This document shows, one piece after another, positions 1-64,000 of a stretch of 64,000 nt of DNA. The notes under the pieces are model-generated. The model saw nothing but the letters and a program-made list of their open reading frames with translations. It was not told where the DNA came from and made no database searches. The DNA is from Eoetvoesiella sp. (GTDB taxonomy: Bacteria > Pseudomonadota > Gammaproteobacteria > Burkholderiales > Burkholderiaceae_B): NCBI RefSeq assembly GCF_035555955.1, contig NZ_DATMGA010000028.1, positions 106,402 through 170,401 of the forward strand, written 5' to 3'. The position numbers and the translations under genes were made by a program. Numbering within the stretch: position 1 is the first letter of the stretch; every line of letters begins with the position of its first letter.

Positions 1-229
1 TTTCCCCATCAAGGTCATGGGCAAGGCGCATCCCGACTTTGCGCAAACTCTGGTCGAAGTCGTTTTGCAGTACGACCCCGAATTCGATGCCGCAACGGTT
101 GAAATGCGGCCCAGCAAGAACGGCACCTACCTGGGGCTGACCTTTACGGTCAAGGCCACGTCGCGCGAGCAGCTGGACAATCTGTACCGTGCCCTGCACG
201 GCCATCCCATGGTGTCCATTGTTCTGTGA
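1..229 (+). CDS. ybeD: YbeD/DUF493 family protein (5' end lies outside the window)
   Basis: The frame is open from the window edge. ...FPIKVMGKAHPDF...HPMVSIVL aligns with E. coli YbeD (FTYKVMG...IVRMVL). It sits in the classic ybeD-lipB-lipA order. Confidence 0.8.
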   Translation, partial: FPIKVMGKAHPDFAQTLVEVVLQYDPEFDAATVEMRPSKNGTYLGLTFTVKATSREQLDNLYRALHGHPMVSIVL

Positions 230-307
230 TGGCGCCATGCCGCAAGCCCGCGTTCCTTGCTTCGATTCGCACGGTTCAAGCCTGTACATCCTGTTTGGCA
301 AAGAGTC

Positions 308-943
308 ATGATTGCGCATAAATGGTGGCCGCGTCCCGCGCCATATCTGGAAGTCTGGCAGGCCATGCGGGACTACACCGAGGGGCGCGACGCCCAGTCG
401 CCCGACGCCATCTGGCTGGTCGAGCACGAGCCCGTGTACACGCTGGGCCAGGCGGGCAAGCCCGAGCACATTCTCAATAGCGGCGCGATTCCCGTGGTGC
501 GCAGCAATCGCGGCGGGCAGGTTACCTACCATGGCCCGGGCCAGGTGGTGGCGTATTGCCTGGTCGACCTGCGCCGCGCCGGCCTGTTCGTGAAGGAATA
601 CGTGGCGCTGCTGGAAGACGTAACCATACGGTTGCTGGCCGACCTGGGCCTTGCCGGCGCCTGCCGCAAGCCGGGCGCGCCGGGGGTGTACGTGCCCATG
701 GCCGACCAGGGTGGCGAACTGGCCAAGATTGCCGCCCTGGGCATCAAGGTGCGCAATGGCTGCGCCTACCACGGCATTGCCTTGAACGTGGCCATGGATC
801 TTGCGCCTTACCTGGGCATCAACCCCTGCGGCTACGAGGGCCTGCGCACCGTGGATCTGGCGGTTTGCGGGGTGGATGCCACGGTGGAAGGGGTGGGCGA
901 AGAGCTGGCGCGCCGGCTGAGCGCGGCGATAAGCCGCTCGTAG
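308..943 (+). CDS. lipB: Octanoyltransferase LipB
   Basis: ATG at 308 gives [24 protein letters not shown]. LipB motifs [12 protein letters not shown] and KIAALGIKV are present. The TTG at 257 in the ORF track is probably an over-extension. Confidence 0.9.
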
Positions 944-1112
944 AAAGTGTGGCGGAATATCCTTCCGGTATAAGGGTTTTCCTGCGGGGATTTTGCCGGC
1001 GCGTTAAAATAGCTTGGTTCGCGCTACCGTGCGGGCATGTGTTCATGCCACGGCCCATGTGGCCGCCTATCTTTTTACGCATGGGGCCAAAAGCCTACAT
1101 GCAGGAATGTAT

Positions 1113-2117
1113 ATGACTACTCCGGTTGACCAGCCTTCCCCTCGTCCTCGCGTCGTTCCCGCCCAGCCGGGGTATGACCCCACCCAAAAACAAAAGTCCG
1201 AGGCGAAGACGTCGCGCATTCCCATCAAGGTGGTCCAGGCCGAACGCCTTAAAAAGCCCGACTGGATCCGTGTAAAGGCGGCCTTGCCCGGCTCGCGCTT
1301 CCACGACATCAAGCGCATATTACGCGAACATAAACTGCATACCGTGTGCGAAGAAGCCTCTTGTCCTAATATCGGGGAATGCTTCGGCAAGGGCACGGCC
1401 ACGTTCATGATCATGGGCGACAAGTGCACGCGCCGCTGCCCCTTCTGTGACGTGGGCCACGGCCGCCCCGACGCCCTGGACGTGAACGAGCCCGAAAACC
1501 TGGCGCGCACCATTGCCGCGCTCAAGCTTTCCTATGTGGTCATTACCTCGGTCGACCGCGACGACCTGCGCGACGGCGGCGCCGGCCATTTCGTCGAATG
1601 CATACGCAAGGTGCGCGAATTGTCGCCCTCCACGCGCATCGAAGTGCTGGTGCCCGACTTCCGCGGCCGCCTCGACCGCGCGCTGGAAATCCTCAACGGC
1701 GGGCCTCCCGACGTCATGAACCACAACCTGGAAACCGTGCCCCGCCTGTACAAGCAGGCGCGCCCCGGTTCGGACTACAACCATTCTCTAAAGCTGCTGT
1801 CCGAATTCAAGGCGCTGTACCCGCACGTGCCCACCAAGTCGGGCCTTATGCTGGGCCTGGGCGAGTCCGACGAAGAAATCCTGCAAGTCATGCGCGACCT
1901 GCGCGCGCACAATGTCGACATGCTTACCATCGGCCAGTATCTGCAGCCGTCCGAACACCACCTGCCGGTGCTGCGCTATGCGCACCCCGACACCTTCAAG
2001 ATGTTCGAACGCGAAGCCTACGCCATGGGCTTCACCCACGCCGCCGTAGGCGCCATGGTGCGATCTTCCTACCACGCCGACGAACAGGCGCACGCCGCGG
2101 GCGTGGAAGGGATTTAA
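1113..2117 (+). CDS. lipA: Lipoyl synthase LipA (radical SAM)
   Basis: Contains [12 protein letters not shown] (auxiliary cluster) and CTRRCPFC (radical-SAM CxxxCxxC). ATG 1113 (MTTPVDQ) was chosen; the upstream part of the tracked ORF lacks LipA-like sequence. Confidence 0.92.
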
Positions 2118-2151
2118 CGCGACACGGGCATCTGCCCGCCCGCTGCCGATT

Positions 2152-3108
2152 TCAAGCTTGCGGCCTGCTCTCTCCGAACGGTATCACCCCGGGGGGGCGG
2201 GCCGATTTGATATGCTGCGTGAGTTCGAGCTGGAATGGCGAGAATTCCTTGTCTTTGCGGTGTACCAGATAAAGCGGAATTGACATTGCGAGGCCGGGGG
2301 TATGCACGGATCGTAGTTCGCCGCGGGTAATGCTGTTGATCACTGACGATTTGAAAAAGAAACAGACGCCCACGTCGCGGCGCACGGCTTCTTTCTGAGC
2401 CTCTGGGTGTCCAAGCGCCATTACGACACGCCGGGAGGTTACGCCGTTGGCCCGCAGTTGCCCTTCTTCGAGTTTTTGCATTACCGAACTGTTGTTCGTG
2501 CTGATGAACGGCAATTGAGATATCTGGTCTCGCTGCACTTCATTTCCCACCCATTGGCTGTCGATTGCGCTGGCCAAAAGCAGGGGCTCGTCCCATAGGG
2601 GATGCAGAACCAGGCCGTCGAGGTTCTGGTCGGGCGAAATAATCACCACGGCAAAGTCGCTTGCGCCCGTTCGCGTTTCTTCGAGCGCGACCTGCGGGTT
2701 TGATATCGACAGTTTCACCATGCCGTCGGGATGGCTGGCCTGGAAGTTGCAGAGGATGCCAGGCAGCTGGTAAGTGCCCACGCTCATGGACGAGGCGATT
2801 ACGACGCCGGGCACGTTGGGGGCTGAACCGCTTAATTCCCGTTCGAGCTCGCGTGTTCGCGTGACCATTTCCCGGGCCCATTTGTGGACCCGGATCCCCG
2901 CCTGAGTCAATACGATGCCGCGTCTTTCGCGGCGTATCAACTTGGTTCCCAGTTTGTCTTCGAGGGTTTGAATATGGGAGGTGATGACGGGCTGGGTGAC
3001 GCAGAGATAGTCCGAAGCGCGCGTAATGCTCTGCAGCTCCGCCACGGCGCAAAAAACCTCGAGTTTTTGAATACTTAGACGGGTATCGAAGCCTCGCATT
3101 GCAAGCAT
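2152..3108 (-). CDS. LysR family transcriptional regulator
   Basis: N-terminal wHTH (LSIQKLEVFCAVAELQSITRASDYLCVTQPVITSHIQTLE) and a ~300 aa length. It is divergent from the 3271-9361 operon. Confidence 0.88.
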   Translation of the reverse strand: MLAMRGFDTRLSIQKLEVFCAVAELQSITRASDYLCVTQPVITSHIQTLEDKLGTKLIRRERRGIVLTQAGIRVHKWAREMVTRTRELERELSGSAPNVPGVVIASSMSVGTYQLPGILCNFQASHPDGMVKLSISNPQVALEETRTGASDFAVVIISPDQNLDGLVLHPLWDEPLLLASAIDSQWVGNEVQRDQISQLPFISTNNSSVMQKLEEGQLRANGVTSRRVVMALGHPEAQKEAVRRDVGVCFFFKSSVINSITRGELRSVHTPGLAMSIPLYLVHRKDKEFSPFQLELTQHIKSARPPGVIPFGESRPQA

Positions 3109-3122
3109 CCTGAAAATATCAT

Positions 3123-3144
3123 GATATAGCCATATGGCTATATC
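3123..3144. promoter_or_regulatory. Perfect 22-bp palindrome GATATAGCCATATGGCTATATC, candidate LysR (T-N11-A type) operator
   Basis: Read directly in the AT-rich divergent intergenic region between the LysR gene and the GMC oxidoreductase gene. It contains TATAGCCATATGGCTATA dyad symmetry. Confidence 0.55.
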
Positions 3145-3270
3145 TTAGTGACTTATTTTCGATTGGACGTATATCTTTAGTCAACATAAAGTGTGCTTGA
3201 CGCAGGAGTATCGGCAAGATCGGCTGAGTTTGTCGGCTTTCCGCGCCGCCACGAAATCACAAGGTTTTGG

Positions 3271-4923
3271 ATGACATTGATGCGCGCCCATGGGAACAGG
3301 ACGGTTGAGTACGATTACATAATCGTTGGTGCGGGGTCGGCCGGCTGCACGCTTGCATATCGACTGGGCATGGATCCGGGTTTGAGGATTCTATTGCTGG
3401 AGGCGGGCGGATCCGATAGTTCGCCAGTCATCAAGATACCCCTGACTTGGGGGCTGATTTTGAAGCACCGGCTTTACGATTGGGGCTACTTTACCGAGCC
3501 CGAGCCGGGGCTGGATGGCCGGCGCATCGAATGCGCGCGCGGGCGTGTTCTGGGCGGCTGCACGTCCATCAATGGCATGGCCTATGCGAGGGGCATGCGC
3601 GAGGACTACGACCAGTGGGCGCAGGAGCTTGGGCTGCACGATTGGTCATACCGCAAAGTTCTGCCTTACTTCAAGCGCAGCGAGTCGTGGGAGGGCGGCG
3701 CGGATGAATTCCGCGGCGATTCGGGGCCTCTTGCCGTGACGCGCTTGAACTACGAAGACCCATTGCTGGATGCATTCATGCAAGCCGTCGAGCTTGCGGG
3801 CTACCCGGACAACGATGACTACAACGGGATCAGCGCGGATGGGTTCGGGCCGATGCAGGCCACTATCCGCCGCGGCCGCCGCTGGAGTGCGGCTTCCGCC
3901 TACTTGCGGCCGGCAGTGGCCCGGAAAAACGTGACGGTATGCTCGGGAGCTCTAGCGCATAAAGTGGTTTTCGAGGGCGGCCGCGCCGTGGGAGTCGAAT
4001 ACTCGAGCGGCGGCGGGACGGAACTGGCGCGTGCCAGCCGGGAGGTCATTGTGTGCGGCGGGGTCATCAATTCGCCGCAGTTATTGATGCTGTCCGGTAT
4101 CGGCAAGGCGGATGCATTGCGCGCCCATGGCATCGAGCCTCTCGTCGATTTGCCGGGTGTGGGCGAGAACCTGCATGACCATATCGTTTGCGACGTCCAG
4201 TGGCGCCGCAGTTCGCCCGGGCCTTTGTACCGCGCGTTGCGGCTGGATCGGATTGCAGTCGATATTCTGCGGACCTGGCTGTTCGGCACCGGGCTGTCCG
4301 GGAAAGTGCCTGCGGCGTCCGTGGGGCTGGTGCGGAGCCGTCCCGGGCTGGAGCTGCCGGATGCCCAGTTGATGCTGGCGGCCGCGCCGATGACGGCAGG
4401 GCCTTATCTTAAGCCGTTTCTCGAGCCTTACGTCGATGCGTTTGCCATCAAGGGCGTATTCCTGGCTCCCGAAAGCCGGGGCACGGTCAGGCTTGCTGGT
4501 TCGGATCCCGCGAAGCCTGCCCGGATTCAGCAGAATTTCCTTTCCACGGAGTCGGATCGTCTTGCTGTTCGCGAGATGGTTCGCACGATGCGCCGCATCG
4601 GCGAGCAGCCGCCGCTTGCTCCGTTCATCGCGGAAGAGCTGGCGCCCGGGCCGTCCGCCGTCGGCGATTCGGACATCGATGCGTTCATTCGAAAAACCGC
4701 CATTACGCTGCATCACCCGGCGGGGACGTGCAAGATGGCCGTGGAGGGCGATCCGATGGGGGTGCTGGATCAGCAATTGCGGGTACGTGGCGTGGACGGG
4801 TTGAGAGTGGTCGACGGATCGGCGATACCGAAAATTGTCAGAGGGCCGATCAATGCTCCCATCATCATGATGGCAGAGAAGACCGCCGACCATATTCTTG
4901 GGCTTGATGCTTTGGTTTCATGA
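3271..4923 (+). CDS. GMC family FAD-dependent oxidoreductase (choline/alcohol dehydrogenase-like)
   Basis: YDYIIVGAGSAGC Rossmann motif near the N-terminus and the GMC signatures GGCTSINGM and HPAGTCKM near the C-terminus. ATG 3271 is preceded by AAGG; the tracked start at 3193 is less likely. Confidence 0.88.
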   Translation: MTLMRAHGNRTVEYDYIIVGAGSAGCTLAYRLGMDPGLRILLLEAGGSDSSPVIKIPLTWGLILKHRLYDWGYFTEPEPGLDGRRIECARGRVLGGCTSINGMAYARGMREDYDQWAQELGLHDWSYRKVLPYFKRSESWEGGADEFRGDSGPLAVTRLNYEDPLLDAFMQAVELAGYPDNDDYNGISADGFGPMQATIRRGRRWSAASAYLRPAVARKNVTVCSGALAHKVVFEGGRAVGVEYSSGGGTELARASREVIVCGGVINSPQLLMLSGIGKADALRAHGIEPLVDLPGVGENLHDHIVCDVQWRRSSPGPLYRALRLDRIAVDILRTWLFGTGLSGKVPAASVGLVRSRPGLELPDAQLMLAAAPMTAGPYLKPFLEPYVDAFAIKGVFLAPESRGTVRLAGSDPAKPARIQQNFLSTESDRLAVREMVRTMRRIGEQPPLAPFIAEELAPGPSAVGDSDIDAFIRKTAITLHHPAGTCKMAVEGDPMGVLDQQLRVRGVDGLRVVDGSAIPKIVRGPINAPIIMMAEKTADHILGLDALVS

Positions 4924-4965
4924 AGGAAAGACGGAATTTCAAATAGAGGACAGGAGATAAACAGC

Positions 4966-7065
4966 ATGAGTTACGTTATTGGCATCGATACTGGCGGAAC
5001 TTTTACGGATGGGTTTGTGGCGGGCGAGAATGGAACGATCGCCGCTGCAAAGAGCCCTTCGACGCCACCTGATTTTTCACGCGGATTTCTTGCCGTCATC
5101 GACGAGCTGGCGAAGGAGCTGGGGATCCAGACTTCAGAGTTGCTGGGCAGGACCCAATACATCATTCACGGGACGACGTCCACGTTGAATGCGGTGGTCA
5201 CGGGCGATGTGGCGAAGGTGGGGTTCCTGACCACCCGCGGCCATGCTGATTCGATCGCGATGATGAATCTGGAGGGACGGTATGTCGGGCTGGATCCAGA
5301 AAAAATCCAGAACATATCCAGGACGAACAAGCCCGAGCCCCTGGTGCCTCGGTCGTTGGTCGAGGAGATTGACGAGCGGGTCGATTACAAAGGCGCCGTG
5401 GTTGTTCCTTTGGATGAAGATGGCGTGCGCAGCGCTGTGGACAGGTTGATGAAGCAGGGTGTGGAAGCCATTGCGGTTTCGCTGTTATGGTCATTTCGCA
5501 ATCCGGCCCATGAAACCCGTATCCGTGAAATCGTCAACGAGATGGCGCCAGGCATGTATGTTGCCGTATCTCATGAAATAAGCCCGCGCATACGCGAATA
5601 TACGCGCAGCTCGACCACCATCGTCAATACGCAGGTCGGCCCCAAGCTGGCCGCCTATCTCGACCCATTGGAAGCCGAGCTCAGGAAACGGGGCCTGGCA
5701 GGGTCGCTTCTCGTGATGCAGGGATCCGGCGGATGCGTCCAAGCCGCTCATGCCCCCAAGCACGCCGTGAGCACCCTGGGGTCGGTACTGACCGGCGGAG
5801 TGGTGGGGTGCCTGCATCTTGCGCAAGCGCTGGGGCATGAAAACATTATTTCGACGGATATGGGGGGGACGACATTCCTGGTCGGGCTGATCCAGGACGG
5901 AAAGCCGATTACGACGACTACGACGGTCTTGAACCAGCATCAGATCAATACGCCGATGGTGGACGTGCAGACGATAGGGGCGGGCGGGGGCGCCATCGCC
6001 TGGATCGATGGCGGCGGGAACCTTCGCGTCGGGCCGCGCAGCGCGGGCGCCAGGCCAGGCCCTGTATGTTATGGAGAAGGGGGCGTCGAGCCGACGGTGA
6101 CGGATGCCGATCTGGTTCTTGGAATCATCAACCCGGATAATTTTCTTGGAGGCCGCAAGAAGCTATCGAGGAAATTGGCGGAAGATGCGATCCGTACCAA
6201 GATCGCGGAGCCCTTGGGCCTTACCGTGGAGGAAGGCGCCGCGGCCATATACACGATACAAAATGCCCAAACTGCTGATCTTGTGCGCAAGGTCGTCGTC
6301 AATAGCGGGCACGATCCCCGCGACTTCGTCATTTATTCGTTTGGCGGGGCCGGCCCTGTGCATGCGGCAAGCTATTCGGCGGATATCGGCTCGCGCGAAG
6401 TCTTGATTCCCCTGGGAACAACCGCGGCCGTGTTTTCCGCATACGGCCTTGCATCGTCGGACATCGTGCTGACCGCCGAAGCTTCGGATCCGTCGAACTG
6501 GCCGGTCGAGCCTGCGACGATCAACGAGCGCTACGAGAAACTGGAGCAGGAACTTCGCAGCCGCATGCAAGAGCAAGGCCTGGACTTCCAGAAAGTCGAC
6601 TATGTTCGCGAGGCCGAGATCCGCTACACGATGCAGATGGCGGAGGTGACCACTCCCGTTCCCTCCGGCGTACTGGATGCGAAGGCCATCGAGGGAGTCG
6701 GCCGAACCTTCGAGGCCTTGTACGAGCGGCTTTATGGCAAAGGCTCGGGGTTCGCCGATGCCGGGCTGCAGGTGATCACCTATCGGGTGCGCGCTGTGGG
6801 CGCGCTACCCATCCGTACAGCGCTTCCCGATTTCGAGAATGCCACGGGCGTTCCCCAAAGCAGCGGCACGCGCCGGGTCTTCCTGGATGTCAGGAAGGGC
6901 TGGCAGGAAACCAGGATCTATGACTATCGCGCCCTGAAGACGGGCGCCCAGGTCGACGGCCCAGCCGTTGTCGAGACGCCCACCACCACCATTGCCGTAC
7001 CGGAAGGGAGCCGTGGCACGGTCGATCGACTGGGCAACTTGGTATTACGGCTTGCCGCCGCTTAA
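4966..7065 (+). CDS. Hydantoinase A/oxoprolinase family protein (HyuA / acetone carboxylase beta-like)
   Basis: 699 aa with N-terminal IGIDTGGTFTD and an internal DMGGTTF ASKHA-fold ATPase motif. A strong SD (AGGAG) precedes the ATG. Confidence 0.88.
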   Translation: MSYVIGIDTGGTFTDGFVAGENGTIAAAKSPSTPPDFSRGFLAVIDELAKELGIQTSELLGRTQYIIHGTTSTLNAVVTGDVAKVGFLTTRGHADSIAMMNLEGRYVGLDPEKIQNISRTNKPEPLVPRSLVEEIDERVDYKGAVVVPLDEDGVRSAVDRLMKQGVEAIAVSLLWSFRNPAHETRIREIVNEMAPGMYVAVSHEISPRIREYTRSSTTIVNTQVGPKLAAYLDPLEAELRKRGLAGSLLVMQGSGGCVQAAHAPKHAVSTLGSVLTGGVVGCLHLAQALGHENIISTDMGGTTFLVGLIQDGKPITTTTTVLNQHQINTPMVDVQTIGAGGGAIAWIDGGGNLRVGPRSAGARPGPVCYGEGGVEPTVTDADLVLGIINPDNFLGGRKKLSRKLAEDAIRTKIAEPLGLTVEEGAAAIYTIQNAQTADLVRKVVVNSGHDPRDFVIYSFGGAGPVHAASYSADIGSREVLIPLGTTAAVFSAYGLASSDIVLTAEASDPSNWPVEPATINERYEKLEQELRSRMQEQGLDFQKVDYVREAEIRYTMQMAEVTTPVPSGVLDAKAIEGVGRTFEALYERLYGKGSGFADAGLQVITYRVRAVGALPIRTALPDFENATGVPQSSGTRRVFLDVRKGWQETRIYDYRALKTGAQVDGPAVVETPTTTIAVPEGSRGTVDRLGNLVLRLAAA

Positions 7066-7086
7066 TTCAATTATCAAGGAGACATC

Positions 7087-9060
7087 ATGCCGTTAATCAA
7101 TATAGCGGGGTCCGAGCGATTCGCCTACCAGCTGAAACCCTCCGCGCAAACCAGGGAATTGGCGCGTGGGCTCACGCTGCATTCAGTCAGCGACGACGAT
7201 GTGGCGGGGGTAGATCCGCTGACGTACGAGGTGATTCGACACCGGCTGGCGTCCATCGCCGGGGAAATGGGCGATGCGCTCAAGCGCATGTCCGGCTCGG
7301 TCGTGGTCACGGATTGCAACGATTTTGGAGCCACTATTCTGGACGAATGCGGCGACTCGGTGATTGTTGGGCTTTACAACACCCAGCTGGCCGCATCGGT
7401 CGATATGGCGGTCAAGTGGACGCTGGAGAACCGGGGAGTGAATCCGGGCATCCGGCCCGGCGATATGTTTTTCTGCAACGATCCATGGATAGGCGGCGGC
7501 CTGCATCAGAACGACGCCACGATCATGGCGCCGCTTTTTCACGAAGGCGAGCTATTCGGCTGGACGGCGGCAGTTTGCCACCAAGTGGATCTGGGTGGCG
7601 TGTCTCCCGGGAGCTGGTCGGTCGAGGGCCGGGATGTATTTTGGGAATCGACGCCCGTTCCGCCCGTAAAGATCGTGGAAGAGGGGGAAATCCGTAGTGA
7701 TATCGAAGATATGTATTTGCGGCGCTCGAGAGTGCCGCGCCTGATCGCGCTCGATCTGCGCGCGAAGATCGGCGCCAACAATATTGCGCAGGAACGCTTG
7801 ACGCAGTTGATTGCCAAGTACAGCGCCAAGACCGTCAAAGCGGTGATGAAGCGCATGATGAACGATGCCGAGAGCCGTCTCAGGGCGAAGTTGCTGGAGC
7901 TTCCCGATGGCGAGTGGTCGGGCGTGGCGCATCAGGATTCGTTCCGCAGCGGAGACCGCAACGTATACAAGATCACCCTGAAGATGACGAAAAAGGGAGA
8001 CCGCCTGACGTTCGACTTCACCGGCACCGACAAAGAGGTCGAGGGATTCGCCAATTGCACTCTCGCCGGGTTGAGGGGAGGGATCATGCCGATAGTGCTG
8101 ACCATGCTTTGCGGCGACATTCCGTGGGCTCCGGGCGGGCTTTACCGGTGTTTCGACATCATCAGCGAGCCCGGCACCATCAATAATTGCAATTTTCCCG
8201 CGGGCATTGGCAAGGCTTCTGTAGCATCGGCCTGGGCCACGCAGAATGTCGTTTCCGAAACGGTCGGAACCATGCTGTCCATTCATCCCGAGCATCGCAA
8301 GTCGCTGATGTGCGTGTGCTGCGGAACCTGGGACTTGGCATTGCTGGCCGGCCTCGATCAAAGGGGCAACCCGTTCGTGACGATGATTTGCGACTCGATG
8401 GCGGGCGGCATGGGTGCGCGGGTGGATCAGGACGGCGTCGATACGGGCGGGCTCAATTGTATTCCGATGGGCCGGGTCGCCGACGTTGAAATCAACGAGT
8501 TCAGTTTCCCGATGCTTTATCTTTGGCGCAGGGAGGAAATGGACTCAGGCGGAGCGGGCCGGTTCAGGGGCGGCGCGGGTGGATCCAGTTGCTTCATTCC
8601 GTACGACTCTCCCATAGGCGGCGTGCATCTGGTCGTTTCGGCGACGGGCAAGGCCTTGCCGCAGGCAACCGGGCTGAGCGGGGGCTATCCCGCGGGCACG
8701 CAATACGATGTGCTGTTGCGAGACACGAATGCCAGGCAGATGCTGGCGGCTGGCCGGATCCCGGGCGCTCTGGACGATTTGCAGGGAACTGCCGAGGTGT
8801 TGCAGCAGCATCTGGAAACCCATCTGAACGATGGCGATGTGTACTTCACCCATTGGCAAGGCGGCGGTGGCTATGGCGATCCGCTATTGCGAAACCCGAT
8901 TCTGGTTGCGCGCGACGTCGTTAGGCAGAAAGTGTCCAGGCGCGCCGCCATCGAAGTCTATGGCGTTGCCTTGGCTGAGAACGGAACCGTGGATGTTCCC
9001 GCAACGGAAGCGGCCAGGAAAGCATTGCGTGAAAAGCGCGCCGCTGAAGCGTTTCATTGA
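7087..9060 (+). CDS. Hydantoinase B/oxoprolinase family protein (HyuB / acetone carboxylase alpha-like)
   Basis: 657 aa with DPLTYEVIRHRL, the typical HyuB N-terminus. SD AAGGAG is present, and the gene starts 21 nt after the HyuA-like gene. Confidence 0.88.
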   Translation: MPLINIAGSERFAYQLKPSAQTRELARGLTLHSVSDDDVAGVDPLTYEVIRHRLASIAGEMGDALKRMSGSVVVTDCNDFGATILDECGDSVIVGLYNTQLAASVDMAVKWTLENRGVNPGIRPGDMFFCNDPWIGGGLHQNDATIMAPLFHEGELFGWTAAVCHQVDLGGVSPGSWSVEGRDVFWESTPVPPVKIVEEGEIRSDIEDMYLRRSRVPRLIALDLRAKIGANNIAQERLTQLIAKYSAKTVKAVMKRMMNDAESRLRAKLLELPDGEWSGVAHQDSFRSGDRNVYKITLKMTKKGDRLTFDFTGTDKEVEGFANCTLAGLRGGIMPIVLTMLCGDIPWAPGGLYRCFDIISEPGTINNCNFPAGIGKASVASAWATQNVVSETVGTMLSIHPEHRKSLMCVCCGTWDLALLAGLDQRGNPFVTMICDSMAGGMGARVDQDGVDTGGLNCIPMGRVADVEINEFSFPMLYLWRREEMDSGGAGRFRGGAGGSSCFIPYDSPIGGVHLVVSATGKALPQATGLSGGYPAGTQYDVLLRDTNARQMLAAGRIPGALDDLQGTAEVLQQHLETHLNDGDVYFTHWQGGGGYGDPLLRNPILVARDVVRQKVSRRAAIEVYGVALAENGTVDVPATEAARKALREKRAAEAFH

Positions 9061-9073
9061 CCAGGAGATAATC

Positions 9074-9361
9074 GTGAATTTCGACGACAACATCAAGCTG
9101 GCCGACGATGGTGTGTCCACCGTTTGCAGCCATTGTTCGGAAACGCTTGGCGATGCGCATGGCGACCCATTGGCGCATGCGCTCAGGCTGGAGCGGAAAT
9201 CCTCTGAACTAGGGCCCGGGATCCGGGCCGACCCTGGCTTGTTCACCGATAGGGAAATCGTTCTCAGGCAGCGATTCTGCCCAAAGTGCCTGGCGGTGCT
9301 TGCCACCGAAGTGGTTCCCCAGGACGAGGGCAAGTTGCGCAGCTGGAAGGTCTTTGGCTGA
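9074..9361 (+). CDS. Small Zn-ribbon protein, acetone carboxylase gamma subunit-like
   Basis: GTG at 9074 is preceded by AGGAGA and lies 13 nt after the HyuB stop. The 95-aa product has CSHC and CPKC pairs about 50 residues apart. The longer tracked ORF (8831) overlaps HyuB and is rejected. Confidence 0.65.
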   Translation: MNFDDNIKLADDGVSTVCSHCSETLGDAHGDPLAHALRLERKSSELGPGIRADPGLFTDREIVLRQRFCPKCLAVLATEVVPQDEGKLRSWKVFG

Positions 9362-9371
9362 AGGGCGCTGG

Positions 9372-10085
9372 CTAGGGATTATGCAACCGCCGCTCCAGCA
9401 GCGCCAGGTCTTCGCGCAGCTGGCGCAGGGATTCGTCCACGCTGTTCTCGCGCGAGCGGCGTTCTTCGCCGCGTACCACCGATTGCAGGGCGAAAGTGGC
9501 GAGCATTTGCGCCACGTCTTCCAGCGGCACCTTGCCGCTGGCGCTGAACCACCACGCCGACCAGTTGCACATGCCCAGAATGGCGAAGGCCGCGATTTTC
9601 GGGTCGACGATGCGGAACTGTCCGGCCTGCATGCCGGCTTCGATTACCGCCTGGAAGCGGCTTAGCACCAGCCGGCGCGATGCCTCGGCCTCTTTGCGCA
9701 GGGCGGGAGAGAGGTTTTCTTCGTTGCGCTCGACGACCCGGAACTGCAGCGGATGCCCCAGTATGAGCCGGGCATGCTTCAGCACCAGCTGGCGCAGTGC
9801 CTCCATGGGGTCTGAATTGCTGTCGTCGACCTGGGCCGCCTGCTTGCCGGCCATGCCGGTTATTTCCGTCGTCAGCTCGCGCAGTATGGCTTCTTTATTG
9901 CGGAAGTAATAGTAGATGGCGGTGCGCGTAACGCCCATGGCCTCGGCGATATCGCCCATGCTGGTGCCCTGGAATCCGCGCTGTATGAACAAGGTGGAGG
10001 CGGCTTCCAGTATGGACTCCTGCAGCAGCTCGCGGCGCGAGGACTTGGGGGCGGGTGCGGATTTCTTGGGCGAAGTCTTGGGCAC
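9372..10085 (-). CDS. TetR/AcrR family transcriptional regulator
   Basis: N-terminal HTH TSMGDIAEAMGVTRTAIYYYFRNKEAIL. It is divergent from the 10333 operon. Confidence 0.9.
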   Translation of the reverse strand: MPKTSPKKSAPAPKSSRRELLQESILEAASTLFIQRGFQGTSMGDIAEAMGVTRTAIYYYFRNKEAILRELTTEITGMAGKQAAQVDDSNSDPMEALRQLVLKHARLILGHPLQFRVVERNEENLSPALRKEAEASRRLVLSRFQAVIEAGMQAGQFRIVDPKIAAFAILGMCNWSAWWFSASGKVPLEDVAQMLATFALQSVVRGEERRSRENSVDESLRQLREDLALLERRLHNP

Positions 10086-10216
10086 GATTGTTGTTCAGCT
10101 TTCTTGTCGGTTGCGAAGGGGAGCGGTGCGTGGGGGCTGCGCGGCAACCGCGGTTTTCCGGCCAATGATAAGGCAAGCCGGCGGTGGGCGCAGGCCCGAC
10201 TGCACTATGCGCCATT

Positions 10217-10234
10217 TTTGACATGAGCGTCAAA
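10217..10234. promoter_or_regulatory. Inverted repeat TTTGACATGAGCGTCAAA, candidate TetR operator
   Basis: Lies in the TetR/hydrolase divergent intergenic region. A related TGTCAAAAATGTC is present downstream. Confidence 0.4.
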
Positions 10235-10261
10235 TCCCCGCGTCTCGGTGTAAACACCTAG

Positions 10262-10277
10262 TTGTCTTTATCGACAA
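10262..10277. promoter_or_regulatory. Inverted repeat TTGTCTTTATCGACAA, second candidate operator
   Basis: Lies in the same intergenic region, just upstream of TAGAAT/TATAAAA -10-like elements and a strong SD (AAGGAGG). Confidence 0.35.
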
Positions 10278-10332
10278 TAATTTCACACTTGTGTCAAAAA
10301 TGTCTTAGAATATAAAAAAGGAGGCAGAAATC

Positions 10333-11619
10333 ATGAGTGAATCGCCGACCAGCAAAGACGCCGCCACCGGTGCGGCAAAGCCGCAGGAAGCCACGGCCGG
10401 GTTCCTGAACACCGACTGGAATCCGCGCGGGCTGCCGGAAGGCGCCGCCACCAGCAATGTGGTGCTGCGCACGCAAGACGGTGCGGCCACGGGTGGTGCG
10501 CTGTACCGTCCGGCCACCGCCACCGATACGGTGGTGTGCATCATGCATCCCCGGGAATTCATGGCGTGCCATTACCTGGTGCCGGACATCGTGGAAGCGG
10601 GCTATGCGGCCTGGTCGCAGTGGCCGCGCTCGGTCGGCAACGACCTTCGCCTGGAACACGAGTTCGCGCTTTACGACGTGGCGGCCGGCATGGAGTTCCT
10701 GCGCAAGGCCGGCTTCAAGCGCATTGTCCTGCTGGGAAATTCGGGGGGCAGCGGGCTGTACAGCCTGTATGCGCAGCAGGCCTCGCTGGCGCCCGCCGAC
10801 CGCATCAAGAAGACTCCGGGCGGGCGGGCCACCAAGCTGGACCAACTGGCCATGGTTGAGCCCGACGGCATGGTTTTCCTGGCGCCGCATCCCGGCCAGG
10901 GCGCGCTGCTTATGCAATGCATCGATCCTTCGGTCATCGACGAGTCTGACCCGCTTTCCGTGGATGCCTCGCTGGACCCCTTCGACGAGGCCAATGGCTT
11001 TGGCGACGCCAAAACCGGGGCGCGCTACGGCGCCGAGTTTGTGCGGCGCTATCGCCAGGGGCAGCACGAGCGCGTGCAGCGCCTGGACGCCATGGCGCAT
11101 GCCCTGATCGAACGGCGCATGCAGGCGCGCGGCCGCGCCAAAGAGGGCGGATCGGCCGCCGACCGCCGGCTTGGCGCCCATACCCCCATCATGCAGGTAT
11201 GGCGCACCAACGCCGATCTGCGCTGCTACGACCTGTCGCTGGACCCTTCGGACCGCAAGTACGGCACCTTGTGGGGCGGCGACCCGTTCGCTTCCAACTA
11301 CGGTTCGGTGGGTTTTGCCCGGCTGTGCTCGCCGGAAAGCTGGCTATCGACCTGGTCGGGAATCTCTTCCAACGCCTTGCTGGCCAAGTCGGCGCCAGCC
11401 ATCCGCCAGCCTACGCTGCTGGTGGAATACACCGGCGACCAGGCCTGCTTCCCGTCCATCATTCGCGACATATTCTCGGCCATCGGTGCTTCCGAAAAGC
11501 GGCACGAACGCGTAAGGGGCGATCACCACGGCCGCGCCCTGGCCGCGGGCGAAGAGCCGGGGCGCTACGTGGCGGGCCGTATCGTGCAGGAATGGCTGCG
11601 GCAGCATTTTCCCGGGTAG
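10333..11619 (+). CDS. Alpha/beta-fold hydrolase with a large lid insertion
   Basis: Nucleophile elbow GNSGGSG and candidate Asp (YTGDQ) and His (GDHHG) near the C-terminus. The family was recognised only at fold level. Confidence 0.6.
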   Translation: MSESPTSKDAATGAAKPQEATAGFLNTDWNPRGLPEGAATSNVVLRTQDGAATGGALYRPATATDTVVCIMHPREFMACHYLVPDIVEAGYAAWSQWPRSVGNDLRLEHEFALYDVAAGMEFLRKAGFKRIVLLGNSGGSGLYSLYAQQASLAPADRIKKTPGGRATKLDQLAMVEPDGMVFLAPHPGQGALLMQCIDPSVIDESDPLSVDASLDPFDEANGFGDAKTGARYGAEFVRRYRQGQHERVQRLDAMAHALIERRMQARGRAKEGGSAADRRLGAHTPIMQVWRTNADLRCYDLSLDPSDRKYGTLWGGDPFASNYGSVGFARLCSPESWLSTWSGISSNALLAKSAPAIRQPTLLVEYTGDQACFPSIIRDIFSAIGASEKRHERVRGDHHGRALAAGEEPGRYVAGRIVQEWLRQHFPG

Positions 11620-11678
11620 CCGATCCGGGCGCCCGGCGTGCCCGGGCTTTCCATTTCCATGTTTTCAAGGAACGAATC

Positions 11679-12548
11679 ATGTCATCTGCTTCGACGAGCA
11701 GCCTGGTGTTGAAAGGGGTGGACCACACGGCCCGCCCCACCTGGAGGCTGCGCGAAACCATTACGTTTTATCGCGACGTGCTTGGCCTGCCGCTGATCCA
11801 CACGATTTCCGCGCGAGGCTGGGGGCCGGCCACGCACCCAGACTTTTTGCATTTCTTTTTCGACAGCGGCAAGGGCAGCACCATTGCGTTTTTCTACTAC
11901 CTGGGCTCGTCGGAACCCGCAGGCTTGGGCCGCGAGAAGCACGCCAAGCCCTGGCCGGAGGATCATGTCTTCGACGCCACCCATACCGCCTGGCAGGTGG
12001 ATACCGAAGAAGAGCTCAAGGCCTGGAAGACGCGCCTGGAGGAAAAGGGGTTGGAGGTTTCCGTCGAAACCCGCCACGAAATCATCGAATCCATTTATTT
12101 TCGCGATCCCAACGGCTATTTCGTGGAGATCACGCGCAAGCTGCGTCCGCTGCAGGAGCGCGATTCGACCGACGCGGAGCTGACGCTGCAGGCGGCCATG
12201 GAGCTGGAGGACGAGGCCGCCCGCGGGGTGCAGGACATTGGCGCCATCGACGACGTCTGGAACCGCAAGTCCAGGCTGCTTTTGTCCGACGCAAGCCCGG
12301 GTGCCGCGCGGGTGCTGGTTTTGAAAGTGCCCGAGTTCGCCGCGTTGATCGAGGCGGCCCGGCGGTCGCCGCAATGCAAGGTGGACGACAGCCTGGAGGA
12401 CTATGCGGTGATCGAGTCGCAGTCGCCCATGGAATTCAGCCGCAAAGAGCTGGGCGTGAAGCCCGCCGTCTGGTATGGGCTGTTCACGGGCGGCCTGCAG
12501 GGACGCATCACGGTGTTCGACCGCGACCGCGTTCGCATAGAGCCTTAG
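11679..12548 (+). CDS. VOC (glyoxalase/bleomycin resistance/extradiol dioxygenase) family protein with an uncharacterised C-terminal domain
   Basis: ATG 11679. The N-terminal ~150 aa have VOC features (GVDHTA, THTAW, YFVEI as putative H/H/E ligands). The last ~130 aa are unassigned. The tracked 11199 start runs through the hydrolase gene in another frame. Confidence 0.65.
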   Translation: MSSASTSSLVLKGVDHTARPTWRLRETITFYRDVLGLPLIHTISARGWGPATHPDFLHFFFDSGKGSTIAFFYYLGSSEPAGLGREKHAKPWPEDHVFDATHTAWQVDTEEELKAWKTRLEEKGLEVSVETRHEIIESIYFRDPNGYFVEITRKLRPLQERDSTDAELTLQAAMELEDEAARGVQDIGAIDDVWNRKSRLLLSDASPGAARVLVLKVPEFAALIEAARRSPQCKVDDSLEDYAVIESQSPMEFSRKELGVKPAVWYGLFTGGLQGRITVFDRDRVRIEP

Positions 12549-12581
12549 GCGAGACGACGCGGCGGCGTAAAGGAGAGACAA

Positions 12582-14267
12582 GTGAAAGACATACTGAACC
12601 CCCTGGAAGGGGTTGTGTACCAGACCGAGGAAAAGGCGCGGGCCTATCTGGGCAGCGGAGCCTGGGTCGACGACACGGTGGGTGGGGCCTTGCGCAAGAG
12701 CGCCACGCGCCACCCGGACCGGCCGGCCTACATTACCGACGAGGGCACGCTTACCTATCGGCAATTGAACGAACAAAGCGATTGCCTGGCGGCGGCGCTG
12801 CTGGACCTTGGTTTGAAGCCGGGCGACCGTGCCATCTTCCAGATGGGCAGCACGCTGCAAACCGCCTTGGCCGTGCTGGCCTGCTACAAGGCGGGCGTGG
12901 TGCCGGTGTGCGCGGTGCCGCAGTACCGCGAAATGGAAATCGGCAAGCTCATGCAGATGTCGCAGGCCACGGCGTATTTCGTGCAGGCCGACTTCAGCAG
13001 CTTCGACCTGGTGGAGTTTGCGCAGAAGATGATGGACAAGAACGAGCATGTTCGTCACCTGGTGGTGGCGCGCGGCACGCCGTCGATGCCGGGCCATGGC
13101 TTGCAGGCCCTGATTGCACGGCATACGCCGGAAAGCGGGCGGGAGCGGCTGAAAGACGTGCCCGTTGGACCGCGCGACGTGCTGGCCTTCCAGCTTTCGG
13201 GCGGCTCCACCGGCCTGCCGAAAATCATCCCGCGTTTCCATGGCGAATACCTGGGCCATAGCGCCGGCTGGTCCAGGCGGTATGCCATCGATGAATCGTC
13301 CCGCGTCATCTGGTCGCTGCCGTTGATGCACAATGCCGGGCAGATCTACGCCATGATGCCCATGGTGCTGCTGGGCGTTACCACGGTGCTGATGCCCAAG
13401 GTGGATATCCAGCGCATGCTGGAGCTGATTCAAGAGCATCGCGTTACGCACGGCCTGTCGATAGGCCCCATAGCCCCGCAGCTGATTGCGTTCCAAGGCA
13501 TCCGCAAGTATGACCTGTCGTCGCTGAAGCTGTTCGCCACCATGAGCCGGTCCGACACCCTGGAGGAGCATCTGGGCGTGCCCTGCTCCAATCTGTACGG
13601 CATTACGGAAGGCCTGTTGCTGGGCTCGCAGGCCGGCGAGCCGGCGTTCGTGCGGCACCATACCCAGGGAACCAGCGGCTGCCCGGACGACGAGATCACC
13701 ATACGCGAGCCGGGCACGGACCGCATTCTTCCTGCCGGTTCGACGGGCGAGATGTGCTTCCGGGGGCCTTCCAGTCTGCTGGGCTATTACGGCGACCCCG
13801 CGGCCACGCGCGAGGCGCTGACCGACGACGGCTTCGTGCGCAGTGGCGACCTGGTCACCGAGCACTGCCTGGAAGGCCGTTCCTGGTACGCCTTCGAGGG
13901 CCGGTTGCGCGACAACATCAATCGCGGCGGAGAAAAAATCGGCTGCGAGGAAGTGGAGGGCTGCATCAGCCATCACCCCGCCATCGCCGACACCAAGCTG
14001 GTGGCCATGCCCGACCCTGTGTATGGCGAGCGCGCATGCGCCTACATCATCGTGCGGCCGGGGCATACGGCGCCCACCATTCCCGAGATGATCGCCTTCC
14101 TGACGGAAATGGGCCTGGCCAAGTTCAAGTGCCCCGAGCGCATCGAGGTGGTGGATGAGTTTCCCACGACCCGGGTGGGCAAGGTGGACAAGGTGGCCCT
14201 GCGCAAGATGGTGGCCGAGCGGCTGGCCGAAGAAGGCGAGCAGGCCGGGCAAGGGGTCAAGCGATGA
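12582..14267 (+). CDS. Aryl-acid adenylating enzyme / aryl-CoA ligase (EntE/DhbE/salicylate-AMP ligase-like ANL family)
   Basis: GTG start after AAAGGAGAG. The motif FQLSGGSTGLPKIIPRFH is typical of EntE/DhbE-type aryl-AMP ligases. C-terminal GEKIGCEEVE and GKVDK are present. Confidence 0.8.
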   Translation: MKDILNPLEGVVYQTEEKARAYLGSGAWVDDTVGGALRKSATRHPDRPAYITDEGTLTYRQLNEQSDCLAAALLDLGLKPGDRAIFQMGSTLQTALAVLACYKAGVVPVCAVPQYREMEIGKLMQMSQATAYFVQADFSSFDLVEFAQKMMDKNEHVRHLVVARGTPSMPGHGLQALIARHTPESGRERLKDVPVGPRDVLAFQLSGGSTGLPKIIPRFHGEYLGHSAGWSRRYAIDESSRVIWSLPLMHNAGQIYAMMPMVLLGVTTVLMPKVDIQRMLELIQEHRVTHGLSIGPIAPQLIAFQGIRKYDLSSLKLFATMSRSDTLEEHLGVPCSNLYGITEGLLLGSQAGEPAFVRHHTQGTSGCPDDEITIREPGTDRILPAGSTGEMCFRGPSSLLGYYGDPAATREALTDDGFVRSGDLVTEHCLEGRSWYAFEGRLRDNINRGGEKIGCEEVEGCISHHPAIADTKLVAMPDPVYGERACAYIIVRPGHTAPTIPEMIAFLTEMGLAKFKCPERIEVVDEFPTTRVGKVDKVALRKMVAERLAEEGEQAGQGVKR

Positions 14268-14746
14268 TGGTCAGCACGGAGCATGTAATCGGCACGCAGC
14301 CCTTCACCATACGCCGGACCGTCAAGTGGGGCGATTGCGACCCCGCTGGCGTGGTCTACACCGTGGTGTTCGGCGAGTACGTGATCTCGGCGGCCGAGCT
14401 GTTCTATCGGCATCTGTTCGGCGAAGGGCCGCAGCATGCCAAGGACAGGCACGGCTTTGGAACGCCGACGCGGGGCCTGACCTTCGACTTCCAGCGTTCG
14501 CTGCGCCCGGACGAGCAGTTCGACGTAGAGGTCACGGTGGGCGAGATCCGCTCGCGCACCTACACCCTGGTCATGCATGGGCGCACTTTGGCCGGCGAAA
14601 CGGTATTCGTCGCGCGGCTTACACCAATTTGCGTGGCGCGCGGAGAGCGCCGCGCCATTGATATGCCGCTCGTCCTGCGCGAGGCGCTGCAGGCATACCA
14701 GGCCGGTCAGGCGCTGGACCAAGAGCATCACACGAAGCAAAGCTAG
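14264..14746 (+). CDS. Hotdog-fold acyl-CoA thioesterase (4HBT/YbgC type)
   Basis: The N-terminus VKWGDCDPAGVVY carries the 4HBT catalytic Asp context. It is about 160 aa. Its start overlaps the ligase stop (ATGA), implying translational coupling. Confidence 0.75.
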   Translation: MMVSTEHVIGTQPFTIRRTVKWGDCDPAGVVYTVVFGEYVISAAELFYRHLFGEGPQHAKDRHGFGTPTRGLTFDFQRSLRPDEQFDVEVTVGEIRSRTYTLVMHGRTLAGETVFVARLTPICVARGERRAIDMPLVLREALQAYQAGQALDQEHHTKQS

Positions 14747-14803
14747 AAAGCATCATCCATAAACATTATCAAAAAGCATTACTCAAAAAACAGGAGACTA
14801 ATC

Positions 14804-15979
14804 ATGTCGATGAAATTGAAAATCGCATTGGGGCTGGCGTCCTTGCTGTGCGCCGCCCAGGCCGGCGCGGTGCAACCCGTCAAGCTGGGGTTCATTGCCG
14901 CGCAAAGCGGTCCGCTGGGCGTACTGGGGGCCGAGCAGAAGCGCGGCCTGGATCTGGCGCTGGAAGCGTTGGGCGGCAAGCTGGGCGGCCACCCTGTGGA
15001 ATTGTTCAGCGCCGATTCGCGCGGGGTGCCCGGCACGGCCGTGCAGGAGGCGTCCAAGCTGATAGAGAAGGATGAGGTGGACGTCATTACCGGCGCTACG
15101 GCGTCGAACGAGATCCTGGCCATGGTCAAGCCCATTTCCAGGGCCGGACTGACCCTGGTGGGGTCGAACGGCGGGCCGTCGCCGCTGGCCGGCAAAGAAT
15201 GCAATCCGGGCTATTACAGCGTGGCTTTCCAGAACGACCAATGGAGCGAGGGCATGGGCACCTATATGTCGGCCCACGGCGTCAAGCGCGCCTACTTCAT
15301 CGGCATGGACTACCAGGCGGGCTGGGACCACGTGGGCGGCGCGCAGCGCAGCTTCAAGGGTGAAACCGTTGCCAAGGTCTTCACGCCTCAGGCGCAGCTG
15401 GACTTCTCGGCCGAACTGGCGCAAATACGGGCCGCGAAGCCGGACGGCGTGTTCGCGTTCTACCCGGGCGGCGCGGCCATTGCGTTCGTGAAGCAGTACG
15501 CCCAGGCCGGGCTTTCCAAGACGATTCCGCTTTACTCGAATGCCGGCCTAGTCGATACGCTGTTCCTTCCCTCTTTCGGCGACAACGCAGTGGGCGTGGT
15601 GATCTCCAGCCACTACAGCGCCGACCTGGACAATGCGGCGAACAAGAAGTTCGTGGCCGCCTTCCGGGCTAAATACAAGCGCGATCCCTCCAGCTATGCC
15701 GCCTCGCAATACGATGCCGTAATGCTTATCGACCATGCTTTGCGCGACATCGGCGGCGACAAGATCGACAAGGCCAAGCTGCGCGCAGCCCTCGAGACCA
15801 CGAAATTCGACAGCGTGCGCGGGGCGTTCAAGTTCAACGTGAACCACATGCCCATCCAGAACATCTATGTGCAGCGCGTCGAGCGCGACAAGAACGGTGA
15901 GCTGGCCCTGCGCCTGCTGGGCGTGGCTCAGGAAAACGCCGCCGACCGCTATGCGCAGGACTGCGCCATGAAGAAGTAG
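14804..15979 (+). CDS. ABC transporter substrate-binding protein (LivJ/K-like, cluster B)
   Basis: Signal peptide MSMKLKIALGLASLLCAAQAGA followed by VKLGFIAAQSGP, typical of Leu/Ile/Val-binding family SBPs. Confidence 0.85.
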   Translation: MSMKLKIALGLASLLCAAQAGAVQPVKLGFIAAQSGPLGVLGAEQKRGLDLALEALGGKLGGHPVELFSADSRGVPGTAVQEASKLIEKDEVDVITGATASNEILAMVKPISRAGLTLVGSNGGPSPLAGKECNPGYYSVAFQNDQWSEGMGTYMSAHGVKRAYFIGMDYQAGWDHVGGAQRSFKGETVAKVFTPQAQLDFSAELAQIRAAKPDGVFAFYPGGAAIAFVKQYAQAGLSKTIPLYSNAGLVDTLFLPSFGDNAVGVVISSHYSADLDNAANKKFVAAFRAKYKRDPSSYAASQYDAVMLIDHALRDIGGDKIDKAKLRAALETTKFDSVRGAFKFNVNHMPIQNIYVQRVERDKNGELALRLLGVAQENAADRYAQDCAMKK

Positions 15980-15995
15980 CAGCAGGTTCAAGCTC

Positions 15996-16895
15996 ATGAC
16001 ACTGTCGAACTTATTCGAGCAGGTCTTCAACGGCCTGCAATACGGGATGCTGCTTTTCCTGATGGCCATGGGCGTGACCCTGATCTTCGGGGTCATGCGG
16101 CTGGTCAACCTTGCCCATGGTTCCATGTTCATGGTGGGCGGCTACCTGGCCAGCTCGGGACTGCAGGCTTCGGGATCCGTGTGGGTGGCCATAGCGTGCG
16201 CGCTGGTGGGTTCGGCGGTGCTGGGCGCCGTGCTTGAAATCCTGGTGATACGGCCGCTGTACCAGCGCGGCCACCTGGATCAACTGCTGGCCACGTTCGG
16301 CGTCACGCTTACGCTCAACGAACTGGTGGTGGTCATATGGGGGCGCGAACCTGTATTCATGCCGGTTCCCGCCTTGCTGACCGGCCAGGTATCGCTGCTG
16401 GGCGTGCCTTATCCGGTTTATCGGCTGGTCATTACCGGGGTGGCCGTGCTTACGGGGCTGATCCTGATGTGGCTGGTTTCGCGCACGCGCTTCGGCATGC
16501 TGGTGCGGGCCGGCGCCGACAACCGCACGATGGTTGCCGGGCTGGGGGTGAACGTGGTGCTGCTGTATACGCTGGTGTTCAGCCTGGCCGCGGTGCTGGC
16601 GGGTCTGGCGGGAATGATGTCGGGGCCGCTTATTTCCATGCAGCCGGCCGTCGGCGATCCCATTCTCATTCTCACCTTGTCGGTGGTCTGCATTGGCGGC
16701 TTCGGTTCGGTGCGCGGCGCGCTGGTGGCCTCGCTGCTGATCGGCCTGCTCGACACCTTCGGGCGGATATTCGCGCCGCAATGGTTCGGCGCAATGGGCA
16801 ATACCCTGGCCAATATGCTGGTGTACATCATCATGGCGCTGGTGCTGTTCTTCAAGCCCGCCGGCCTGTTCACGCTGACGGGGAAAAAAGCATGA
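15996..16895 (+). CDS. Branched-chain amino acid-type ABC transporter permease (LivH-like)
   Basis: 299 aa and polytopic hydrophobic. LVNLAHGSMFMVGGY is a LivH family motif. Confidence 0.85.
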   Translation: MTLSNLFEQVFNGLQYGMLLFLMAMGVTLIFGVMRLVNLAHGSMFMVGGYLASSGLQASGSVWVAIACALVGSAVLGAVLEILVIRPLYQRGHLDQLLATFGVTLTLNELVVVIWGREPVFMPVPALLTGQVSLLGVPYPVYRLVITGVAVLTGLILMWLVSRTRFGMLVRAGADNRTMVAGLGVNVVLLYTLVFSLAAVLAGLAGMMSGPLISMQPAVGDPILILTLSVVCIGGFGSVRGALVASLLIGLLDTFGRIFAPQWFGAMGNTLANMLVYIIMALVLFFKPAGLFTLTGKKA

Positions 16896-17899
16896 ATCCA
16901 AACACAAACCCCGCTTTTGCATTCCGGCGCGCCTGGATTCTTTGGGCCTTGCTGGCGCTGCTGCTGGTGCTGCCTTTGCTGGGCGAACCCTATTATGTGA
17001 AGCTGGCGACGCGCATGGTCATTTTCGGGCTGGCGGCGCTTAGCCTGGATCTACTGGTGGGCTATGCCGGGCTGATCAGCTTCGGGCATGCGGCCTTCAT
17101 GGGCGTGGGTGCCTATACCGTGGGAATACTGGCCAGCCATGGCCTGGCCAGCGCCTGGGTTGTCTGGCCGCTGGCCATGCTGGCCGGGGCCGTGCTGGCC
17201 TTGTGCATCGGCGCGGTCTCGTTGCGATGCAATGGGCTGTACTTCATTTTCATTACGCTGGCGTTTTCGCAGATGGTGTATTACGGGGCGCAAAGCCTGC
17301 GGCAGTATGGCGGGGACGACGGCTTTTCGCTGGATGCTTCCAGCACAATCCTGCCCGGCGTGGATGCTTCGGACCATACGGTGCTGTTCTATGCGTCGGT
17401 GGTATTGCTGTTGGTCGTTTTGTATGCTTGCCGGCGGCTGGTCATGTCGCCGTTCGGGCGGGTGGCCGTGGCGGTGCGCGACAATGAATTGCGCCTGCAG
17501 GCCGTGGGGGTAAGGCCGTATCCGTACAAGCTGGCGATGTTCGTGGTTTCGGGCGCCATCGGGGCCTTGGCGGGCGCGCTCATGGCCAATCTTACGGGCT
17601 TCATTTCGCCGGGCTATGTGTCGTGGCTGGTATCGGGCGAGCTGCTGGTCATGGTCATCCTGGGCTCGGTCGGCACGCTGGTGGGGCCGATACTGGGCGC
17701 CGCGCTGTTCGTCGCTTTCGAATATGTTCTGTCGGACTGGACCGAGCACTGGATGCTGGTGTTCGGCCCCTTGCTGGTGTTGCGGGTGCTGTTGCTCAAG
17801 GACGGCATATACGGTTTGCTTTTGCGCCGCCCGGCGGTTTCCGCGCCGGCAAGCGGCAGCGGGCGCGCCGAGCCTGCCGGGACGGGAGGGCAGGCATGA
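16892..17899 (+). CDS. Branched-chain amino acid-type ABC transporter permease (LivM-like)
   Basis: ATG 16892 overlaps the LivH stop. GYAGLISFGHAAFMGVGAY is a LivM family motif. The tracked 16337 start is in-frame read-through of the LivH region. Confidence 0.85.
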   Translation: MNPNTNPAFAFRRAWILWALLALLLVLPLLGEPYYVKLATRMVIFGLAALSLDLLVGYAGLISFGHAAFMGVGAYTVGILASHGLASAWVVWPLAMLAGAVLALCIGAVSLRCNGLYFIFITLAFSQMVYYGAQSLRQYGGDDGFSLDASSTILPGVDASDHTVLFYASVVLLLVVLYACRRLVMSPFGRVAVAVRDNELRLQAVGVRPYPYKLAMFVVSGAIGALAGALMANLTGFISPGYVSWLVSGELLVMVILGSVGTLVGPILGAALFVAFEYVLSDWTEHWMLVFGPLLVLRVLLLKDGIYGLLLRRPAVSAPASGSGRAEPAGTGGQA

Positions 17900-18651
17900 A
17901 TACGCCCTTGCTTGAAATTCGCGGCCTCAAGAAGAAATACGGCTCGTTGACCGTTACCGACAACGTGTCGCTTACCGTGAACGCCAACGAGCTGCATGCG
18001 CTTATCGGCCCCAACGGGGCGGGAAAGACCACCTTGGTCAGCCAGATATCGGGTCAGCTGATGCCCGATTCCGGTTCCATCCTGCTGGAAAGCGAAGACA
18101 TTGCCAGGCTGCCCACACCGCAGCGAACGCGGCGTGGCGTGGGCCGCTCGTTCCAGATAACCAGTATTTTTTCCAGCCTGACGGCCCAGGAAAATGTGGC
18201 GCTGGCGGTGCGGGCCAGCCTGGGGCAGAGCCGGGGTTTCTGGAAGCCGGCTTCGGCCTACGGCCAGGCGCGTCAACAGGCGCTGGACTTGCTGGAACAG
18301 GTGGGGCTGGGCGACTGCGGCGATGCGCCGTGCAATGAACTGGCCCACGGGCAGCTGCGCCAGCTGGAACTGGCGCTGGCCTTGGCCGCCAGGCCAAGAA
18401 TACTCGTCCTGGACGAGCCCATGGCGGGCCTGGGGCCGGTGGAAGCCCGCCATATGGTAGAGCTGCTTGCCTCGCTGAAGAATGAATGCGCCATTTTGCT
18501 GATCGAGCACGATATGGACGCCGTGTTCGCCCTGGCCGACCGGATTTCCGTTCTGGTGGCCGGCCGCGTGGTGCTTAGCGGTTCGGCGGACGACGTGCGC
18601 AACAGCGACGAAGTGCGCCAAGCGTATCTGGGAGACGACGATGAAGCATGA
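17896..18651 (+). CDS. ABC transporter ATP-binding protein (LivG-like)
   Basis: ATG 17896 overlaps the LivM stop. Walker A GPNGAGKTT and Walker B LVLDEPMAGL are present. Confidence 0.88.
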   Translation: MNTPLLEIRGLKKKYGSLTVTDNVSLTVNANELHALIGPNGAGKTTLVSQISGQLMPDSGSILLESEDIARLPTPQRTRRGVGRSFQITSIFSSLTAQENVALAVRASLGQSRGFWKPASAYGQARQQALDLLEQVGLGDCGDAPCNELAHGQLRQLELALALAARPRILVLDEPMAGLGPVEARHMVELLASLKNECAILLIEHDMDAVFALADRISVLVAGRVVLSGSADDVRNSDEVRQAYLGDDDEA

Positions 18652-19387
18652 CGGAGTATTGCCTGCCCAGGAAGGTTCCGGGGTGCTGCTGGCGCTGGAC
18701 GGCGTATGCAGCGGCTATGGCCTGGGCCAGGTGCTGTTCGAGGTTTCCATGACGATCCGCAAGGGCGAAGTCGTTTCCCTGATGGGGCGCAACGGCATGG
18801 GCAAGACCACGCTCATCCGCACGGTCATGGGCATGCTGGCGCCTCGCGCCGGGAACATTCAATTTGGCGAGCGGCGGCTCAACGGCCTGGCCATGCATCG
18901 CGTCGCCGCGCTTGGGCTGGGCTGGGTGCCCGAGGGGCGGTTCATTTTCCCCAGCCTTTCTGTGGAAGAGAACCTGGTCGCCACGGCATCGCGCCGGGCC
19001 GTATCGGGGCAGCCATGGACGCTGGAGCGCATCTACGAGCTATTTCCGCGGTTGTACGAGCGGCGCAGGAACGGCGGCGCCCAGCTTTCGGGCGGCGAGC
19101 AGCAAATGCTGACCATAGGCAGGGCGCTGATGACGAATCCCAGCCTGCTGATCCTGGACGAGGCGACGGAAGGCTTGTCGCCCAAGATACGCCAGGAAAT
19201 CTGGCGGACACTGGGCGTCGTCAAAAGCACCGGCCAGTCGATACTGGTGGTCGACAAGGACGTTCGCGCCCTGGCGAAGCTGGCCGACCGCCATTACATG
19301 ATTGAAAAAGGGCGCATTGCGTGGGAAGGCGATTCGGCGGCGTTGTTCGCCGACGCCGGCCTGGCGCAGCGCTATGTGGGTTTATGA
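18641..19387 (+). CDS. ABC transporter ATP-binding protein (LivF-like)
   Basis: Walker A GRNGMGKTT, signature LSGGEQQ and Walker B LILDEATEGL. It overlaps the LivG end by 11 nt. Confidence 0.88.
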   Translation: MKHDGVLPAQEGSGVLLALDGVCSGYGLGQVLFEVSMTIRKGEVVSLMGRNGMGKTTLIRTVMGMLAPRAGNIQFGERRLNGLAMHRVAALGLGWVPEGRFIFPSLSVEENLVATASRRAVSGQPWTLERIYELFPRLYERRRNGGAQLSGGEQQMLTIGRALMTNPSLLILDEATEGLSPKIRQEIWRTLGVVKSTGQSILVVDKDVRALAKLADRHYMIEKGRIAWEGDSAALFADAGLAQRYVGL

Positions 19388-19409
19388 ATTTATTGGAAAA
19401 GGTGTGCTC

Positions 19410-20540
19410 ATGAAGATCGATGTCGTTGGCGGCGGTCCGGCCGGAATGTATTTTTCAATGCTGATGAAAAAGCACGATCCTGGTCATCGCATCCGCATAT
19501 TCGAACAGAACCCCATGGACGCGACATACGGATGGGGCGTGGTTTTCTCGGACGTGGCGTTGAGCTTCCTGGAAAAGGCGGATCCCGTCTTCTACAAGAA
19601 GTTCATTGCGGGGCACGAGCGCTGCGACTATATGGAAATCGTGCACAAGGGCGTGCATGTCCAGTTGAAGAACAATCATTTTTCACGCGCTTCCCGCATC
19701 AATCTGCTGAAGACACTGCGTGAGGAATGCCTGGCGCAGGGTGTGGAGTTCGAATTCGGAACCCGCATCGACAATGCCGGCAAGCTGGACGGCGCGGACG
19801 TCATTGTGGCGGCGGACGGCGGCAACAGCGCCATTCGCACCCAGTTCGCCCAGCACTTCCAGCCCACCATCGAGACGCGGCGCAACAAGTTCGCCTGGTA
19901 TGGCACGCGCCAGCTCTTTCATCCCGTGTCGCTTATTTTCCGGGAAACCGAGCATGGCGTGTTCATGGCCCACTCCTACCAGTACAGCAAGGAGCTAAGC
20001 ACCTTCCTGGTCGAGGTGGACCCCGAAACATGGCGCCGCGCCGGCCTGGACACCATGACGGACGAGGAAAGCCGCCGCTATTGCGAAAGCGTGTTTGCGC
20101 CCGAGCTGGGCAGCAATGGCCTGTTGTCGAACCGTTCCATCTGGTTCAACGCGAACGTGGTCAGCAATGCCAAATGGAGTCACGGCAACATCGTGCTGCT
20201 GGGCGACGCCCTGCGCAGCGTGCATTTCTCGCTGGGCTCGGGCACACGCATGGCCATGCAGGATGCGATTGCGTTGCAGGAAGCCTTTACCCGCAACGGC
20301 AGCAACGTGCAGGCGGCTTTCGCCGATTTCGAAGGCCAGCGCCGCGACTCCTCGTCCAATTTCCAGGAGGCCGCCGCCAAGAGCCTGGACTGGTACGAGA
20401 ACATCGGCGAGAAGATGGGGCTGGACCCCGTTTCGTTCGCCTACGACTACATGCGCCGCACCGGCCGCGTCAGCCACGACGACCTGCGCGAACGCGACCC
20501 CGATTTCGTGGCCAGCTACGAGGCGATTGCGGCGGCGTAG
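19410..20540 (+). CDS. FAD-dependent monooxygenase resembling the N-terminal half of salicylyl-CoA 5-hydroxylase / 2-aminobenzoyl-CoA monooxygenase-reductase
   Basis: ATG 19410. MKIDVVGGGPAGMYFSMLMKK...YGWGVVFSD matches the N-terminal pattern I recall for that family. GDALRSVHFSLGSG is the FAD ribityl-binding motif. There is no OYE-like reductase domain. Confidence 0.7.
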   Translation: MKIDVVGGGPAGMYFSMLMKKHDPGHRIRIFEQNPMDATYGWGVVFSDVALSFLEKADPVFYKKFIAGHERCDYMEIVHKGVHVQLKNNHFSRASRINLLKTLREECLAQGVEFEFGTRIDNAGKLDGADVIVAADGGNSAIRTQFAQHFQPTIETRRNKFAWYGTRQLFHPVSLIFRETEHGVFMAHSYQYSKELSTFLVEVDPETWRRAGLDTMTDEESRRYCESVFAPELGSNGLLSNRSIWFNANVVSNAKWSHGNIVLLGDALRSVHFSLGSGTRMAMQDAIALQEAFTRNGSNVQAAFADFEGQRRDSSSNFQEAAAKSLDWYENIGEKMGLDPVSFAYDYMRRTGRVSHDDLRERDPDFVASYEAIAAA

Positions 20541-20563
20541 CTGGGTCTTGGCATGGCCGGGTC

Positions 20564-21196
20564 CTAGTTCTTGGGGTTTTCCCACAGCACGTCGGATCCG
20601 CCCGCGTTTTTGTTTAGTACGCGGGCCAGCACGAAGCATAGGTCCGAGAGGCGGTTCAGGTATTGGCGGGGCGGTTCGTTGACCGGTTCGCTGCGATGCA
20701 GCGTGATGACCGATCTTTCCGCGCGGCGGCAGACGGTGCGGGCCAGGTGGGCCAGCGATGCCGCCTGCGTGCCGCCGGGCAGTATGAATTCCTTGAGCGG
20801 GGTCAGCGTGGCGTTGTGTTCGGCCAGGGCGGTATCCAGAAAGGCCACGTGTTCGGCTGTCAAAGCCGTGTGATCCGGAATGCACAGCTCCGCGCCGAGG
20901 TCGAACAGGTGATGCTGGATGCGGGACAGGAGAGCATCGACCTGGCTTCGAGCATGAATTCGATTTTCACCCGTGATATGGCCAAGGCCGGGACGCGGGC
21001 GTGCATCCTGCGTTGGCTCGTCGGCGCCGTCGTGTTGTATTTGCGCGCGCAGCATGCCTATGACGGTGTTCAGTTCGTCCACGTCGCCCATGGCGGCGAT
21101 GCGCGGCGCGTCCTTGTCGACGCGGCTGCCGTCGCCAAGGCCGGTGGTGCCCTGGTCGCCGGTGCGGGTTGCAATGACTGACAAGCGTGTGGCCAT
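20564..21196 (-). CDS. PduO-type ATP:cob(I)alamin adenosyltransferase
   Basis: TRTGDQGTTGL...MGDVDELN is the PduO/MMAB N-terminal signature. It converges on the monooxygenase gene. Confidence 0.85.
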   Translation of the reverse strand: MATRLSVIATRTGDQGTTGLGDGSRVDKDAPRIAAMGDVDELNTVIGMLRAQIQHDGADEPTQDARPRPGLGHITGENRIHARSQVDALLSRIQHHLFDLGAELCIPDHTALTAEHVAFLDTALAEHNATLTPLKEFILPGGTQAASLAHLARTVCRRAERSVITLHRSEPVNEPPRQYLNRLSDLCFVLARVLNKNAGGSDVLWENPKN

Positions 21197-21297
21197 GGTG
21201 ATTTCCTTGGATGCCGCTGGGGCTTACAATTGAGTGTCCGGTCGCGGTGCCCGCATGCTGGTTGCGGAACACGGACGCCGATCAAGGAGTGTAGCGT

Positions 21298-21600
21298 ATG
21301 TCTTTTTCCCATCGTCATTTGCAGCAGGCCTTGGCGGCGGCGCTGGCCGTGGCTTCGGTGTATTCGGCCGCGGCCGTTGCGCAGGAAGCCTCGGGCTCGG
21401 GCGAAGTGCGCCGGGTGGACCCTGCCGCCGGAAAAATCACCATCAAACAGGGCGCCATCGCCGACTTGCAATTGCCGGCCATGACGCTGGTCTATCGTGC
21501 CGACCCGGCCCTGCTGAAAGACATCAAGCCCGGCGACAAGATCAGCTTCAGCGCAAAGCGCGAGGGCGATAAATACGTGGTCACCAAAATCAGCAAATAA
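21298..21600 (+). CDS. CusF-like periplasmic OB-fold protein (degenerate metal site)
   Basis: A signal peptide followed by GEVRRVDPAAGKITIKQGAIADLQLPAMTLVY, which aligns with the CusF core (ITIHHDPI..WPEMTMRF) with most ligands replaced. Confidence 0.6.
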   Translation: MSFSHRHLQQALAAALAVASVYSAAAVAQEASGSGEVRRVDPAAGKITIKQGAIADLQLPAMTLVYRADPALLKDIKPGDKISFSAKREGDKYVVTKISK

Positions 21601-21816
21601 GCGTGAATGGACGGGCGCAGGGGTGGAGCCGTAACCGCCCTCACGCTGCGCCCGCATTGCGGCGAGCGGCTTACACGCCTCAACGGGATCCCCCTCGATA
21701 AACGTTAACAGGCCCTAAAGGCCGTTCCGGCCTGGCGTTGCGCGTTCGGCCAACTCCTGTGCGCAGTTCCCCTGGATGAGCAGGATGGTCTTCGTGACAA
21801 TGGGTCCATGGTGAAG

Positions 21817-21915
21817 AGCTCCGGCCCAAGGGCCGGAGCTTCTCCGCCACGATACGGGGGCGCCTTGGGCGCCGTATCGACGTTGCCTAGCTTGACTTCG
21901 GCCTGAAGGCCGAGG
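21817..21915. repeat. Cluster of three GC-rich REP/BIME-like hairpins
   Basis: AGCTCCGGCC-caag-GGCCGGAGCT (21817-21840); CGATACGGgGGCGCC-ttg-GGCGCCCCGTATCG-like (21850-21879); CTTCGGCC-tgaa-GGCCGAGG (21896-21915). Confidence 0.6.
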
Positions 21916-21956
21916 CTTGCGCTTTGGCGTGTGGTCAATGGCCGGACACCCTATTC

Positions 21957-23453
21957 ATGAAAACCAATTTCTCGGCGGCCCAGCTCGGGCAGCCGCATAT
22001 CGCCGAAGCGGACAAAATACTTAAAACCTGCCAGCACTTCGGCTTTTGCACCTCTGGCTGTCCCACCTACGTGATCCTGCATGATGAGAACGACGGCCCG
22101 CGCGGGCGCATCGACCTCATCAAGGAAATGCTGGAAAGCGGCCAGCCACCTTCGGCCAAGACTGTCGAACACATCGACCGCTGCCTTTCGTGCATGTCGT
22201 GCATGACGACCTGCGCCGTCAATGTGGACTATATGCATCTGGTCGATACCGGCCGGGCGCATATCGAAGCGCATTACCGGCGGCCGTTCCGCGAGAGGCT
22301 GGCTCGAAACGCATTAGCCTATGTGCTGCCGCGCCCCGCGCTGTTCCGGCCGGCTCTGGCCCTGGGACGCCTGGCCGCAAGAGTCGAATACCTGGTGCCG
22401 CGTTCGATGCGGCACGCCCTGAAGCTTTTGCCCAAGAACCCGCCGGCCGATACCGTTGTGGCCGTTGATGCCAGCACCGGCGGTAGCGGCAACATCGACG
22501 TTGGCGGCACGACGCCCGCTTACCTATACCCCGCCTGGGGCGTCAGGCGATGGCGGGTTGCCATGCTGCCGGGTTGCGTGCAGCCGGTGCTGTCGCCGCA
22601 CATCAACGCCGCCACCATACGCCTGCTCAACCGCTTTGGCTGCGACGTCGTCATCCCCGCGGCAAGCGCCTGTTGCGGCTCGCTGACCTTGCATATGGGC
22701 AAGCAGGCCGCCGCAAAGGGATTTGCGGCCCGGAATGTGCGGGCCTGGCAAGAGGAGCTGGACGGCGAAGGCCTGGACGCCATTCTGGTCAATGCCTCGG
22801 GCTGCGGCACCACGGTCAAGGACTACGGCCATTTGCTGGGCGACGACGTGGACCTGGCTCCAGCCGCCGCGCGGGTGGCGGCGCTTGCCATGGATATCTG
22901 CGAATGGCTTGCCCGCATGGATATCCCCGAACCGGCAGCGCCCCGGCGCCATCGCGTGGCGTATCACGATGCCTGTTCGCTGCGCAACGCGCAGAAGGTG
23001 ACCACCCAGCCGCGAGCCTTGCTACGCAAGGCGGGCTTCCAGGTGGCGGATATTCCCGAAGCCCACTTCTGTTGTGGCTCGGCCGGCACCTACAACCTGC
23101 TGCAGCCGGCCATGGCCGCGCAGCTTGGCGAGCGCAAGGCCGCGAACATTGCCCGCACCGAACCGCAGATCGTGGCGGCGGGCAATATTGGCTGCATTAC
23201 CCAAATCGGCCTCTACAGCGGCGTTCCCATCGTGCATACGGTGGAGTTGCTGGACTGGGCCCATGGCGGCCCGCTGCCCGCGGCGTTGCGGTGGGTGGTG
23301 CTGCCGCCGCTGGAGCCTGAAGCCGCGCCCGAAGCGTTGGGAGCAAGGGAGGCCGGCTTTGCGAACGGCAAGCCAGGCGGCGAAGCGAGTGGTGGATTGA
23401 GCGGTAGCTTGAATGGCAAGGACGCCGGCGATGGCAGCGTCGGCATTTGGTAA
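21957..23453 (+). CDS. GlcF-like (Fe-S)-binding CCG-domain protein (glycolate oxidase iron-sulfur subunit family) with a C-terminal low-complexity tail
   Basis: Collinear with E. coli GlcF: DGPRGRI, CLSCMSCMTTCA, MLPGCVQPVLSP, CCGSAGTYNL, GNIGC. The first cluster motif reads CQHFGFCTSGCP, one Cys short of CxxCxxCxxxCP. Confidence 0.8.
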   Translation: MKTNFSAAQLGQPHIAEADKILKTCQHFGFCTSGCPTYVILHDENDGPRGRIDLIKEMLESGQPPSAKTVEHIDRCLSCMSCMTTCAVNVDYMHLVDTGRAHIEAHYRRPFRERLARNALAYVLPRPALFRPALALGRLAARVEYLVPRSMRHALKLLPKNPPADTVVAVDASTGGSGNIDVGGTTPAYLYPAWGVRRWRVAMLPGCVQPVLSPHINAATIRLLNRFGCDVVIPAASACCGSLTLHMGKQAAAKGFAARNVRAWQEELDGEGLDAILVNASGCGTTVKDYGHLLGDDVDLAPAAARVAALAMDICEWLARMDIPEPAAPRRHRVAYHDACSLRNAQKVTTQPRALLRKAGFQVADIPEAHFCCGSAGTYNLLQPAMAAQLGERKAANIARTEPQIVAAGNIGCITQIGLYSGVPIVHTVELLDWAHGGPLPAALRWVVLPPLEPEAAPEALGAREAGFANGKPGGEASGGLSGSLNGKDAGDGSVGIW

Positions 23454-23488
23454 TCAATGTATGCATCAATGAAAAACGAGGAAGAGAC

Positions 23489-25009
23489 ATGAACGAAAAT
23501 CTGCAAGCCTTCTTGAAGGCCGTGTCGGACGATATGGGTGCGCAATGGGTCGATACGCGCCCCGAAACCCTGAGCCGCTATGGGGAACATACCTTGCCGG
23601 ACAAGCCGCGTCCGCCTGCGGCGGTGCTGTTTCCCGATTCGACGGCGCAGGTGCAGGGCATCGTCAAGGCCGCCAATCGGTACGGCGTCGAGCTTTACCC
23701 GATCAGCACGGGCAACAATATCGGCCTGGGTTCGCGCGCCCCGGCCGGCGCGGGCCAGGTGGTGGTGGACCTGGGCTACCGGATGAACCGCATCCTGGAC
23801 ATCAACGAAGAAACCTGCCTGGCCGAGCTCGAGCCAGGCGTGAGCTTTCAGATGCTGCACGACGAATTGGCCCGGCGCGGCGACAAGCTGATGCTGTCCG
23901 CCACCTCGGGGCCGCCCCACGGCGGCGTCATCGGCAACGCCATGGATCGCGGCGCCGGCTACGGTCCGTACTTCGACCACTTCGGCATGCTTTGCGGCAT
24001 GGAGGTCGTGCTGGGCAACGGCGACATCATCCGCACCGGCGACGGCAGCCTGGACACCGACCAGCTCACCAACTGGCATGTTTCCAAGTATTCGTTCGGC
24101 CCCGCGCTGGACGGCCTGTTCTGCCAGTCCAACTACGGCATCGTGACGCGGGTGGGCATTTGGCTGATGCCGCGCCCGCCCGCGGCGCGCTCCTTCCATT
24201 TCGTGTTTCCCGACGACGAGGACATCGAGCAGATCATCGATTTGTGCCGTCCCATGAAGCTCTCGAATTTCGTGCCGTCGCTGTTCCGCATCAGCAACGA
24301 TTTATACGCCATGGCGCCCGACGAGCAGAACCCCGAGTACCGGGCGGGCAGCAAGGCGGGTTTCTCGGACGAGGGGCGCAAGGCGTTGCAGGCCAGGCAC
24401 GGCCTGGGGGCCTGGCAGGTGTCGGGCATGTTCTATGGCGCTTCGGACGCGGCGATCGAACCGCTGATCCAGCGGGTAAGGGCTCATTTCGAGCGCGGCG
24501 GAAAGGCGAAATACATCGGCCACGACGAGGCGCTGAATATTCCCGCCCTGCATATCGCCATCGATGCCATGAGCGGCAGGCCCAGCCCAAGCGAATTGGG
24601 CATGCTGCAATGGCGGCCGGGCAGCGGCAATTCGTGGTTCCTGCCGGGAACGCCCATGGTCGGCAAGCAGGCGCTGGAACTGGACAGGCTGGGACGCGGC
24701 ATTTATGCCAAGCACGGCATGGACTACATCATCATGCACGTGGCTTCGGCCAGGTTTGCCCGGGGGCTGCATGTCCTGGTCTGGAACAAGGACGACGAGG
24801 ACGAGAACGCGCGGGCCGACGCCTGCTATCGCGAGCTGTCGGCGGAGTTTGCCAAGCGTGGCGTGGGCGTGGGCCGCGCGCCCGCCGACTACTACGACCT
24901 GCATATGGAAATGACCATGCCCGCCTTGCAGAAGGCCTGCAGCGAAATCAAGAAGGCGCTGGATCCGAACGGGGTGATCAGCCCGGGCAAATACGGGATA
25001 CGCGGTTAA
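23489..25009 (+). CDS. PCMH/VAO-family FAD-binding oxidoreductase (p-cresol methylhydroxylase flavoprotein-like)
   Basis: ATG 23489 after GAGGAAGAG. YPISTGNNIGLGSRAP, GNAMDRGAGYGPY, CGMEVVLGNGD and GIVTRVGIWLMPRP parallel the PchF sequence as I recall it. Confidence 0.75.
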   Translation: MNENLQAFLKAVSDDMGAQWVDTRPETLSRYGEHTLPDKPRPPAAVLFPDSTAQVQGIVKAANRYGVELYPISTGNNIGLGSRAPAGAGQVVVDLGYRMNRILDINEETCLAELEPGVSFQMLHDELARRGDKLMLSATSGPPHGGVIGNAMDRGAGYGPYFDHFGMLCGMEVVLGNGDIIRTGDGSLDTDQLTNWHVSKYSFGPALDGLFCQSNYGIVTRVGIWLMPRPPAARSFHFVFPDDEDIEQIIDLCRPMKLSNFVPSLFRISNDLYAMAPDEQNPEYRAGSKAGFSDEGRKALQARHGLGAWQVSGMFYGASDAAIEPLIQRVRAHFERGGKAKYIGHDEALNIPALHIAIDAMSGRPSPSELGMLQWRPGSGNSWFLPGTPMVGKQALELDRLGRGIYAKHGMDYIIMHVASARFARGLHVLVWNKDDEDENARADACYRELSAEFAKRGVGVGRAPADYYDLHMEMTMPALQKACSEIKKALDPNGVISPGKYGIRG

Positions 25010-25015
25010 CAGGCT

Positions 25016-25969
25016 CTAGTGCTTGTTGACGGACTCCGGCTGGCGGCTGCGATAGGCGGAAGGGGTCACGCCGAAGCGGCGCTTGAAAAGATGGTTGAAG
25101 TGCGAGATGTCGTTGAACCCGCAGCTGTAGGCGATATTCGCAATGGGAAGCCGCGCGGATGAATCCAGTTTCTTGCTTGCCGAAGCCAGTCGTTCTTCGG
25201 TGATGAAGTCCGTAAAGCTGCTGTCCATCTGCTGCATGATTTTCTGCACCAGGCGGCGCGACATGCTCAAGGCAAGGGCTACCGAATCCAGTGTCAGATC
25301 GGGGTCGCAGAGCTTCTTGCGGATGTATCGCACGACCGTCTGGCGGCGCAGGTCTTGCGAGTCGATGCGATCCGCGCCCGCGTGTCCCGCCGTGATCTGG
25401 AGCAGGTTGCAGATGTTTTCGGTAAGCAGTTCCATATCGGACGAAACCAGCGTGGAGTTTTCGCTGGAAAGTTCGGTCAGGTACGAGAACAGCACCTCGG
25501 CAAGGGGGCCAGCCGGTGTGAAAGCCAGAGCGGAAGAGCGCATCAGGCCGGGCAGGCGTTCTTCGACCGAGCGTGCGGGCAGCTTGGCGACGACCCGCCG
25601 CACTTCGGAAGGGAAGGCCACGTGCATGGGCCTTCGCCCATCGACGATCGCGATGCTGCCCGGCAGCAGCCGCATCTGGGCATTGCCTTGTTCGATATGG
25701 GCGGCGCCGCCTATTTGCCAGCTAAGCAGGTATCCCGCGCCGCCCGCATTGCTTAACTGTTCGCGGCCGCAGTAAACGTCGTGAGGCTTGCTCCAGAACG
25801 AGGCGCAGCTCAGGTCGCCATAGCGCCGCCCGGAGATCTTCGCGGCGAAATCGCGGGACGAAAGATTGTCGACCCGCACGTTGTGGATCATTTTGCAGAT
25901 TGCATCCAGCCAGGAGCTTCTGGAGTCCGGTTCTGGACGGATGTCGGTGGACATTACGATCATTTGCAT
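25016..25969 (-). CDS. AraC family transcriptional regulator
   Basis: C-terminal double HTH (IANIAYSCGFNDISHFNHLFKRRFGVTPSAYR). The start was taken at 25969 (alternatives 25963 and 25954) because the tracked 26251 start overlaps the neighbouring LysR gene. Confidence 0.8.
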   Translation of the reverse strand: MQMIVMSTDIRPEPDSRSSWLDAICKMIHNVRVDNLSSRDFAAKISGRRYGDLSCASFWSKPHDVYCGREQLSNAGGAGYLLSWQIGGAAHIEQGNAQMRLLPGSIAIVDGRRPMHVAFPSEVRRVVAKLPARSVEERLPGLMRSSALAFTPAGPLAEVLFSYLTELSSENSTLVSSDMELLTENICNLLQITAGHAGADRIDSQDLRRQTVVRYIRKKLCDPDLTLDSVALALSMSRRLVQKIMQQMDSSFTDFITEERLASASKKLDSSARLPIANIAYSCGFNDISHFNHLFKRRFGVTPSAYRSRQPESVNKH

Positions 25970-26054
25970 TGCAGGCTCCGGACGCCCTGCTGCGGGCAGT
26001 ATGCTGTTTGGCTGGTTTGCGTGTTCAGGCAGGCCAACAGGGCACGAGTATTCT

Positions 26055-26987
26055 TCAACGATCCAATGACGTTCCAATTGCTTCGGCGCCATACCACGTG
26101 CCCGGCTCCAGGCTGGCCGCCAGGGTGGAAAGCAGAAGCCTGCGCCCCTCGAGCGCGGCCTGGGAGTGCGAACGGGCTTCGTTTTCGTACAGGGCCCAGG
26201 TAAGGTACATGCCCTTGATGGGCGCCCATTGGATTGCCTTGCCCAGGCCATGGCCGTGCAGCGCGCAGGCCGGCACGACAGTATGGCCGAAGCGGCGGCT
26301 GGCCAGTTCCAGGCACAGTCTCAGTGTATCGGTTTCGACTATGGTGCGAAAGGTCATGGACTTGCGGTTGAGCGCGTTTTCGATTTGCGTGCGCAGCACG
26401 TTGGGGCGCGCCGGAAGAACCAGCTGCAGGTCGTTCAACTGGGTGATGGGCACGGGCTCGTCCGGAGCCAGGCTGGTTTGCGCGTGGCCCACCAGCACCA
26501 GAGGCTCGCGCAGCAAGGCGGTTTGCCGGTAGCCGCTGGGCGGGGTCTGGTCGAAGGGCACGATGCATAAATCGAGCAGGCCGGCCAGCAGATGCTCGCG
26601 CAGCAGGTTGCTGACGCCTTCGTACATGCGCAGCATGATGCCGGGGTATTCCCGCAGTAGCGTATCCACGAAGGCCAGGGTGAATACATGATGCCAGGAG
26701 GGCGGAATGCCGATGGACAATTGCCCCGCCGCGCGCTCGCCCACTTGTTCCTTGAGGACGGCGAACTGGCGCAGCAAGGGGCGCGCCCGGTCGGCCAGCA
26801 GCTTGCCCGCATCGGTCAGGCGCACGCCGCCTTGCGAACGGGTGAAAAGCTGCGCCTTCATTTCGTGTTCGAGCGCGGCGATGTGGCGTGACAAGGCGGG
26901 CTGCGACAACCCCAGATCGGCGGCGGCGCGGTTGATGCTGCCCAGCTCGGCGACCCGCAAATAGCATTCCAGCAATCGTGAATCCAT
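26055..26987 (-). CDS. LysR family transcriptional regulator
   Basis: MDSRLLECYLRVAELGSINRAAADLGLSQPALSRHIAALE is the wHTH. It is divergent from the 27132 operon. Confidence 0.9.
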   Translation of the reverse strand: MDSRLLECYLRVAELGSINRAAADLGLSQPALSRHIAALEHEMKAQLFTRSQGGVRLTDAGKLLADRARPLLRQFAVLKEQVGERAAGQLSIGIPPSWHHVFTLAFVDTLLREYPGIMLRMYEGVSNLLREHLLAGLLDLCIVPFDQTPPSGYRQTALLREPLVLVGHAQTSLAPDEPVPITQLNDLQLVLPARPNVLRTQIENALNRKSMTFRTIVETDTLRLCLELASRRFGHTVVPACALHGHGLGKAIQWAPIKGMYLTWALYENEARSHSQAALEGRRLLLSTLAASLEPGTWYGAEAIGTSLDR

Positions 26988-27032
26988 AGATGCCTATTAT
27001 CCACAAAATGGCTAACAATTATAGATCAATAG

Positions 27033-27048
27033 CATTATTCAGATAATG
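27033..27048. promoter_or_regulatory. Inverted repeat CATTATTCAGATAATG, candidate LysR-type site
   Basis: Dyad in the AT-rich divergent region between the LysR gene (26987) and the dehydrogenase gene (27132). Confidence 0.35.
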
Positions 27049-27131
27049 GGACGCTGTCTACACTTGTTGCAATGTTCGAGGGCTTGAGTACCGGGCCACG
27101 GGAAAACACACAGAAAGGCACAGTGAGTAGC

Positions 27132-28133
27132 ATGAGTTCCAAATCGCATTTTCATATCAGTCCCGACAAAGTGCGCAGTGTGGCGGTCATTGGCGCGGGC
27201 TCGGTGGGGGCCAGCTGGGCCGCCCTGTTCCTGGCGCATGGCCTGGACGTCGTTGCCTACGACCCGGGGCCGGGCGCCGAGGCGCGGGCGCGGCAGTTCA
27301 TTGCCGACGCCTGGCCCGCGCTGGTCGAACTGGGCCAGGCTGCCACGCCGCAGCCGCCGATGGAGCGCCTGAGTTTTGCCGCGACGATCTCCGAGGCGGC
27401 GCGGGAAGCCGATGTCGTGCAGGAAAATGTACTTGAAAGGCTCGAGGTCAAAGCCAAGGTTCTGGCGGAAATCGATGCCGCGGCATCTCCCGACAAAATC
27501 ATTCTTTCCAGCACAGGCGGGATCACCCCTTCGGTCATGCAGGCTTCCTGCGCGAATCCCGAGCGCCTGGTGGTGCTGCACCCCTTCAATCCCTCGCATT
27601 TGATGCCTTTGGTGGAAGTGGTGGGTGGCAAGCAGACGAGTCCCGAGGTCGTGGAGTGGGCCATGGCGTTTGCGCGGCGGCTTGGCAAGAAGCCCATTCG
27701 CCTGAACGCCGAAGCCAAGGGCCATATGACCAACCGCCTGCAGTTCGCGCTGGTGCGCGAAGCGGTGGCGTGCCTGACCGAGGGCATGGCCAGCGCCGAG
27801 GATATCGACGCGGCGTTGCGCTATGGTCTTGCGCCGCGCTGGCTGTTGATGGGCAGCTTGCTGACCTTGCACATGGCCGGCGGCGAGGGCGGCATGCAGG
27901 GCATTCTCGACCATACGGGCAAGGCCCTGGAAGAATGGTGGACGCCGACCGAGCAGGTCAGCCTGACGCCGCAGGTCGTAAGCCGCCTGGTGGAGGCGGC
28001 GCGCGAAGTCTCCGGCGGCCAGCCGGTGCGGGACTGGGTGCATTGGCGCGATGAGTCGCTGGTCGATGTATTGAGCCTGCAAAAGAATGCGGAGCGAGGC
28101 GCGCCGCCGCAGGACAAGGCGGCGGCCGCGTAA
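27132..28133 (+). CDS. 3-hydroxyacyl-CoA dehydrogenase family protein (L-carnitine dehydrogenase-like)
   Basis: VAVIGAGSVGASWAALFLAHGLDVVAYD NAD-binding fold, followed by a PFNPSHLMPLVEVV motif. The start could be ATG 27132 or GTG 27123. Confidence 0.8.
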   Translation: MSSKSHFHISPDKVRSVAVIGAGSVGASWAALFLAHGLDVVAYDPGPGAEARARQFIADAWPALVELGQAATPQPPMERLSFAATISEAAREADVVQENVLERLEVKAKVLAEIDAAASPDKIILSSTGGITPSVMQASCANPERLVVLHPFNPSHLMPLVEVVGGKQTSPEVVEWAMAFARRLGKKPIRLNAEAKGHMTNRLQFALVREAVACLTEGMASAEDIDAALRYGLAPRWLLMGSLLTLHMAGGEGGMQGILDHTGKALEEWWTPTEQVSLTPQVVSRLVEAAREVSGGQPVRDWVHWRDESLVDVLSLQKNAERGAPPQDKAAAA

Positions 28134-28194
28134 CGAATACAGATCGAGAGCCGCCGGAAAGCAAGAAGCGGCACACAACAAAGAGAGACAGCTC

Positions 28195-29079
28195 ATGGCA
28201 GGGACAAAGAAAACGGCGGCCGGAAAGACAGCCGCCAAATCGCGCAGCGCCGCCAAGGCGGCGCCTTCCAGGCTCAAGAAGCCGGCCAATGCCTGGCCCG
28301 TTGCGCTGCCTGCGTGCGTCAGCGTGGCCATGGACGAGAACATTGCCGTGCTCACACTGAACCGGCCGGAAAAGCGCAATGCGCTCAGCGACGACCTGGT
28401 GCTGGGCATGCAGGCGTTTTTCTCGACGATTCCCGCGCATGTGCAGGGCGTCGTCGTGCATGGCGCCGGCGATAACTTCTGCGCCGGCCTGGATCTGAAC
28501 GAGCTGAAAGAAACCACCACGGCGGAAAGCTTTGAAACCTCGGTGATCGGCCAGCGTTTGAACGACACCGTACAGTTTTGCAAAGTGCCGGTCATTGCGG
28601 TGCTGCACGGCGCGGTCATCGGTGGAGGGTTGGAGCTGGCCGCCGCCACGCACATCCGCATCGCCGAGAAAACCGCCTATTACGCGCTGCCCGAGGGCAC
28701 CCGCGGCATATTCCTGGGTTCGGGCGGCTCGGTGCGCCTGCCGCGCCTGATCGGCGCCGCCACCGTCATCGATATGATGCTGTCGGGCCGCGTCTACGAG
28801 GCACAGGAAGCGCACGAGCTGCTGCGGCTTACGCAGTACCTGGTCGAGCCGGATGAAGGGCTGGCCAAGGGCATTGCCCTGGCCAAGCGGATTGCCCGCA
28901 ACGCTCCGTTGGCGAATTTCGCGGTCATCCAGTCCATTCCGCGCATCATCGAGCAAGACCCGCAAACCGGCCTGTTCACCGAAATGCTCATGGTGGGCGT
29001 GGCGCAGGGCGACGAAGAAGCCAAGCGGCGTTTGCGCGACTTCCTGGAACGCAAGGCCGACAAAGTGAGGCGGGCGTGA
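28195..29079 (+). CDS. Enoyl-CoA hydratase/isomerase (crotonase) family protein with a Lys/Ala-rich N-terminal extension
   Basis: Crotonase core LTLNRPEKRNALS and HGAGDNFCAGLDL. There is an internal alternative start at 28330. Confidence 0.8.
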   Translation: MAGTKKTAAGKTAAKSRSAAKAAPSRLKKPANAWPVALPACVSVAMDENIAVLTLNRPEKRNALSDDLVLGMQAFFSTIPAHVQGVVVHGAGDNFCAGLDLNELKETTTAESFETSVIGQRLNDTVQFCKVPVIAVLHGAVIGGGLELAAATHIRIAEKTAYYALPEGTRGIFLGSGGSVRLPRLIGAATVIDMMLSGRVYEAQEAHELLRLTQYLVEPDEGLAKGIALAKRIARNAPLANFAVIQSIPRIIEQDPQTGLFTEMLMVGVAQGDEEAKRRLRDFLERKADKVRRA

Positions 29080-30740
29080 TGAACGCCGTTTCTTGCGCCA
29101 CCATGGGCGACGTGCTGCGCTTTCACGCCAGCCATCGTCCCGGCAAGCCGGCATTCGAAACGCTGGATGGCCGCACAGTGTCGTTCGGCCAGCTCAATCG
29201 CCGGGTGAACCGCCTGTGTTCGGTGCTGCATGAATGGGGCTTGCGCAAGGGCGAGCGCGTTGCCGTGCTGTCGCGCAATCGGCCGGAATACATGGAGGCC
29301 TTCGGCGTTTCCAAGGCCGGGTACATTGTCGTGCCGCTCAATTGGCGGTTGGCCGAGCAGGAATTGCTCAAGCTGCTGGCGCATAGCGCGCCCGCAGTCC
29401 TGATCGTGGACGAGGCGTATCTGGATCTGGTGGACGGACTGCGTTCGCAGTTGCCGGGCCTGAGGCATTTTGTGAGTCTGGGAACGCGGCGGGAAGGCTG
29501 GATTTCGTATGAGACCTTGGCGGGCGGGGATTCGGGCGAATCCGTGGCGGGCGATGCGCTGGCTCAAGAGCCTGGGGCCGAGGCATCGGCCGACGACGTA
29601 CTTTGTCTGGTGTATACCAGCGGCACCACCGGGGCGCCCAAGGGCGTCATGCTGACGCATCGCGGCTTGATGGACAACTGCCGGGCCAGCGCGGTGGATT
29701 CCCTGGTTTTGACCGAAGACGACTACGCCGTGGCGGTAATGCCCATGTTCCATGTGGGCGGCATGTGGTACCACTTGTTCCCGTGTTTCGCGTCGGGCGC
29801 CACCACGCTGCTGTTGCCGGAATTCGACCCCGGCGTCCTGCTGCGCGAGCTGGCGGCTCGCAAAGCCACCAATGTGCATGTGGTGCCGACCATGCTCAAC
29901 GCCATGTTGAACCACCCGCTTGCGCAAACCGTGGATCTGAGCCATTTGCGCTTGATGTTCTATGCCGCTTCGTCCATGCCCGCCGAGCTGCTGCGCCGGG
30001 CCATGCAATGTTTCAGGCAGTGCGGGTTCGTGCAGGGGTATGGCTCGACCGAAGCCGGCATGGTGACGGCGTTGTCGCCCGACGATCATGTGCGCGCCAG
30101 CCAGCCGGGGGGCGAGCAGTTGCTGTCCTCCTGCGGCCGGGCCTTGCCGAGGCGCGAGGTGCGTATCGCGGGCGATGCGGGCGCGGTGTTGCCTTATGGG
30201 CGGATCGGCGAAATCGAATCGCGCAGCCCGGGTGCCATGGCCGGCTACTGGCATGACGCGGCGGCGACGGCGCGGGTGCTGCGCGAGGGCTGGCTTAAAA
30301 CCGGCGACCTGGGATATATGGATGCCGAGGGCTATGTGTATTTGGTGGACCGCAAGAACGACATGGTCGTCACGGGCGGTGAAAACGTGTACCCCACCGA
30401 GGTCGAGGCCTTTTTCTATGAAGACCCCGATGTGCTGGAGGCGGCCGTATTCGGCGTGCCCGATCCGCAATGGGTGGAGCGCGTGGTGGCCGCCGTGGTG
30501 TTGCGCCCCGGCGTGAGGCTTGACGAGCGGGAGCTCATGCAGCGCCTTCGCGCCAGGCTGGCCGGATACAAGTGCCCGAAAAATATTTTCTTTACCGACG
30601 ATCTGCCGAAAAGCGGGGCGGGCAAGGTGCTGCGCAAAGAGCTGCGCAAGCAGTACGGAAGTGCCGCCTCCGGTGCGTGCGATATGCCGCAAGCAGTGGC
30701 GGGCGGCTGCAACGCCATGGAACCAGGGAGCAAAGCATGA
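29076..30740 (+). CDS. AMP-dependent acyl-CoA synthetase/ligase
   Basis: YTSGTTGAPKGVMLTH (AMP-binding motif I), GYGSTE and GWLKTGDLG. The start overlaps the crotonase stop. Confidence 0.88.
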   Translation: MMNAVSCATMGDVLRFHASHRPGKPAFETLDGRTVSFGQLNRRVNRLCSVLHEWGLRKGERVAVLSRNRPEYMEAFGVSKAGYIVVPLNWRLAEQELLKLLAHSAPAVLIVDEAYLDLVDGLRSQLPGLRHFVSLGTRREGWISYETLAGGDSGESVAGDALAQEPGAEASADDVLCLVYTSGTTGAPKGVMLTHRGLMDNCRASAVDSLVLTEDDYAVAVMPMFHVGGMWYHLFPCFASGATTLLLPEFDPGVLLRELAARKATNVHVVPTMLNAMLNHPLAQTVDLSHLRLMFYAASSMPAELLRRAMQCFRQCGFVQGYGSTEAGMVTALSPDDHVRASQPGGEQLLSSCGRALPRREVRIAGDAGAVLPYGRIGEIESRSPGAMAGYWHDAAATARVLREGWLKTGDLGYMDAEGYVYLVDRKNDMVVTGGENVYPTEVEAFFYEDPDVLEAAVFGVPDPQWVERVVAAVVLRPGVRLDERELMQRLRARLAGYKCPKNIFFTDDLPKSGAGKVLRKELRKQYGSAASGACDMPQAVAGGCNAMEPGSKA

Positions 30741-31990
30741 GTTCACCTTCACTCTTGTCCGGCGATTCCGCTGTGCGGGCAAGTAATGCGACGCACGCGG
30801 GCGGGGCGGATTCCGCATCCAGTACCTTGTGGGCCGCATTCAGCACCGATGAAATGCGCGCCGAGGCCGAGGAGTTTCGCGGCTATGTGGCGCGCTGGGT
30901 CGACGAGCGGCTGATTCCCCAGGCGCAGGCCGATGACGAGCGGGGCGAATTTTCCCACGAGCTGTTCAGGGAATTGGGCGAGCTGGGTTATTACGGCGTC
31001 ATGTATCCGGAAAGCGTTGGCGGCAGCGGGCTCAAGTACCCCTACACCTGCTTTACCGTGCTGTGCGACGAGCTGGCGCGAGGCTCTTTGGGCTTTGCCG
31101 CCGGGGTCTGCATGCATGGCTCCACGGCCACGCACACCATATTCCAGTGGGGCAGCGAGGCCCTGCACGAAAAATATCTGAAACCCGCGTTGCGGGGCGA
31201 GAAGGTGGGCGCGTTCGCCATTACCGAGCCGAACTCGGGCTCCGACGTGGCCTCGCTGCGCACCAAGGCAACCCGGGTGGATGGCGGCTACGTGCTGAAC
31301 GGCACGAAGATATTCACCAGCAACGGCACGGTCGCCGATTTCATTACCGTCGTGGCGACGGTGGACCCCTCCAAAGGCTTGAAGGGCCTGGACTTGTTCC
31401 TGGTGGATACGGCCACGCCGGGCTTTTCGGTGGGCCGGCGCCTGGAAAAATTCTGCGCGCATAGTTCGGATACGGCGGAGCTGGTGTTCGAGAACGTGTT
31501 CGTGCCGGACGAATGCCACCTCAACGATGGGGCCGCGGGCGGCTTCCTGAATGCCTACAAGGCGTTGACGGTGGATCGGATATTCACGGCGGCGCTGGCT
31601 CTGGGCAACGGGCGCGCCGCCTACGGCGCGGCCCTGAAGTACGCCGGCGAGCGCAGCCAGTTCGGCCAGCCCATCGGCAAGTTCCAGGCCGTGCAGTTCA
31701 AGCTGGTGGACATGCTGGCCAAGCTGGAGCAGGCAAGGCTGTACACCTATCATGCGGCGGCCCTGGCCGACCAGGGCTTGCCGATTACGACCGAAGCGGC
31801 GTTGTCCAAGGTGATGGCCGGCGAGAGCTGCCACGAGGTCTGCCAGATGGCCATGTCGATTTTCGGCGGCTACGGTTTGATGAGCGAGTTTCCGGTGCAG
31901 CGGTTCTTGCGCGATTCTTTTTTCCCCTTGGTGGGCGGCGGCACCAGCGACATCATGCGCATGATCGTGGCGCGCCAGTTGGGGTTTTGA
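30737..31990 (+). CDS. Acyl-CoA dehydrogenase
   Basis: ATG 30737 overlaps the ligase stop (ATGA). ACAD motifs FAITEPNSGSD and QFGQPIGKFQAVQFKLVDM, with a C-terminal GGTSDIMR. Confidence 0.88.
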   Translation: MSSPSLLSGDSAVRASNATHAGGADSASSTLWAAFSTDEMRAEAEEFRGYVARWVDERLIPQAQADDERGEFSHELFRELGELGYYGVMYPESVGGSGLKYPYTCFTVLCDELARGSLGFAAGVCMHGSTATHTIFQWGSEALHEKYLKPALRGEKVGAFAITEPNSGSDVASLRTKATRVDGGYVLNGTKIFTSNGTVADFITVVATVDPSKGLKGLDLFLVDTATPGFSVGRRLEKFCAHSSDTAELVFENVFVPDECHLNDGAAGGFLNAYKALTVDRIFTAALALGNGRAAYGAALKYAGERSQFGQPIGKFQAVQFKLVDMLAKLEQARLYTYHAAALADQGLPITTEAALSKVMAGESCHEVCQMAMSIFGGYGLMSEFPVQRFLRDSFFPLVGGGTSDIMRMIVARQLGF

Positions 31991-32062
31991 AGCGGTGAAC
32001 AGGGCCGAAAGCCCGGAAGTTCCTTGGTAGATGGGTTGTTGAATAAAAATCAGGAGACATAT

Positions 32063-33202
32063 ATGTTGAAAATGAAAAAGAATTTGCTGGTGCTTGCCGT
32101 GGCAATGGCCTTGCCGCTGGCGGCGCAGGCCGACGTAAAGGTCGGGGTCATCGTGGGCGAGACGGGGCCCGGAGCCTCGCTGGGCATTCCGTACAAGAAT
32201 GCGTTTTCCGTCATGCCCAAGACGTTGGGCGGCGAGCCTGTCCACTACATCATCGTCGACGACCACACCGACACCAGCCAGGCGGTCAAGCAGGCCCGCA
32301 AGCTGATCGAGCAGGACAAGGTGGACCTGGTCATCGGGTCGAGCAGCGTGCCGACCTGCATTGCGGTGGCCGAGGTGGCGCAGGAATTGAAGACGCCGCA
32401 GATCGCCTTGTCGCCCTCGCCGATCACGCCGGACAAGAACCCATGGATGTATTCCGTGCCGCAGCCCATGAACATCGCCATGAAGCCCATTGTCGAGAAC
32501 ATGAAAAAGCACGGCATCAAGAAGGTGGCGTACCTGGGGTTCTCGGACTCGTGGGGCGACCTGGTGCTGTCGGGCTTCAACCACAATATCAAGGGCTCGG
32601 ACATTACCGTGGTGGCCAACGAACGCTATGCGCGCAACGACACCAGCGTGGCCGGCCAGGTGCTGAAGCTTATTGCCTCCAAGCCCGATGCCATTTTGCT
32701 GGGCGGTTCTGGCACGCCCGCCGCGCTGCCGCACGCCACGCTGCGCGAGCGCGGCTACAAGGGGCCTATCTACAACAACCCCGCCATTATCAACAACGAC
32801 TTCCTGCGTGTCGGCGGCAAGTCCGTCGAGGGCGCCTATGCCGTGACCGGCCCGGTGATGGTGGCCGAACAGCTGCCCGACAGCAACCCCATCAAGAAGG
32901 TGGCCATGGACTTTACGCAAGCGTATGAAAAGGCCTACGGCCCGGGCACGCGCAACGCGTTCTCGGCCTATTCGTGGGACGCCTACCTGCTGGCCGACCA
33001 GGCCGTGGCCGCCGCGGTCAAGAAAGCCAAGCCGGGAACCCCCGAGTTCCGTTCGGCACTGCGCGATGCGCTGGAAGCCAGCAAGGAAGTGGTCGGCACG
33101 CACGCCGTCTACAACATGAGCAAAACCGACCACACCGGCGTGGACGACCGTTCCAGTGTCTTGGTGCAAATTGAAAACGGCAAGTGGAAGTTGATCAAGT
33201 AG
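32063..33202 (+). CDS. ABC transporter substrate-binding protein (LivJ/K-like), no cognate permease genes adjacent
   Basis: ATG 32063 after CAGGAGA. Signal peptide MLKMKKNLLVLAVAMALPLAAQA followed by VKVGVIVGETGP. Confidence 0.85.
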   Translation: MLKMKKNLLVLAVAMALPLAAQADVKVGVIVGETGPGASLGIPYKNAFSVMPKTLGGEPVHYIIVDDHTDTSQAVKQARKLIEQDKVDLVIGSSSVPTCIAVAEVAQELKTPQIALSPSPITPDKNPWMYSVPQPMNIAMKPIVENMKKHGIKKVAYLGFSDSWGDLVLSGFNHNIKGSDITVVANERYARNDTSVAGQVLKLIASKPDAILLGGSGTPAALPHATLRERGYKGPIYNNPAIINNDFLRVGGKSVEGAYAVTGPVMVAEQLPDSNPIKKVAMDFTQAYEKAYGPGTRNAFSAYSWDAYLLADQAVAAAVKKAKPGTPEFRSALRDALEASKEVVGTHAVYNMSKTDHTGVDDRSSVLVQIENGKWKLIK

Positions 33203-33231
33203 TACCGCAGCACTCTCTTCCGTCAGGGATT

Positions 33232-33254
33232 CGCGCCGCAAGGCGCGTTTTTTT
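33232..33254 (+). terminator. Rho-independent terminator
   Basis: CGCGCC-gcaa-GGCGCG followed by TTTTTTT, 30 nt after the SBP stop codon. Confidence 0.75.
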
Positions 33255-33672
33255 ACTCGGGAGGCATCTAGAGCATTTTCGCTTCAGGTGTCTACACTGG
33301 CTTGAATCTGGATTCTTGTTATCGGGGCGGGTGGTTTTTGGGTTCTTGAACGGCCGAGGAGCGCCTGCACCGGCGCGCTCAGGTCGCTGCGGCCCCGGCC
33401 ATTTGGCCGGGGCTTCCCATGCCGACAGCCGTTTTCGGGCGCTCGCCGAACTCGGACGAACGGCCAGCCCTCGGCTGGCCGTCAACGCCGTCCTCGAACA
33501 GCGGCTCGCTTGCCTCCCGAAAACAGCCGCCGCTACGGCTTGCTCCAACTTCGCTTACCGGCACAGGCGCTCCCCGGCCTTGCGGTAGTGATTAGCGGCG
33601 AAACCCCTTCTTCGAACTTAGGCATTGTCGACCAGTGTAAATATTTAAGCTGAAATTGCTCTAGCCGTGCAA

Positions 33673-33770
33673 GCAGTGCAGCGTGGGGGTATTTTTCGCC
33701 GCCGGGCCGCCCCAAGGCGAAAAGCGCCCCCTTGGGGGCAGCGAGGCGCGTAGCGACGAAGCGTGGGGGG
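33673..33770. repeat. ~95-nt intergenic repeat, copy A (partner at 51552-51665)
   Basis: GCAGCGTGGGGG..TTTCGCCGCCGGGCCGCCCCAAGGCGAAAAGCGCCCCCTTGGGGGCAGCGAGGCGCGTAGCG..GCGTGGGGGG aligns by eye with copy B at roughly 85 percent identity. Confidence 0.7.
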
Positions 33771-33779
33771 ACGTATGAA

Positions 33780-33968
33780 TCAGGCCGCCTGGCGATCGGG
33801 CAAGCGCACGTCCACAAGGATTTCCGAATAAGGGGCGAAGACCTGCCCTCTGCCGCCTTGCTCTTTTTCCACCACTTGCCATTCGATCAGCTTGCCGATG
33901 TCGTCATGTACGTTTTTATAGTCGCGTCCCAGCAGGCTCGCCAGTTCGGCGACGGCCTGTTTCAGGAC
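33780..33968 (-). pseudogene. C-terminal fragment of a small winged-HTH regulator (no start codon, N-terminus missing)
   Basis: Manual minus-strand translation gives VLKQAVAELASLLGRDYKNVHDDIGKLIEWQVVEKEQGGRGQVFAPYSEILVDVRLPDRQAA*. It resembles the recognition helix plus wing of MarR/ArsR-like small regulators. The upstream frame runs into the DUF4440 gene end. Confidence 0.4.
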
Positions 33969-34351
33969 GCGGGAATGACCGTCGAAGCCCAGGCCAGCAA
34001 CTGCCAGCGGCCGTCGCGGTTTATCCAGACTGTCTGGAAAAGGTTGTTGAGATTCTTGTGCGTGCCGTTGACGATCACCTCGATGCGGGCCTGGCCGTGC
34101 ATGAGTGCGATGTCGCCGTAAAAGCTGCTGCGGATGTTGCTGCGCTCGATGGCCACATACTTGGCTTTGCGGTTGCGCAAGGCCTCGATGTACTGGCTTT
34201 TGTTGTCGACGCTGGCCGAAGAATGGGTATAGACAAGCTCGTCGGCCAGCAGGCGATCCAGGGCTTCCAGGTCGCCCGCCAGCATGGCCTTGCAGCGTTC
34301 GTCATCGGCCTGGTTCAGCGCTTTTTCGTTGTCGTCGTGCGGCGTGGTCAT
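33962..34351 (-). CDS. SnoaL-like / DUF4440 (NTF2-fold) protein
   Basis: 129 aa. The pattern CKAMLAGDLEALDRLLADELVYTHSSA...DGRWQLLAWAST is typical of DUF4440/NTF2-like proteins. Confidence 0.65.
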   Translation of the reverse strand: MTTPHDDNEKALNQADDERCKAMLAGDLEALDRLLADELVYTHSSASVDNKSQYIEALRNRKAKYVAIERSNIRSSFYGDIALMHGQARIEVIVNGTHKNLNNLFQTVWINRDGRWQLLAWASTVIPAS

Positions 34352-34407
34352 TGTCTTCGCTCCTTGAGTGCGGGTTCATGCTCTTGCACGAGCCCGCCGT
34401 CGTGCGG

Positions 34408-35739
<1,332 letters not shown>

Positions 35740-35788
35740 GGTGGTATCCGGGTGCGCCGCGCGGATGGCGCGGCTTGGTGCGGTGTGT

Positions 35789-36322
35789 TTACAGCGTTTC
35801 GACGATGTGGTTCTGGTTGGTGTAGATGCACAGGTCGCCGGCGATTTCCAGCGACTTCTTCACGATGTCGGCGGGAGGCAGGTCGGTGTTGTGCAGCAAC
35901 GCCAGGGCGGCGGATTGGGCATAGGCGCCGCCCGAGCCGATGGCGGCGATGCCGTGCTCGGGCTCGAGCACGTCGCCGTTGCCGCTGAGAATGAGGGAAT
36001 GGTCGCGGTCGGCCACGATGAGCATGGCTTCGAGGCGGCGCAGCACGCGGTCGGTGCGCCAGTCCTTGGTGAGCTCGACGGCGGCGCGCATGAGGTGGCC
36101 CTGGTGCTTTTCGAGCTTGGCCTCGAAGCGCTCTTGAAGGGTGAAGGCGTCGGCGGTGGCGCCGGCGAAGCCCGCCAGGATCTTGTCGTGGTACAGGCGG
36201 CGGATTTTACGTGCCGTGCCCTTGAAGACGATGTTGCCGAGGGTGACCTGGCCATCGCCGCCGATGGCGACTTCGTTGCCGCGGCGGACGCTGATGATGG
36301 TGGTGGCGTGAAATTGTTCCAT
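35789..36322 (-). CDS. hslV: ATP-dependent protease peptidase subunit HslV
   Basis: The ATG at 36322 gives [29 protein letters not shown] (Thr nucleophile context). SD AGGAAG is present. Confidence 0.93.
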
Positions 36323-36583
36323 GAGATCTTCCTTTGAAGAGCTTAAGTGGGGCCGGATCACGAAAGTTCAAGAGGAAGAATAGCGCAGGCGGGCGCAGGA
36401 GGATGGCTGGCGATGCCGGCAAGAGTATAACCAGTTGTTACCGGCAAGAAGGGGCGGACGTTCTGTCGGGCTTATGTGCAATGGGCTGCCGGAAGGCAGC
36501 CCATGCTACGTGAAAACCGGCGCAAGCGCCTCGGCGCGGAGCATTCCGGGCTGGCCGGGCGCGAGGCCCGCGGGAAAGAAGAT

Positions 36584-37027
36584 TTAATCGCCGTACAGCT
36601 TCTGGCGCATTTCGCGGCGTTCCTGGGCTTCGAGCGAAAGCGTGGCTGTGGGGCGGGCCAGCAGGCGCTGCAGCCCGATGGGCTCGCCGGTTTCCTCGCA
36701 CCAGCCGTATTCACCGGAGTCGATCAGGTTGATGGACTGCTGCACTTTCTTGAGCAGCTTGCGTTCGCGGTCGCGTGTGCGCAGTTCCAGCGCGTGCTCT
36801 TCTTCGATGGTGGCACGGTCGGCGGGGTCGGGAACGAATTGCGTTTCGCGCAGGTTCTCGGTGGTCGTGTCGGCGTTGTTCAGGATGTCCTGCTCCAGCT
36901 GCTTGAGCCGGTTGCGGAAGAACGCCAACTGCGCCTCGTTCATGTAGTCGGACTCCGGCATAGCCAAAAGTTCTTTTTCCGTCAGTAAGTGGCTTTCGGC
37001 TTTAATGGCGGTTGATTTCGTGGCCAT
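36584..37027 (-). CDS. dksA: DksA-family RNA polymerase-binding transcription factor, Cys4 zinc finger not conserved
   Basis: DksA coiled-coil tip DxxDxA (VPDPADRATIEEE). The C-terminal region reads GWCEETGEPIGLQRLLARPTATLSLEAQ, against E. coli [28 protein letters not shown]. Confidence 0.85.
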   Translation of the reverse strand: MATKSTAIKAESHLLTEKELLAMPESDYMNEAQLAFFRNRLKQLEQDILNNADTTTENLRETQFVPDPADRATIEEEHALELRTRDRERKLLKKVQQSINLIDSGEYGWCEETGEPIGLQRLLARPTATLSLEAQERREMRQKLYGD

Positions 37028-37109
37028 GGTGTTACCCCTTTCAATAAACTGTCGTGCTGGTTCTTGTCCCGAGTCGACGGCCAAGCCATTTAAGAGCTTG
37101 GCTGAGTCC

Positions 37110-38228
37110 TTAGGCCAGACACTGTTCTAAGCCCGAAGTAAAAATATCCTCGGGGAGTTTGCGACCAATAAATACCATTTTGGTATTGGGTTTTTCATTG
37201 GCAAACCAGGGTTTGCCGGGTTCGGCGCCCATCATCATGTGCACGCCCTGAAAGAGCATACGACGATTGATGCCTTTTAAGTACAGAATCCCTTTGTAGC
37301 GCAGGAGATCGGGGCCGTAGACCTGGATGATGCCGCCCAGGAAGTCTTCGAGGCGTTCCGGGTCGAACGGCTTGTTCGAGCGGAACACGAAGGCGCCGAT
37401 TTCGTCGTTGTGATGCGCGTGGTGGTGATCGTGATGATCGTGGTCGCAGCCGGGGCCGCATTCGCCCTCGTGGTCATGATCGTGATGTTCGTGCCCGTGA
37501 TCGTGGTGCCCGTGGCCATGGTCGTGGTCGTGCGCCGCATCGGGGTGTTCGTCGGCCAGGAATTCCGGGTCGATGTCCAGGATGGTGTTCAGGTTGAAGC
37601 CGCTGATGTCCAGCAGCGACTTGATCTCGGTTTCGCCGAAATGCACGGGCGTGATGGGCGCGCGCGGGTTGATGTGCACCAAGCGCGAACGCAGGGCGGC
37701 GTAGTCGGCTTCGTTGACCAGGTCTTTTTTGGAAACCAGGATGCGGTCGGCGAACCCGACCTGCTTTTGCGCTTCTTCTTGCTTGTCCAGCGTTTCCATG
37801 CCGTGCTTGGCGTCGACCACGGTAATGACGGAGTCCAGGCGATAGTACTGGGCGATGTCGTCGTCCATGAAGAAGGTTTGGCAGACGGGGCCTGGATTGG
37901 CCATTCCGGTGGTTTCGAGCACGATGCGCTCGAACTTGATGTCGCCGGCTTCGCGCCGGGCGCGCAGGTCGTTGAGCGCCTGCTGCAGGTCGCCGCGCAC
38001 GGTGCAGCAAACGCAGCCGTTGCTCAGTTCGACGATTTGTTCCTCGCCTTCCTGGACCAGCAGTTCGTGGTCGATGCTTTCGGGCCCGAATTCGTTTTCG
38101 ATGACGGCGATGCGCTGGCCGTGGTATTCGGTAAGAATACGTTTGAGCAGCGTTGTTTTACCAGCACCGAGAAAACCGGTTAATACAGTGACGGGAACCA
38201 TTTTTTCGAGGCTAAGGGCGGCATTCAT
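37110..38228 (-). CDS. COG0523 (CobW/YeiR/ZigA-type) metallochaperone GTPase with a His-rich tract
   Basis: P-loop GFLGAGKTTLL, CxCC motif GCVCCT and a long HDHDHGHGHHDHGHEHHDHDHEGECGPGCDHDHHDHHHAHH tract. Confidence 0.9.
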   Translation of the reverse strand: MNAALSLEKMVPVTVLTGFLGAGKTTLLKRILTEYHGQRIAVIENEFGPESIDHELLVQEGEEQIVELSNGCVCCTVRGDLQQALNDLRARREAGDIKFERIVLETTGMANPGPVCQTFFMDDDIAQYYRLDSVITVVDAKHGMETLDKQEEAQKQVGFADRILVSKKDLVNEADYAALRSRLVHINPRAPITPVHFGETEIKSLLDISGFNLNTILDIDPEFLADEHPDAAHDHDHGHGHHDHGHEHHDHDHEGECGPGCDHDHHDHHHAHHNDEIGAFVFRSNKPFDPERLEDFLGGIIQVYGPDLLRYKGILYLKGINRRMLFQGVHMMMGAEPGKPWFANEKPNTKMVFIGRKLPEDIFTSGLEQCLA

Positions 38229-38472
38229 TGTTGGACTCGCTTAACGCGGAACGAACATTGCAATGCGCTGTTTTAGCGACGACTACTTTATTCTTACCGC
38301 GTAAAAAAATACATAACGTGCGATTACAGCACAGCATACGCTTAAGAGCAAACTTTAGCGTTTCTCTTTGTATTTTAAGGGAAAATACTGACTGATCGCT
38401 GGCTTGCAGGGGGAACCCGGGGGCGGGCCGGTTTCGTGGCCGGGACTCGCTAATGATATGGGTTAACAGGCC

Positions 38473-38955
38473 CTAATGGGAGTGCGCAGCGGGATGGCCC
38501 CTCTGCTGGTGGCATTTGCCGCAAAGCGCGCGCACTTCGGTTTCGTGGCTGGCCAGCACAAAGCCTGCGCCGGCCACTTTTTTGGCAAGCCGGCGGCTGA
38601 GGTCGGGGTCGCTGAGCTCGGCCACCGCGCCGCATTGCGTGCAAATGACCAGAAGATCGTGGGGCTCGCCGCCGGCGTCCAGGCAGGCCGACCAGGCGTT
38701 TACGGCGTCCAGTCTATGGATGAGCCCTTCTTCGATAAGGAAATCCAGGGCGCGGTAGACCGTGGGCGGCGCCGCGCCGGGCTGCACGATGCGGATTTCA
38801 TCGAGCAGTTCGTAGGCCTTGACGCCGCGTTTTTGCCGCAGCAGGATTTCCAGGACTTTGCGCCGTATGGGCGTAAGGCGCTTGCCGCGCTGCAGGCACA
38901 GTTGCTCGGCGGTGTCGAGTTGTTCGGCAATGGAGGAAGTGCGGCTGGCGGACAT
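38473..38955 (-). CDS. zur: Fur family zinc uptake regulator Zur
   Basis: Fur-family architecture with TVYRALDFL (DNA-binding helix), CTQCG and CGKCH cysteine pairs. It lies next to znuCBA and a Zur-box palindrome. Confidence 0.85.
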   Translation of the reverse strand: MSASRTSSIAEQLDTAEQLCLQRGKRLTPIRRKVLEILLRQKRGVKAYELLDEIRIVQPGAAPPTVYRALDFLIEEGLIHRLDAVNAWSACLDAGGEPHDLLVICTQCGAVAELSDPDLSRRLAKKVAGAGFVLASHETEVRALCGKCHQQRGHPAAHSH

Positions 38956-39031
38956 ATGGAGTGCGGCGCTGGCGGTCGGTGAACGTGCTTTTTATAGCAG
39001 AAATACGGGGCCGCGGCTTGGGGCGGCTGTA

Positions 39032-39049
39032 GTTATGTTATAACATAAC
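39032..39049. promoter_or_regulatory. Zur box: perfect palindrome GTTATGTTATAACATAAC
   Basis: Read directly in the zur/znuC divergent intergenic region. It matches the proteobacterial Zur operator core (..TGTTATA.TATAACA..). Confidence 0.75.
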
Positions 39050-39258
39050 CCTTTTGCTTTTCCACCTTCCGGCAAAGCCTTTACCTGCACAGTTCGTTTT
39101 CCATGCCCCGTCCATTCAGGTCTTCCCGCGGTAAATCCCCGTACAGGGGGTCGGTGTTGCTGGCCTCCGGCGCCGAGCGTGTTGTCCGCGCCCTGGCGGC
39201 CTCGGCGTTCCTGTGGGCGCTGACGGGCTGGGCCATGGGGTGGTGGTAGGCAAGCATC

Positions 39259-39975
39259 ATGTCGCAACCGGTCATCGAATTCGATCAGGTATCGCTGGGC
39301 TGGCGCGATCGCGTTGCCCTGCGCGATGTCACGGGAACGTTTGCGCGCGGGTCGCTGACCGCGGTCGTCGGCCCCAACGGGGCGGGCAAGTCTACCTTGC
39401 TCAAGGCCATCATGGGGCAGCTCAGCCCCCTGCGCGGCCAGATACGGCTGGCCGGCGAGGCGCGCACCGAAATGGCCTGTCTGCCCCAGGCCGGCGAGCT
39501 GGACAAAACCTTTCCCATCAGCGTCTACGACCTGGTCGCCATGGGGGCCTGGCGCCGGGTGGGCGCCTGGCGACGCTTCAGCAAGCAAGAGCATGAACGC
39601 GTATTGCACGCCCTGGAAACCGTGGGGCTGGCCGATTTCGGCGCGCGCATCATCGGCACTTTGTCGGGCGGGCAGTTGCAGCGCGCCTTGTTTGCGCGGC
39701 TGCTTCTGCACGATGCGCATATCCTGCTGCTGGACGAGCCGTTCGCGGCGGTGGACCGCGCCACGACCGACGACCTCATGGAGCTGCTGCATACCTGGAA
39801 CAGCGAAGGACGCACGGTCATTGCGGTGCTGCACGACCTGGAAATGGTGCGCGCCGCATTCCCCGAGGCGCTGCTGCTGGCCGGGCAGGTGGTGGCGTGG
39901 GGCGACACGCCATCGGTGCTGACGCCTGAGAACCTGCATCTTGCGCGCCATTTGTGCGCGGGAGACTACTTATGA
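39259..39975 (+). CDS. znuC: Zinc ABC transporter ATP-binding protein ZnuC
   Basis: Walker A GPNGAGKSTLLK, signature LSGGQLQR and Walker B LLLDEPFAAVD, in the zur/znuB/znuA context. Confidence 0.88.
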   Translation: MSQPVIEFDQVSLGWRDRVALRDVTGTFARGSLTAVVGPNGAGKSTLLKAIMGQLSPLRGQIRLAGEARTEMACLPQAGELDKTFPISVYDLVAMGAWRRVGAWRRFSKQEHERVLHALETVGLADFGARIIGTLSGGQLQRALFARLLLHDAHILLLDEPFAAVDRATTDDLMELLHTWNSEGRTVIAVLHDLEMVRAAFPEALLLAGQVVAWGDTPSVLTPENLHLARHLCAGDYL

Positions 39976-40874
39976 GCTGGCTCGTCGACTGGCTGTTCGG
40001 GCCGTTCATGGATTTCGATTTCATGCGCCGCGCGCTGGCCGGCTCGCTGGCCCTGTCGTTTGCGGCCGGGCCGCTGGGCGTGTTCCTGGTGCTGCGCCGC
40101 ATGAGCCTCATGGGCGATGCCATGGCGCACGCCATCCTGCCCGGCGTTGCGGTGGGATTTCTTACCGCGGGCCTGTCGCTAAGCGCCATGACGGTGGGGG
40201 GCATGGTCACCGGCCTGGTGGTGGCGGTGCTGGCGGGCTTCGTGGCGCGCCTCACCCCTTTGCGCGAGGATGCCAGTTTTGCGGCGTTCTACCTGATTTC
40301 CCTGGGGCTGGGTGTGCTGCTGGTTTCGCTGCGCGGCTCCAACATGGACTTGATCCACGTGCTGTTCGGCACGGTGCTGGGGCTGGACGACGCCTCGCTG
40401 CTTTTGGTGACCATCAGCTCGAGCATTACGCTGGTCGTCATGGCGCTCATCTTCCGGCCGCTGGTGGTGGAGTGCCTGGATCCGGGCTTCCTGCGCGCCG
40501 AGCGCGGGGCCGGTTCCCTGAGCCATATGGTTTTCCTGGTGCTGCTGGTCATGACGCTGGTGGCGGGCTTCCAGGTGCTGGGCACTCTCATGGTGGTGGG
40601 CATCATGATGCTGCCGGCCACGGCGGCCCGCTTTTGGGTGCGTTCGGCCGGCCCGCAGATGATCCTGGCGGCGGCCATCGGCTCTTTGTCCTCGTACGCC
40701 GGCCTGCTGGTTTCGTATCGGGCCGATGTGCCGGCGTCGCCGGCCATCATCCTGGCGGCTGGGCTGGTCTATGTGCTGTCCGTGGTGCTTGGGCCGTATG
40801 GCGGGCTTTTGCAGGTGGCAAGGCAGGCGCAGGCCCGGCGCAGGCACTTGTCGAAGATTTCAGAGGGAAATTAG
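39972..40874 (+). CDS. znuB: Zinc ABC transporter permease ZnuB
   Basis: ATG 39972 overlaps the znuC stop (ATGA). FMRRALAGSLAL...MSLMGDAMAHAILPGVA is the ABC-3 family motif. Confidence 0.88.
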   Translation: MSWLVDWLFGPFMDFDFMRRALAGSLALSFAAGPLGVFLVLRRMSLMGDAMAHAILPGVAVGFLTAGLSLSAMTVGGMVTGLVVAVLAGFVARLTPLREDASFAAFYLISLGLGVLLVSLRGSNMDLIHVLFGTVLGLDDASLLLVTISSSITLVVMALIFRPLVVECLDPGFLRAERGAGSLSHMVFLVLLVMTLVAGFQVLGTLMVVGIMMLPATAARFWVRSAGPQMILAAAIGSLSSYAGLLVSYRADVPASPAIILAAGLVYVLSVVLGPYGGLLQVARQAQARRRHLSKISEGN

Positions 40875-40995
40875 GAGCCTAGGGCCTGTTTAGTGTTCGG
40901 GCCCTAGTTCAGTAGGCTTATGGCGCGAACGGCGTTCGTCCTGTAAATTTGCAACGCTTGTGTGTGGTTCTTATAAATTTGTGGTGTACATAGCC

Positions 40996-42009
40996 ATGGT
41001 TAAAGCGATGGTGCGAGGTTGTAACGTTTGCCGGCTGGCGGCCGCGGCGTTGCTGGTCATGGTCGCCGTCTCGGCGCAGGCTGCGGCGGGGGCCGCGACG
41101 GTGCTTGCGCCGCCGCTCAAGGTCGTGGCCAGTTTTTCCATCCTGGGCGATATGGTGCACCAGGTGGGGGGCGATCACATTGCCCTGACGACCATCGTGG
41201 GGCCCAATGCCGACGCGCATTCGTTCGAGCCCCGGCCCAGCGACGCCAAGGCGCTGGCCGAAGCGCAGGTCCTGGTCGTCAACGGCCTGAGTTTCGAGGG
41301 GTGGCTGCCCAGGCTGCTCAAGGCTTCGAACTTCAAAGGCGTCGAGGTGGTGGCTTCCGGGGGCGTGACGCCGCGCATGCTGAGCGCCGAGGAAATGGCC
41401 GATTACGCCGATCATCATGCTGCGCATGATCATGGCAAAGGCCACGATCCCGCCCATCCGGGAGCGGTCGACCCGCATGCCTGGCAAAGCCTTGCCAACG
41501 GCATCATCTACGTCAAGAACATTGCCGATGCGCTCATCAAGGCCGATCCGGCCAATGCGGGCGACTACCGCAGCCGTGCCGAGCTCTACATTTCCGAAAT
41601 GAAAAAGCTGGATGCCCAAATCCGCCAGGCCCTGGCAGGCATTCCGCCGGAGCGCCGCAGCGTGGTGACGTCGCACGACGCGTTCGGCTATTTTGGCCGC
41701 GATTACGGGGTGAAGTTCATTTCGGCCTTGGGCATATCCAGCGACGCCGAGCCGTCGGCGGCCGAGCTGGCCAAGCTGGTGCGCCAGGTCAGGAAAACCC
41801 GCAGCCCGGCGGTGTTCCTGGAAAACGTGACCAACCCGAAACTAGTGCGGCAGATCGCGCGTGAAACCGGAGCCAAGGTGGGCGGCACCTTGTATTCGGA
41901 TGCCCTGGCCAAGCCCGACGAACCCGCCGGCACCTACCTGGGCATGTTTTCCTGGAACGCCGGCCAGTTGATCTACGCGCTCAAGCCGGGCGAAGCCAAG
42001 AAAAAATAA
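40996..42009 (+). CDS. znuA: Zinc ABC transporter periplasmic binding protein ZnuA
   Basis: A signal peptide, SFSILGDMV, DAHSFEP and the His-rich loop DHHAAHDHGKGHDPAHPGAVDPHAW. The start could be 40996 or 41005. Confidence 0.88.
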   Translation: MVKAMVRGCNVCRLAAAALLVMVAVSAQAAAGAATVLAPPLKVVASFSILGDMVHQVGGDHIALTTIVGPNADAHSFEPRPSDAKALAEAQVLVVNGLSFEGWLPRLLKASNFKGVEVVASGGVTPRMLSAEEMADYADHHAAHDHGKGHDPAHPGAVDPHAWQSLANGIIYVKNIADALIKADPANAGDYRSRAELYISEMKKLDAQIRQALAGIPPERRSVVTSHDAFGYFGRDYGVKFISALGISSDAEPSAAELAKLVRQVRKTRSPAVFLENVTNPKLVRQIARETGAKVGGTLYSDALAKPDEPAGTYLGMFSWNAGQLIYALKPGEAKKK

Positions 42010-42143
42010 GGAACCTGGCGATTGCGTGCCTGGGGCGCTGCCCGCCGTATTCTCTTATGCTCCTGGATCGGGTTCGGGGCCGGGTTGCGTCCTTGGCTCA
42101 TGCCCGCGGCTAACAAGGCAGGGGAGGCGGGCGCGCGGGCGGA

Positions 42144-43187
42144 TCAGCCTTCCTTGCTTTTGCGGTTGGCACGGGGGTGGGCCTGATCGTAGGCCTTGGC
42201 CAGGTGCTGGAAGTCCAGGCGTGTGTAGATTTGCGTGGTGGAAATATTGGCGTGGCCCAGCATTTCCTGGACGGCGCGCAAATCCTGGGCCGACTGCAGG
42301 ACATGGCTGGCAAAACTGTGGCGCAGGCTGTGCGGATGCACATGCACGGGCAGGCCGGCAAGCGTGGCCAGTTTATTCAATTGCACCTGTACGACGCGCG
42401 GCGAAATGCGCTTGCCGCGCACGCCGAGGAACAGAGCGGCCGAGGCATCGATGGCCTCGAGGCTGGACTCGGCGCTTGGGACGGGCGTGGCGCCGGCCGT
42501 TGAGCCTGATTCCGAGTCCAGGCCGGGGGGCGATGGCGGGCCGGCGTACTCGGCCAGCTTGGCGCGCTCGTCCAGCCACTGGCGGACGGCCTGGACGGCC
42601 TTGGCCCCCAACGGCACGCTGCGGGTTTTATTGCCTTTGCCGCGAACTGTGGCTTCGGCTTCATCCAGTTGTATCCAGCTTTGCGATTCGTACCCGCCCT
42701 GACGGGTGTAGCGCCAGTCCAGGCTGACCAGTTCGGCCAGGCGCAGGCCGCTGGAGTAAAGCACTTCGAACATGGCCTGGTCGCGGCATTCCACAGGAGT
42801 TTTGGGGGAAGGCAGCCCAGGCCGGTCGAGCAGGGACTGAGCCTGTTCGACCGACAGCGCCTTGGGCAGGCTGCGCGGTACCTTGGGGGCGCGCACGCCC
42901 GCCGCGGGGTTGTGGCTCAGGCCGGCCGAGGGCGCCCACCATTGGAAGAAGCCGCGCCAGGCGGCCAGGGCGCGCGCCAGGCTGCGCGGCTTCAGGCCTT
43001 GCGCATGCAGCCTGGCCAGCGCCTGGCGGATATGGTTTTCGGTGAAATCCGGCAGGGGTGTGTCGGGCAGGATCTGCATCAAGTGGTGCAGATCCTGCCG
43101 ATAGCCTTGCAGGGTATGGCCGGAATAGCGCCGTTCGGCTTGCAGATGGACGAGCCATTGCTCCATCGGGGCAGGCAGCGCATGCAT
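42144..43187 (-). CDS. xerC: Tyrosine recombinase XerC
   Basis: The ATG at 43187 gives MHALPAPMEQWLVHLQAERRYSGHTLQGY. The C-terminus has HPHSLRHSFASHVL...LGHANISTTQIYT. It sits in dapF-DUF484-xerC synteny. Confidence 0.9.
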   Translation of the reverse strand: MHALPAPMEQWLVHLQAERRYSGHTLQGYRQDLHHLMQILPDTPLPDFTENHIRQALARLHAQGLKPRSLARALAAWRGFFQWWAPSAGLSHNPAAGVRAPKVPRSLPKALSVEQAQSLLDRPGLPSPKTPVECRDQAMFEVLYSSGLRLAELVSLDWRYTRQGGYESQSWIQLDEAEATVRGKGNKTRSVPLGAKAVQAVRQWLDERAKLAEYAGPPSPPGLDSESGSTAGATPVPSAESSLEAIDASAALFLGVRGKRISPRVVQVQLNKLATLAGLPVHVHPHSLRHSFASHVLQSAQDLRAVQEMLGHANISTTQIYTRLDFQHLAKAYDQAHPRANRKSKEG

Positions 43188-43201
43188 GGCCGATTCCCGT
43201 G

Positions 43202-43891
43202 TCAGGCTTCCCCGGACGGCTGGTCGGGGCTTTCGAGGCGGGTCAGGCTGGCGCTGGCCAGTTCGTTGATGGTGTCCAGGAAGGCCGTGCCCATGTCGGG
43301 GGTGAAGCGTTCGGCTTCGTTGGAGCCCAGGACCAGCAGGCCGAAGGGCTGGGCCCGGTTGCGGGGCTTGAGCGCCACGATGGCCAGCGAGGCGGGCGGC
43401 GTGCCCAGCCACGATGCGGCTTCTTGTTCCTTGAATGGCCCGCAGTACGGCTGCTGGAGTTCTTGCGCGTACTGGAGGATGCCGGGGGTGACGTCCTGGG
43501 TGAACTCGTTGTCGTCGCCCAAGGCGGGAAGATCCCACAGCCGCAGGGCGATGGCGGGCAGGTCGAAGAGGTCGCTGAGGCTGCGCACGATATGGCCGGG
43601 CAGGTTTTGCGGGTCAGGCTCGGCCAGCATGCGGCTGCACCACGCGGTCAGCGTCTTGCTGATCTTTTCATTGCCCGAAGCGTTATGGATAAGGCCCGAG
43701 AGCTTCCATTCCAGTTCCTTGGCCTTGGTTCTGAGCGTGAGGATTTGCCTTTCGCCCAGCGATATGGCGCGGGTTTCGTTGGGGTGCGGAACGCGCAGCG
43801 AAGAGAACAGGTCGGCGTGCTGCTGGAAGAAGTCGGGGTTTTCGGCAAGAAATACGGCGACGTCGTCGGCGGTGAGGTTGGCAGCGCTCAT
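43202..43891 (-). CDS. DUF484 family protein (YigA-like)
   Basis: [29 protein letters not shown] is the typical DUF484 N-terminus. The start overlaps the dapF stop. Confidence 0.8.
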
Positions 43892-44781
43892 GGCTTGCTT
43901 GCATCCTTGAGTTTGAGTGACTGGGTAAGGGCGTCGATATCGATCTGGCCCGAGAAGACGGTGGCCGCGGGGCCGCTCATGCGCAGGCTGGAGCCGTTCC
44001 ATTCGATGGTGAGTGGGCCGCCGCGCGTGTGAACCAGAACCGGGCTGTCGAGCAGGCCGCGGCGTATGCCCGCGACGACGGCGGCGCACGCGCCTGTGCC
44101 GCAGGCCAGGGTTTCGCCCGCGCCGCGTTCGTAGACGCGCAGCTTGATGGTGTGCCGGTCGACGACCTGCATGAAGCCGGCGTTGACGCGCTGGGCGAAA
44201 CGCGGGTTGGATTCGATGAGCGGCCCGGTCTGGGCGACGGGGGCGGTGTCGACGTCGCCCACGACCTGGACGGCGTGGGGGTTGGAGATGGCCACCAGCG
44301 AAAGCTCGGGCGCGCTGCCGTCGGCAAGAGGCAGCGTCCAGAGCGTATCGTTGGCCATGGCGCGCGATTGCAGGCCTTGCGTATCGAAATGCACGTCGGC
44401 GGGCTCGAAACGGGTTTGCCCCATGTCGACGGCGACTTCGCCGGACTCGGATTCGCTGAGTACGATGAGGCCGGTGCAGATTTCGGCCCGCAGGGGGTTG
44501 CGTTTGGACAGGCCTTGTTCGTGCACGAAACGTACGAAGCAGCGTGCGCCGTTGCCGCAGTGCTCGACTTCGCCGCCATCGGCGTTGAAGACGCGGTAGC
44601 GGAAGTCGGCTTCCGGATGCAGTGGATTTTCGACCAGGAGGATTTGATCGGCGCCGACGCCGAAATGGCGGTCGGCCAGGGCGCGCGCGCGTTCGGGCGT
44701 GATTTCAATAGCTTGGCGCACGCCGTCGAGAACGACGAAGTCGTTGCCGGCGCCGTGCATTTTGGTGAAGTTCCAGATCAT
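43888..44781 (-). CDS. dapF: Diaminopimelate epimerase
   Basis: [13 protein letters not shown], and the catalytic Cys contexts HCGNGARC and ACGTGACA. Confidence 0.95.
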
Positions 44782-44853
44782 GGCTTGCCGCTGGGCTTGA
44801 ATATGTATATAGGAAACTTCGTTAGCTTAACAGGGGTGAGCGCATTATGGGGC

Positions 44854-45744
44854 TCAATAAGGCCTTGGCTCGCCTTCGGGGCGGGTCTTGAAGCGGCGGT
44901 GCACCCAGTAGTATTGGGCGGGATCGGGGCGCACCCAGGACTCGATGAGCTGGTTGAGGCGGGTGGTGGCTTGCTCCAGGGTCTGGTCGCCGGGGAAGTC
45001 TGTCAGCGGCGGCAGGACGTCGACCTGGTATTGGCCGGTTTCGGCGTTCAGGCGGCTGACGATGGGGACGACGGCGGCGTCCCAGTTTCTGGCGATCTGC
45101 GCGGTGGTGAGCAGGGTGGCGGCCTGGATGCCGAAGAAGGGCACGAAGGCGGCGCCGTCGAGGCCGAAGTCCATGTCGGGCAGGTAGTACACGGGTATGC
45201 CGGCCCGCAGTTGACGGATGAGGCCGCGTACGCCGTCGCGGCGGCTGATGAGGTGGACCGTGTTGAAGCGGCCGCGTCCTTCGCGCACGATGGTGTCGAC
45301 GTCGGCATTGCTTTGCGGTGTGTACAGGGTGGCGGATTCCTTCAGGAACAGGGTAAGGCGGGTGGCGGCGGCGTCCAGGCCGATGAAGTGCGGGGCCAGG
45401 AGAATGATGCGGCGCTTGGCCTTTAGCAGGGCGTCGAGGTGCTCAAGCCCGGTGATCTGCACGGTTTCCTGGATGCGTTCGGGCGAGCCGAACCAGATGA
45501 GGCCGCGGTCGATCATGGATTGGGCCAGTAGGCGGAAGTGGCGATCCAGCATGGCCTGGCGCTGCGGTTCGGAAAGGCCGGGAAAGCACAGCGCCAGGTT
45601 GGTGCGCACGATATGGGCGCGCGAGCGCAGCAGTCTGGACGACAGCCAGCCCAGTGCGCGGCCCCAGCGCAGGCGGGTGGCGTCGGAACAGCGGCCGAAA
45701 TACGAAAAGATCGAGGTCAGAAGCTTCTGTTTGTCGAGTCTCAT
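44854..45744 (-). CDS. lpxL: Lipid A biosynthesis lauroyl/myristoyl acyltransferase (LpxL/HtrB family), copy 1
   Basis: LAPHFIGLD (HX4D-type acyltransferase motif) and C-terminal QYYWVHRRFK. Tandem lpxL paralogs are known in Bordetella. Confidence 0.8.
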   Translation of the reverse strand: MRLDKQKLLTSIFSYFGRCSDATRLRWGRALGWLSSRLLRSRAHIVRTNLALCFPGLSEPQRQAMLDRHFRLLAQSMIDRGLIWFGSPERIQETVQITGLEHLDALLKAKRRIILLAPHFIGLDAAATRLTLFLKESATLYTPQSNADVDTIVREGRGRFNTVHLISRRDGVRGLIRQLRAGIPVYYLPDMDFGLDGAAFVPFFGIQAATLLTTAQIARNWDAAVVPIVSRLNAETGQYQVDVLPPLTDFPGDQTLEQATTRLNQLIESWVRPDPAQYYWVHRRFKTRPEGEPRPY

Positions 45745-45825
45745 GGGCTGGAATGCGGGTACAGGAAGAAACGTCTCGCGGCTCCGCCCCCGCCCGCATT
45801 TGGGGAGGCGGGGTTTTCGCGGGCC

Positions 45826-46695
45826 TTAGTTGCGCTTGCCATGCGGTTGTTCCGCGGAGGGCGGGGGCGGAGCCCCGGCCGGGGTTTTGTAGCGGTTGTA
45901 GCTCCATAGATACTGCGTGGGAAAGCGGCGTATCAGGGTTTCCATGGTCTGGTTGATGAGCGTGGCCTGTTCGACCGGGTCGGTAGGCAGAGGTTCGGGC
46001 AGGCGCACGTAATGGATGCGCCAGCCGCGGCCCGCGGGCAGGCGCTCGCCGGCGGTCAGGATGACGGCAACCCCCGTTTGTGCGGCCAGCTTGCCCGGCA
46101 GGGTCATGGTGTAGGCGGAGCGTCCGAAAAAAGGCGCCCAGACGCCATCGCCCTTGCCGGGGGCCTGGTCGGGCAGCATGCCCACGGACTCGCCGCGCTT
46201 GAGCGCCCGCACGAATTCGCGCACGCCCTGCATGGTGGCTGGTACGGCGCGCAGGGCCGACGTGTTGCGCGCGCTTTCCATGACGGGCGCCAGGATGGCT
46301 TTGCGCGGAGGGCGGAACATGACGGTGATGGGGCTGCGCAGGCTTACATAGCGCGCCGTGATTTCGAAGCAGCCCAGGTGGGGGGTAAGATACAGAATGC
46401 CGCGCCCTTCGGCCAAAGCCGCTTCGACCACGGCATTGTCGTCGCTGACGGTTTTGCCCAGGCTTTGTTCGTTGCGCAGCCAGACCTTGGGCAACTCCAG
46501 GATCATGGCGCCGGCCTGCGCGGCGGCTTGGCGGGCAAAGGCGGCGTCGGGGTAGCCGGCCTGGGCCGCATTGGCGCGCAAGCGCCGGCGGTACCGGCCC
46601 GGCCAGGCGTAGGCGATGCGCCCGCCGATTCGCCCCAGCCAATGCAGTATGGGCAGCGGCAGCCAGGCAAGCAGGCGAAACAAAGTCAATAGCAT
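45826..46695 (-). CDS. lpxL: Lipid A biosynthesis acyltransferase (LpxL/HtrB family), copy 2
   Basis: LTPHLGCFE motif and C-terminal QYLWSYNRYK. It is a paralog of the adjacent gene. Confidence 0.8.
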   Translation of the reverse strand: MLLTLFRLLAWLPLPILHWLGRIGGRIAYAWPGRYRRRLRANAAQAGYPDAAFARQAAAQAGAMILELPKVWLRNEQSLGKTVSDDNAVVEAALAEGRGILYLTPHLGCFEITARYVSLRSPITVMFRPPRKAILAPVMESARNTSALRAVPATMQGVREFVRALKRGESVGMLPDQAPGKGDGVWAPFFGRSAYTMTLPGKLAAQTGVAVILTAGERLPAGRGWRIHYVRLPEPLPTDPVEQATLINQTMETLIRRFPTQYLWSYNRYKTPAGAPPPPSAEQPHGKRN

Positions 46696-46950
46696 GAGTG
46701 GTGCATTATCTGTTAATTATCTATCTGTCTATGCAATGAAAAGCAATGAGGGTCATTTTCGCTTAAAATGAAAAGTATCGCTGAGTTAACCGACAACTTG
46801 CGGAGCGATGACAATGCCTGCGCGAACGCGCGGCGTTGCCTAAAACTGCTAAAGCGTCGCGCCCCGCATTCATGCCATTTGCTGTCCCGAGGTGCAACGC
46901 GTTCCGTTCAACCTCGTTAGCTGGAAATCCAGCTGTAAGGACGTATCGCT

Positions 46951-48114
<1,164 letters not shown>

Positions 48115-48176
48115 GCCGGCATAGGCAAGACGGGACACCGGTTTTTTCGGTTCGGATCCTGTTCTGCAACGGTTCA

Positions 48177-48212
48177 GAAGGGGCTGCCCGTTCGGGCAGC
48201 CCCTTCTTTCTT
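48177..48212 (+). terminator. Rho-independent terminator after metK
   Basis: GAAGGGGCTGCCC-gttc-GGGCAGCCCCTTC followed by TTTCTT. Confidence 0.8.
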
Positions 48213-48301
48213 GTTCGTGCAATGAATGAAGCCGGCATGGTTATGCCCGCCATGCCGTGGCGGGGGTGTTAAAGTCTGTTGTCGAGAAATTTTTCAAAGC
48301 C

Positions 48302-48529
48302 ATGAGCGACACGCCCGAATCTTCTTCGAACTCGTCTTCCGCCGATCAAAGCCGCAGCCTTGCGCCCAGCGACTCGCCGTGCGTGGCCATTTGCTCGACG
48401 CTGTACGACGAAATCTGCCGGGGCTGCGGCCGCACGGCCATGGAAGTGGCCAACTGGGTGTTTCTTTCCGAAGAAGAAAGGCTGGCCGTCTGGGCCCGCA
48501 TCAAGGCGCAGGGGTACCCGCGGCGCTAG
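48302..48529 (+). CDS. DUF1289 domain protein (YdhL-like Cys-rich)
   Basis: [28 protein letters not shown] matches the DUF1289 pattern SPCxxxC...CxGCxRT..E...W. Confidence 0.7.
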
Positions 48530-48565
48530 CCCTCTCCCGCCACCAAACTACGCTACAATTTACCC

Positions 48566-48703
48566 TTCCTGAGGAGCGCTGCACCGGGATGCAGGCTGGC
48601 TTGGGGAAGCTTTCGGGCAAAGTCGTACTCGACCTTGCCGCAGGTTTCCCGGCGCCGCCGCCCGCCAGGCTCAGGACGGTTACTTGTTTGAACGGCGCTC
48701 ATC
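48566..48703 (+). promoter_or_regulatory. SAH (S-adenosylhomocysteine) riboswitch upstream of ahcY
   Basis: CCUGAGGAGCGCUGCACCGGG ... CCCGGCGCC ... GCCAGGCUCAGGAC ... AACGGCGCUCAUC. P1 CCUGAG/CUCAGG, P2 CCGGG/CCCGG and pseudoknot GAGCGC/GCGCUC can all be drawn. A TACAAT -10-like box lies at 48554-48559. Confidence 0.8.
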
Positions 48704-48777
48704 ATTCTCCTGCGTGCAGGCGAGGGTGGGCAAGATCGTTGCCGCTTCCGCTCGCGCAGGTTTATTGGGATATCACC

Positions 48778-50196
<1,419 letters not shown>

Positions 50197-50291
50197 TTAA
50201 TCCATCCGTTCGCGGATAGCCGGGCAAGGCAAGGGCCGGCGGGCATTTCCACCGGCCCTTGCGATTGTGCAACCACAAGGAGAGCAAGACC

Positions 50292-50627
50292 ATGGAATTA
50301 TTGTTGATCTGGATTCTGAACGCCGTTGCCCTGTTGATCGTGGCGTATATTCTGCCGGGAATTTCGGTGGCCTCGTTCTGGTCGGCGCTTATCGCCGCCC
50401 TGGTTCTGGGCCTGCTCAATACGCTGGTCAAGCCTCTTCTGGTGCTGCTTACGCTGCCCATCACCATTGTCACCCTGGGCCTGTTCCTGCTGGTGCTCAA
50501 TGCGCTGGTGTTCTGGTTCGCTGGCTCCATCCTCAAGGGCTTCCACGTAAACGGCTTTTGGTGGGCGGTGCTGGGCGCCATCATCTACAGTATTGTTTCG
50601 GGCCTGCTGTCCCGGTTGATAGCGTAG
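50292..50627 (+). CDS. DUF360 / phage holin 4_2 family small membrane protein
   Basis: 111 aa with 3-4 TM segments. LLNAVALLIVAYILPGI...LLNTLVKPLL is typical of the family. It is sandwiched between ahcY and metF. Confidence 0.7.
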   Translation: MELLLIWILNAVALLIVAYILPGISVASFWSALIAALVLGLLNTLVKPLLVLLTLPITIVTLGLFLLVLNALVFWFAGSILKGFHVNGFWWAVLGAIIYSIVSGLLSRLIA

Positions 50628-50692
50628 GCGGCTTGCGTTCAGCCTGTTCCGTTTGCAACGCCAGCTTCCTGGCATGTGTTAACAAGCGTTAA

Positions 50693-51544
50693 ATGACTTC
50701 GACATCCATAACTACAAAAAAGCCCATCAGCCTCGAGTTCTTTCCCCCGCGCGACATTGCCGCGCAGGAGAAGCTGGTTCGCACGGCCAAGCAGTTGCTG
50801 GCCCTGCGGCCCGAGTATGTCAGCGTCACGTTCGGCGCGGGCGGCTCGACGCGTTCGGGCACGGTCGATACCGTGCGCATGATGCAGAACCTGGGCTTCG
50901 ATGCCGCGCCGCATCTGTCCTGCATCGGGGCTTCGCGCGCCGACCTGTCCGAAATCCTGGACACCTACCGCCAGCAGGAGATACGCCGCATCGTGGCGCT
51001 GCGCGGCGATATTCCCTCGGGCATGGGCGGCGACCGCGGCGATCTGCATTACGCCGGCGATCTGGTGCGCTTCATCCGCGAGCACAGCGGCGACTGGTTC
51101 CACATAGAAGTGGCGGCCTACCCCGAGATGCATCCGCAGGCGCAAAGTTCGCGCGCCGACCTGACGCACTTCGTGGGTAAGGTCAATGCGGGGGCCAATA
51201 GCGCGATCACGCAGTATTTCTTCAATGCGGATGCTTATTTCGACTTCGTGAGCCGGGCGCGCGCCAAGGGCGTGACGGTGCCCATTGTGCCAGGCATCAT
51301 GCCCATTACCAATCATTCGCAGCTGGTGCGCTTTTCGGACATGTGCGGGGCGGAGATCCCGCGCTGGATCCGCCAGCGCCTGGCCGAATTCGGCGACGAC
51401 AAGGCCTCCATCAAGGCCTTCGGTCTCGACGTCGTAACGCGCCTGTGCCAGAACCTCCTGGACCAGGGCGCCCCCGGCCTGCATTTCTACACCCTGAACA
51501 ACGCCGACACCACCACCGCCATCGTCAACGCCCTGACACGCTGA
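50693..51544 (+). CDS. metF: 5,10-methylenetetrahydrofolate reductase
   Basis: SLEFFPPR, VSVTFGAGGS, ALRGD and GLHFYTLN motifs. Confidence 0.93.
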   Translation: MTSTSITTKKPISLEFFPPRDIAAQEKLVRTAKQLLALRPEYVSVTFGAGGSTRSGTVDTVRMMQNLGFDAAPHLSCIGASRADLSEILDTYRQQEIRRIVALRGDIPSGMGGDRGDLHYAGDLVRFIREHSGDWFHIEVAAYPEMHPQAQSSRADLTHFVGKVNAGANSAITQYFFNADAYFDFVSRARAKGVTVPIVPGIMPITNHSQLVRFSDMCGAEIPRWIRQRLAEFGDDKASIKAFGLDVVTRLCQNLLDQGAPGLHFYTLNNADTTTAIVNALTR

Positions 51545-51551
51545 TTCATTG

Positions 51552-51665
51552 AGCAAGCCGCGTCAGCGGCGCAGTGTGGGGGCCCTTTCGCCGTCGGGCC
51601 GCCCCAAGGCGAAAGACGCCCCCTCGGGGGGCAGCAAGCCGCGTCAGCGGTGCAGCGTGGGGGCC
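51552..51665. repeat. ~95-nt intergenic repeat, copy B (partner at 33673-33770), flanked by a direct duplication AGCAAGCCGCGTCAGCGG(C/T)GCAG(T/C)GTGGGGG
   Basis: Aligned by eye with copy A. The internal hairpin TTTCGCC...GGCGAAA is conserved. Confidence 0.7.
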
Positions 51666-52276
51666 TTTACCGCCCACCCCTTGTCGGTCAGTATCGAGTC
51701 CAGTCGCTCATCGTGCGGGGCCGGGGTGTAGTCTTGCCCCGACAGGTCGCCGCAGGCCCAGGCGATGCCTATGCTGGTAAAGGCATGCCCGCGTTCTTTG
51801 AACGCGGCCAGCGTGCGGTCGTAGTGGCCTTTCCCGTAGCCGATGCGGTCGCCCTGGCGGGTGTAGCCCAGCGTGGGCACCAGCACGATGTCGGGCAAGG
51901 GAGCCTCGGGCCCCTGGGGCTCGGCAATGCCGTAGGCCCCTGTCTGCATGGGCGTTTCCGGAGTCCAGGCGCGAAACAGCAAGGGGGCGTCGTCGCCGCT
52001 TGTAACCGGCAGCGAGACCTCGATGCCATCCTCCACCCACTGGGCCAGCAAAGGCTGCAGCTCGGGTTCCCGAGGCAGAGACCAAAAGGCGGCGACACGA
52101 CGCGGGGCCGGCCGGCCGGCATTTTGCAGTTCGGAGCGTGCCGTGGCCAGCCAGGTGTACAGGCGACCCCGGATCAACAGCGCGCCCCGGCGAGTGTCGG
52201 AAGGGGCCTGGGCGTTACGAAGTTCTTTCAAACGCAGGCGTAAAGACGCCGCGTTATTCTCTATACTGTTGGTCAT
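51644..52276 (-). CDS. 5-formyltetrahydrofolate cyclo-ligase
   Basis: About 200 aa. The C-terminal region GYGKGHYDRTLA is the MTHFS family motif, and LVPTLGYTRQGDRIG is present. Confidence 0.8.
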   Translation of the reverse strand: MTNSIENNAASLRLRLKELRNAQAPSDTRRGALLIRGRLYTWLATARSELQNAGRPAPRRVAAFWSLPREPELQPLLAQWVEDGIEVSLPVTSGDDAPLLFRAWTPETPMQTGAYGIAEPQGPEAPLPDIVLVPTLGYTRQGDRIGYGKGHYDRTLAAFKERGHAFTSIGIAWACGDLSGQDYTPAPHDERLDSILTDKGWAVKAPTLHR

Positions 52277-52301
52277 GGTCGATATTTTGCGGAATCCAGG
52301 G

Positions 52302-54455
52302 ATGTTATCAAAGCAGAGCCAACGGTATCAGAAAACCCGGAATCTTTCTGGCAAGGCTGTAGTGCGCCACGCCAGCCTGTGGCTGACCTTGTCCGCGGGC
52401 CTGGTTGGCTGCGCCGGCGCTGAAGCGCCGGTTGGCGCCAATGCAAGCCAGGCCGCCGAGCCCAGCATGCTGGTAGCCACCGATCCGGCCAAAGTCCCGG
52501 CGCCCAATGTGCCCATTGCCGCGCCGGCCCCCGTGGTCGCGCCGGCTCCGCTGCTGCCTCCCGCCATTTATCCGCCCTCTTCGCCGCAAGTGCTGCAAGC
52601 GCTGGCCGACGCTCGCGAAGCCATGCAGAAAAAGCAATGGGATCGCCTGGCCGCCCTGGCGCCGCAGGCCAAGACCGATCCTCTGCTGGGCTCTTATGCC
52701 GAATACTGGTTGTTGCGCAAGCAGGTTCAAGACCCGACCATGCCGGTGCCTACCGCCCAGTTGCAGAAATTCATGCAGGACAATCGCGACGACTACCTGG
52801 CCGACCGCATGAAGGCCGACTGGATCGTGGCCGCCGCGCGCGCGGGCGACTACGCCACCGTCAATCAGCTTGGCCCGGTTCTCAACAGCAACGCCCAGGT
52901 GGACTGTTCACGCCTCATGGCCCGGCACATGACGGGCGGCAAGGTCAGCGCCGACCAGGCCATGGAGGCCTTCCAGCCGGTCAGCGCCTGCTGGAGCCTG
53001 CTCAACGAACTGGTCGATCGCAACGTGGTGGGCTGGAAGAACCTGGAACCGCTTTTGCGGGCCACGCTGGAAACCTCCAAAACGGGCAATGCCCAGCGCA
53101 TTGCGGCGCTCATGTTCAGCGCCGGCGAAATGACTTCCTATGCGTCGCTCATGAAGTCCGCCAAGTCGTGGCTGGCCAGGCAGGGCGAACCCAAAACCCG
53201 CGCGCAGACCGAGCTGGTCACGCTGGCCTTGTCCCGGATGGCGCGTTCCGACGATCGCGACGAGGCCGCCGCTTATATCGAAAAGAACTGGGCGGGCGTT
53301 TTGCCCAAGTCCAATATGCAATGGGTATGGGGGCAGTTCGGGCTGGTTGCTGCCTTGAATGTCGATTCGGATGCCGTCAAATGGTATCGCCGCTCGGGCA
53401 CCGTGCCCATGACCGACTATAACCACGCCTGGCAGGTGCGCTCCGAGTTGCGGCAGGCCAGGATAGACTGGGGCCAGGTTGCCAAGGCCATCGAAAAAAT
53501 GTCCGTCGAGCAGCAGGCCGAGCCGGTGTGGGTGTATTGGCGCGGCCGGGCCCTGGCCGCCCGGGGCTTGCACGAAGCCGCGAAAAAGCATTTCGAGTCC
53601 ATTGCCGGCGAATTCGGTTTTTACGGGCAACTGGCCAACGAAGAGCTGGGCCGCAATATTCCGCTTCCGCCCGCGCCACAGCCGGTCACCAAGGCCGAGC
53701 TTGCCCAGGCCCGCAGCAACCCGGGCTTGCAGCGCGCCGTGCGCTTGTTCGACCTGGGATGGCGCCCCGAAGCCGTGCCCGAATGGAACTTCAGCCTGCG
53801 TGGCATGAACGACCGCCAGCTGCTGGCGGCCGCCGAAATGGCCAGGCAAGAGCAAATCTACGATCGGGTCGTCAACACTTCCCTGAAGACCACGTCGGAA
53901 ATCGATTTCAGCCAGCGCTTCATTGCGCCGTTCGAGGGGCGTGTGGCCGCAAAGGCCCGCCAGATCGACCTGGATCCCGCCTGGGTCTACGGCCTCATCC
54001 GGCAAGAGTCGCGTTTCATTACCGATGCGCGGTCCCACGTGGGCGCGTCGGGCCTCATGCAGCTCATGCCCGCCACCGCGCGCTGGGTGGCGCGCAAAAT
54101 AGGCATGAAAGATTTCTCCGCCTCGTCGGTCAACGATTTCGACACCAACACCATACTGGGCACCAATTACCTGAGCATGGTGCTCAACAAGCTGGACGGC
54201 TCGCAGGTGCTGGCCACGGCGGGGTACAACGCCGGACCCAAGCGGCCCGTTCAATGGCGCTCCACGCTTGGCGGCCCCGTCGAGGGCGCCATCTTCGCCG
54301 AGACCATTCCGTTTACCGAAACGCGGCTTTACGTCAAGCACGTGCTGTCCAACACGGTGTACTACGCCATGTTGTTCAGCGGCAAGCCGCAGTCGCTGAA
54401 GGCGCGGCTGGGCACCATTTCTCCCGAGCCGGCGACGCGCGTTGCATTGCCTTAG
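52302..54455 (+). CDS. slt: Soluble lytic murein transglycosylase (Slt70-like)
   Basis: Lipoprotein-like or signal N-terminus (LWLTLSAGLVGCAG), a superhelical N-terminal domain and the catalytic SLT motif GLIRQESRF...ASGLMQLMPATA...AGYNAGP. The start could be 52302 or 52275. Confidence 0.85.
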   Translation: MLSKQSQRYQKTRNLSGKAVVRHASLWLTLSAGLVGCAGAEAPVGANASQAAEPSMLVATDPAKVPAPNVPIAAPAPVVAPAPLLPPAIYPPSSPQVLQALADAREAMQKKQWDRLAALAPQAKTDPLLGSYAEYWLLRKQVQDPTMPVPTAQLQKFMQDNRDDYLADRMKADWIVAAARAGDYATVNQLGPVLNSNAQVDCSRLMARHMTGGKVSADQAMEAFQPVSACWSLLNELVDRNVVGWKNLEPLLRATLETSKTGNAQRIAALMFSAGEMTSYASLMKSAKSWLARQGEPKTRAQTELVTLALSRMARSDDRDEAAAYIEKNWAGVLPKSNMQWVWGQFGLVAALNVDSDAVKWYRRSGTVPMTDYNHAWQVRSELRQARIDWGQVAKAIEKMSVEQQAEPVWVYWRGRALAARGLHEAAKKHFESIAGEFGFYGQLANEELGRNIPLPPAPQPVTKAELAQARSNPGLQRAVRLFDLGWRPEAVPEWNFSLRGMNDRQLLAAAEMARQEQIYDRVVNTSLKTTSEIDFSQRFIAPFEGRVAAKARQIDLDPAWVYGLIRQESRFITDARSHVGASGLMQLMPATARWVARKIGMKDFSASSVNDFDTNTILGTNYLSMVLNKLDGSQVLATAGYNAGPKRPVQWRSTLGGPVEGAIFAETIPFTETRLYVKHVLSNTVYYAMLFSGKPQSLKARLGTISPEPATRVALP

Positions 54456-54534
54456 GGCCTGCGGCACCTGTCAAGGAGATCGCGTTGACGCTGGAGCTGG
54501 CTGAACGCAAGGCGCCCATGCCGAAGGAGGCTGC

Positions 54535-55680
54535 ATGAACAACTCCGCAGCGGCTGCCGACGCCGCCACCGCTGGTCTCGACGTCTATGTGGTAGGAGGG
54601 GCAGTGCGCGACGACTTGCTGGGCCTGCCGGCGGGGGATCGCGATTGGGTCGTGGTGGGCGCCACGCCCGAGGCCATGGCCGCGCGCGGCTTCATTCCCG
54701 TGGGCGGCGATTTCCCGGTTTTCCTGCATCCGCAAACCAAAGAGGAATACGCCCTGGCCCGTACCGAACGCAAGTCCGGGCGCGGCTACAAGGGGTTCAC
54801 GTTCTACACCGGCGCCGACGTCACGCTGGAGCAAGACCTGACGCGGCGCGACCTTACCGTCAACGCCATTGCGCGCGCGCCCGACGGACGACTGATCGAC
54901 CCTCTGGACGGACAGGCCGATGTACGCGCCAGGGTATTGCGGCATGTTGGCGACGCCTTCGTCGAAGATCCCGTGCGCCTGTTGCGCCTGGCCCGTTTCG
55001 CGGCGCGTTTTCACGACTTTTCCATCGCTCCCGAAACCATGGCTCTGGCGCGCCGTTTGGTCGAAGAAGGGGAAGTGGACGCACTGGTGCCCGAGCGCGT
55101 CTGGCGCGAAGTGGCCAAGGGGCTGGACGCTGCGCGGCCCGGCCGCATGTTCGAGGTGCTGCGGGATTCAGGCGCCTTGCCGCGCGTCATGCCGGGCCTG
55201 GTATTCAACGACGAGGTCGCGCGATACCTGGCATGCGCCGTGCAGCGCGGCCTGAGCCTGGCGGCGCGCTTTGCGCTGTTGTGCATGGCTTCGGCCGAGC
55301 CGGAGCCGATAGGCCGGCATGTGCGCGCGCCCAGCGGCTGCGTCGACTATGCAAGGCTGCTGCCGCAGGTTGTGGCGGCATTGCGGGCGGAGACGGATGC
55401 GGACGCCGCGAAGCCTTTGCCGCCGGCGCAGGGGTGGCTGGATCTGATCGAGCGCTGCGATGGCTTGCGCAAGCCCGATCGCTTTCTTGGCCTGATCGAT
55501 GCCGCGCTGTGCGTGCTGGAAGGCGTGGACGTTCAAGCCTGGGGCCGGCGCTTGCAGGCTGTGCGCGGTATCGATGCCGGCGCGATTGCCAAGGCCTGCA
55601 AGGGCGGGCCCGAACAAATCAAGGCAGCCCTGCGCGAGGCCAGGCTGAAGGCCCTGGCGGCAAGTGTGCCGCTTGCTTGA
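54535..55680 (+). CDS. cca: CCA tRNA nucleotidyltransferase
   Basis: [26 protein letters not shown] and [11 protein letters not shown] motifs. At 381 aa it is shorter than E. coli Cca. Confidence 0.88.
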
Positions 55681-55702
55681 TTTGCTCCGTGATGGCTGCC
55701 GT

Positions 55703-56491
55703 TCAGGCCGCCCCGCATTGCCGCGAGACGTGTAGCGCAAACTTGCGCAGTTCGGTGGCGGGTTGGCCCTGGGCGGATACGTCGAGCTGGTTGCTTGGGC
55801 CTATGACGTTGATCGAGGCGATCAGCGACCCGCGATGGTCGAGCAGCGGCACGGCCACCGAGCCGAATCCGGGCAGCTTGCTTTCGCGAACCGATGCGCA
55901 GCCGTTGCTGCGGACTTCCTTCAATATTTTTTCCACGTCGGGCTTGGCGGCCCCCATGCGCTTGTATTCGGCCAGTTCGCGGGCCAGGATTTCCGCATAG
56001 CGTTCGCGGGGCATGTACGCCATGAATGTGCGTCCCGTGGCCGTACCGATCAAGGGCACGGTCATGCCCAGCCGCAATTCGAAGGGGCTGCTGCGGGCCC
56101 CGTCCAGCTTGTCCACCACCACGGGGCCGAAGTCTCCCCAGACGCACAGGCAGGTCGTTTCGTGCAGAGCCAGCTGCAGCGATTCCAGGTGGGCGCGGGC
56201 GATTTCGAGCGCGCAGACGCGATTCATGGCAGAAAGCCCCAGGCGCACCGAGGTGGCCCCCAGATCGTAGTGGCCGCCGTCCCCCTTTTGCTGTATTAGC
56301 CCAAGCCGGACGAAGCTGATCAGGTAGCCGCGGGCCTTGCTGGTCGACATGCCGGTCAGGCGCGAGAGCTCGGTCAGCGAAAGCGCCGAGCCGGCGTCCA
56401 TCAGGGCGAAGATGAGCTTGAACCCCAGCTCCACGGACTGGATGCCCGCTTGCTTGGGAGGCGCGGTGGTTTTGGGCTTGGCTGGTGTCAT
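55703..56491 (-). CDS. IclR family transcriptional regulator
   Basis: N-terminal wHTH (SVELGFKLIFALMDAGSALSLTELSRLTGMSTSKARGYLISF) plus an IclR effector domain. It is divergent from the Rieske oxygenase gene. Confidence 0.88.
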   Translation of the reverse strand: MTPAKPKTTAPPKQAGIQSVELGFKLIFALMDAGSALSLTELSRLTGMSTSKARGYLISFVRLGLIQQKGDGGHYDLGATSVRLGLSAMNRVCALEIARAHLESLQLALHETTCLCVWGDFGPVVVDKLDGARSSPFELRLGMTVPLIGTATGRTFMAYMPRERYAEILARELAEYKRMGAAKPDVEKILKEVRSNGCASVRESKLPGFGSVAVPLLDHRGSLIASINVIGPSNQLDVSAQGQPATELRKFALHVSRQCGAA

Positions 56492-56544
56492 GGCGGTATG
56501 GGTGTCTGCCTGGATGAAGCCATGATTATCACCTAAATTTTTAC

Positions 56545-56574
56545 TTGACAGTATTGAAGTAGCTTAACTATATT
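56545..56574 (+). promoter_or_regulatory. Sigma70-like promoter (TTGACA - 18 bp - TATATT) for the Rieske oxygenase gene
   Basis: Read directly in the AT-rich IclR/oxygenase intergenic region. There is no experimental support. Confidence 0.45.
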
Positions 56575-56605
56575 GATAAAAAGAAAATGCCAAAGGAGAA
56601 CGACG

Positions 56606-57652
56606 ATGGCTTGGCTGCGCAATTGCTGGTATGTCGCCATGTGGGCCCAGGATCTCAAGGCCGGGGCCCTGGAGCCGCGCACGATCATTGGCGAGAACAT
56701 CGTGCTGTATCGCTGCGCGGATGGTTCCATAGCCGCCCTGCAGAACCGATGTCCGCATCGATTCGCGCCGCTGCACATGGGCAAGCTTGGCGCCGATGGC
56801 TGTACTTTGCGTTGCGGCTACCATGGCCTGGAGTTCGGCCCCGACGGCAAATGCGTCGAGAATCCTCACGGCGAAGGCCGCATCCCGCCGGCGCTGGCCG
56901 TGAAAAGCTATGCGGCGGTCGAAAAACACAGCCTGGTCTGGGTATGGATGGGCGATCGCGCGCCCGACGAAGCCGCCATCCCCGATTACTCGCTTCTGGA
57001 TGCCGCGGACCAAAGCACCACGAGCGCGCGCGATTGCCTGCAGATGGACGTCGACTATCGTCTCATCGTCGATAACCTCCTGGACCTGAGCCATGTTTCC
57101 TTCTTGCACGACGGCATTCTCGGCAACAAGGAAACCATACGCGCCGACATTCAGGCCGACGAGCGCGGCGATACGTTAACGGTCAGCCGCTACATGCCCG
57201 ACGTGCCGCCTCCCGAGCTGTTCGACATGCTGTTTCGCCGCGACGGCCGGCGCGTCGATTTGTGGGCGTCGATGCGCTGGAATGCTCCGGCCTGCCTGCT
57301 CAACGATGCGGGCGTCAAGGCGGTGGGCGACGAACGGCGCAATGGCACGGGCATTTTCGGCGTTCATATTCTGACGCCGCAAACCGAGCGTTCCACCCTG
57401 TATCACTTTGCGGCGGTCAGGCAGAACCCCATCGCCTTCCCTCCCGACGAGGCCCAGGGCATTGCCCGGCGCCTGACCGAGTTGCGCCGCTATGCCTTCG
57501 CCGAGCAGGACGAGCCCATGATCCGGGCCCAGCAAGCCGTGATCGATGGCGCCGCCGAGCCCCTGGAGCCGGTTCTTCTGCCCATCGACGTGGGGCCGGT
57601 GCGCTACAAGCGGATTCTCGAAAGATTGATTCAGCAGGAAGCCCTTTCTTGA
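56606..57652 (+). CDS. Rieske [2Fe-2S] non-heme iron oxygenase, VanA/phthalate-family alpha subunit type
   Basis: The ATG at 56606 gives MAWLRNCWY. Rieske motif CPHRFAPL...CGYHGLEF and the mononuclear Fe region DNLLDLSHVSFLH are present. Confidence 0.85.
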   Translation: MAWLRNCWYVAMWAQDLKAGALEPRTIIGENIVLYRCADGSIAALQNRCPHRFAPLHMGKLGADGCTLRCGYHGLEFGPDGKCVENPHGEGRIPPALAVKSYAAVEKHSLVWVWMGDRAPDEAAIPDYSLLDAADQSTTSARDCLQMDVDYRLIVDNLLDLSHVSFLHDGILGNKETIRADIQADERGDTLTVSRYMPDVPPPELFDMLFRRDGRRVDLWASMRWNAPACLLNDAGVKAVGDERRNGTGIFGVHILTPQTERSTLYHFAAVRQNPIAFPPDEAQGIARRLTELRRYAFAEQDEPMIRAQQAVIDGAAEPLEPVLLPIDVGPVRYKRILERLIQQEALS

Positions 57653-57743
57653 GCGGGGACGAAGGCGCAAGCCTTGCCCCCGAAGCATGGAATCGGGTGA
57701 AAAAGCCGCAACACTGGCAATACAACGACAACGGAGACAAAAC

Positions 57744-58913
57744 ATGAAACGACTCGTAGCGACGGCCCTGGCGTTCGGCGTCATGGCAATCAGTCAAAGC
57801 GCCGGTGCGCAGATAAAGATAGGGATCAGCGTGTCCGAAACTGGGCCTGCCGCCTCGCTGGGCAAGGTCGAGAAGAACGTCCTGCAGATGCTGCCGGCCA
57901 AGGTGGATGGCGTCGATGTGAAATACATCATTCTGGACGACGCTTCGGACACGACGGCCGCCGTCAGGAATGCCAGGAAGCTGGTCAGCGAAGACCATGT
58001 GGACGCGATCATCGGCTCCACCACCACCCCGAACTGCCTTGCCATGACGGAGGTGGCCGCCGAAAGCGGCACGCCGCTGCTGGCCATGGGCGGGGGCGCC
58101 GCCATTATCGCGCCTATGGACAACAAGAAGAAATGGGTGTTCAAGGCCGTGCAGAACGACGCCATGATGGTGGCCGCCATCGTCCAGCACATGGCCGCCT
58201 CGGGCGCCAAGAAGATCGGCTACATCGGCTTTTCGGACGCCACGGGCGAGGGCTACTGGAATGCGCTGGTTCCCCTGGCTGCCAAGGCCGGCCTGCAGAT
58301 CGTCGCGAACGAGCGCTACCAGCGCACCGACACCAGCGTCACGGGGCAGGCGTTGAAGCTCATCGCGGCCAAGCCGGACGCCATCCTGATCGCCGCTTCG
58401 GGCACGCCCGCCGCGCTGCCCCAAAAGGCGCTGAAAGAGCGCGGCTACCCGGGCAGGATCTACCAGACGCACGGCGTGGCCAATAACGACTTCCTGCGCG
58501 TGTGCGGCAAGGACTGCGAAGGCACCTACCTTCCCATAGGCCCCTTGCTGGTTGCCGAACAGTTGCCCGACAGCATGACTTCCAAGCCGGTCTCCCTGGA
58601 TGTGGTCTCGCGCTACGAAAAAGCATATGGGGTCGGGTCGCGCTCCACCTTCATTTCGAATGCCTACGACAGCTTCCTGCTGTTGAAGAACGCCTTTCCC
58701 GCGGCCTTGAAGAAAGCCAAGCCGGGCACGGCCGAGTTTCGCGCGGCGTTGCGGGACAGCCTCGAGGCGACCCGCGATTTCAGCGGCACGCAAGGGGTCT
58801 ACAACATGACGCCCACCGACCATGTCGGCCTGGACGACCGCGCGCGCGTCATCGTGCGGATCCACGACGGGCATTGGGTGCTGGCCGCATCCGGCGGCCA
58901 GGCCAAGCCGTAA
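57744..58913 (+). CDS. ABC transporter substrate-binding protein (LivJ/K-like)
   Basis: Signal peptide MKRLVATALAFGVMAISQSAGA followed by IKIGISVSETGP. It is a paralog of the SBP at 32063. Confidence 0.85.
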   Translation: MKRLVATALAFGVMAISQSAGAQIKIGISVSETGPAASLGKVEKNVLQMLPAKVDGVDVKYIILDDASDTTAAVRNARKLVSEDHVDAIIGSTTTPNCLAMTEVAAESGTPLLAMGGGAAIIAPMDNKKKWVFKAVQNDAMMVAAIVQHMAASGAKKIGYIGFSDATGEGYWNALVPLAAKAGLQIVANERYQRTDTSVTGQALKLIAAKPDAILIAASGTPAALPQKALKERGYPGRIYQTHGVANNDFLRVCGKDCEGTYLPIGPLLVAEQLPDSMTSKPVSLDVVSRYEKAYGVGSRSTFISNAYDSFLLLKNAFPAALKKAKPGTAEFRAALRDSLEATRDFSGTQGVYNMTPTDHVGLDDRARVIVRIHDGHWVLAASGGQAKP

Positions 58914-58933
58914 TGTAATGGCGGCCGGGGGCT

Positions 58934-59947
58934 CTACTTTGGACTTTTCCCCAGCAGCTGCACACGCCGCTGCACCGGGAAGAAGCGCAGGTCGTAGCGC
59001 TGCTGTATGGAGCCCCAGATTCCCTTGGGCCATTTCATCATGACGACAATGGCCACCAGGCCCAGAACCATCAAGTACCAGGTGCCGTAGTCGGCCAGCA
59101 GGCTGCGCATGCCGAAGAAGACCAGCGTGCCGATGATGGGCCCCTCGATGGTGCCGATGCCGCCGATTACGACGATGAAGATGGGAAACACCACCCAGTT
59201 CAGGTCGAACGCCGCGGTGGGCGATATGCGCAGGGCGTTCAGGTAGTACAGGGCGCCGACCAGGCCGGTGCCGAATGCCGCCAGGACGAATACGCAGAAC
59301 TTGACGCGCTTGACGTTGATGCCCTGGCTCTCGGAGGCCGCTTCGCTGTCGCGGATGGCGGTCAGCGCGATGCCGAACCGCGAGCGCAGCAGCCAGTACA
59401 TCAGGGCGATGAAGCCGACGGTGATGGCCACCGCGATCCAGAAGGTGGCGGATTCGCGGAATACCTTGGGGATGCCGCGCATGGCGGTCAGGCTTTGTCC
59501 CGATCCGCCGCCTAGCAGCGGGGCGTTCGAGATGGCCAGGCGGTAGATCTCGGCGACCACCCAGGTTCCCACCGCGAAGTAGCCGCCCTTCAGGCGAAAC
59601 ACGACGGCGGCGGTGGGAATGGCGATGACGGCGGCGATGACGCCGCCAAGCAGGATGGACACGAAGGGGTTGATGCCCATGTGGTTGGCGGCAAGGAACA
59701 GTCCGTAGGCGCCCAGGCCCACGAAGGCCTGCTGGCCGATGGAGATCAGGCCGCCATAGCCGGCCAGCAGATTCCACATTTGCGCCAGCACCAGGTAGCA
59801 CATGGCTTCGACCAGCAGCCGCATGAGGCTGGGCTGGGCCCAGAAAGGCAGGGACACCAGCAAGGCGATGCAGACCACGGCGGCGGCTATACCGGCCTGG
59901 CTGGCCCGGGTCTTGCGCTGAACCGTATAGCGAATGGGTGGGTGCAT
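58934..59947 (-). CDS. Branched-chain amino acid-type ABC permease (LivM-like)
   Basis: GYGGLISIGQQAFVGLGAY motif in a polytopic protein. Confidence 0.85.
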   Translation of the reverse strand: MHPPIRYTVQRKTRASQAGIAAAVVCIALLVSLPFWAQPSLMRLLVEAMCYLVLAQMWNLLAGYGGLISIGQQAFVGLGAYGLFLAANHMGINPFVSILLGGVIAAVIAIPTAAVVFRLKGGYFAVGTWVVAEIYRLAISNAPLLGGGSGQSLTAMRGIPKVFRESATFWIAVAITVGFIALMYWLLRSRFGIALTAIRDSEAASESQGINVKRVKFCVFVLAAFGTGLVGALYYLNALRISPTAAFDLNWVVFPIFIVVIGGIGTIEGPIIGTLVFFGMRSLLADYGTWYLMVLGLVAIVVMMKWPKGIWGSIQQRYDLRFFPVQRRVQLLGKSPK

Positions 59948-59953
59948 AGTGTG

Positions 59954-60817
59954 TTATGTCCTTGAAAACAAACCGCTGGGCTTGAACAGCAAGACGGCCA
60001 GGAAGACGAGGTGGCCGGTCATGATTCCCCAGGCCGGGCCTATCATGAAGCCCAGGCCTTGCGCCACGCCAAGCAGCAGGGCGCCCGCGAACGTTCCCCA
60101 CAGCGATCCCAGGCCGCCGATGACGACCGCCTCGAAGGCGTAGATGAGGAAGGTGGGGCCGGCGCCGGGGGTGACGGAATTTTTCATGCCCATGAACACC
60201 CCGCCCACGGCCATGACGGCGAAGGCGATGCCCATGGCCAGGCCGTAGACGTGCAGGTCCTTGATGCCCATGAGCTGGGCGGTGTCCCGGTCGTCCGAGG
60301 TGGCGCGCAGGGTGACGCCCAGGGACGTGCCCTTGAACAGCCGCGACAGGCCGGCGGTGATGATCAGGGCGGCCGCCAGCGTGATGACGGGGAACACGCC
60401 GAGGCTTATCGGGCCGAACACCGTGAAGCTGGCGGTCGACAGGCTGCCTATCGGCAGTACTTTCGCATCGGCCGAGAAGATTTCCAGCAGGCCGTTCTGG
60501 ATGATGATGGACATGCCGAAGGTGATGAGCAGGGGCGGCAGGATGTCCTGGCCGAGCACCTTGTTCAGGACCGCGCGCTGCAGCACGTAGCCCAGCCCGA
60601 ACATGATCACGACGACGATGGGCAGCGCCGCGAACGGGTTCAGGCCGCTGGCCGACATGACGACCAGGGCGATGTAGGCGGCCAGGGCGATGAAGTCGCC
60701 GTGCGCGATGTTGACCAGTTTCATGACGCCGTAGGCCAGGGACAGGCCGATGGCGAACAGCGCGTAGACGCCTCCGGTCAGGGCGCCCTGCACTATGGCG
60801 TTTACCCATTCGAACAT
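59954..60817 (-). CDS. Branched-chain amino acid-type ABC permease (LivH-like)
   Basis: LVNIAHGDFIALAAY motif in a polytopic protein. Confidence 0.85.
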   Translation of the reverse strand: MFEWVNAIVQGALTGGVYALFAIGLSLAYGVMKLVNIAHGDFIALAAYIALVVMSASGLNPFAALPIVVVIMFGLGYVLQRAVLNKVLGQDILPPLLITFGMSIIIQNGLLEIFSADAKVLPIGSLSTASFTVFGPISLGVFPVITLAAALIITAGLSRLFKGTSLGVTLRATSDDRDTAQLMGIKDLHVYGLAMGIAFAVMAVGGVFMGMKNSVTPGAGPTFLIYAFEAVVIGGLGSLWGTFAGALLLGVAQGLGFMIGPAWGIMTGHLVFLAVLLFKPSGLFSRT

Positions 60818-60844
60818 ATGTGTCTCCTCGTTTCGCTGCGCTGG

Positions 60845-61537
60845 CTAGATGCCGAAATAGGCATCCGAAATTTGTTTCTTGCTGAGCTCGGCCGACTTGC
60901 CGGCAAGGGCCACCTTGCCGTGCATGAAGCAATACAGGCGGTCGGTCATGCGCTTGGCCATGTCGATATCCTGCTCGACGATCAACGCCGCCGTGCCGTC
61001 GCCGGTGATCTTGGGCAGGGCTGCGTAGATGTCCTTGACGACCACCGGCGCCAGGCCCAGCGATATTTCGTCGCAGATCAACAGCTTGGGATTGGACATG
61101 AGGGCGCGGCCGATGGCCACCATCTGCTGCTGGCCGCCTGAAAGCGTCAGCGCCGGGTTCTTGCGCTTTTCCACAAGGGCGGGAAAGAGCTCGTACACAC
61201 GCTGCAGATTCCATGCCCCCGAGCGCTTCGACATCCTGCCCACCAGCAGGTTTTCCTCGACGGACAGGCTGGGGAACAGGCGGCGGCCTTCGGGAACCAT
61301 GGCGATGCCCATGGCGACGATGTCGCTGGGGTGGACGCCGCCGATGGGCCGGCCGGCGAACGAAATGGCCTGGGGTCCCACCTTGATCTGGCCGCAGATC
61401 GATTTCAGGAATGTGGACTTGCCCGCGCCGTTGGCGCCGATGATGGCGACCGATTCGCCCTCGCGCATGGAAAAGTCGATGCCGAACAGGGCCTGGAAGT
61501 CGCCGTAGAAGGCTTCGAGATTCTGGACGGTGATCAT
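60845..61537 (-). CDS. ABC transporter ATP-binding protein (LivF-like)
   Basis: GANGAGKSTFLK, LSGGQQQM and LICDEISLGLAP. Confidence 0.88.
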   Translation of the reverse strand: MITVQNLEAFYGDFQALFGIDFSMREGESVAIIGANGAGKSTFLKSICGQIKVGPQAISFAGRPIGGVHPSDIVAMGIAMVPEGRRLFPSLSVEENLLVGRMSKRSGAWNLQRVYELFPALVEKRKNPALTLSGGQQQMVAIGRALMSNPKLLICDEISLGLAPVVVKDIYAALPKITGDGTAALIVEQDIDMAKRMTDRLYCFMHGKVALAGKSAELSKKQISDAYFGI

Positions 61538-62262
61538 GCCTGCACCTCCATGCCCATGTAGACGCGCTTGACCTCGGGACTGTTCATGACGGTTTGCGGA
61601 TCGCCTTCGGCCAGTTTTTGCCCGAAATTGATGACCAGCAGGCGCGTGGCGACGGCCATGAGCGCATGCACGACGTGTTCGATCCAGATGATGGAAACCC
61701 CTTGCTTGCGGATGTCGTTGACCATGTCGATCAGTTGCAGGGCCTCCTGCTCGGTCAGGCCGCCGGCGATCTCGTCCAGCAGCAGGATTTTCGGCTGCGT
61801 GGCCAGGGCGCGCGCCAGCTCCAGCCTTTTGCGGTCGAGCAGCGTCAAGGCGCCGGCAAGGCGGTTCACTTTATCGAGCAGGCCCGTGCTGGCCAGGATG
61901 TCCATGCACAGGTCGTTGGCCTTATGCCCCGCGCCGCCCGCGCCGAAGGTGGCGGCCACGAGCAGGTTCTCGAACACCGTCATGCCGCCGAAGGGCTGGG
62001 CGATCTGGTACGAGCGCCCGATTCCCAGCCGGCACCTGCGGTGGGCCGGCAGCCGGGTGATGTCGCTGCCTTCCAGGGTGATGCGGCCGGTGTCGGCCCT
62101 GAGATCGCCGCTGACGAGGTTGAACATGGTGGTCTTGCCGGCGCCGTTGGGCCCCAGGACGCCCAGCGCTTCGCCCTGTTCGAGCTGGAAGCTCAGGTCG
62201 TCCGTAACCTTGAACGAGCCGAACGATTTCGATACGTTCTCGACGCAAAGAAGAGTGGTCAT
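61534..62262 (-). CDS. ABC transporter ATP-binding protein (LivG-like)
   Basis: The ATG at 62262 gives MTTLLCVENVSKSFG. GPNGAGKTTMFN and LLLDEIAGGL are present. The tracked start at 62541 runs through a hairpin and the SBP gene end. Confidence 0.88.
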   Translation of the reverse strand: MTTLLCVENVSKSFGSFKVTDDLSFQLEQGEALGVLGPNGAGKTTMFNLVSGDLRADTGRITLEGSDITRLPAHRRCRLGIGRSYQIAQPFGGMTVFENLLVAATFGAGGAGHKANDLCMDILASTGLLDKVNRLAGALTLLDRKRLELARALATQPKILLLDEIAGGLTEQEALQLIDMVNDIRKQGVSIIWIEHVVHALMAVATRLLVINFGQKLAEGDPQTVMNSPEVKRVYMGMEVQA

Positions 62263-62274
62263 GGTTGTGTCCTT

Positions 62275-62331
62275 GCATCCGCCCCGCATAGTGTGCTGTC
62301 CGGTTCTTTGCACACTATGCGGGGCGGATGC
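62275..62331 (-). other. Intercistronic stem-loop: perfect 22-bp stem, 13-nt loop
   Basis: GCATCCGCCCCGCATAGTGTGC (62275-62296) pairs with GCACACTATGCGGGGCGGATGC (62310-62331). It lies between the SBP stop (62381) and the LivG-like start (62262). On the mRNA strand the SD AAGGA follows the stem directly. Confidence 0.8.
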
Positions 62332-62380
62332 TTTTGCCGTGCGGTTTGGCGGGTTCGTCCGTGCTGTCTTCGGCCAGGCC

Positions 62381-63676
62381 TTAGGCCAGCGGCTTGATCT
62401 TGGCCTGCACGGGAATCTCCGGCGCGGTCTCGTTGTTGACGACGAGCAGGTCATAGGGGTGGTTCTTGCCCTTGACCCATTGGCCGCCCACCAGCGGCGT
62501 CTTGGCGACGTTCTTGACAGGTCCGTTGCCCCATTGCACATGGCCGATGATGGTGTCGAGCTTGGTCTGGGGAATGGCGTCGCGTATGGCTTCGGGCGAA
62601 TCGATGTCCTTGGCGCGCTTCAGCACGTCGATGGCGACTTCGAACAGCGAGTGCGCGTAGCCCAGGGGCTGGCTCCATTGGCGCTTGGTGGCGGCCTCGT
62701 AGGCGTCGGCCAGTTGCTGGGCGCTTTGGCCGTTCAGCGAGGACTTGTACGGACGGTTGGGGCTCCACCAGCACTCCTGCGTCAGACCTTCGCCTTCGGC
62801 GCCCAGGGCCTCGACTGCCGAGGGGAAGGCCAGCGCCTTGCCGATGGTCACGGCCTTGGGATTGAAGCCTTGCTGCTTGGCCTGCGTCCAGAAGTTCTTG
62901 AAGTCGGGCGGGGTCTGCACCCCGGCGATGATCTCGACGTTGGCCTTCTTGTATTCGGACAGCAGGGCGGTGAAGTCGGTCTGGCCGTTCTGGAAGCGGC
63001 CCGCGTCCAGAACGGTGTAGCCCATTTTCGTCAGGGGCGGCGCGATGCCCATCTTGGGGTCGGCCCAGGCGTTGCCGTCGCCGTCGTTGGCGCACAGCAG
63101 GCCTACGACCTTGTTGGTGTCCAGGCTCTTCCACATATTGGAGAAGACCGCAATAATGTCTTCCAGGCCCCAGAAATAGTGGTAGGTCCAGTCGAAGCCT
63201 TGTTGCGGCTTGCCTCCACGGGTAAAGAACCAGGGCTGCCAGGGCGTGGTCGTGGAAATGCAGGGAATCTCGTTCAGCTCGCACTGGTCGGAGACGGGGT
63301 TGGCGTTTTCCGGCGTGGAGCCTACGATCATCAGGTCGATCTTGTCCTTCAGGATGAGCTCGGCGGCGACCTCGGAGGCGCGATTGGGGCTGGACTGGCT
63401 GTCCTTGACGATGACCTCGATGGGGTGGGCCGTGCCGTTGACGGTCACCCCGGCCTTGAGCAGGTCCTGGATGCCGGCGAGGATGAACCGGTCGACTTCG
63501 CCGAATCCCGCCAGCGCGCCGGTTTGCGGCGTGACGTAGCCGAGCTTGATGACGCGGCCCGTCTTGGCGAGCGCCAGCGGGCTGATGCCCGCCAGGCCCA
63601 GGGCTCCGCCGAAGGCGGAGGCCTTGATGAACGAGCGCCGTTTCTGGTTCAGATGCTTGGTGTCCTGTTGTGTCAT
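62381..63676 (-). CDS. ABC transporter substrate-binding protein with a Tat-type signal peptide
   Basis: The N-terminus KRRSFIKASAFGGALGLAGISPLALA has twin-Arg. It is LivK-family length with a KLGYVTPQTG motif. Confidence 0.85.
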   Translation of the reverse strand: MTQQDTKHLNQKRRSFIKASAFGGALGLAGISPLALAKTGRVIKLGYVTPQTGALAGFGEVDRFILAGIQDLLKAGVTVNGTAHPIEVIVKDSQSSPNRASEVAAELILKDKIDLMIVGSTPENANPVSDQCELNEIPCISTTTPWQPWFFTRGGKPQQGFDWTYHYFWGLEDIIAVFSNMWKSLDTNKVVGLLCANDGDGNAWADPKMGIAPPLTKMGYTVLDAGRFQNGQTDFTALLSEYKKANVEIIAGVQTPPDFKNFWTQAKQQGFNPKAVTIGKALAFPSAVEALGAEGEGLTQECWWSPNRPYKSSLNGQSAQQLADAYEAATKRQWSQPLGYAHSLFEVAIDVLKRAKDIDSPEAIRDAIPQTKLDTIIGHVQWGNGPVKNVAKTPLVGGQWVKGKNHPYDLLVVNNETAPEIPVQAKIKPLA

Positions 63677-63767
63677 GCTTGTCTCCTGATGTGGTGCCGC
63701 TGATGGTTCTTGTGTTGGTTGGGGGTGTCGGGCAATGCCTGTTCCATTGCCCGTGCGAAGGCCGTGC

Positions 63768-64000
63768 TCAGGCCGCCTCCGCGGTTGCCAGGATGCCGTA
63801 CCGCTTCAGGTCGGCAGCCAGGCTGTCGACGAGATCCGGGATTTCCGCAGCGCCGGCGGCGCCGCCGTAAAGATAGAAGTCGGGGCGAACCAGCATGGCG
63901 CGGATTTCGTGGGCGTCCATATAGGCGGCGTATTTGCCGTCGAGGCCGACGAATCCGCCGGCAGCGGTATCGTCCGGCGCCAGGTGCACGACCTTGGCGT
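63768..64000 (-). CDS. C-terminal part of an FAD-dependent aromatic monooxygenase (MhpA/PheA-like), 5' end outside the window
   Basis: The frame is open to the window edge. ...AMLVRPDFYLYG resembles the C-terminal thioredoxin-like domain motif (LLVRPDGYV) of group A flavoprotein hydroxylases. Confidence 0.5.
   Translation of the reverse strand, partial: AKVVHLAPDDTAAGGFVGLDGKYAAYMDAHEIRAMLVRPDFYLYGGAAGAAEIPDLVDSLAADLKRYGILATAEAA

Follow-up and report, generated by a model that had tools for sequence, protein, structure and literature searches.

The window analysed here, a stretch of 64,000 nucleotides from Eoetvoesiella sp. (Alcaligenaceae), contains a locus with the layout lysR (leftward), a perfect 22-bp palindrome, and rightward genes for a GMC flavoprotein and for alpha, beta and gamma subunits resembling those of the acetone-carboxylase/hydantoinase family. 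The features are as follows:

2152 to 3108, minus strand: LysR-type transcriptional regulator, divergent from the operon (Pfam HTH_1, 2.6e-18; LysR_substrate, 3.4e-26)
3123 to 3144, no strand: perfect 22-bp palindrome GATATAGCCATATGGCTATATC, read directly from the sequence
3156 to 3185, plus strand: conserved promoter-region element TTTTCGATTGGACG...GTCAAC, from comparison of four Burkholderiales loci
3271 to 4923, plus strand: GMC oxidoreductase, 550 aa (Pfam GMC_oxred_N, 2.3e-58; GMC_oxred_C, 8.9e-36)
4966 to 7065, plus strand: alpha subunit, HyuA-type ASKHA ATPase/kinase, 699 aa (Pfam Hydant_A_N, Hydantoinase_A, Hydant_A_C)
7087 to 9060, plus strand: beta subunit, HyuB-type with metal site, 657 aa (Pfam Hydantoinase_B, 4.3e-120)
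9074 to 9361, plus strand: gamma subunit, 95 aa, GTG start, Cys4 zinc-ribbon (CxHC and CPxC motifs; profile and structure)

All genes and motifs claimed in the initial annotation, namely the GMC, HyuA-like, HyuB-like and double-CxxC reading frames, the divergent lysR and the palindrome, were found in the window, with coordinates shifted slightly in two places. The gaps between GMC and alpha, alpha and beta, and beta and gamma are 42, 21 and 13 nt. Good Shine-Dalgarno sites, which had been attributed to the whole set, precede alpha, beta and gamma (AGGAGA or AAGGAG), and the site of the GMC gene is weaker (AAGG). In E. caeni, Ottowia and a Burkholderiaceae MAG, an orthologous LysR gene is transcribed divergently from hyuA. 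The palindrome core, ATAG-N8-CTAT, is likely the LysR recognition site; it is kept in E. caeni (loci L055 and L005) and occurs as CATAG-N8-CTATG in Ottowia (L008) and Burkholderiaceae (L009). In the four Burkholderiales loci, the TTTTCGATTGGACG...GTCAAC element lies at an identical distance from the palindrome, both with GMC and with hyuA as first gene, and probably comprises the LysR activation site and the -35 region. Retention of the LysR box and promoter irrespective of the first gene was counted in favour of the best explanation given below, a tentative reading as a whole, of which a LysR-activated GMC-alpha-beta-gamma operon forms part.

The alpha subunit carries the ATP motifs DTGGTFTD, DMGGT and GARPGP and is 32-36% identical to CapA, Apc-alpha, N-methylhydantoinase and Acx-beta. 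Its best model is caprolactamase CapA (551 bits in NCBIfam; 416 bits against PDB 6yra), with N-methylhydantoinase close behind (381 bits). The sequence DMGGTTFL is invariant in the alpha subunits of the clade, whereas four solved alpha-type references, read by alignment, have DxGGTSxD; this Asp-to-Leu change is likewise invariant, and the residue matching CapA D302, an Asp described as conserved in the family (PMC8453981), is Leu throughout the clade. In the beta subunit, which is 100% identical to a protein of an Eoetvoesiella sp. MAG, residues D79, H140, D143 and H165 align with the CapB metal ligands D41, H99, D102 and H124 (numbering of PMC8453981) and are invariant in the clade.

The similarity of the small reading frame to acetone carboxylase gamma proved to be indirect. 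Its own match to Pfam Acetone_carb_G was below threshold (12 bits against a gathering score of 21; E=0.25). An exhaustive profile search gave 158 cluster representatives, and among 148 scanned relatives 73 match Acetone_carb_G (best 3.4e-14), 15 carry Hydantoinase_B, being fused to HyuB, and one is fused to a beta-keto-acid cleavage enzyme domain. The beta-gamma fusions, of 759-801 aa in other organisms, point to a physical tie between the two subunits. Residues C18, C21, C69 and C72, each at least 90% conserved, align with C22, C25, C75 and C78 of Apc-gamma (PMC5214803), and the AlphaFold2 model (pLDDT 92) has Acx gamma and Apc gamma chains as its top five PDB fold matches, with query-normalised TM-scores of 0.65-0.74. 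On this transitive and structural evidence, rather than its own Pfam match, the product is identified as a true gamma, a short member of the acetone-carboxylase gamma superfamily. The proposal of a small zinc-ribbon subunit was borne out by conservation, a gamma-like reading frame being located 3' of beta in 78 of 78 loci. Both Acx and Apc have a gamma subunit, and no known hydrolase of the family does (Weidenweber et al., PMC5214803); however, since the gamma of Apc is remote from the proposed active sites and probably has a structural role (PMC5214803), the presence of gamma is no proof of carboxylation.

Our neighbourhood survey covered 78 species loci with the trio, spread over Actinobacteria and Proteobacteria, with beta identities of 56-98%. 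The alpha-beta-gamma order is kept in 75 of these 78 independent loci, and so is not due to chance. The HyuA/HyuB pair missed the cut-off of every NCBIfam equivalog model by a wide margin, shares 32-36% identity with the solved references, and forms a separate branch in a neighbour-joining tree, outside the Acx and Apc pair and also outside the hydrolases. The pair falls in none of the characterised hydantoinase, oxoprolinase, caprolactamase, Acx or Apc clades, and the subunit sizes, as had been supposed, mark a distinct subfamily. Judged by sequence, the trio is part of a separate clade of the acetone-carboxylase/hydantoinase family that is widespread and as yet uncharacterised; a literature search found no paper describing the clade and no biochemical or genetic data on any member.

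The genes surrounding the trio revealed an aromatic context, 3-hydroxybenzoate/gentisate, that the initial annotation had not foreseen. Near the trio were found an aldehyde dehydrogenase (59/78 loci), an SDR, GMC or Zn-ADH (67/78), a class-II-aldolase-fold protein (37/78), an IclR regulator (32/78) and at least one gentisate-pathway gene (24/78). In Nocardia and Nonomuraea, for example, tightly packed genes run in one direction as GDO-FAH-MDMPI-3HB6H-ALDH-alpha-beta-gamma-SDR-AldoII (gentisate 1,2-dioxygenase, fumarylacetoacetate-hydrolase-family protein, mycothiol-dependent maleylpyruvate isomerase, 3-hydroxybenzoate 6-monooxygenase, aldehyde dehydrogenase, trio, SDR and class-II-aldolase-fold protein), and a monooxygenase adjoining the trio in Labrys scored 581, exceeding the NCBIfam 3-hydroxybenzoate 6-monooxygenase cut-off of 459. 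Several trio operons include MFS or TRAP transporters of aromatic-acid type. In Rhodococcus, the trio operon is divergent from a P450/ferredoxin/ferredoxin-reductase set and shares an IclR regulator with it; various lineages, Geodermatophilaceae and Pseudonocardia among them, have Rieske alpha (13/78 loci) or P450 (5/78) genes close to the trio. No aldehyde dehydrogenase, aldolase-fold or gentisate genes were found in the 64-kb window, and in some genomes (Mesorhizobium, Burkholderia diffusa) the trio is without any such partners.

The GMC protein contains both the GAGSAGC and HPAGTCKM motifs and, of the solved structures and NCBIfam models, comes nearest to choline dehydrogenase (BetA), with 428 bits against the nearest PDB chain, 9lq0, and 604 bits against the choline dehydrogenase subfamily model (cut-off 605). 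BetA proper was rejected, as the score of 539 bits is below the betA equivalog cut-off of 732. By these comparisons the protein is a flavoprotein alcohol dehydrogenase/oxidase, choline-dehydrogenase-like and not BetA. Co-conservation of the GMC gene with the trio did not hold, a GMC gene being located within 10 kb in only 8 of the 78 loci; clearly related ones flank the trio in Ottowia (74.7% identity), Pseudorhodoferax (69.8%) and Labrys (about 51%), and the type strain E. caeni DSM 25520 has none there, with lysR directly divergent from hyuA. Elsewhere that position is occupied by an SDR or Zn-ADH, so that the trio is recurrently beside an alcohol dehydrogenase of some family. The characterised relatives of the GMC protein are known to oxidise primary alcohols. 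Together with aldehyde dehydrogenase as the usual partner, this points to oxidation of a primary alcohol to an aldehyde and an acid, rather than of a secondary alcohol to a ketone as originally proposed.

Each of the characterised systems resembles the trio in part. AcxABC of Xanthobacter autotrophicus (PDB 5M45, 5SVB, 5SVC) likewise has three subunits encoded as alpha-type, beta-type and gamma, ASKHA ATP motifs in the HyuA-type and an Asp/His/Asp/His metal site in the HyuB-type subunit, and the same gamma fold. It differs in its low identity (32% for the HyuA-type subunit; 148 bits in two partial stretches for the HyuB-type), its alpha motif (DxGGTSFD, against DxGGTTFL in the window) and its context, that of the clade being aromatic and not acetone/isopropanol; the window beta is about 120 aa shorter (657 vs 776 aa), and the window gamma (95 vs about 165 aa) lacks the N-terminal part and falls below the Acetone_carb_G threshold. 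Apc of Aromatoleum aromaticum (PDB 5L9W) supplies the top-scoring beta homolog (190 bits over an end-to-end alignment), which at 684 aa is of similar length; Apc also has an alpha 36% identical with an ERiDsxG-type motif (DERVDYKG here), a small gamma with four aligned cysteines, an aromatic ketone as substrate and an SDR alcohol dehydrogenase upstream in its pathway. However, the window locus encodes neither an alpha' paralog nor an epsilon subunit, the order of apcABCDE is alpha', gamma, alpha, beta, epsilon, and the ApcC and ApcD cut-offs of 1500 in NCBIfam were missed (423 and 223 bits); in addition, the conserved module has no benzoylacetate-CoA ligase, and the clade context is O2-dependent, with flavin monooxygenase and dioxygenase genes. 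CapAB and the other ATP-dependent lactamases/hydantoinases (PDB 6YRA, 7HK5) include the top alpha homolog, CapA, of similar length, and share all four beta metal ligands, but these enzymes are alpha-beta only whereas gamma is universal in the clade of the window; moreover, the window proteins missed equivalog cut-offs of 1000, Asp302 of the CapA substrate site and channel is Leu, and the window beta is about 75 aa longer than CapB. In Sphingobium sp. SYK-6, the GMC protein HpvZ, aldehyde dehydrogenases and acetovanillone carboxylation reportedly all converge on aroylacetate in aromatic catabolism, and the carboxylase is said to differ in type, being biotin-dependent and working together with a phosphorylation step. 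This system is likened to ours by its pathway logic of GMC alcohol oxidase, aldehyde dehydrogenase and ketone carboxylase; its ring-substitution pattern and downstream pathway are different.

The best reading, which we hold tentatively and at a little less than an even chance, is that the trio carboxylates an aromatic carbonyl or phenolic compound at the expense of ATP. This reading draws on family membership, intact ATP and metal sites, the Acx-type gene order with a genuine gamma that known hydrolases lack (PMC5214803), the retention of the trio as a unit (75 to 78 of 78 loci) and the conserved neighbourhoods. Counting against it are CapA as the top alpha model, the position of the clade outside Acx and Apc, the lack of aldehyde dehydrogenase, aldolase-fold and gentisate genes in the window, and the trios without partners in some genomes.

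Alternatively, the trio may be an ATP-dependent hydrolase of hydantoinase/lactamase type in which gamma happens to persist. It would open a ring such as that of a lactam or cyclic imide, perhaps as part of an aromatic heterocycle (a lactam of the oxindole or pyridone type, for instance). The CapA and N-methylhydantoinase scores of alpha, subunit lengths nearer to the hydrolases and Apc than to Acx (PMC5214803), the distance of Apc gamma from the proposed active sites (PMC5214803) and the existence in the family of a lactamase of indoleacetate catabolism (PMC8453981, PMC5214803) are consistent with this; it is nevertheless unlikely, given that gamma is kept in all 78 loci but reported in no known hydrolase of the family (PMC5214803), that the Asp matching CapA D302, family-conserved (PMC8453981), is Leu clade-wide, and that no aminotransferase, amine oxidase or amidase to handle an amino acid product was found among the recurrent neighbours. 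Nearer to the initial annotation, and quite improbable, is a compact acetone-type carboxylase supplied by a GMC, SDR or ADH enzyme that turns a small secondary alcohol into an aliphatic ketone such as acetone or butanone, as might be suggested by the gene order of acxABC (PMC5214803), the alcohol dehydrogenase gene in 67 of 78 loci, the gamma relative fused to a beta-keto-acid cleavage enzyme domain, and the few-partner trios expected with a small, self-contained substrate. Against it, the Acx subunits show the lowest identity of the references, the aligned Acx reference 5m45_B does not share the Asp-to-Leu change, the most constant partner, aldehyde dehydrogenase, has no role in an isopropanol/acetone route, and trios lie inside gentisate operons with IclR regulators and aromatic-acid-type transporters. 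The affinity of the GMC protein to choline dehydrogenase, with characterised relatives known to act on primary alcohols, also speaks against this route.

A last, very improbable possibility is another kind of ATP-dependent activation, such as the placing of a temporary phosphate on a phenolic hydroxyl before side-chain oxidation by an oxygenase, SDR and aldehyde dehydrogenase, the group being removed later; Corynebacterium and Rhodococcus use phosphate handles of this kind in their CreHI and HpeHI systems. The divergent P450 set with its shared IclR regulator in Rhodococcus, the SDR and aldehyde dehydrogenase as constant partners, the oxygenases near the trio in several lineages, and the hydrophobic Leu for a putative substrate-side Asp, which might suit an already enolic phenol, would agree with this. 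However, the strongly conserved beta metal site and gamma would be left without a role, P450 and Rieske alpha genes occur in only 5 and 13 of the 78 loci, and no phosphatase was recognisable among the conserved partners.

The data establish the gene content, the homology, the gamma fold, the conserved ligands and the conserved neighbourhoods. For the aromatic carboxylase that we favour, we infer carboxylation, the aromatic substrate and the order of steps; the most likely mechanism follows by analogy with Acx and Apc. With ATP, the ASKHA-type alpha subunit would phosphorylate an oxygen of the substrate, either that of a carbonyl group in its enol form or that of a phenolic hydroxyl. The intermediate so activated would move on to beta, whose Asp/His/Asp/His metal site would join it to CO2 derived from bicarbonate through a new C-C bond, and gamma would act as a structural zinc-ribbon clamp on beta. 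A carbonyl compound or acid of aromatic (hydroxyphenyl) type is the probable substrate, although no full and chemically persuasive route could be derived that leads from one particular substrate to 3-hydroxybenzoate via all conserved partners. The trio would then serve in a peripheral pathway together with an alcohol dehydrogenase (GMC here, SDR or Zn-ADH elsewhere), in most cases also an aldehyde dehydrogenase and in many a class-II-aldolase-fold protein, and this pathway would supply a hydroxybenzoate to gentisate ring cleavage.

The operon begins with the gene for a GMC flavoprotein oxidoreductase, which is followed by three genes, here called the trio, for a HyuA-like protein (alpha), a HyuB-like protein (beta) and a small protein with four cysteines (gamma). 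The features of the region are as follows.

2152-3108, minus strand: LysR-type regulator, with HTH_1 and LysR_substrate domains (Pfam)
3123-3144: perfect 22-bp palindrome GATATAGCCATATGGCTATATC, in the lysR/GMC intergenic region
3271-4923, plus strand: GMC oxidoreductase, 550 aa, with GMC N- and C-terminal domains (Pfam)
4966-7065, plus strand: HyuA-like alpha, 699 aa, with Hydant_A_N, Hydantoinase_A and Hydant_A_C domains (Pfam)
7087-9060, plus strand: HyuB-like beta, 657 aa, with Hydantoinase_B at 4.3e-120 (Pfam)
9074-9361, plus strand: small ORF, gamma, 95 aa, with a GTG start
9372-10085, convergent: TetR gene, closing off the end of the operon

The ORF map, the translations and the Pfam matches bore out the arrangement proposed in the initial annotation, that is, co-directional, closely spaced genes with a divergent LysR gene and a 22-bp palindrome. 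The gaps between GMC and alpha, alpha and beta, and beta and gamma are 42, 21 and 13 nt, respectively, and alpha, beta and gamma are each preceded by a Shine-Dalgarno sequence, AGGAGA or AAGGAG. The same layout was found on metagenome contigs at 99% identity, and the beta protein of the window is 100% identical to a protein of an 'Eoetvoesiella sp.' MAG (Alcaligenaceae). The lysR-GMC intergenic region is 162 bp long, and its palindrome represents a predicted dyad-symmetric box for the regulator, which carries both domains of the LysR type. The core of the palindrome, ATAG-N8-CTAT, is conserved ahead of the first operon gene at four Burkholderiales loci (Eoetvoesiella, Ottowia and a Burkholderiaceae MAG), and a second conserved element, TTTT(C/G)(G/A)ATT(G/A)GACG followed by GTCAAC, lies downstream of it in the promoter regions of Eoetvoesiella, Ottowia and the Burkholderiaceae MAG. 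Since both elements are kept whether the first gene is GMC or hyuA, their conservation supports a predicted LysR-controlled promoter driving the whole operon and indicates that the GMC gene has been gained or lost between promoter and hyuA. Upstream, the operon is bordered by a lipoyl synthase gene (Radical_SAM and LIAS_N; window 1014-2117), and on a related contig lipB-like and DUF493 genes come before it; on this side, the catabolic operon thus has housekeeping genes as its neighbours and not a recognisable mobile element.

The identity of the 95-aa ORF was not evident from single-sequence searches. Against Pfam Acetone_carb_G it scored 12 bits (E=0.25), under the gathering score of 21; it had no significant match in NCBIfam or among PDB sequences, and a direct search returned only six close homologs. 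A profile of the close homologs, run against 1.84 billion representative proteins, recovered 158 relatives; 73 of the 148 scanned matched Acetone_carb_G (PF08882; best 3.4e-14), and Hydantoinase_B was present in 15 of the 148. In other organisms, gamma was found as the C-terminal domain of full-length HyuB-type proteins of 759-801 aa (P0069, P0085, P0096, P0109, P0126 and P0149), and gamma is therefore tied physically to beta; for the HyuB orthologs P0189, P0228 and P0242 (763-775 aa), length alone suggests the same fusion. Cysteines C18, C21, C69 and C72 of gamma are conserved in at least 90% of the relatives and align residue for residue with C22, C25, C75 and C78 of the gamma subunit of acetophenone carboxylase (Apc), which form the Zn-finger site of that small subunit (Weidenweber et al., PMC5214803). 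An AlphaFold2 model of gamma (pLDDT 92, pTM 0.81) had as its top five PDB fold matches the gamma subunits of acetone carboxylase (Acx; 5m45_C, 5svb_C and F, and 5svc_C) and of Apc (5l9w_C), with query-normalised TM-scores of 0.65-0.74, the next match having E=0.6. Thus, the earlier description of the ORF as gamma-like holds for its Cys4 site, its fold and its relatives but not for its own Pfam score, and we consider it settled, from the profile-search relatives, the conserved cysteines and the match of the predicted fold, that it is a real gamma subunit. Gamma subunits are therefore much more common than Pfam detects, and the family should be sorted differently into carboxylase-like and hydrolase-like groups. 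In one gamma-like relative (alignment A2), a beta-keto-acid cleavage enzyme (BKACE) domain was also present (E=2.3e-36). Such a domain would be consistent with a beta-keto-acid product, but this is an isolated instance, and the fusion may have been introduced by gene calling.

The catalytic equipment of alpha and beta is, as judged from motifs and aligned ligands, intact. Alpha has the ASKHA ATP motifs DTGGTFTD, DMGGT and GARPGP, which define the family (PMC5214803) and are conserved across the trio's branch, hereafter the clade. In beta, D79, H140, D143 and H165 align with the metal ligands D41, H99, D102 and H124 of the caprolactamase subunit CapB (numbering from PMC8453981) and are invariant in 17 orthologs. 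The suggestion that the pair falls outside the characterised clades was upheld by the NCBIfam equivalog models, all of which were missed by far (CapA, 551 bits, and CapB, 216 bits, versus cut-offs of 1000; ApcC, 423 bits, and ApcD, 223 bits, versus cut-offs of 1500), and by a separate branch in a rough neighbour-joining tree with four references and no bootstrap, in which the clade grouped neither with Acx and Apc-alpha nor with CapA and N-methylhydantoinase. Among solved structures, alpha scored 416 bits against caprolactamase, 405 against Apc, 381 against N-methylhydantoinase and 338 against Acx, and beta scored 190 bits against Apc and 179 against CapB, followed by 155 and 148. With reference alpha sequences reconstructed from pairwise alignments for identity and tree, alpha was 32-36% identical to CapA, Apc-alpha, N-methylhydantoinase and Acx-beta, and clade members shared at least about 57% identity with the window alpha. 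The clade is also defined by one substitution: the motif DxGGTSxD of the four solved references (Acx-beta being that of 5m45) and of out-of-clade paralogs reads DxGGTTFL in the window protein and some 90 orthologs of the clade, so that Leu replaces the Asp corresponding to CapA D302 and Apc-alpha D315. CapA D302 borders both the presumed site of substrate phosphorylation and the channel leading from alpha to beta, and the equivalent position is Lys in the bicarbonate-activating Apc-alpha' (PMC8453981). In Pseudorhodoferax (locus L090, 14842-19145), a second HyuA/HyuB pair of a different clade, 2.5 kb downstream of the trio, keeps the canonical DMGGTSFDV and has no gamma gene called after it, indicating that family enzymes with and without gamma can sit side by side.

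Comparison with known systems gave a mixed picture. The trio resembles Acx in having alpha, beta and gamma in that order on one strand, and in the four-cysteine Zn site and Acetone_carb_G fold of gamma. However, the window gamma lies under the gathering score of that family and has only 95 aa, whereas Acx gamma has about 50 extra N-terminal residues relative to Apc-gamma (PMC5214803); the HyuB-type subunit of the X. autotrophicus enzyme is, in the solved structure, 776 aa long, and about 720 aa is quoted for Acx-beta orthologues (PMC5214803), versus 657 aa in the window; and identity to Acx-beta is 32%, with the clade branching outside Acx and Apc-alpha in the neighbour-joining tree. Apc differs in possessing alpha', a second kinase, and epsilon, in the order apcABCDE, whereas the operon has a single HyuA-type gene, no further HyuA-type paralog was found in the 64-kb window, and alpha and beta miss the ApcC/ApcD cut-offs. 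The branch of caprolactamase, N-methylhydantoinase and 5-oxoprolinase consists of alpha-beta enzymes without gamma, whereas the trio has a conserved gamma, misses the CapA/CapB cut-offs and has Leu in place of the conserved Asp. By the criteria of PMC5214803, the gene organisation is of the Acx type, the subunit lengths are nearer to those of Apc and the hydrolases, and the phylogenetic branch is its own.

We found more than 120 cluster representatives of beta at 69% identity or higher, in Burkholderiales, Hyphomicrobiales, Acetobacteraceae and many Actinobacteria, with identity between phyla reaching about 70%. In the plasmid collection there was no clade member, the best match being 45% identical and in haloarchaea. 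A scan of one genome per species gave up to 464 candidate loci, the best 78 of which were analysed by homology searches on six-frame stop-to-stop ORFs, with the neighbours clustered de novo and then annotated with Pfam and NCBIfam. HyuA immediately preceded beta in 75 of these loci, and in every one of the 78 a gamma-like ORF came immediately after beta. The other neighbours are listed below.

Genes neighbouring the trio, with the number of loci among the best 78 of 464
Any of SDR, GMC or Zn-ADH: 67
Aldehyde dehydrogenase (ALDH): 59
SDR: 50
Class-II-aldolase-fold protein (AldoII): 37
IclR regulator: 32
3-Hydroxybenzoate 6-monooxygenase-like (3HB6H): 17
FAH-family hydrolase: 15
Gentisate 1,2-dioxygenase-like (GDO): 14
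Rieske alpha subunit: 13
Mycothiol-dependent maleylpyruvate isomerase (MDMPI): 11
P450: 5

In Nocardia and Nonomuraea, these genes form a tight co-directional block, GDO-FAH-MDMPI-3HB6H-ALDH-alpha-beta-gamma-SDR-AldoII, and in Labrys AldoII-3HB6H is divergent from ALDH-alpha-beta-gamma, the monooxygenase scoring above the NCBIfam 3HB6H cut-off (581 versus 459). Aldolase, decarboxylase and Fe(II) oxygenase activity are each conceivable for the AldoII partner, because its closest solved relatives are mixed (pyruvic oxime dioxygenase, the vitamin-B6 pathway decarboxylase Mlr6791, fuculose-phosphate aldolase and NovR). The 64-kb window itself contains no aldehyde dehydrogenase, aldolase-fold or gentisate genes. 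In Rhodococcus (loci L085 and L021, 2148-4919), P450-ferredoxin-ferredoxin reductase genes are divergent from an IclR-ALDH-alpha-beta-gamma-SDR-AldoII operon, and the corresponding place in Geodermatophilaceae and Pseudonocardia is taken by an HcaE-like Rieske dioxygenase alpha subunit (340 bits) and a ferredoxin reductase. Downstream of the Labrys trio (locus L087, 12391-21989), a divergent LysR gene is followed by genes characteristic of the breakdown of methylated amines and osmolytes (dimethylglycine/sarcosine dehydrogenase-like, MTTB methyltransferase, creatinase/M24 and a ProV-like ABC component), which probably belong to an unrelated neighbouring operon.

The GMC gene proved to be a variable companion, contrary to the co-conservation first expected: it adjoins the trio only in the window's own species, GMC genes lay within 10 kb of the trio in 8 of the 78 loci, and none was found in E. 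caeni DSM 25520 or on a related contig, where lysR faces hyuA directly. Trio-linked GMC proteins related to that of the window occur in Ottowia (74.7%), Pseudorhodoferax (69.8%; in the order TRAP transporter-ALDH-GMC-alpha-beta-gamma) and Labrys (about 51%). The GMC gene thus seems to take the place, in particular lineages, of the SDR or Zn-ADH gene of other loci. The closest solved and NCBIfam relatives of its product are choline dehydrogenases; with scores of 539 versus a cut-off of 732 for the betA equivalog TIGR01810 and 604 versus 605 for the choline dehydrogenase subfamily model, it is by these models a BetA-like GMC alcohol dehydrogenase and not BetA. Characterised relatives of choline dehydrogenases are known to oxidise primary alcohols. 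The near-constant aldehyde dehydrogenase and the choline-dehydrogenase-like GMC argue for partners carrying out primary alcohol to aldehyde to acid chemistry, and disfavour the oxidation of a secondary alcohol to a ketone that had been proposed for this operon.

As to the reaction of the trio itself, we tentatively favour an ATP-dependent carboxylase as its most likely function, at a little under even confidence, because gamma is so far found only in carboxylases, is always retained or fused here, and is accompanied by no conserved amine-handling partner. Gamma is probably structural, and on that account a gamma-containing hydrolase is a serious, if unlikely, rival, against which the same three observations speak. 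The conserved partners and the embedding in gentisate operons suggest that the substrate is aromatic, probably an acid or a phenolic carbonyl compound that MFS or TRAP transporters import, and the pathway would yield 3-hydroxybenzoate or gentisate. A glycine-betaine/creatinine context, suggested by the BetA-like and BADH-like best matches and the Labrys neighbours, was rejected since these matches fall short of the cut-offs and the link to gentisate is much more consistent. Ring carboxylation of m-cresol as a handle, conversion of 3-hydroxyacetophenone to an aroylacetate followed by retro-aldol cleavage, phthalide opening and carboxyl migration were each set aside as unsupported, or chemically or genetically incomplete.

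A separate TetR-controlled cluster lies beside the operon (window 9372-20540). It encodes a 428-aa protein without Pfam or NCBIfam match (2505 homologs, under the NCBI name 'alpha/beta hydrolase'), a glyoxalase-fold protein of 289 aa, an aryl-CoA ligase similar to 2,3-dihydroxybenzoate-AMP ligase, a 4HBT_2 thioesterase and, from five genes, an ABC transporter of the Liv type. A further product, a monooxygenase of 412 aa, matches salicylyl-CoA 5-hydroxylase over the N-terminal half of the latter (391 bits). The cluster may represent a CoA-dependent route from a hydroxybenzoate to gentisate. An 856-aa ORF on the minus strand (11682-14252), antisense to the glyoxalase-fold and CoA-ligase genes, was dismissed as a shadow ORF typical of high-GC DNA, because the plus-strand genes have strong Pfam matches and are those called on related contigs. 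The TetR module occurs with an arylmalonate-decarboxylase-family gene (Pfam Amdase) and an MFS gene in Pandoraea and Cupriavidus, with no trio within the 10-kb flanks, and also near the trio in Rhodococcus. This nearness had suggested a functional link to the trio, which we discarded as a necessary one given the independence of the module in Pandoraea and Cupriavidus.

To our knowledge, acetone carboxylase and acetophenone carboxylase are the only biotin-independent, ATP-dependent ketone carboxylases characterised. In the literature searched, with incomplete coverage of subscription journals, we found no description of the clade or of a link between hydantoinase-type genes and gentisate clusters, and nothing relevant on hydantoinase-type genes with 3-hydroxybenzoate, aldehyde dehydrogenase or class II aldolase. 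The acetophenone-carboxylase cluster mentioned for Rhodococcus ruber Chol-4 does not appear to be the same system as the trio, having apc1-4 subunits and a Fis-family regulator. It is possible, although rather doubtful, that the clade represents a so far overlooked aromatic carboxylase that depends on ATP and has a hydroxyphenyl ketone or, directly, a phenol as its substrate. Its reaction would then be central to a new peripheral pathway that feeds O2-dependent gentisate degradation in many Actinobacteria and Proteobacteria. If so, a third class of substrate would be added to ketone-carboxylase chemistry, by an enzyme whose gamma is minimal and whose kinase site is remodelled (Asp to Leu), and the enzyme may be a new C-C bond-forming, CO2-fixing biocatalyst. 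Current annotations name the trio genes 'hydantoinase/oxoprolinase family' or 'N-methylhydantoinase', and knowledge of the substrate would close this gap in the annotation of pathways. A third alpha-beta-gamma lineage of such conservation and breadth suggests that aromatic catabolism includes a reaction not yet assigned.

Follow-up and report, generated by a model that had tools for sequence, protein, structure and literature searches.

Gene content and organization of the locus

Within the window, the whole 64,000-nt stretch of DNA analysed here, a TetR gene lies divergently opposite ten co-directional genes (Table 1). Their products are a hydrolase (428 aa), a VOC protein, a ligase for aryl acids, a 4HBT thioesterase, five Liv-type ABC importer components and an FAD monooxygenase (376 aa). 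Four junctions overlap, by 4 bp at ligase/thioesterase, LivH/LivM and LivM/LivG and by 11 bp at LivG/LivF, and the remaining intergenic gaps in the run are 16-59 bp. Given these overlapping or tight junctions, the core genes are packed as one operon. A preliminary description of this DNA had reported the co-directional run with its overlapping stop/start junctions; the run was verified and every gene was found where it had been placed, with the monooxygenase start corrected from a listed ORF (19302-20540) to an internal ATG. Carrier protein, NRPS, cupin and OYE domains, said to be absent, were found by domain scan neither in the cluster nor in the scanned neighbour genes (about 250-43900).

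Table 1. Features of the locus, with positions in the window, strand and basis of each assignment
Feature	Position	Strand	Basis
TetR-family repressor, divergent from operon	9372..10085	-	Pfam TetR_N (E 7e-19) + TetR_C_24 (E 1e-29)
Candidate TetR operator 1, TTGACATGAGCGTCAA, palindrome TTGAC-N6-GTCAA	10218..10233		read from sequence
Candidate operator 2, TTGTCTTTATCGACAA	10262..10277		read from sequence, motif count
Candidate operator 3, TTCACACTTGTGTCAA, overlaps -35 hexamer	10282..10297		sequence, motif count, promoter scan
Predicted sigma-70-like operon promoter, TTCACA + 18 nt spacer + TAGAAT	10282..10311	+	consensus scan, 10/12 matches
428-aa serine alpha/beta hydrolase, unnamed family (U428), proposed hydrolase for ring-fission product	10333..11619	+	AlphaFold fold match
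289-aa VOC protein, proposed Fe(II) ring-cleaving para-diol dioxygenase	11679..12548	+	Pfam Glyoxalase (residues 14-151)
561-aa aryl-acid adenylating enzyme / CoA ligase	12582..14267	+	Pfam AMP-binding + AMP-binding_C
160-aa hotdog aryl-CoA thioesterase, Pseudomonas 4-hydroxybenzoyl-CoA thioesterase type	14264..14746	+	Pfam 4HBT_2
Periplasmic substrate-binding protein, ABC importer	14804..15979	+	Peripla_BP_6
ABC permease, LivH/UrtB-like	15996..16895	+	BPD_transp_2
ABC permease, LivM/UrtC-like	16892..17899	+	BPD_transp_2; start set at MNPNTNP
ABC ATPase, LivG-like	17896..18651	+	ABC_tran + BCA_ABC_TP_C
ABC ATPase, LivF-like	18641..19387	+	Walker A (GRNGMGKT), LSGGEQQ signature in translation
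376-aa stand-alone FAD monooxygenase, proposed aryl-CoA para-hydroxylase	19410..20540	+	Pfam FAD_binding_3

Of 79 regions upstream of the hydrolase gene, 54 contain the candidate operator motif; its density there is 3.5 per kb against a background of 0.08 per kb. The predicted promoter is the sole plus-strand site that the consensus scan returned in the intergenic region; as the total count of such sites does not exceed shuffle expectation, the sigma-70-like call would, taken alone, be weak evidence.

Conservation of the core genes

Using the ligase alone as query, we recovered 80 related loci. The hydrolase, VOC protein, ligase and monooxygenase genes occur together in 78 of them, spanning at least 25 genera of Beta-, Alpha- and Gammaproteobacteria; this co-conservation, which the preliminary description had left to be checked, is far beyond chance. 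Individually, U428 is found in 79/80 loci (about 66-72 % identity across classes), the monooxygenase in 79/80 and the VOC protein in 78/80, while a TetR orthologue adjoins the cluster in 70/80. The locus is thus a real, widely conserved bacterial operon without characterization in the literature, where our search found none published for it; the Burkholderia cenocepacia copy, BCAL1157-1161, was once labelled a "putative hydroxybenzoate catabolism cluster".

The importer had been described as dedicated to the cluster. Its LivJHMGF-type genes are indeed present, but they form a lineage-specific insert outside the conserved unit, occurring in only 5 of the 80 loci (L001, L002, L004, L005 and L007, the only ones with LivF-like orthologues in the same position). 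Elsewhere a PcaK-like MFS transporter (28 loci) or a TctC-type binding protein (28 loci) takes its place, and all three alternatives are carboxylate or aromatic-acid types. The best PDB relatives of the binding protein are 4evq/4evr (E 2e-59), 4ey3, 4evs and 4f06, which we take to be benzoate-derivative binders of R. palustris.

In 34 of the 80 loci a maleate cis-trans isomerase gene follows in the same direction, no more than 5 kb downstream; none was found in the 64,000-nt window. With E 6e-80 to 4FQ7 it is, judged by sequence, a bona fide maleate isomerase, closely resembling Iso of P. putida S16.

Enzymes of the operon

The ligase, which contains FQLSGGSTGLPKIIPRFH, had been called an EntE/DhbE-type aryl-AMP ligase, and both PDB and NCBIfam searches agree. 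Its top 13 PDB matches are all salicylate- or DHB-AMP ligases (286-176 bits, the next match scoring 132), the nearest solved relatives being 5wm2, PchD, DhbE and EntE (E about 1e-83). The best NCBIfam family is DHB-AMP ligase at 334 bits, below the model cut-off of 723 bits, versus 266 for the medium-chain ligase, so that the enzyme groups with aryl-acid adenylating enzymes rather than with fatty-acyl ligases. Its pocket reads HNAGQ-IY / YGITEGL / TQGTSGC instead of HNF..C / FGMAEGL / TQGRPLS, unlike both the salicylate (HNF..C) and DHB (HNY..S) codes and conserved within the family; Phe/Tyr236 of those enzymes is replaced by Ala. Asn235, presumably the ortho-hydroxyl binder in DhbE, is retained. 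Because the pocket departs from both codes, the true substrate may be other than salicylate. Streptomyces WA46 uses a second enzyme, SdgB; here we propose that the EntE-type ligase alone would make the CoA thioester.

The monooxygenase aligns to positions 1-383 of the 768-position NCBIfam salicylyl-CoA 5-hydroxylase/oxidoreductase model (391 bits, E 8e-117), as expected from its earlier assignment to the salicylyl-CoA 5-hydroxylase / 2-aminobenzoyl-CoA family. It scores 243 bits against VioD and less than 70 bits against free-substrate hydroxylases. Swit_5101, a Rhizobium monooxygenase::benzoate-CoA-ligase fusion and a Haladaptatus enzyme are 41-44 % identical to it, and its relatives are fused to a benzoate-CoA ligase or encoded adjacent to one, which supports placing it with aryl-CoA (thioester) hydroxylases. 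One relative adjoins a gentisate 1,2-dioxygenase on pSWIT02. Homologues carry the JGI label 'anthraniloyl-CoA monooxygenase'.

The 4HBT hotdog thioesterase is as earlier described; it matches PDB 1bvq (E 2e-5) and keeps the GDCDPAG motif with the catalytic Asp. Present in 65 loci and missing from 15, it is dispensable. Gentisyl-CoA reportedly hydrolyses spontaneously (Ishiyama et al. 2004), and loss of the thioesterase from 15 loci fits this.

The VOC protein, reported before and borne out by its Glyoxalase domain, consists of one VOC domain (about residues 14-154) and a conserved C-terminal domain of about 135 aa (155-289) that matched no known family. Residues H16, H58, H102, H133, Y140 and E150 are invariant, giving an extradiol-type His/His/Glu metal triad plus His133 and Tyr140, and residues 131-150 fit what we take to be the extradiol signature. 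The top relative is 9U42, a glyoxalase-like homogentisate 1,2-dioxygenase (sequence E 6e-16; 28 % identity in the Foldseek structural alignment), whereas the best TM-scores among structural matches belong to methylmalonyl-CoA epimerases (TMt 0.63-0.65). The 9U42-type dioxygenase is attributed to Seo et al. 2025 as cited in PMC13572102. This characterized relative acts on homogentisate, a para-diol, and not on gentisate.

The preliminary call of an alpha/beta hydrolase for U428 holds at the level of fold, through its AlphaFold model and distant family members, but the protein itself is unrecognizable by any Pfam model. Searches returned no match in Pfam or NCBIfam, and none by sequence in the PDB even using a profile. 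The AF2 model (pLDDT 75) matches structures of the alpha/beta-hydrolase fold, for the most part esterases, lipases and thioesterases, the closest being chlorogenate, feruloyl and cinnamoyl esterases, monoacylglycerol lipases and a methylesterase; remote members of the family match Abhydrolase_1 and Hydrolase_4. Ser137 in GNSGG, D369 and H398/H399 are invariant, and no signal peptide is apparent at the N-terminus. The maleylpyruvate hydrolases known to date are FAH-family enzymes and not alpha/beta hydrolases.

A proposed catabolic route

From the observed gene content, protein families, co-conservation, transporter exchanges, isomerase linkage and operator motif, we infer each reaction, the order of the steps and the identity of the substrate. 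Our preferred reading, put forward tentatively, is a TetR-repressed, self-contained operon that would break down an aromatic carboxylic acid in seven steps; salicylate, or an ortho-substituted compound close to it, is the most likely substrate. The acid would be imported (by the Liv-type ABC system here, by PcaK-like MFS or TctC-type systems elsewhere), adenylated by the EntE-like ligase and passed to CoA. The stand-alone FAD monooxygenase would introduce a hydroxyl into the aryl-CoA at the position para to the substituent already there, producing a para-diol of the gentisyl-CoA type; since no OYE reductase is fused to it, the ring should remain aromatic. The hotdog thioesterase would free the dihydroxy acid, and the one-domain VOC dioxygenase would cleave the ring beside a hydroxyl to a maleylpyruvate-type product. 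U428 would cut this product to maleate and pyruvate, probably the end products, and the linked isomerase, where present, would turn maleate into fumarate. The linked isomerase implies maleate as an end product and hence a direct hydrolysis step, which points to U428 as the sole hydrolase candidate in the cluster. Several observations weigh against this reading: the deviating ligase pocket, the reliance on an EntE-type ligase alone for the CoA thioester, a U428 fold that is not that of FAH-family hydrolases and has mainly esterase, lipase and thioesterase neighbours, the lack of a maleate isomerase in the window, and homogentisate as the substrate of the VOC relative.

A hybrid route of import, activation, thioester hydroxylation and thioester release had been suggested before; the ligase, monooxygenase and co-conservation results support it, with chemistry that we infer. 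The isomerase linkage and the homogentisate-dioxygenase-like VOC protein give concrete roles to the VOC protein and the hydrolase, which had been left open. Conversion of salicylate to gentisate through CoA esters is established (Ceh, Sdg; PMC13594046, PMC11335346), as is that of 4-hydroxybenzoate (Phg; PMC7862547).

Alternative readings

The same logic might serve another substrate or intermediate, a possible if doubtful reading: 2- or 3-hydroxyphenylacetate passing through homogentisate (to maleate and acetoacetate), 3- or 4-hydroxybenzoate through gentisyl-CoA, anthranilate through 5-hydroxyanthranilate, or else an N-heteroaromatic acid, for instance 3-hydroxypicolinate through 3,6-dihydroxypicolinate. 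The remodelled ligase pocket with its Ala, the homogentisate-cleaving VOC relative, the 2-aminobenzoyl-CoA enzymes in the monooxygenase family together with the JGI name, the PcaK-like (4-hydroxybenzoate-transporter-like) MFS partner and the action of the 4FQ7 enzyme in a pyridine-ring pathway all lean this way. Yet a deaminase or amidase, which anthranilate or a pyridine substrate would require, is not conserved in the cluster; an arylacetate sits poorly with ligase and thioesterase relatives that are aryl-acid enzymes; and the retained Asn235, in the role we presume for it, favours an ortho-hydroxyl.

U428, the first gene of the operon, could instead be an entry esterase freeing the aromatic acid from an ester (e.g. 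methyl salicylate or a depside), as its closest folds would suggest, with the ring-fission product handled by genes elsewhere. We consider this unlikely: U428 is among the best-conserved core proteins, apparently lacks a signal peptide and accompanies transporters that all take carboxylates, and the linked isomerase demands a maleate-yielding hydrolase for which the cluster offers no other candidate.

It is quite improbable that the VOC protein acts as an isomerase or epimerase on the CoA ester, with U428 opening the hydroxylated ring or a lactone hydrolytically in the furoyl-CoA (Trudgill-type) style and the thioesterase last. Non-oxygenases do occur among VOC enzymes and epimerases give the top TM-scores, but the full extradiol-type signature, the metal triad with second-sphere His/Tyr and a ring-cleaving dioxygenase as best E-value match argue otherwise, and maleate would be left unexplained. 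A role in biosynthesis, supplying a hydroxylated aryl acid to a siderophore or another secondary metabolite, which the EntE/DhbE-like ligase might suggest, is hardly credible: carrier protein, NRPS and isochorismate enzyme are absent, and the cluster comes with transporters for uptake, a dioxygenase of the ring-cleavage type, maleate isomerase and a TetR repressor.

Comparison with known systems

The proposed catabolic route shares acid activation, aryl-CoA hydroxylation by a homologous FAD domain and dihydroxy acid release with SdgABCD of Streptomyces sp. WA46 and CehGHI of Rhizobium sp. X9 (PMC13594046, PMC11335346, PMC6460240). Unlike in those systems, the hydroxylase stands alone at 376 aa and lacks the OYE half that the NCBIfam model for salicylyl-CoA 5-hydroxylase includes, the single EntE-type ligase comes with no counterpart of SdgB, we assign ring cleavage to a VOC protein and not to a cupin gentisate 1,2-dioxygenase, and a new alpha/beta hydrolase, often with a maleate isomerase, is present; the regulator is TetR, whereas CehR4 is IclR. 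PhgABC of Brevibacillus laterosporus, which takes 4-hydroxybenzoate to gentisate through CoA esters with an NIH shift, is, by its description, a similar three-enzyme module of ligase, aryl-CoA hydroxylase and thioesterase (PMC7862547), but the ligase here resembles activators of ortho-hydroxy acids and the cluster has its own ring-cleavage genes.

In ACMR, the 2-aminobenzoyl-CoA monooxygenase/reductase of Azoarcus evansii, a homologous monooxygenase domain works on a benzoyl-CoA with an ortho substituent, and the Haladaptatus locus exemplifies an ACMR-type cluster. As the operon has neither a fused OYE reductase nor beta-oxidation-like genes, no dearomatizing reduction would be expected, unlike in ACMR. 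With the Acinetobacter homogentisate 1,2-dioxygenase (9U42) the VOC protein shares the one-domain VOC fold, the conserved His/His/Glu triad with its His/Tyr pair, and the extradiol signature; in contrast, it bears the extra C-terminal domain and has CoA-pathway genes as neighbours, where the other sits with HPD, MaiA and FahA. The products proposed here, maleate and pyruvate, then fumarate, are those of the gentisate-pathway branch in which maleylpyruvate is hydrolysed directly (HbzF of P. alcaligenes) and of the maleate isomerases NicE and Iso of the nicotinate and nicotine pathways. HbzF is an FAH-family enzyme, whereas the hydrolase of this operon would be an alpha/beta serine hydrolase of a new family.

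Organization of the operon and its control region

The cluster is a co-directional gene set with overlapping junctions, as the preliminary description had it: ten plus-strand genes are joined by four overlaps (4, 4, 4 and 11 bp), the other gaps being 16-59 bp. Because these gaps reach at most 59 bp, the operon leaves no space for an unannotated carrier protein, and the count of internal terminators is not above shuffle expectation. Scanning of the cluster and its neighbouring genes (window about 250-43900) returned no cupin, OYE, PP-binding or NRPS domain, in line with the claimed absence of carrier protein, NRPS, cupin and OYE from that range. The monooxygenase reading frame is present, its start being the ATG at 19410 and not position 19302. 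A strongly negative AT skew (-0.30 at window 16001-18000) lies over the two permease genes, likely because codons for hydrophobic residues are rich in T; comparable dips are seen at 34-44 kb and 62-64 kb.

Control by TetR, also proposed earlier, is supported by a divergent gene whose product carries TetR domains and by candidate operators in the shared intergenic region. This 247-bp region, between the TetR gene and that for U428 (the 428-residue product of the first operon gene), holds one plus-strand sigma-70-like site (10282-10311) and three 16-bp palindromes of the TTGAC-N6-GTCAA type (10218-10233, 10262-10277 and 10282-10297), the third of which overlaps the -35 hexamer. The palindromes were located by eye and with a regular expression; an inverted-repeat tool at default settings reported no repeats in the promoter region. 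In 54 of 79 regions the motif is found ahead of the U428 gene, at 3.5 per kb versus 0.08 per kb over all loci (a 44-fold enrichment), and as a candidate read from sequence it is likely the TetR operator.

Genes of the cluster and its surroundings (window coordinates)
Feature	Coordinates	Strand	Domains or remarks
LysR regulator	2152-3108	-	upstream unit
GMC oxidoreductase	3193-4923		upstream unit
Hydantoinase/oxoprolinase A	4966-7065		upstream unit
Hydantoinase/oxoprolinase B	7087-9060		upstream unit
99-aa ORF	9062-9361		upstream unit; no Pfam hit
TetR	9372-10085	-	TetR_N + TetR_C_24
U428 hydrolase	10333-11619	+	no Pfam or NCBIfam match
VOC protein	11679-12548	+	Glyoxalase domain, residues 14-151
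Ligase	12582-14267	+	AMP-binding + AMP-binding_C
Thioesterase	14264-14746	+	4HBT_2 hotdog
ABC importer	14804-19387	+	Peripla_BP_6 binding protein, 2 BPD_transp_2 permeases, 2 ATPases
FAD monooxygenase	19410-20540	+	FAD_binding_3
PduO-type cob(I)alamin adenosyltransferase	20564-21196	-	convergent with operon
Glycolate-oxidase-like Fe-S + FAD subunits	21924-25009
AraC regulator	25016-26251	-
540-aa protein	27039-28661	-	no Pfam hit
Second AMP-binding ligase	29076-30740
Second Peripla_BP_6 binding protein	32024-33202
CobW GTPase	37110-38228
ZnuCBA zinc importer	39259-42009

A conserved core with exchangeable transporters

Related loci were sought in a set holding a single genome for each species, with only the ligase as query; the 80 loci obtained were then searched by tblastn with all window proteins. 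The gene set does co-occur in other genomes: U428, the VOC protein, the ligase and the monooxygenase are encoded together in 78 of the 80 loci, with TetR in 70 and the thioesterase in 65. The cluster is found in Bordetella, Achromobacter, Pigmentiphaga, Pandoraea, Burkholderia, Paraburkholderia, Caballeronia, Cupriavidus, Variovorax, Azospirillum, Sphingomonas and Pseudomonas, typically at 57-73% protein identity to the window proteins. The closest locus belongs to an E. caeni MAG (ligase 96% identical), and the source is an Eoetvoesiella-like member of the Alcaligenaceae.

The genes that had been called a dedicated ABC importer are present and make up one of three interchangeable uptake modules. 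The monooxygenase gene is followed by a PcaK-like aromatic-acid/H+ symporter (an MFS protein scoring 415 bits against the PcaK model) in 28 loci and by a TctC/Bug-type binding protein in 28, the Liv-type ABC importer occurs in 5 (Eoetvoesiella, Pusillimonas, Neopusillimonas), and 19 have no linked transporter. Each of the three belongs to a type used for carboxylates. The window's own binding protein has as its nearest solved structures 4evq/4evr, 4ey3, 4evs and 4f06 (E 2e-59 to 8e-27), which we take to be benzoate-derivative binding proteins of Rhodopseudomonas palustris. The Neopusillimonas maritima chromosome carries two whole-cluster copies (L004, 1.556-1.578 Mb, and L007, 1.772-1.794 Mb), both with the ABC importer; the L004 copy has no thioesterase gene, the ligase gene being followed directly by that of the binding protein.

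Enzymes proposed for activation, hydroxylation and release of the aromatic acid

The ligase was expected to be an EntE/DhbE-type aryl-acid enzyme and not a fatty-acyl ligase, and it groups accordingly. The 13 solved structures that match it best are all of aryl-acid adenylating enzymes (286-176 bits), including the salicylate-AMP ligase 5wm2, PchD, DhbE and EntE, and the next best is a fatty-acyl/feruloyl-CoA synthetase at 132 bits. No NCBIfam equivalog cut-off is reached; for TIGR02275 the score is 334 bits where 723.55 would be required. The pocket segments (HNAGQ-IY versus HNF..C, YGITEGL versus FGMAEGL, TQGTSGC versus TQGRPLS; residues numbered on what we take to be the DhbE scheme) are unlike those of both salicylate and DHB enzymes, and HNAGQ-IY does not match the DHB/salicylate specificity residues HN[YF]...[SC]. 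Since the deviant pocket is kept in the orthologues inspected, the ligase family appears to have a conserved substrate of its own. Its HxxG element resembles that of ordinary acyl-CoA synthetases and would fit a true CoA ligase. Prediction of the substrate from the specificity code was dropped, the pocket alignment around position 240 being ambiguous.

Over its whole length the monooxygenase aligns with the N-terminal half of NCBIfam PRK08255, salicylyl-CoA 5-hydroxylase/oxidoreductase (391 bits, E 8e-117, model positions 1-383), and less well with VioD (243 bits; PDB 3c4a, E 6e-54), while all free-substrate hydroxylases score below 70 bits. It thus groups with the thioester hydroxylases, as anticipated. 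At 376 aa (374-398 aa in orthologues) it consists of FAD_binding_3 only and has no fused OYE reductase, and because this half is missing the score stays below the 1078-bit whole-protein cut-off of the model. For the same reason the hydroxylation product should remain aromatic.

The gene contexts of relatives support a thioester substrate. One relative (41-44% identity) is a stand-alone gene beside gentisate 1,2-dioxygenase on plasmid pSWIT02, a 718-aa archaeal relative (41-44% identity) lies beside benzoate-CoA ligase and beta-oxidation-type genes, and in a 913-aa Rhizobium-plasmid protein an N-terminal monooxygenase relative (41% identical) is joined to a C-terminal benzoate-CoA ligase. This fusion is found at L083:7986-10727 (a locus on Rhizobium beringeri plasmid pRlX1) and on many other Rhizobium plasmids, annotated merely as 'benzoate-CoA ligase family protein'. 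The thioesterase has the Pseudomonas CBS3 4-hydroxybenzoyl-CoA thioesterase among its solved relatives (E 2e-5) and conserves the GDCDPAG motif with the catalytic Asp.

Candidate ring-cleavage and hydrolysis enzymes

An alignment of 24 VOC orthologues shows invariant H16, H58, D62, H102, H133, Y140 and E150, and the 2-His-1-carboxylate triad H16, H102 and E150 is present in all of them. Residues 131-150, TRHEIIESIYFRDPNGYFVE, fit the extradiol ring-cleavage signature, which we take to be PROSITE pattern PS00082. Unlike the two-domain (four-module) type I extradiol dioxygenases, whose catalytic domain is C-terminal, the protein has a single N-terminal VOC domain and resembles the one-domain 9U42, its top match by sequence (E 6e-16) and by structure search with a pLDDT-85 model. 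9U42 is a 182-aa glyoxalase-like protein from Acinetobacter that was shown to be a homogentisate 1,2-dioxygenase (Seo et al. 2025, as cited in PMC13572102). It cleaves a para-diol beside the side-chain carbon, which is the chemistry that gentisate would need. The C-terminal 135 residues of the VOC protein are conserved yet match no family.

U428 had been described as an alpha/beta hydrolase. The predicted fold agrees with this; recognition by profile libraries does not follow, as no solved structure, Pfam family or NCBIfam family is recovered with the sequence by itself or with a profile (Abhydrolase_1, E 0.07, is not significant). Its AlphaFold model (pLDDT 75) shows an alpha/beta-hydrolase fold topped by a large helical cap and matches about 1,180 PDB chains at E < 0.001, with aryl esterases, lipases and thioesterases at the head of the list; MCP (BphD/MhpC-type C-C) hydrolases are absent from the top 50 fold matches. 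Invariant Ser137 (in GNSGG), Asp369 and His398/399 form a candidate Ser-Asp-His triad. An exhaustive search recovered about 210 clusters at 50% identity with E below 1e-30, and distant full-length members touch Abhydrolase_1, Hydrolase_4 and Peptidase_S9. As fold and distant members place it and no profile does, U428 represents an unnamed family inside the alpha/beta-hydrolase superfamily.

In 34 of the 80 loci a co-directional gene within 5 kb downstream encodes a 250-aa maleate cis-trans isomerase by homology (E 6e-80 to P. putida S16 4FQ7). It is chiefly this linkage that leads us to propose a para-diol intermediate and direct hydrolysis by U428. No such isomerase gene was found in the window, and no cupin is conserved across the 80 loci.

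A proposed route and its alternatives

Import, activation, hydroxylation and thioesterase release, the reading offered earlier, agree with the enzyme families and their conservation; the chemistry itself is what we infer from them. In the scheme that we propose, the aromatic acid would be taken up and converted by the ligase to its CoA thioester, which the monooxygenase would hydroxylate para to the ortho substituent to yield a compound of the gentisyl-CoA type. The thioesterase would release the free acid, the VOC dioxygenase would open the ring to a maleylpyruvate-type product, and U428 would hydrolyse this to maleate and pyruvate, from which the isomerase, where present, would yield fumarate. 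Gentisyl-CoA reportedly hydrolyses spontaneously in the Streptomyces WA46 work, which would fit the 15 loci without a thioesterase. The scheme employs each conserved gene once and requires no further gene, and we give it close to an even chance of being right.

The same logic may apply to another substrate: hydroxyphenylacetate via homogentisate, 3- or 4-hydroxybenzoate, anthranilate or 3-hydroxypicolinate. In favour of this are the ligase pocket, which departs from the known types, and the homogentisate-type relative of the VOC protein; the gentisyl-CoA-type scheme shares its logic, and we judge this variant unlikely though the main contender. U428 could also be an entry esterase. Aryl esterases are among its leading fold matches and the isomerase linkage argues for its action on the ring-fission product; we find this role improbable. 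A non-oxygenolytic, Trudgill-like ring opening would make the VOC protein, with its conserved extradiol signature, an isomerase and is more improbable still. That the cluster is biosynthetic seems very improbable.

Neighbouring genes

The upstream unit resembles an acetone/acetophenone-carboxylase or caprolactamase-type set and was rejected as part of the system, being linked only in two Eoetvoesiella loci (L001 and L002). The segment from the AraC regulator to the second binding protein is a possible second acid-activation locus; the remaining flanking genes look unrelated to the cluster. Wider neighbours were set aside as a clue to the substrate, since Achromobacter, Pigmentiphaga and Pandoraea carry unrelated housekeeping genes beyond the core, as were aldehyde dehydrogenases near some loci, which are of a generic type and not salicylaldehyde-specific.

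Directly upstream of the core in three Pseudomonas loci (L073, L074 and L077; about 500-7400 in L074) are genes for an OprD-like porin, an aldehyde dehydrogenase, a KstD/ChcC1-like flavoprotein desaturase, two SDRs and an NTF2-like protein. The desaturase scores 218 bits to 4-oxocyclohexanecarboxylate 2-dehydrogenase, and these genes could be a feeder module aromatising an alicyclic acid.

Significance and relation to known pathways

Full-text literature search found no characterisation of the gene set and no described counterpart for its lower half. The sole mention found concerns B. cenocepacia J2315, whose copy (BCAL1153-1162, on genomic island BcenGI5) was termed a "putative hydroxybenzoate catabolism cluster"; in CF sputum BCAL1153, 1156 and 1157 were up and BCAL1161-1162 down (PMC2559838). 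BCAL1155 and BCAL1159 are both listed among genes higher in vitro than in rat lung (PMC3417382). The position of this copy (L064) beside IS/transposase genes on the island suggests horizontal spread of the cluster (PMC2559838).

Our overall interpretation, held tentatively and with somewhat less confidence than the scheme itself, is a complete and so far uncharacterised route that would lead from a salicylate-type acid to maleate and pyruvate, widespread in soil, rhizosphere and opportunistic-pathogen Proteobacteria. A one-domain VOC protein with a novel C-terminal domain would serve as gentisate-type cleaver and U428 as maleylpyruvate-type C-C hydrolase, both being new to this chemistry and replacing the trio of cupin dioxygenase, isomerase and FAH. 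If true, this would assign a function to three widespread unnamed families (U428, the 290-aa VOC protein and the stand-alone aryl-CoA hydroxylase) and provide para-diol aromatic acids with an alternative lower pathway. Carriers include rhizosphere Variovorax, Azospirillum, Paraburkholderia and Pseudomonas as well as Bordetella, Achromobacter and Burkholderia cenocepacia. Were the substrate salicylate, the route would have implications for how bacteria remove a plant defence hormone and for predicting aromatic catabolism from genomes, which at present overlooks this operon. The conserved operator and TetR pair could become a biosensor module.

The surrounding field of CoA-dependent aromatic-acid pathways is already well populated. 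The upper half of the cluster works like the Sdg (Streptomyces sp. WA46), Ceh (Rhizobium sp. X9; PMC13594046, PMC11335346) and Phg (Brevibacillus laterosporus; PMC7862547) modules. It falls outside these as defined, having neither an OYE-fused hydroxylase nor a cupin dioxygenase, and a ligase of another type. Ring cleavage in Sdg and Ceh is by a cupin gentisate 1,2-dioxygenase (SdgD/CehL-type), and the regulator is TetR here versus IclR (CehR4) in the known module. In the ACMR pathway of Azoarcus evansii the monooxygenase is fused to an OYE reductase, whereas that of the cluster is unfused, and siderophore enzymes of the EntE/DhbE type have an aryl carrier protein/NRPS partner, which the ligase lacks beside it. 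The cluster is best regarded as a variant of the CoA-dependent aromatic-acid hydroxylation pathways that carries an apparently novel ring-cleavage and hydrolysis module.

What the first reader, a model, noticed from the sequence alone, without database searches (positions are those of the whole stretch)
21957..25009. Orphan GlcF-like Fe-S/CCG protein paired with a p-cresol-methylhydroxylase-type flavoprotein, a possible non-canonical two-component dehydrogenase
Seen in sequence: a GlcF-like gene with no glcD or glcE is followed 35 nt later by a PCMH/VAO-family flavoprotein gene, with a convergent AraC regulator. The GlcF-like protein has three oddities. Its first ferredoxin motif is CQHFGFCTSGCP (Phe where the second Cys is expected). 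It has an internal insertion (…VDASTGGSGNIDVGGTTPAYLYPAWG…). It carries a C-terminal Gly/Ala/Pro-rich tail of about 70 aa. Established: PchF-type flavoproteins normally pass electrons to a cytochrome c subunit (PchC), while VAO uses O2. GlcF is the Fe-S/CCG electron-exit subunit for the GlcD/E flavoproteins. Inference: the GlcF-like protein may replace the cytochrome subunit and couple 4-alkylphenol-type (or other) substrate oxidation to the quinone pool. I am not aware of such a pairing being characterised.
Basis: partly seen in the sequence, partly recalled or inferred. Interest (0 to 1): 0.65.

Follow-up and report, generated by a model that had tools for sequence, protein, structure and literature searches.

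The report
Flavoprotein dehydrogenase with iron-sulfur partner
Two adjacent genes, one a relative of p-cresol methylhydroxylase and one a modified copy of the glycolate-oxidase iron-sulfur subunit, stay together across many proteobacterial genomes, which points to an undescribed two-subunit dehydrogenase whose substrate is probably not a phenol.

Summary
A GlcF-like gene (21957-23453) lies 35 nt upstream of a VAO/PCMH-fold flavoprotein gene (23489-25009), with a convergent AraC gene. No glcD or glcE is in the window.

The pairing is not chance. In 80 related genome loci the GlcF-like gene is directly upstream in 66 and elsewhere in the locus in 7. The two proteins' divergences correlate (r=0.91).

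The partner is not an orphan GlcF. It belongs to a separate clade with three coupled signatures:
- Phe or Tyr replaces the second Cys of ferredoxin motif 1, giving the three-Cys pattern of the SdhB/FrdB [3Fe-4S] site.
- Ala replaces Pro after motif 2.
- A disordered C-terminal linker ends in an invariant Trp.

The flavoprotein's best structural match is PchF (TM 0.89). It has lost both phenolate-binding tyrosines and both known covalent-FAD residues, clade-wide. Its cytochrome-c-linked relatives keep them. A p-cresol-type substrate is therefore unlikely.

Best reading: a cytoplasmic flavo-iron-sulfur dehydrogenase in which the GlcF-derived subunit replaces cytochrome c as electron acceptor. 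The substrate is unknown and possibly a carboxylate. The complex, the cluster type and the quinone link are all inferred. I found no paper describing the pair, and databases name the parts "GlcF" and "4-cresol dehydrogenase".

The parts
21957..23453 (+). GlcF-like Fe-S/CCG subunit gene (498 aa): a ferredoxin-like domain followed by two CCG domains
   Evidence: Pfam finds CCG twice plus Fer4 families. NCBIfam GlcF model NF008434 scores 403 bits against a cut-off of 333. It is 38% identical to E. coli GlcF. The AF2 model has pLDDT 84.8. Foldseek matches are LutA, EtfD and HdrB.
22029..22064 (+). Ferredoxin motif 1, CQHFGFCTSGCP: three Cys, with Phe28 where the second Cys is expected
   Evidence: F or Y occupies this position in all about 70 partner proteins from genome loci and in 120 of 120 nearest clusters. 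The pattern matches the three-Cys motifs of E. coli SdhB (CHSIMNCVSVCP) and FrdB (CTFVGYCSEVCP).
22182..22217 (+). Ferredoxin motif 2, CLSCMSCMTTCA: four Cys, with Ala where canonical GlcF has Pro
   Evidence: Ala in 120 of 120 nearest clusters. Canonical representatives have CP.
22473..22520 (+). Strain-specific 16-aa insertion (STGGSGNIDVGGTTPA) in the linker between the ferredoxin domain and CCG domain 1
   Evidence: Absent from all other clade members, including Eoetvoesiella caeni DSM 25520. pLDDT is below 50 for residues 169-186.
22566..23201 (+). Two CCG domains. Conserved Cys: C207, C239-C240, C283; and C340, C372-C373, C413
   Evidence: Pfam PF02754 matches twice. These Cys are invariant in alignment A2. 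The fold matches LutA (TM 0.90 on the target) and HdrB.
23289..23450 (+). C-terminal extension: a low-complexity Gly/Ala/Pro/Ser linker ending in GIW (23442-23450)
   Evidence: Linker length and sequence vary, but the last residue is Trp in 120 of 120 nearest clusters. All partner proteins from genome loci end in G/A-hydrophobic-W. Residues 459-498 are predicted disordered. Canonical GlcF representatives lack it, with one full-length exception.
23454..23488 (+). 35-nt spacer with a Shine-Dalgarno-like GAGGAAG; probable co-transcription
   Evidence: Sequence read. No terminator-like site lies in the spacer. Spacers are 5-77 nt in 60 other loci.
23489..25009 (+). VAO/PCMH-fold flavoprotein gene (506 aa), sister group of the 4-phenol oxidoreductases. 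Key residues: L80, R83, G141-P142-P143, E369, L373, N381, R425, H428, G462, R463
   Evidence: Pfam FAD_binding_4. PchF E=5e-100. Foldseek PchF 1DII TM 0.89. The listed residues are invariant or nearly so in 87 sequences.
25016..25969 (-). AraC-family regulator (317 aa) with an AraC_binding_2 sensor domain; convergent here
   Evidence: Pfam HTH_18, HTH_AraC and AraC_binding_2. Nearest NCBIfam model is FeaR at 120 bits, below its cut-off of 199. A homologous regulator lies beside the pair in 42 of 79 loci and in L087, L088 and L090.

Best explanation
The two genes encode the subunits of one cytoplasmic flavo-iron-sulfur dehydrogenase.

Catalytic subunit. The 506-aa protein has the fold of p-cresol methylhydroxylase and vanillyl-alcohol oxidase. 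It binds FAD non-covalently. It has the Pro plus small-residue pair at the flavin N5 that marks the oxygen-unreactive dehydrogenases of that family. It has replaced the phenolate-binding Tyr-Tyr pair with Leu and Gly. It keeps the family's Arg and has two further invariant Arg residues. It therefore oxidises something other than a 4-alkylphenol. A carboxylated compound is possible.

Electron-accepting subunit. The 498-aa protein descends from GlcF and takes the place that cytochrome c (PchC) holds in classical enzymes. It receives the electrons of the reduced flavin through its chain of Fe-S clusters. One of these is predicted to be a [3Fe-4S] cluster, because its second Cys ligand is Phe or Tyr, as in the high-potential cluster of SdhB/FrdB. 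The chain then passes the electrons on, most likely to the respiratory quinone pool.

Tail and regulation. The flexible C-terminal tail ending in Trp may tether or dock the Fe-S subunit to the flavoprotein or to the membrane. The neighbouring AraC-family regulator probably switches the pair on in response to the substrate.

Shown: sequence features, fold, clade-wide conservation, gene linkage. Inferred: complex formation, direction of electron flow, cluster type, quinone as acceptor, role of the tail, nature of the substrate.
For: Linkage.
- The GlcF-like gene is directly upstream on the same strand in 66 of 80 genome loci, elsewhere in the locus in 7, and absent with full flanks in only 4. 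Spacers are 5-77 nt.
- Pairwise identities of the two proteins correlate, r=0.91 over 61 pairs.
- The loci span Alpha-, Beta- and Gammaproteobacteria.
- Searching from the Fe-S side, three distant signature-bearing proteins (35-46% identity by tblastn) are each followed directly by the same kind of flavoprotein.

Dedicated partner clade.
- 120 of 120 nearest clusters have F/Y at Cys-II of motif 1, Ala after motif 2 and a terminal Trp.
- Nearly all other representatives of the GlcF family have CxxCxxCxxxCP twice and no such tail.
- A canonical GlcF at 52% identity follows a GlcE.
- No glcD or glcE lies in the window or in any of the 80 loci.

Cytochrome replaced.
- Relatives at 35-36% identity on plasmids pNL2 and pSULKU01 are flanked by cytochrome c genes and keep Tyr95, Tyr384 and Tyr473-Arg474.
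- This clade has no conserved CxxCH ORF. Neither protein has a signal peptide or a transmembrane helix.

Dehydrogenase signature.
- G141-P142 align with D150-P151 of Marinicaulis VAD, the N5 site. The signature is described in PMC7617285.

Three-Cys motif.
- It has the same pattern as the SdhB and FrdB three-Cys motifs. That these bind [3Fe-4S] is established knowledge.
- 4PO flavins are high-potential: VAD has Em +82 mV (PMC7617285). A higher-potential cluster is therefore a sensible acceptor (inference).

Fold of the Fe-S subunit.
- It matches LutA, EtfD and HdrB, which are flavoprotein-to-acceptor Fe-S modules (EtfD wiring in PMC13083937).
Against: - No experiment and no expression data exist; no RNA runs hold this sequence.
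- Physical interaction could not be modelled with these tools.
- The Fe-S subunit has no membrane segment and no heme partner, so the route to quinone is unproven. It is unproven for GlcF itself too.
- Four loci with full flanks have the flavoprotein without a nearby GlcF-like gene (L029, L030, L046, L053). The flavoprotein may therefore work alone or with a distant partner.
- Three Cys ligands plus an aromatic residue could also give a [4Fe-4S] cluster with a non-Cys ligand, or no cluster at all.
- The flavoprotein model is only moderately confident (pLDDT 72), and lowest around the active site. Residue roles rest on sequence alignment alone.
- Neighbouring genes vary between lineages and give no consistent pathway.
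Confidence: 0.6

Rival explanations
1. One reading: a p-cresol or 4-alkylphenol methylhydroxylase in which GlcF replaces the cytochrome c subunit. The substrate is still a 4-substituted phenol oxidised through a quinone methide.
For: - PchF is the best sequence and structure match.
- Arg474 and Glu380 of PchF are kept as R463 and E369.
- Aromatic-catabolic genes often lie nearby: Rieske dioxygenases in L001 and L087, and salicylyl-CoA hydroxylase-type genes in the window and L092.
- An SDR follows the flavoprotein in 8 loci, as in 4-ethylphenol pathways.
Against: - Both phenolate-binding tyrosines are lost (Tyr95 to Leu, Tyr473 to Gly). Both known covalent-FAD positions are lost too, in essentially all 87 clade members.
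- All solved 4-phenol enzymes shown in alignment, and the cytochrome-linked relatives, keep the tyrosines.
- The association with aromatic genes is not general.
Confidence: 0.1
2. A functionally reduced GlcDF-type enzyme. The flavoprotein has a PCMH fold but oxidises a D-2-hydroxy acid or similar carboxylate, as GlcD and D-lactate dehydrogenases do. It uses the GlcF-type subunit in the way GlcDEF does.
For: - The partner descends from GlcF.
- The flavoprotein has invariant Arg residues (R83, R425) at positions where PchF has Ala and His in the pairwise alignment.
- Carboxylate-type binding proteins (TctC/Bug, LivJ-like) sit beside the pair in L088, L090, L096 and more than 20 loci.
Against: - The flavoprotein is not a GlcD ortholog: TIGR00387 scores 59.5 bits against a cut-off of 567.9, and D-LDH structures match at TM 0.71 against 0.89 for PchF.
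- No GlcE-like second flavoprotein is present.
- The Cys-to-Phe/Tyr change and the tail distinguish the partner from GlcF proteins that serve GlcD/E.
Confidence: 0.15
3. Neighbours without partnership. The flavoprotein is a self-sufficient oxidase or uses a soluble acceptor. The GlcF-like protein serves another enzyme, for example GlcD/E encoded elsewhere.
For: - Four loci have the flavoprotein without a GlcF-like gene within 8 kb.
- A non-covalent-FAD family member (nsVAO) works as an oxidase (PMC7617285).
Against: - 73 of 80 loci keep the two together, and the proteins co-diverge (r=0.91).
- The partner clade's three signatures occur with this flavoprotein and nearly never in GlcF proteins next to GlcE.
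- The flavoprotein carries the Pro plus small-residue signature of oxygen-unreactive members.
Confidence: 0.08

Closest known systems
p-Cresol methylhydroxylase PchCF and the 4-phenol oxidoreductase group of the VAO/PCMH family (VAO, EUGO, EUGH, VAD, nsVAO)
   Same: - Same two-domain FAD fold: PchF 1DII at TM 0.89, E=5e-100.
- Same length class.
- Glu380 and Arg474 equivalents are kept.
- Pro plus small residue at the flavin N5, as in the dehydrogenase members.
- The principle of a flavoprotein that hands electrons to a separate redox protein.
   Different: - Both phenolate-binding tyrosines are replaced (Leu, Gly).
- There is neither Tyr384 nor the His422-type residue for covalent FAD.
- There is no cytochrome c gene; the partner is a 498-aa Fe-S/CCG protein.
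- No signal peptide was seen on either protein (a simple N-terminal inspection). A relative's locus (pSULKU01) encodes cytochrome c and a Tat-signal protein.
- Only O2 and cytochrome c are described as acceptors for this group (PMC7617285).
Glycolate oxidase/dehydrogenase GlcDEF (Fe-S subunit GlcF)
   Same: - The partner has the GlcF architecture: a ferredoxin-like domain with two Cys motifs, then two CCG domains.
- It is 38% identical to E. coli GlcF.
- It scores above the NCBIfam GlcF cut-off.
- It shares the ELLDWAxGGP segment of proteobacterial GlcF proteins.
   Different: - No glcD or glcE is adjacent.
- Motif 1 has three Cys, with an aromatic residue at the second position.
- Motif 2 ends CA instead of CP.
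- It has a disordered C-terminal linker ending in Trp.
- The flavoprotein partner belongs to a different subfamily of FAD_binding_4 proteins.
Iron-sulfur subunits of complex II (SdhB, FrdB)
   Same: The three-Cys motif C-x-x-hydrophobic-x-x-C-x-x-x-C-P (FrdB CTFVGYCSEVCP, SdhB CHSIMNCVSVCP) paired with a four-Cys motif. That arrangement binds one [3Fe-4S] and one [4Fe-4S] cluster and passes flavin electrons to quinone.
   Different: - No overall homology beyond the ferredoxin-like motifs.
- The order of the two motifs is reversed.
- No [2Fe-2S] domain and no membrane-anchor subunits.
- The cluster type here is predicted, not measured.
EtfD, LutA/LutABC and HdrB/HdrC (CCG-domain Fe-S modules)
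   Same: - Best structural matches of the Fe-S subunit model (9A6L LutA, 9OJN EtfD, 5ODC HdrB).
- In EtfD a chain of CCG-domain and cubane clusters wires a flavoprotein (ETF) to the quinone pool.
   Different: - EtfD has five transmembrane helices and a heme b that make the quinone site. This protein has neither.
- The donors differ: ETF, lactate-oxidising LutB/C, HdrA.
- Sequence identity is only 15-23%.

Membership tests
4-phenol oxidoreductases (VAO/PCMH family: PchF, VAO, EUGO, EUGH, VAD) | Overall sequence and fold similarity to PchF/VAO | tested here: met
   phmmer E=5e-100 to PchF and 1e-72 to VAO. Foldseek TM 0.89 to 1DII.
4-phenol oxidoreductases (VAO/PCMH family: PchF, VAO, EUGO, EUGH, VAD) | Tyr-Tyr-Arg triad that binds the substrate phenolate (PchF Tyr95, Tyr473, Arg474) | tested here: not met
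   The equivalents are L80, G462 and R463. These are L in 85 of 87, G in 86 of 87 and R in 86 of 87 clade members. PchF, VAD, nsVAO and the pNL2 and Sulfuricurvum relatives keep Tyr, Tyr, Arg.
4-phenol oxidoreductases (VAO/PCMH family: PchF, VAO, EUGO, EUGH, VAD) | Covalent FAD through Tyr384 (PchF type) or His422 (VAO type) | tested here: not met
   The equivalents are L373 and N381, near-invariant in the clade. One characterised member, nsVAO, also lacks the link (PMC7617285), so this alone does not exclude membership.
4-phenol oxidoreductases (VAO/PCMH family: PchF, VAO, EUGO, EUGH, VAD) | Electron acceptor is O2 or a cytochrome c subunit encoded next to the flavoprotein | tested here: not met
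   No conserved CxxCH ORF in 79 loci, and a GlcF-like gene instead. Relatives on pNL2 and pSULKU01 do have flanking cytochrome c genes. O2 reactivity is not testable here.
GlcF, Fe-S subunit of glycolate oxidase GlcDEF | Ferredoxin-like domain plus two CCG domains; family model score | tested here: met
   Pfam CCG twice plus Fer4. NCBIfam NF008434 scores 403 bits against a cut-off of 333.
GlcF, Fe-S subunit of glycolate oxidase GlcDEF | Two complete CxxCxxCxxxCP motifs | tested here: not met
   The motifs are CQHFGFCTSGCP and CLSCMSCMTTCA. Canonical representatives have both motifs complete.
GlcF, Fe-S subunit of glycolate oxidase GlcDEF | Encoded with glcD and glcE | tested here: not met
   No GlcD or GlcE match in the window or within 8 kb in 80 loci. 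A canonical GlcF at 52% identity does follow a GlcE. Whether these genomes hold glcDEF elsewhere could not be tested.
GlcD / D-lactate dehydrogenase type flavoproteins | Orthology of the flavoprotein to GlcD | tested here: not met
   TIGR00387 scores 59.5 bits against 567.9, and NF008408 30.3 against 897. The matches cover only the FAD-binding domain. D-LDH structures match at TM 0.71.
[3Fe-4S]+[4Fe-4S] ferredoxin-type sites (as in SdhB/FrdB) | One motif lacks the second Cys and the other motif is complete | tested here: met
   The motif pattern matches E. coli SdhB and FrdB.
[3Fe-4S]+[4Fe-4S] ferredoxin-type sites (as in SdhB/FrdB) | A [3Fe-4S] cluster is actually present (EPR, Moessbauer) | not testable with these tools
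   Needs purified protein.
FeaR (AraC-family regulator of aromatic amine/aldehyde catabolism) | Equivalog-level match | tested here: not met
   NF007243 scores 120 bits against a cut-off of 199. The AraC HTH and AraC_binding_2 domains are present. It is an AraC-family regulator of unknown effector.

The most novel reading that the evidence does not exclude
A widespread and so far undescribed class of cytoplasmic flavo-iron-sulfur dehydrogenases.
- A PCMH/VAO-fold flavoprotein has given up phenol binding and covalent flavinylation.
- It delivers electrons to a GlcF-derived subunit instead of cytochrome c or O2.
- That subunit was re-tuned by converting one cubane cluster to a [3Fe-4S] cluster.
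- The subunit docks through a tethered C-terminal Trp peptide.
- This opens the 4-phenol-oxidoreductase scaffold to non-phenolic, possibly carboxylated, substrates and links them directly to the respiratory chain.
Probability: 0.4. Interest if true: 0.72.

Novelty: new variant of a known kind. Interest (0 to 1): 0.62.

Why it matters
- The 4-phenol oxidoreductases are a much-studied model for how flavoenzymes choose between O2 and a protein acceptor. They are also a source of biocatalysts for lignin-derived aromatics. Only O2 and cytochrome c are described as their acceptors. A third acceptor type, an Fe-S/CCG protein, together with an active site that no longer binds a phenolate, would widen both the known chemistry and the known wiring of the family.
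- GlcF is poorly understood: no solved structure matched it by sequence in the PDB search, and its own electron acceptor is not established, to my knowledge. A natural variant with a systematic ligand change and a new tail gives a handle on which cluster does what.
- Annotation is affected. The GlcF-like members that carry a source name are mostly labelled 'glycolate oxidase subunit GlcF', and many flavoprotein members '4-cresol dehydrogenase (hydroxylating)'. Both names are probably wrong, and metabolic reconstructions inherit them.

Tried and rejected
- Rfam scan of 20500-27100 at E up to 1: no RNA family.
- Promoter and terminator scan of 21100-25200: nothing above the shuffled background.
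- Search for RNA-seq runs holding the locus: only metagenomic DNA runs, so co-transcription could not be shown.
- Neighbourhood clustering of ORFs in 79 loci to infer the substrate. Beyond the pair, only regulators recur widely: AraC in 42 loci and IclR in 27. A luciferase-like monooxygenase (21 loci) with a flavin reductase (7), an SDR (8), an alpha/beta hydrolase (6) and TctC or LivJ-type binding proteins recur in subsets. The rest is lineage synteny (FtsK, LolA and others).
- NCBIfam scans of these neighbours gave no specific pathway.
- Link to a salicylyl-CoA 5-hydroxylase-type cluster, seen in the window and on a Rhizobium plasmid: it holds in only those two lineages, so I rejected it as a general clue.
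- 'Reduced glcDF' reading: rejected on the flavoprotein alignment and model scores.
- Literature searches combining GlcF, CCG, heterodisulfide reductase or 3Fe-4S with p-cresol methylhydroxylase or 4-cresol dehydrogenase found no description of the pair. The one hit (PMC13416013) concerns a GlcDEF-like trimer of an anaerobic benzene degrader, a different system.

Full report
**What is there**

The window is 62-65% G+C. Its nearest relatives are Eoetvoesiella (Alcaligenaceae). The flavoprotein is 97% identical to that of a MAG named Eoetvoesiella caeni and 88% identical to the type strain DSM 25520.

The finding covers two same-strand genes:
- A 498-aa GlcF-like protein (21957-23453).
- A 506-aa FAD_binding_4 protein (23489-25009).

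They are separated by 35 nt that carry a GAGGAAG ribosome-binding site. An AraC-family gene (25016-25969, minus strand) ends 6 nt from the flavoprotein stop, and a LysR gene follows it. Upstream lie a CusF-like gene (21298-21600), two or three hairpins, and a divergent PduO-type cobalamin adenosyltransferase gene. E. coli GlcD and GlcE find nothing in the 64 kb except the FAD domain of the flavoprotein itself.

**The flavoprotein**

It is not a GlcD. It scores E=5e-100 against PchF, the flavoprotein of p-cresol methylhydroxylase. It scores 1e-72 to 1e-91 against VAO, eugenol oxidase, Marinicaulis vanillyl-alcohol dehydrogenase (VAD, 8S7x) and Novosphingobium nsVAO (9FFK). D-lactate and glycolate dehydrogenase types reach only 1e-11 to 1e-13. 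The GlcD model TIGR00387 gives 59.5 bits against a cut-off of 567.9. An AlphaFold model (pLDDT 72) matches PchF 1DII at TM 0.89 and D-LDH at 0.71.

The residues that define the 4-phenol enzymes are mostly gone. In the HMMER alignments:

| Role in classical enzymes | Classical residue | Residue here |
|---|---|---|
| Phenolate binding | PchF Tyr95 | L80 |
| Phenolate binding | PchF Tyr473 | G462 |
| Phenolate binding | PchF Arg474 | R463 (kept) |
| Covalent FAD, PchF type | PchF Tyr384 | L373 |
| Covalent FAD, VAO type | the His aligned in VAD (taken here to correspond to VAO His422) | N381 |
| Catalytic Glu | PchF Glu380 | E369 (kept) |

These residues are invariant or nearly so in 87 clade members. 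So are R83, R425, H428 and the TSGPP loop. G141-P142 align with D150-P151 of VAD, the flavin N5 site. Pro plus a small residue there is the published signature of the oxygen-unreactive dehydrogenases (PMC7617285).

Relatives at 35-36% identity on plasmids pNL2 (Novosphingobium) and pSULKU01 (Sulfuricurvum) keep Tyr95, Tyr384 and Tyr473-Arg474. They are flanked by cytochrome c genes. So there are two sister groups. One has the classical active site and a cytochrome c partner. The other has a rebuilt active site and a different partner.

**The Fe-S protein**

It has the GlcF architecture and scores above the NCBIfam GlcF cut-off (403 against 333 bits). It is 38% identical to E. coli GlcF. Its model is confident (pLDDT 84.8, pTM 0.85) apart from residues 169-186 and 459-498. 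Structurally it resembles LutA, mycobacterial EtfD and HdrB.

Three features set its clade apart:
- **Motif 1** is C-x-x-[F/Y]-G-F-C-x-x-x-C-P, so the second Cys is aromatic.
- **Motif 2** ends C-A instead of C-P.
- **The C-terminus** carries a variable low-complexity linker that ends in G/A-hydrophobic-Trp.

All three are present in every one of about 70 partner proteins taken from genome loci and in 120 of 120 nearest protein clusters.

Among the 150 best family representatives at 50% clustering, nearly all others have two complete CxxCxxCxxxCP motifs and no such ending. The few with an aromatic at Cys-II also have CA or CG. Where full-length, they also end in Trp. One full-length canonical representative (P0220) also ends in W. 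So does P0267, which looks truncated.

In a ferredoxin fold the last Cys of motif 2 completes the cluster held by motif 1. This is established knowledge. The first two changes therefore affect the same cluster, which is left with three Cys ligands. The resulting pattern is that of the three-Cys motifs of E. coli SdhB (CHSIMNCVSVCP) and FrdB (CTFVGYCSEVCP). Those motifs bind the [3Fe-4S] cluster next to the quinone site, which is also established knowledge. A [3Fe-4S] cluster here is a prediction.

- The Cys-to-Phe change is a clade signature.
- The tail is a clade signature. It is about 54 aa long rather than 70, and its end is conserved.
- The insertion is a strain-specific, disordered 16-aa stretch.

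**Linkage**

A scan of one genome per species found 197 loci encoding a relative of the flavoprotein, and the best 80 were kept.

| Position of the GlcF-like gene | Loci (of 80) |
|---|---|
| Directly upstream, same strand (spacers 5-77 nt) | 66 |
| Elsewhere in the locus | 7 |
| Absent, with full flanks | 4 |
| Undetermined, contig ends too soon | 3 |

Pairwise identities of the two proteins correlate (Pearson 0.91, 61 pairs).

The hosts include:
- Alcaligenaceae, Comamonadaceae and Paraburkholderia.
- Pseudomonas oryzihabitans.
- Many Alphaproteobacteria: Bosea, Microvirga, Mesorhizobium, Rhizobium and Xanthobacteraceae.

Starting from the Fe-S side gives the same answer. Three distant signature-bearing proteins (P0129, P0175, P0253; 35-46% identity by tblastn) are each followed directly by a flavoprotein with the same active-site pattern. 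A canonical GlcF at 52% identity follows a GlcE instead. No conserved CxxCH ORF lies near the pair. Neither protein has a signal peptide or a transmembrane helix.

**How it most likely works**

The flavoprotein oxidises its substrate. Its N5 signature predicts poor reaction of the reduced flavin with O2, so the flavin would pass electrons to the Fe-S subunit encoded just upstream. That subunit replaces the periplasmic cytochrome c of classical enzymes and places the system in the cytoplasm.

By analogy with EtfD, electrons run from a flavoprotein through CCG-domain clusters and two cubane clusters toward quinone (PMC13083937). By analogy with GlcDEF, the likely sink is the quinone pool.

Flavins of this family are high-potential (VAD +82 mV, PMC7617285). 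Converting one low-potential cubane cluster into a higher-potential [3Fe-4S] cluster would be a sensible adaptation to such a donor. This is inference.

The tethered terminal Trp could dock into the flavoprotein or sit at the membrane interface. This is speculation.

Every step beyond sequence, fold and linkage is inferred.

**Substrate**

The loss of both tyrosines argues against a 4-alkylphenol. Some hints point to a carboxylated compound:
- Extra invariant arginines in the flavoprotein.
- TctC/Bug or LivJ-type binding proteins beside the pair in several lineages.
- A UbiD decarboxylase in one locus.

An SDR ortholog follows the flavoprotein in 8 loci. That would fit a hydroxylation product being oxidised further. 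The regulators are AraC_binding_2-type or PcaR/PobR-like IclR proteins. None of this fixes the substrate.

**Comparison and novelty**

The parts belong to known superfamilies, but each fails defining features of the family it is named after. The flavoprotein fails the 4-phenol oxidoreductase tests: no triad, no covalent-FAD residue, no cytochrome. The partner fails the GlcF tests: incomplete motif 1, no glcD/E.

The recent phylogenetic and structural survey of the 4-phenol enzymes describes only O2 and cytochrome c as acceptors (PMC7617285). Four literature searches found no description of this pairing. Public sources name the proteins 'glycolate oxidase subunit GlcF' and '4-cresol dehydrogenase (hydroxylating)'.

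I rate it a new variant of a known kind. It is common in soil and sludge Proteobacteria, coherent in its signatures and untested experimentally.

Noticed in passing
window 21298-21600 (+) and 21817-21916: A CusF-like periplasmic copper-binding protein gene (Pfam CusF_Ec, E=1.6e-24) lies 356 nt upstream of the GlcF-like gene. Two perfect hairpins follow it (21817-21840, 21850-21879), and a third is visible by eye at about 21897-21916. No Rfam family matches.
   Followed up: partly
L001, L002, L003 and a JGI contig compared with window 21800-27000: Metagenome contigs carry 98-100% identical copies of the GlcF-like, flavoprotein and AraC genes. Several break 130-146 nt upstream of the GlcF-like gene. 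They differ in what follows the AraC gene: a LysR gene plus a Liv-type transporter and a Rieske dioxygenase cluster in L001, against a LysR gene plus beta-oxidation-type genes in L002 and the window. The three-gene module therefore sits in variable contexts within one species-level group.
   Followed up: partly
L028 6627-9515: In one alphaproteobacterial MAG the GlcF-like reading frame runs without a stop into the flavoprotein frame, giving a 964-aa ORF, after an apparent frameshift near 7816. This is either a natural fusion that lacks the Trp tail or a sequencing error in the assembly.
   Followed up: no
window 11682-20540: An upstream cluster contains:
- a VOC/glyoxalase-fold protein;
- an aryl-acid adenylating enzyme/CoA ligase (nearest model 2,3-dihydroxybenzoate-AMP ligase, below its cut-off);
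- a five-gene Liv-type ABC transporter;
- a 376-aa monooxygenase that matches only the N-terminal half of the 768-residue model for bifunctional salicylyl-CoA 5-hydroxylase/oxidoreductase (391 bits, cut-off 1078).

A full-length salicylyl-CoA 5-hydroxylase cluster also lies beside the gene pair on Rhizobium leguminosarum plasmid p3 (L092). The association is not seen in other lineages.
   Followed up: partly
window 21957-25009 and database names: The NCBIfam GlcF equivalog model scores this clade above its cut-off. RefSeq therefore names the members 'glycolate oxidase subunit GlcF', and JGI names the flavoproteins '4-cresol dehydrogenase (hydroxylating)'. Both names are probably systematic mis-annotations.
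   Followed up: yes
L029, L030, L046, L053: Four alphaproteobacterial loci hold a flavoprotein with the full clade signature but no GlcF-like gene within 8 kb. An IclR-family gene sits directly upstream instead. L029 comes from the same MAG as the paired locus L031, so some genomes carry a paired and an unpaired copy.
   Followed up: partly
window 20564-21196 (-): The PduO-type cob(I)alamin adenosyltransferase matches its family model in two stretches. The best covers residues 80-206 against model positions 43-171. This suggests an insertion of roughly 35 residues after the N-terminal segment.
   Followed up: no
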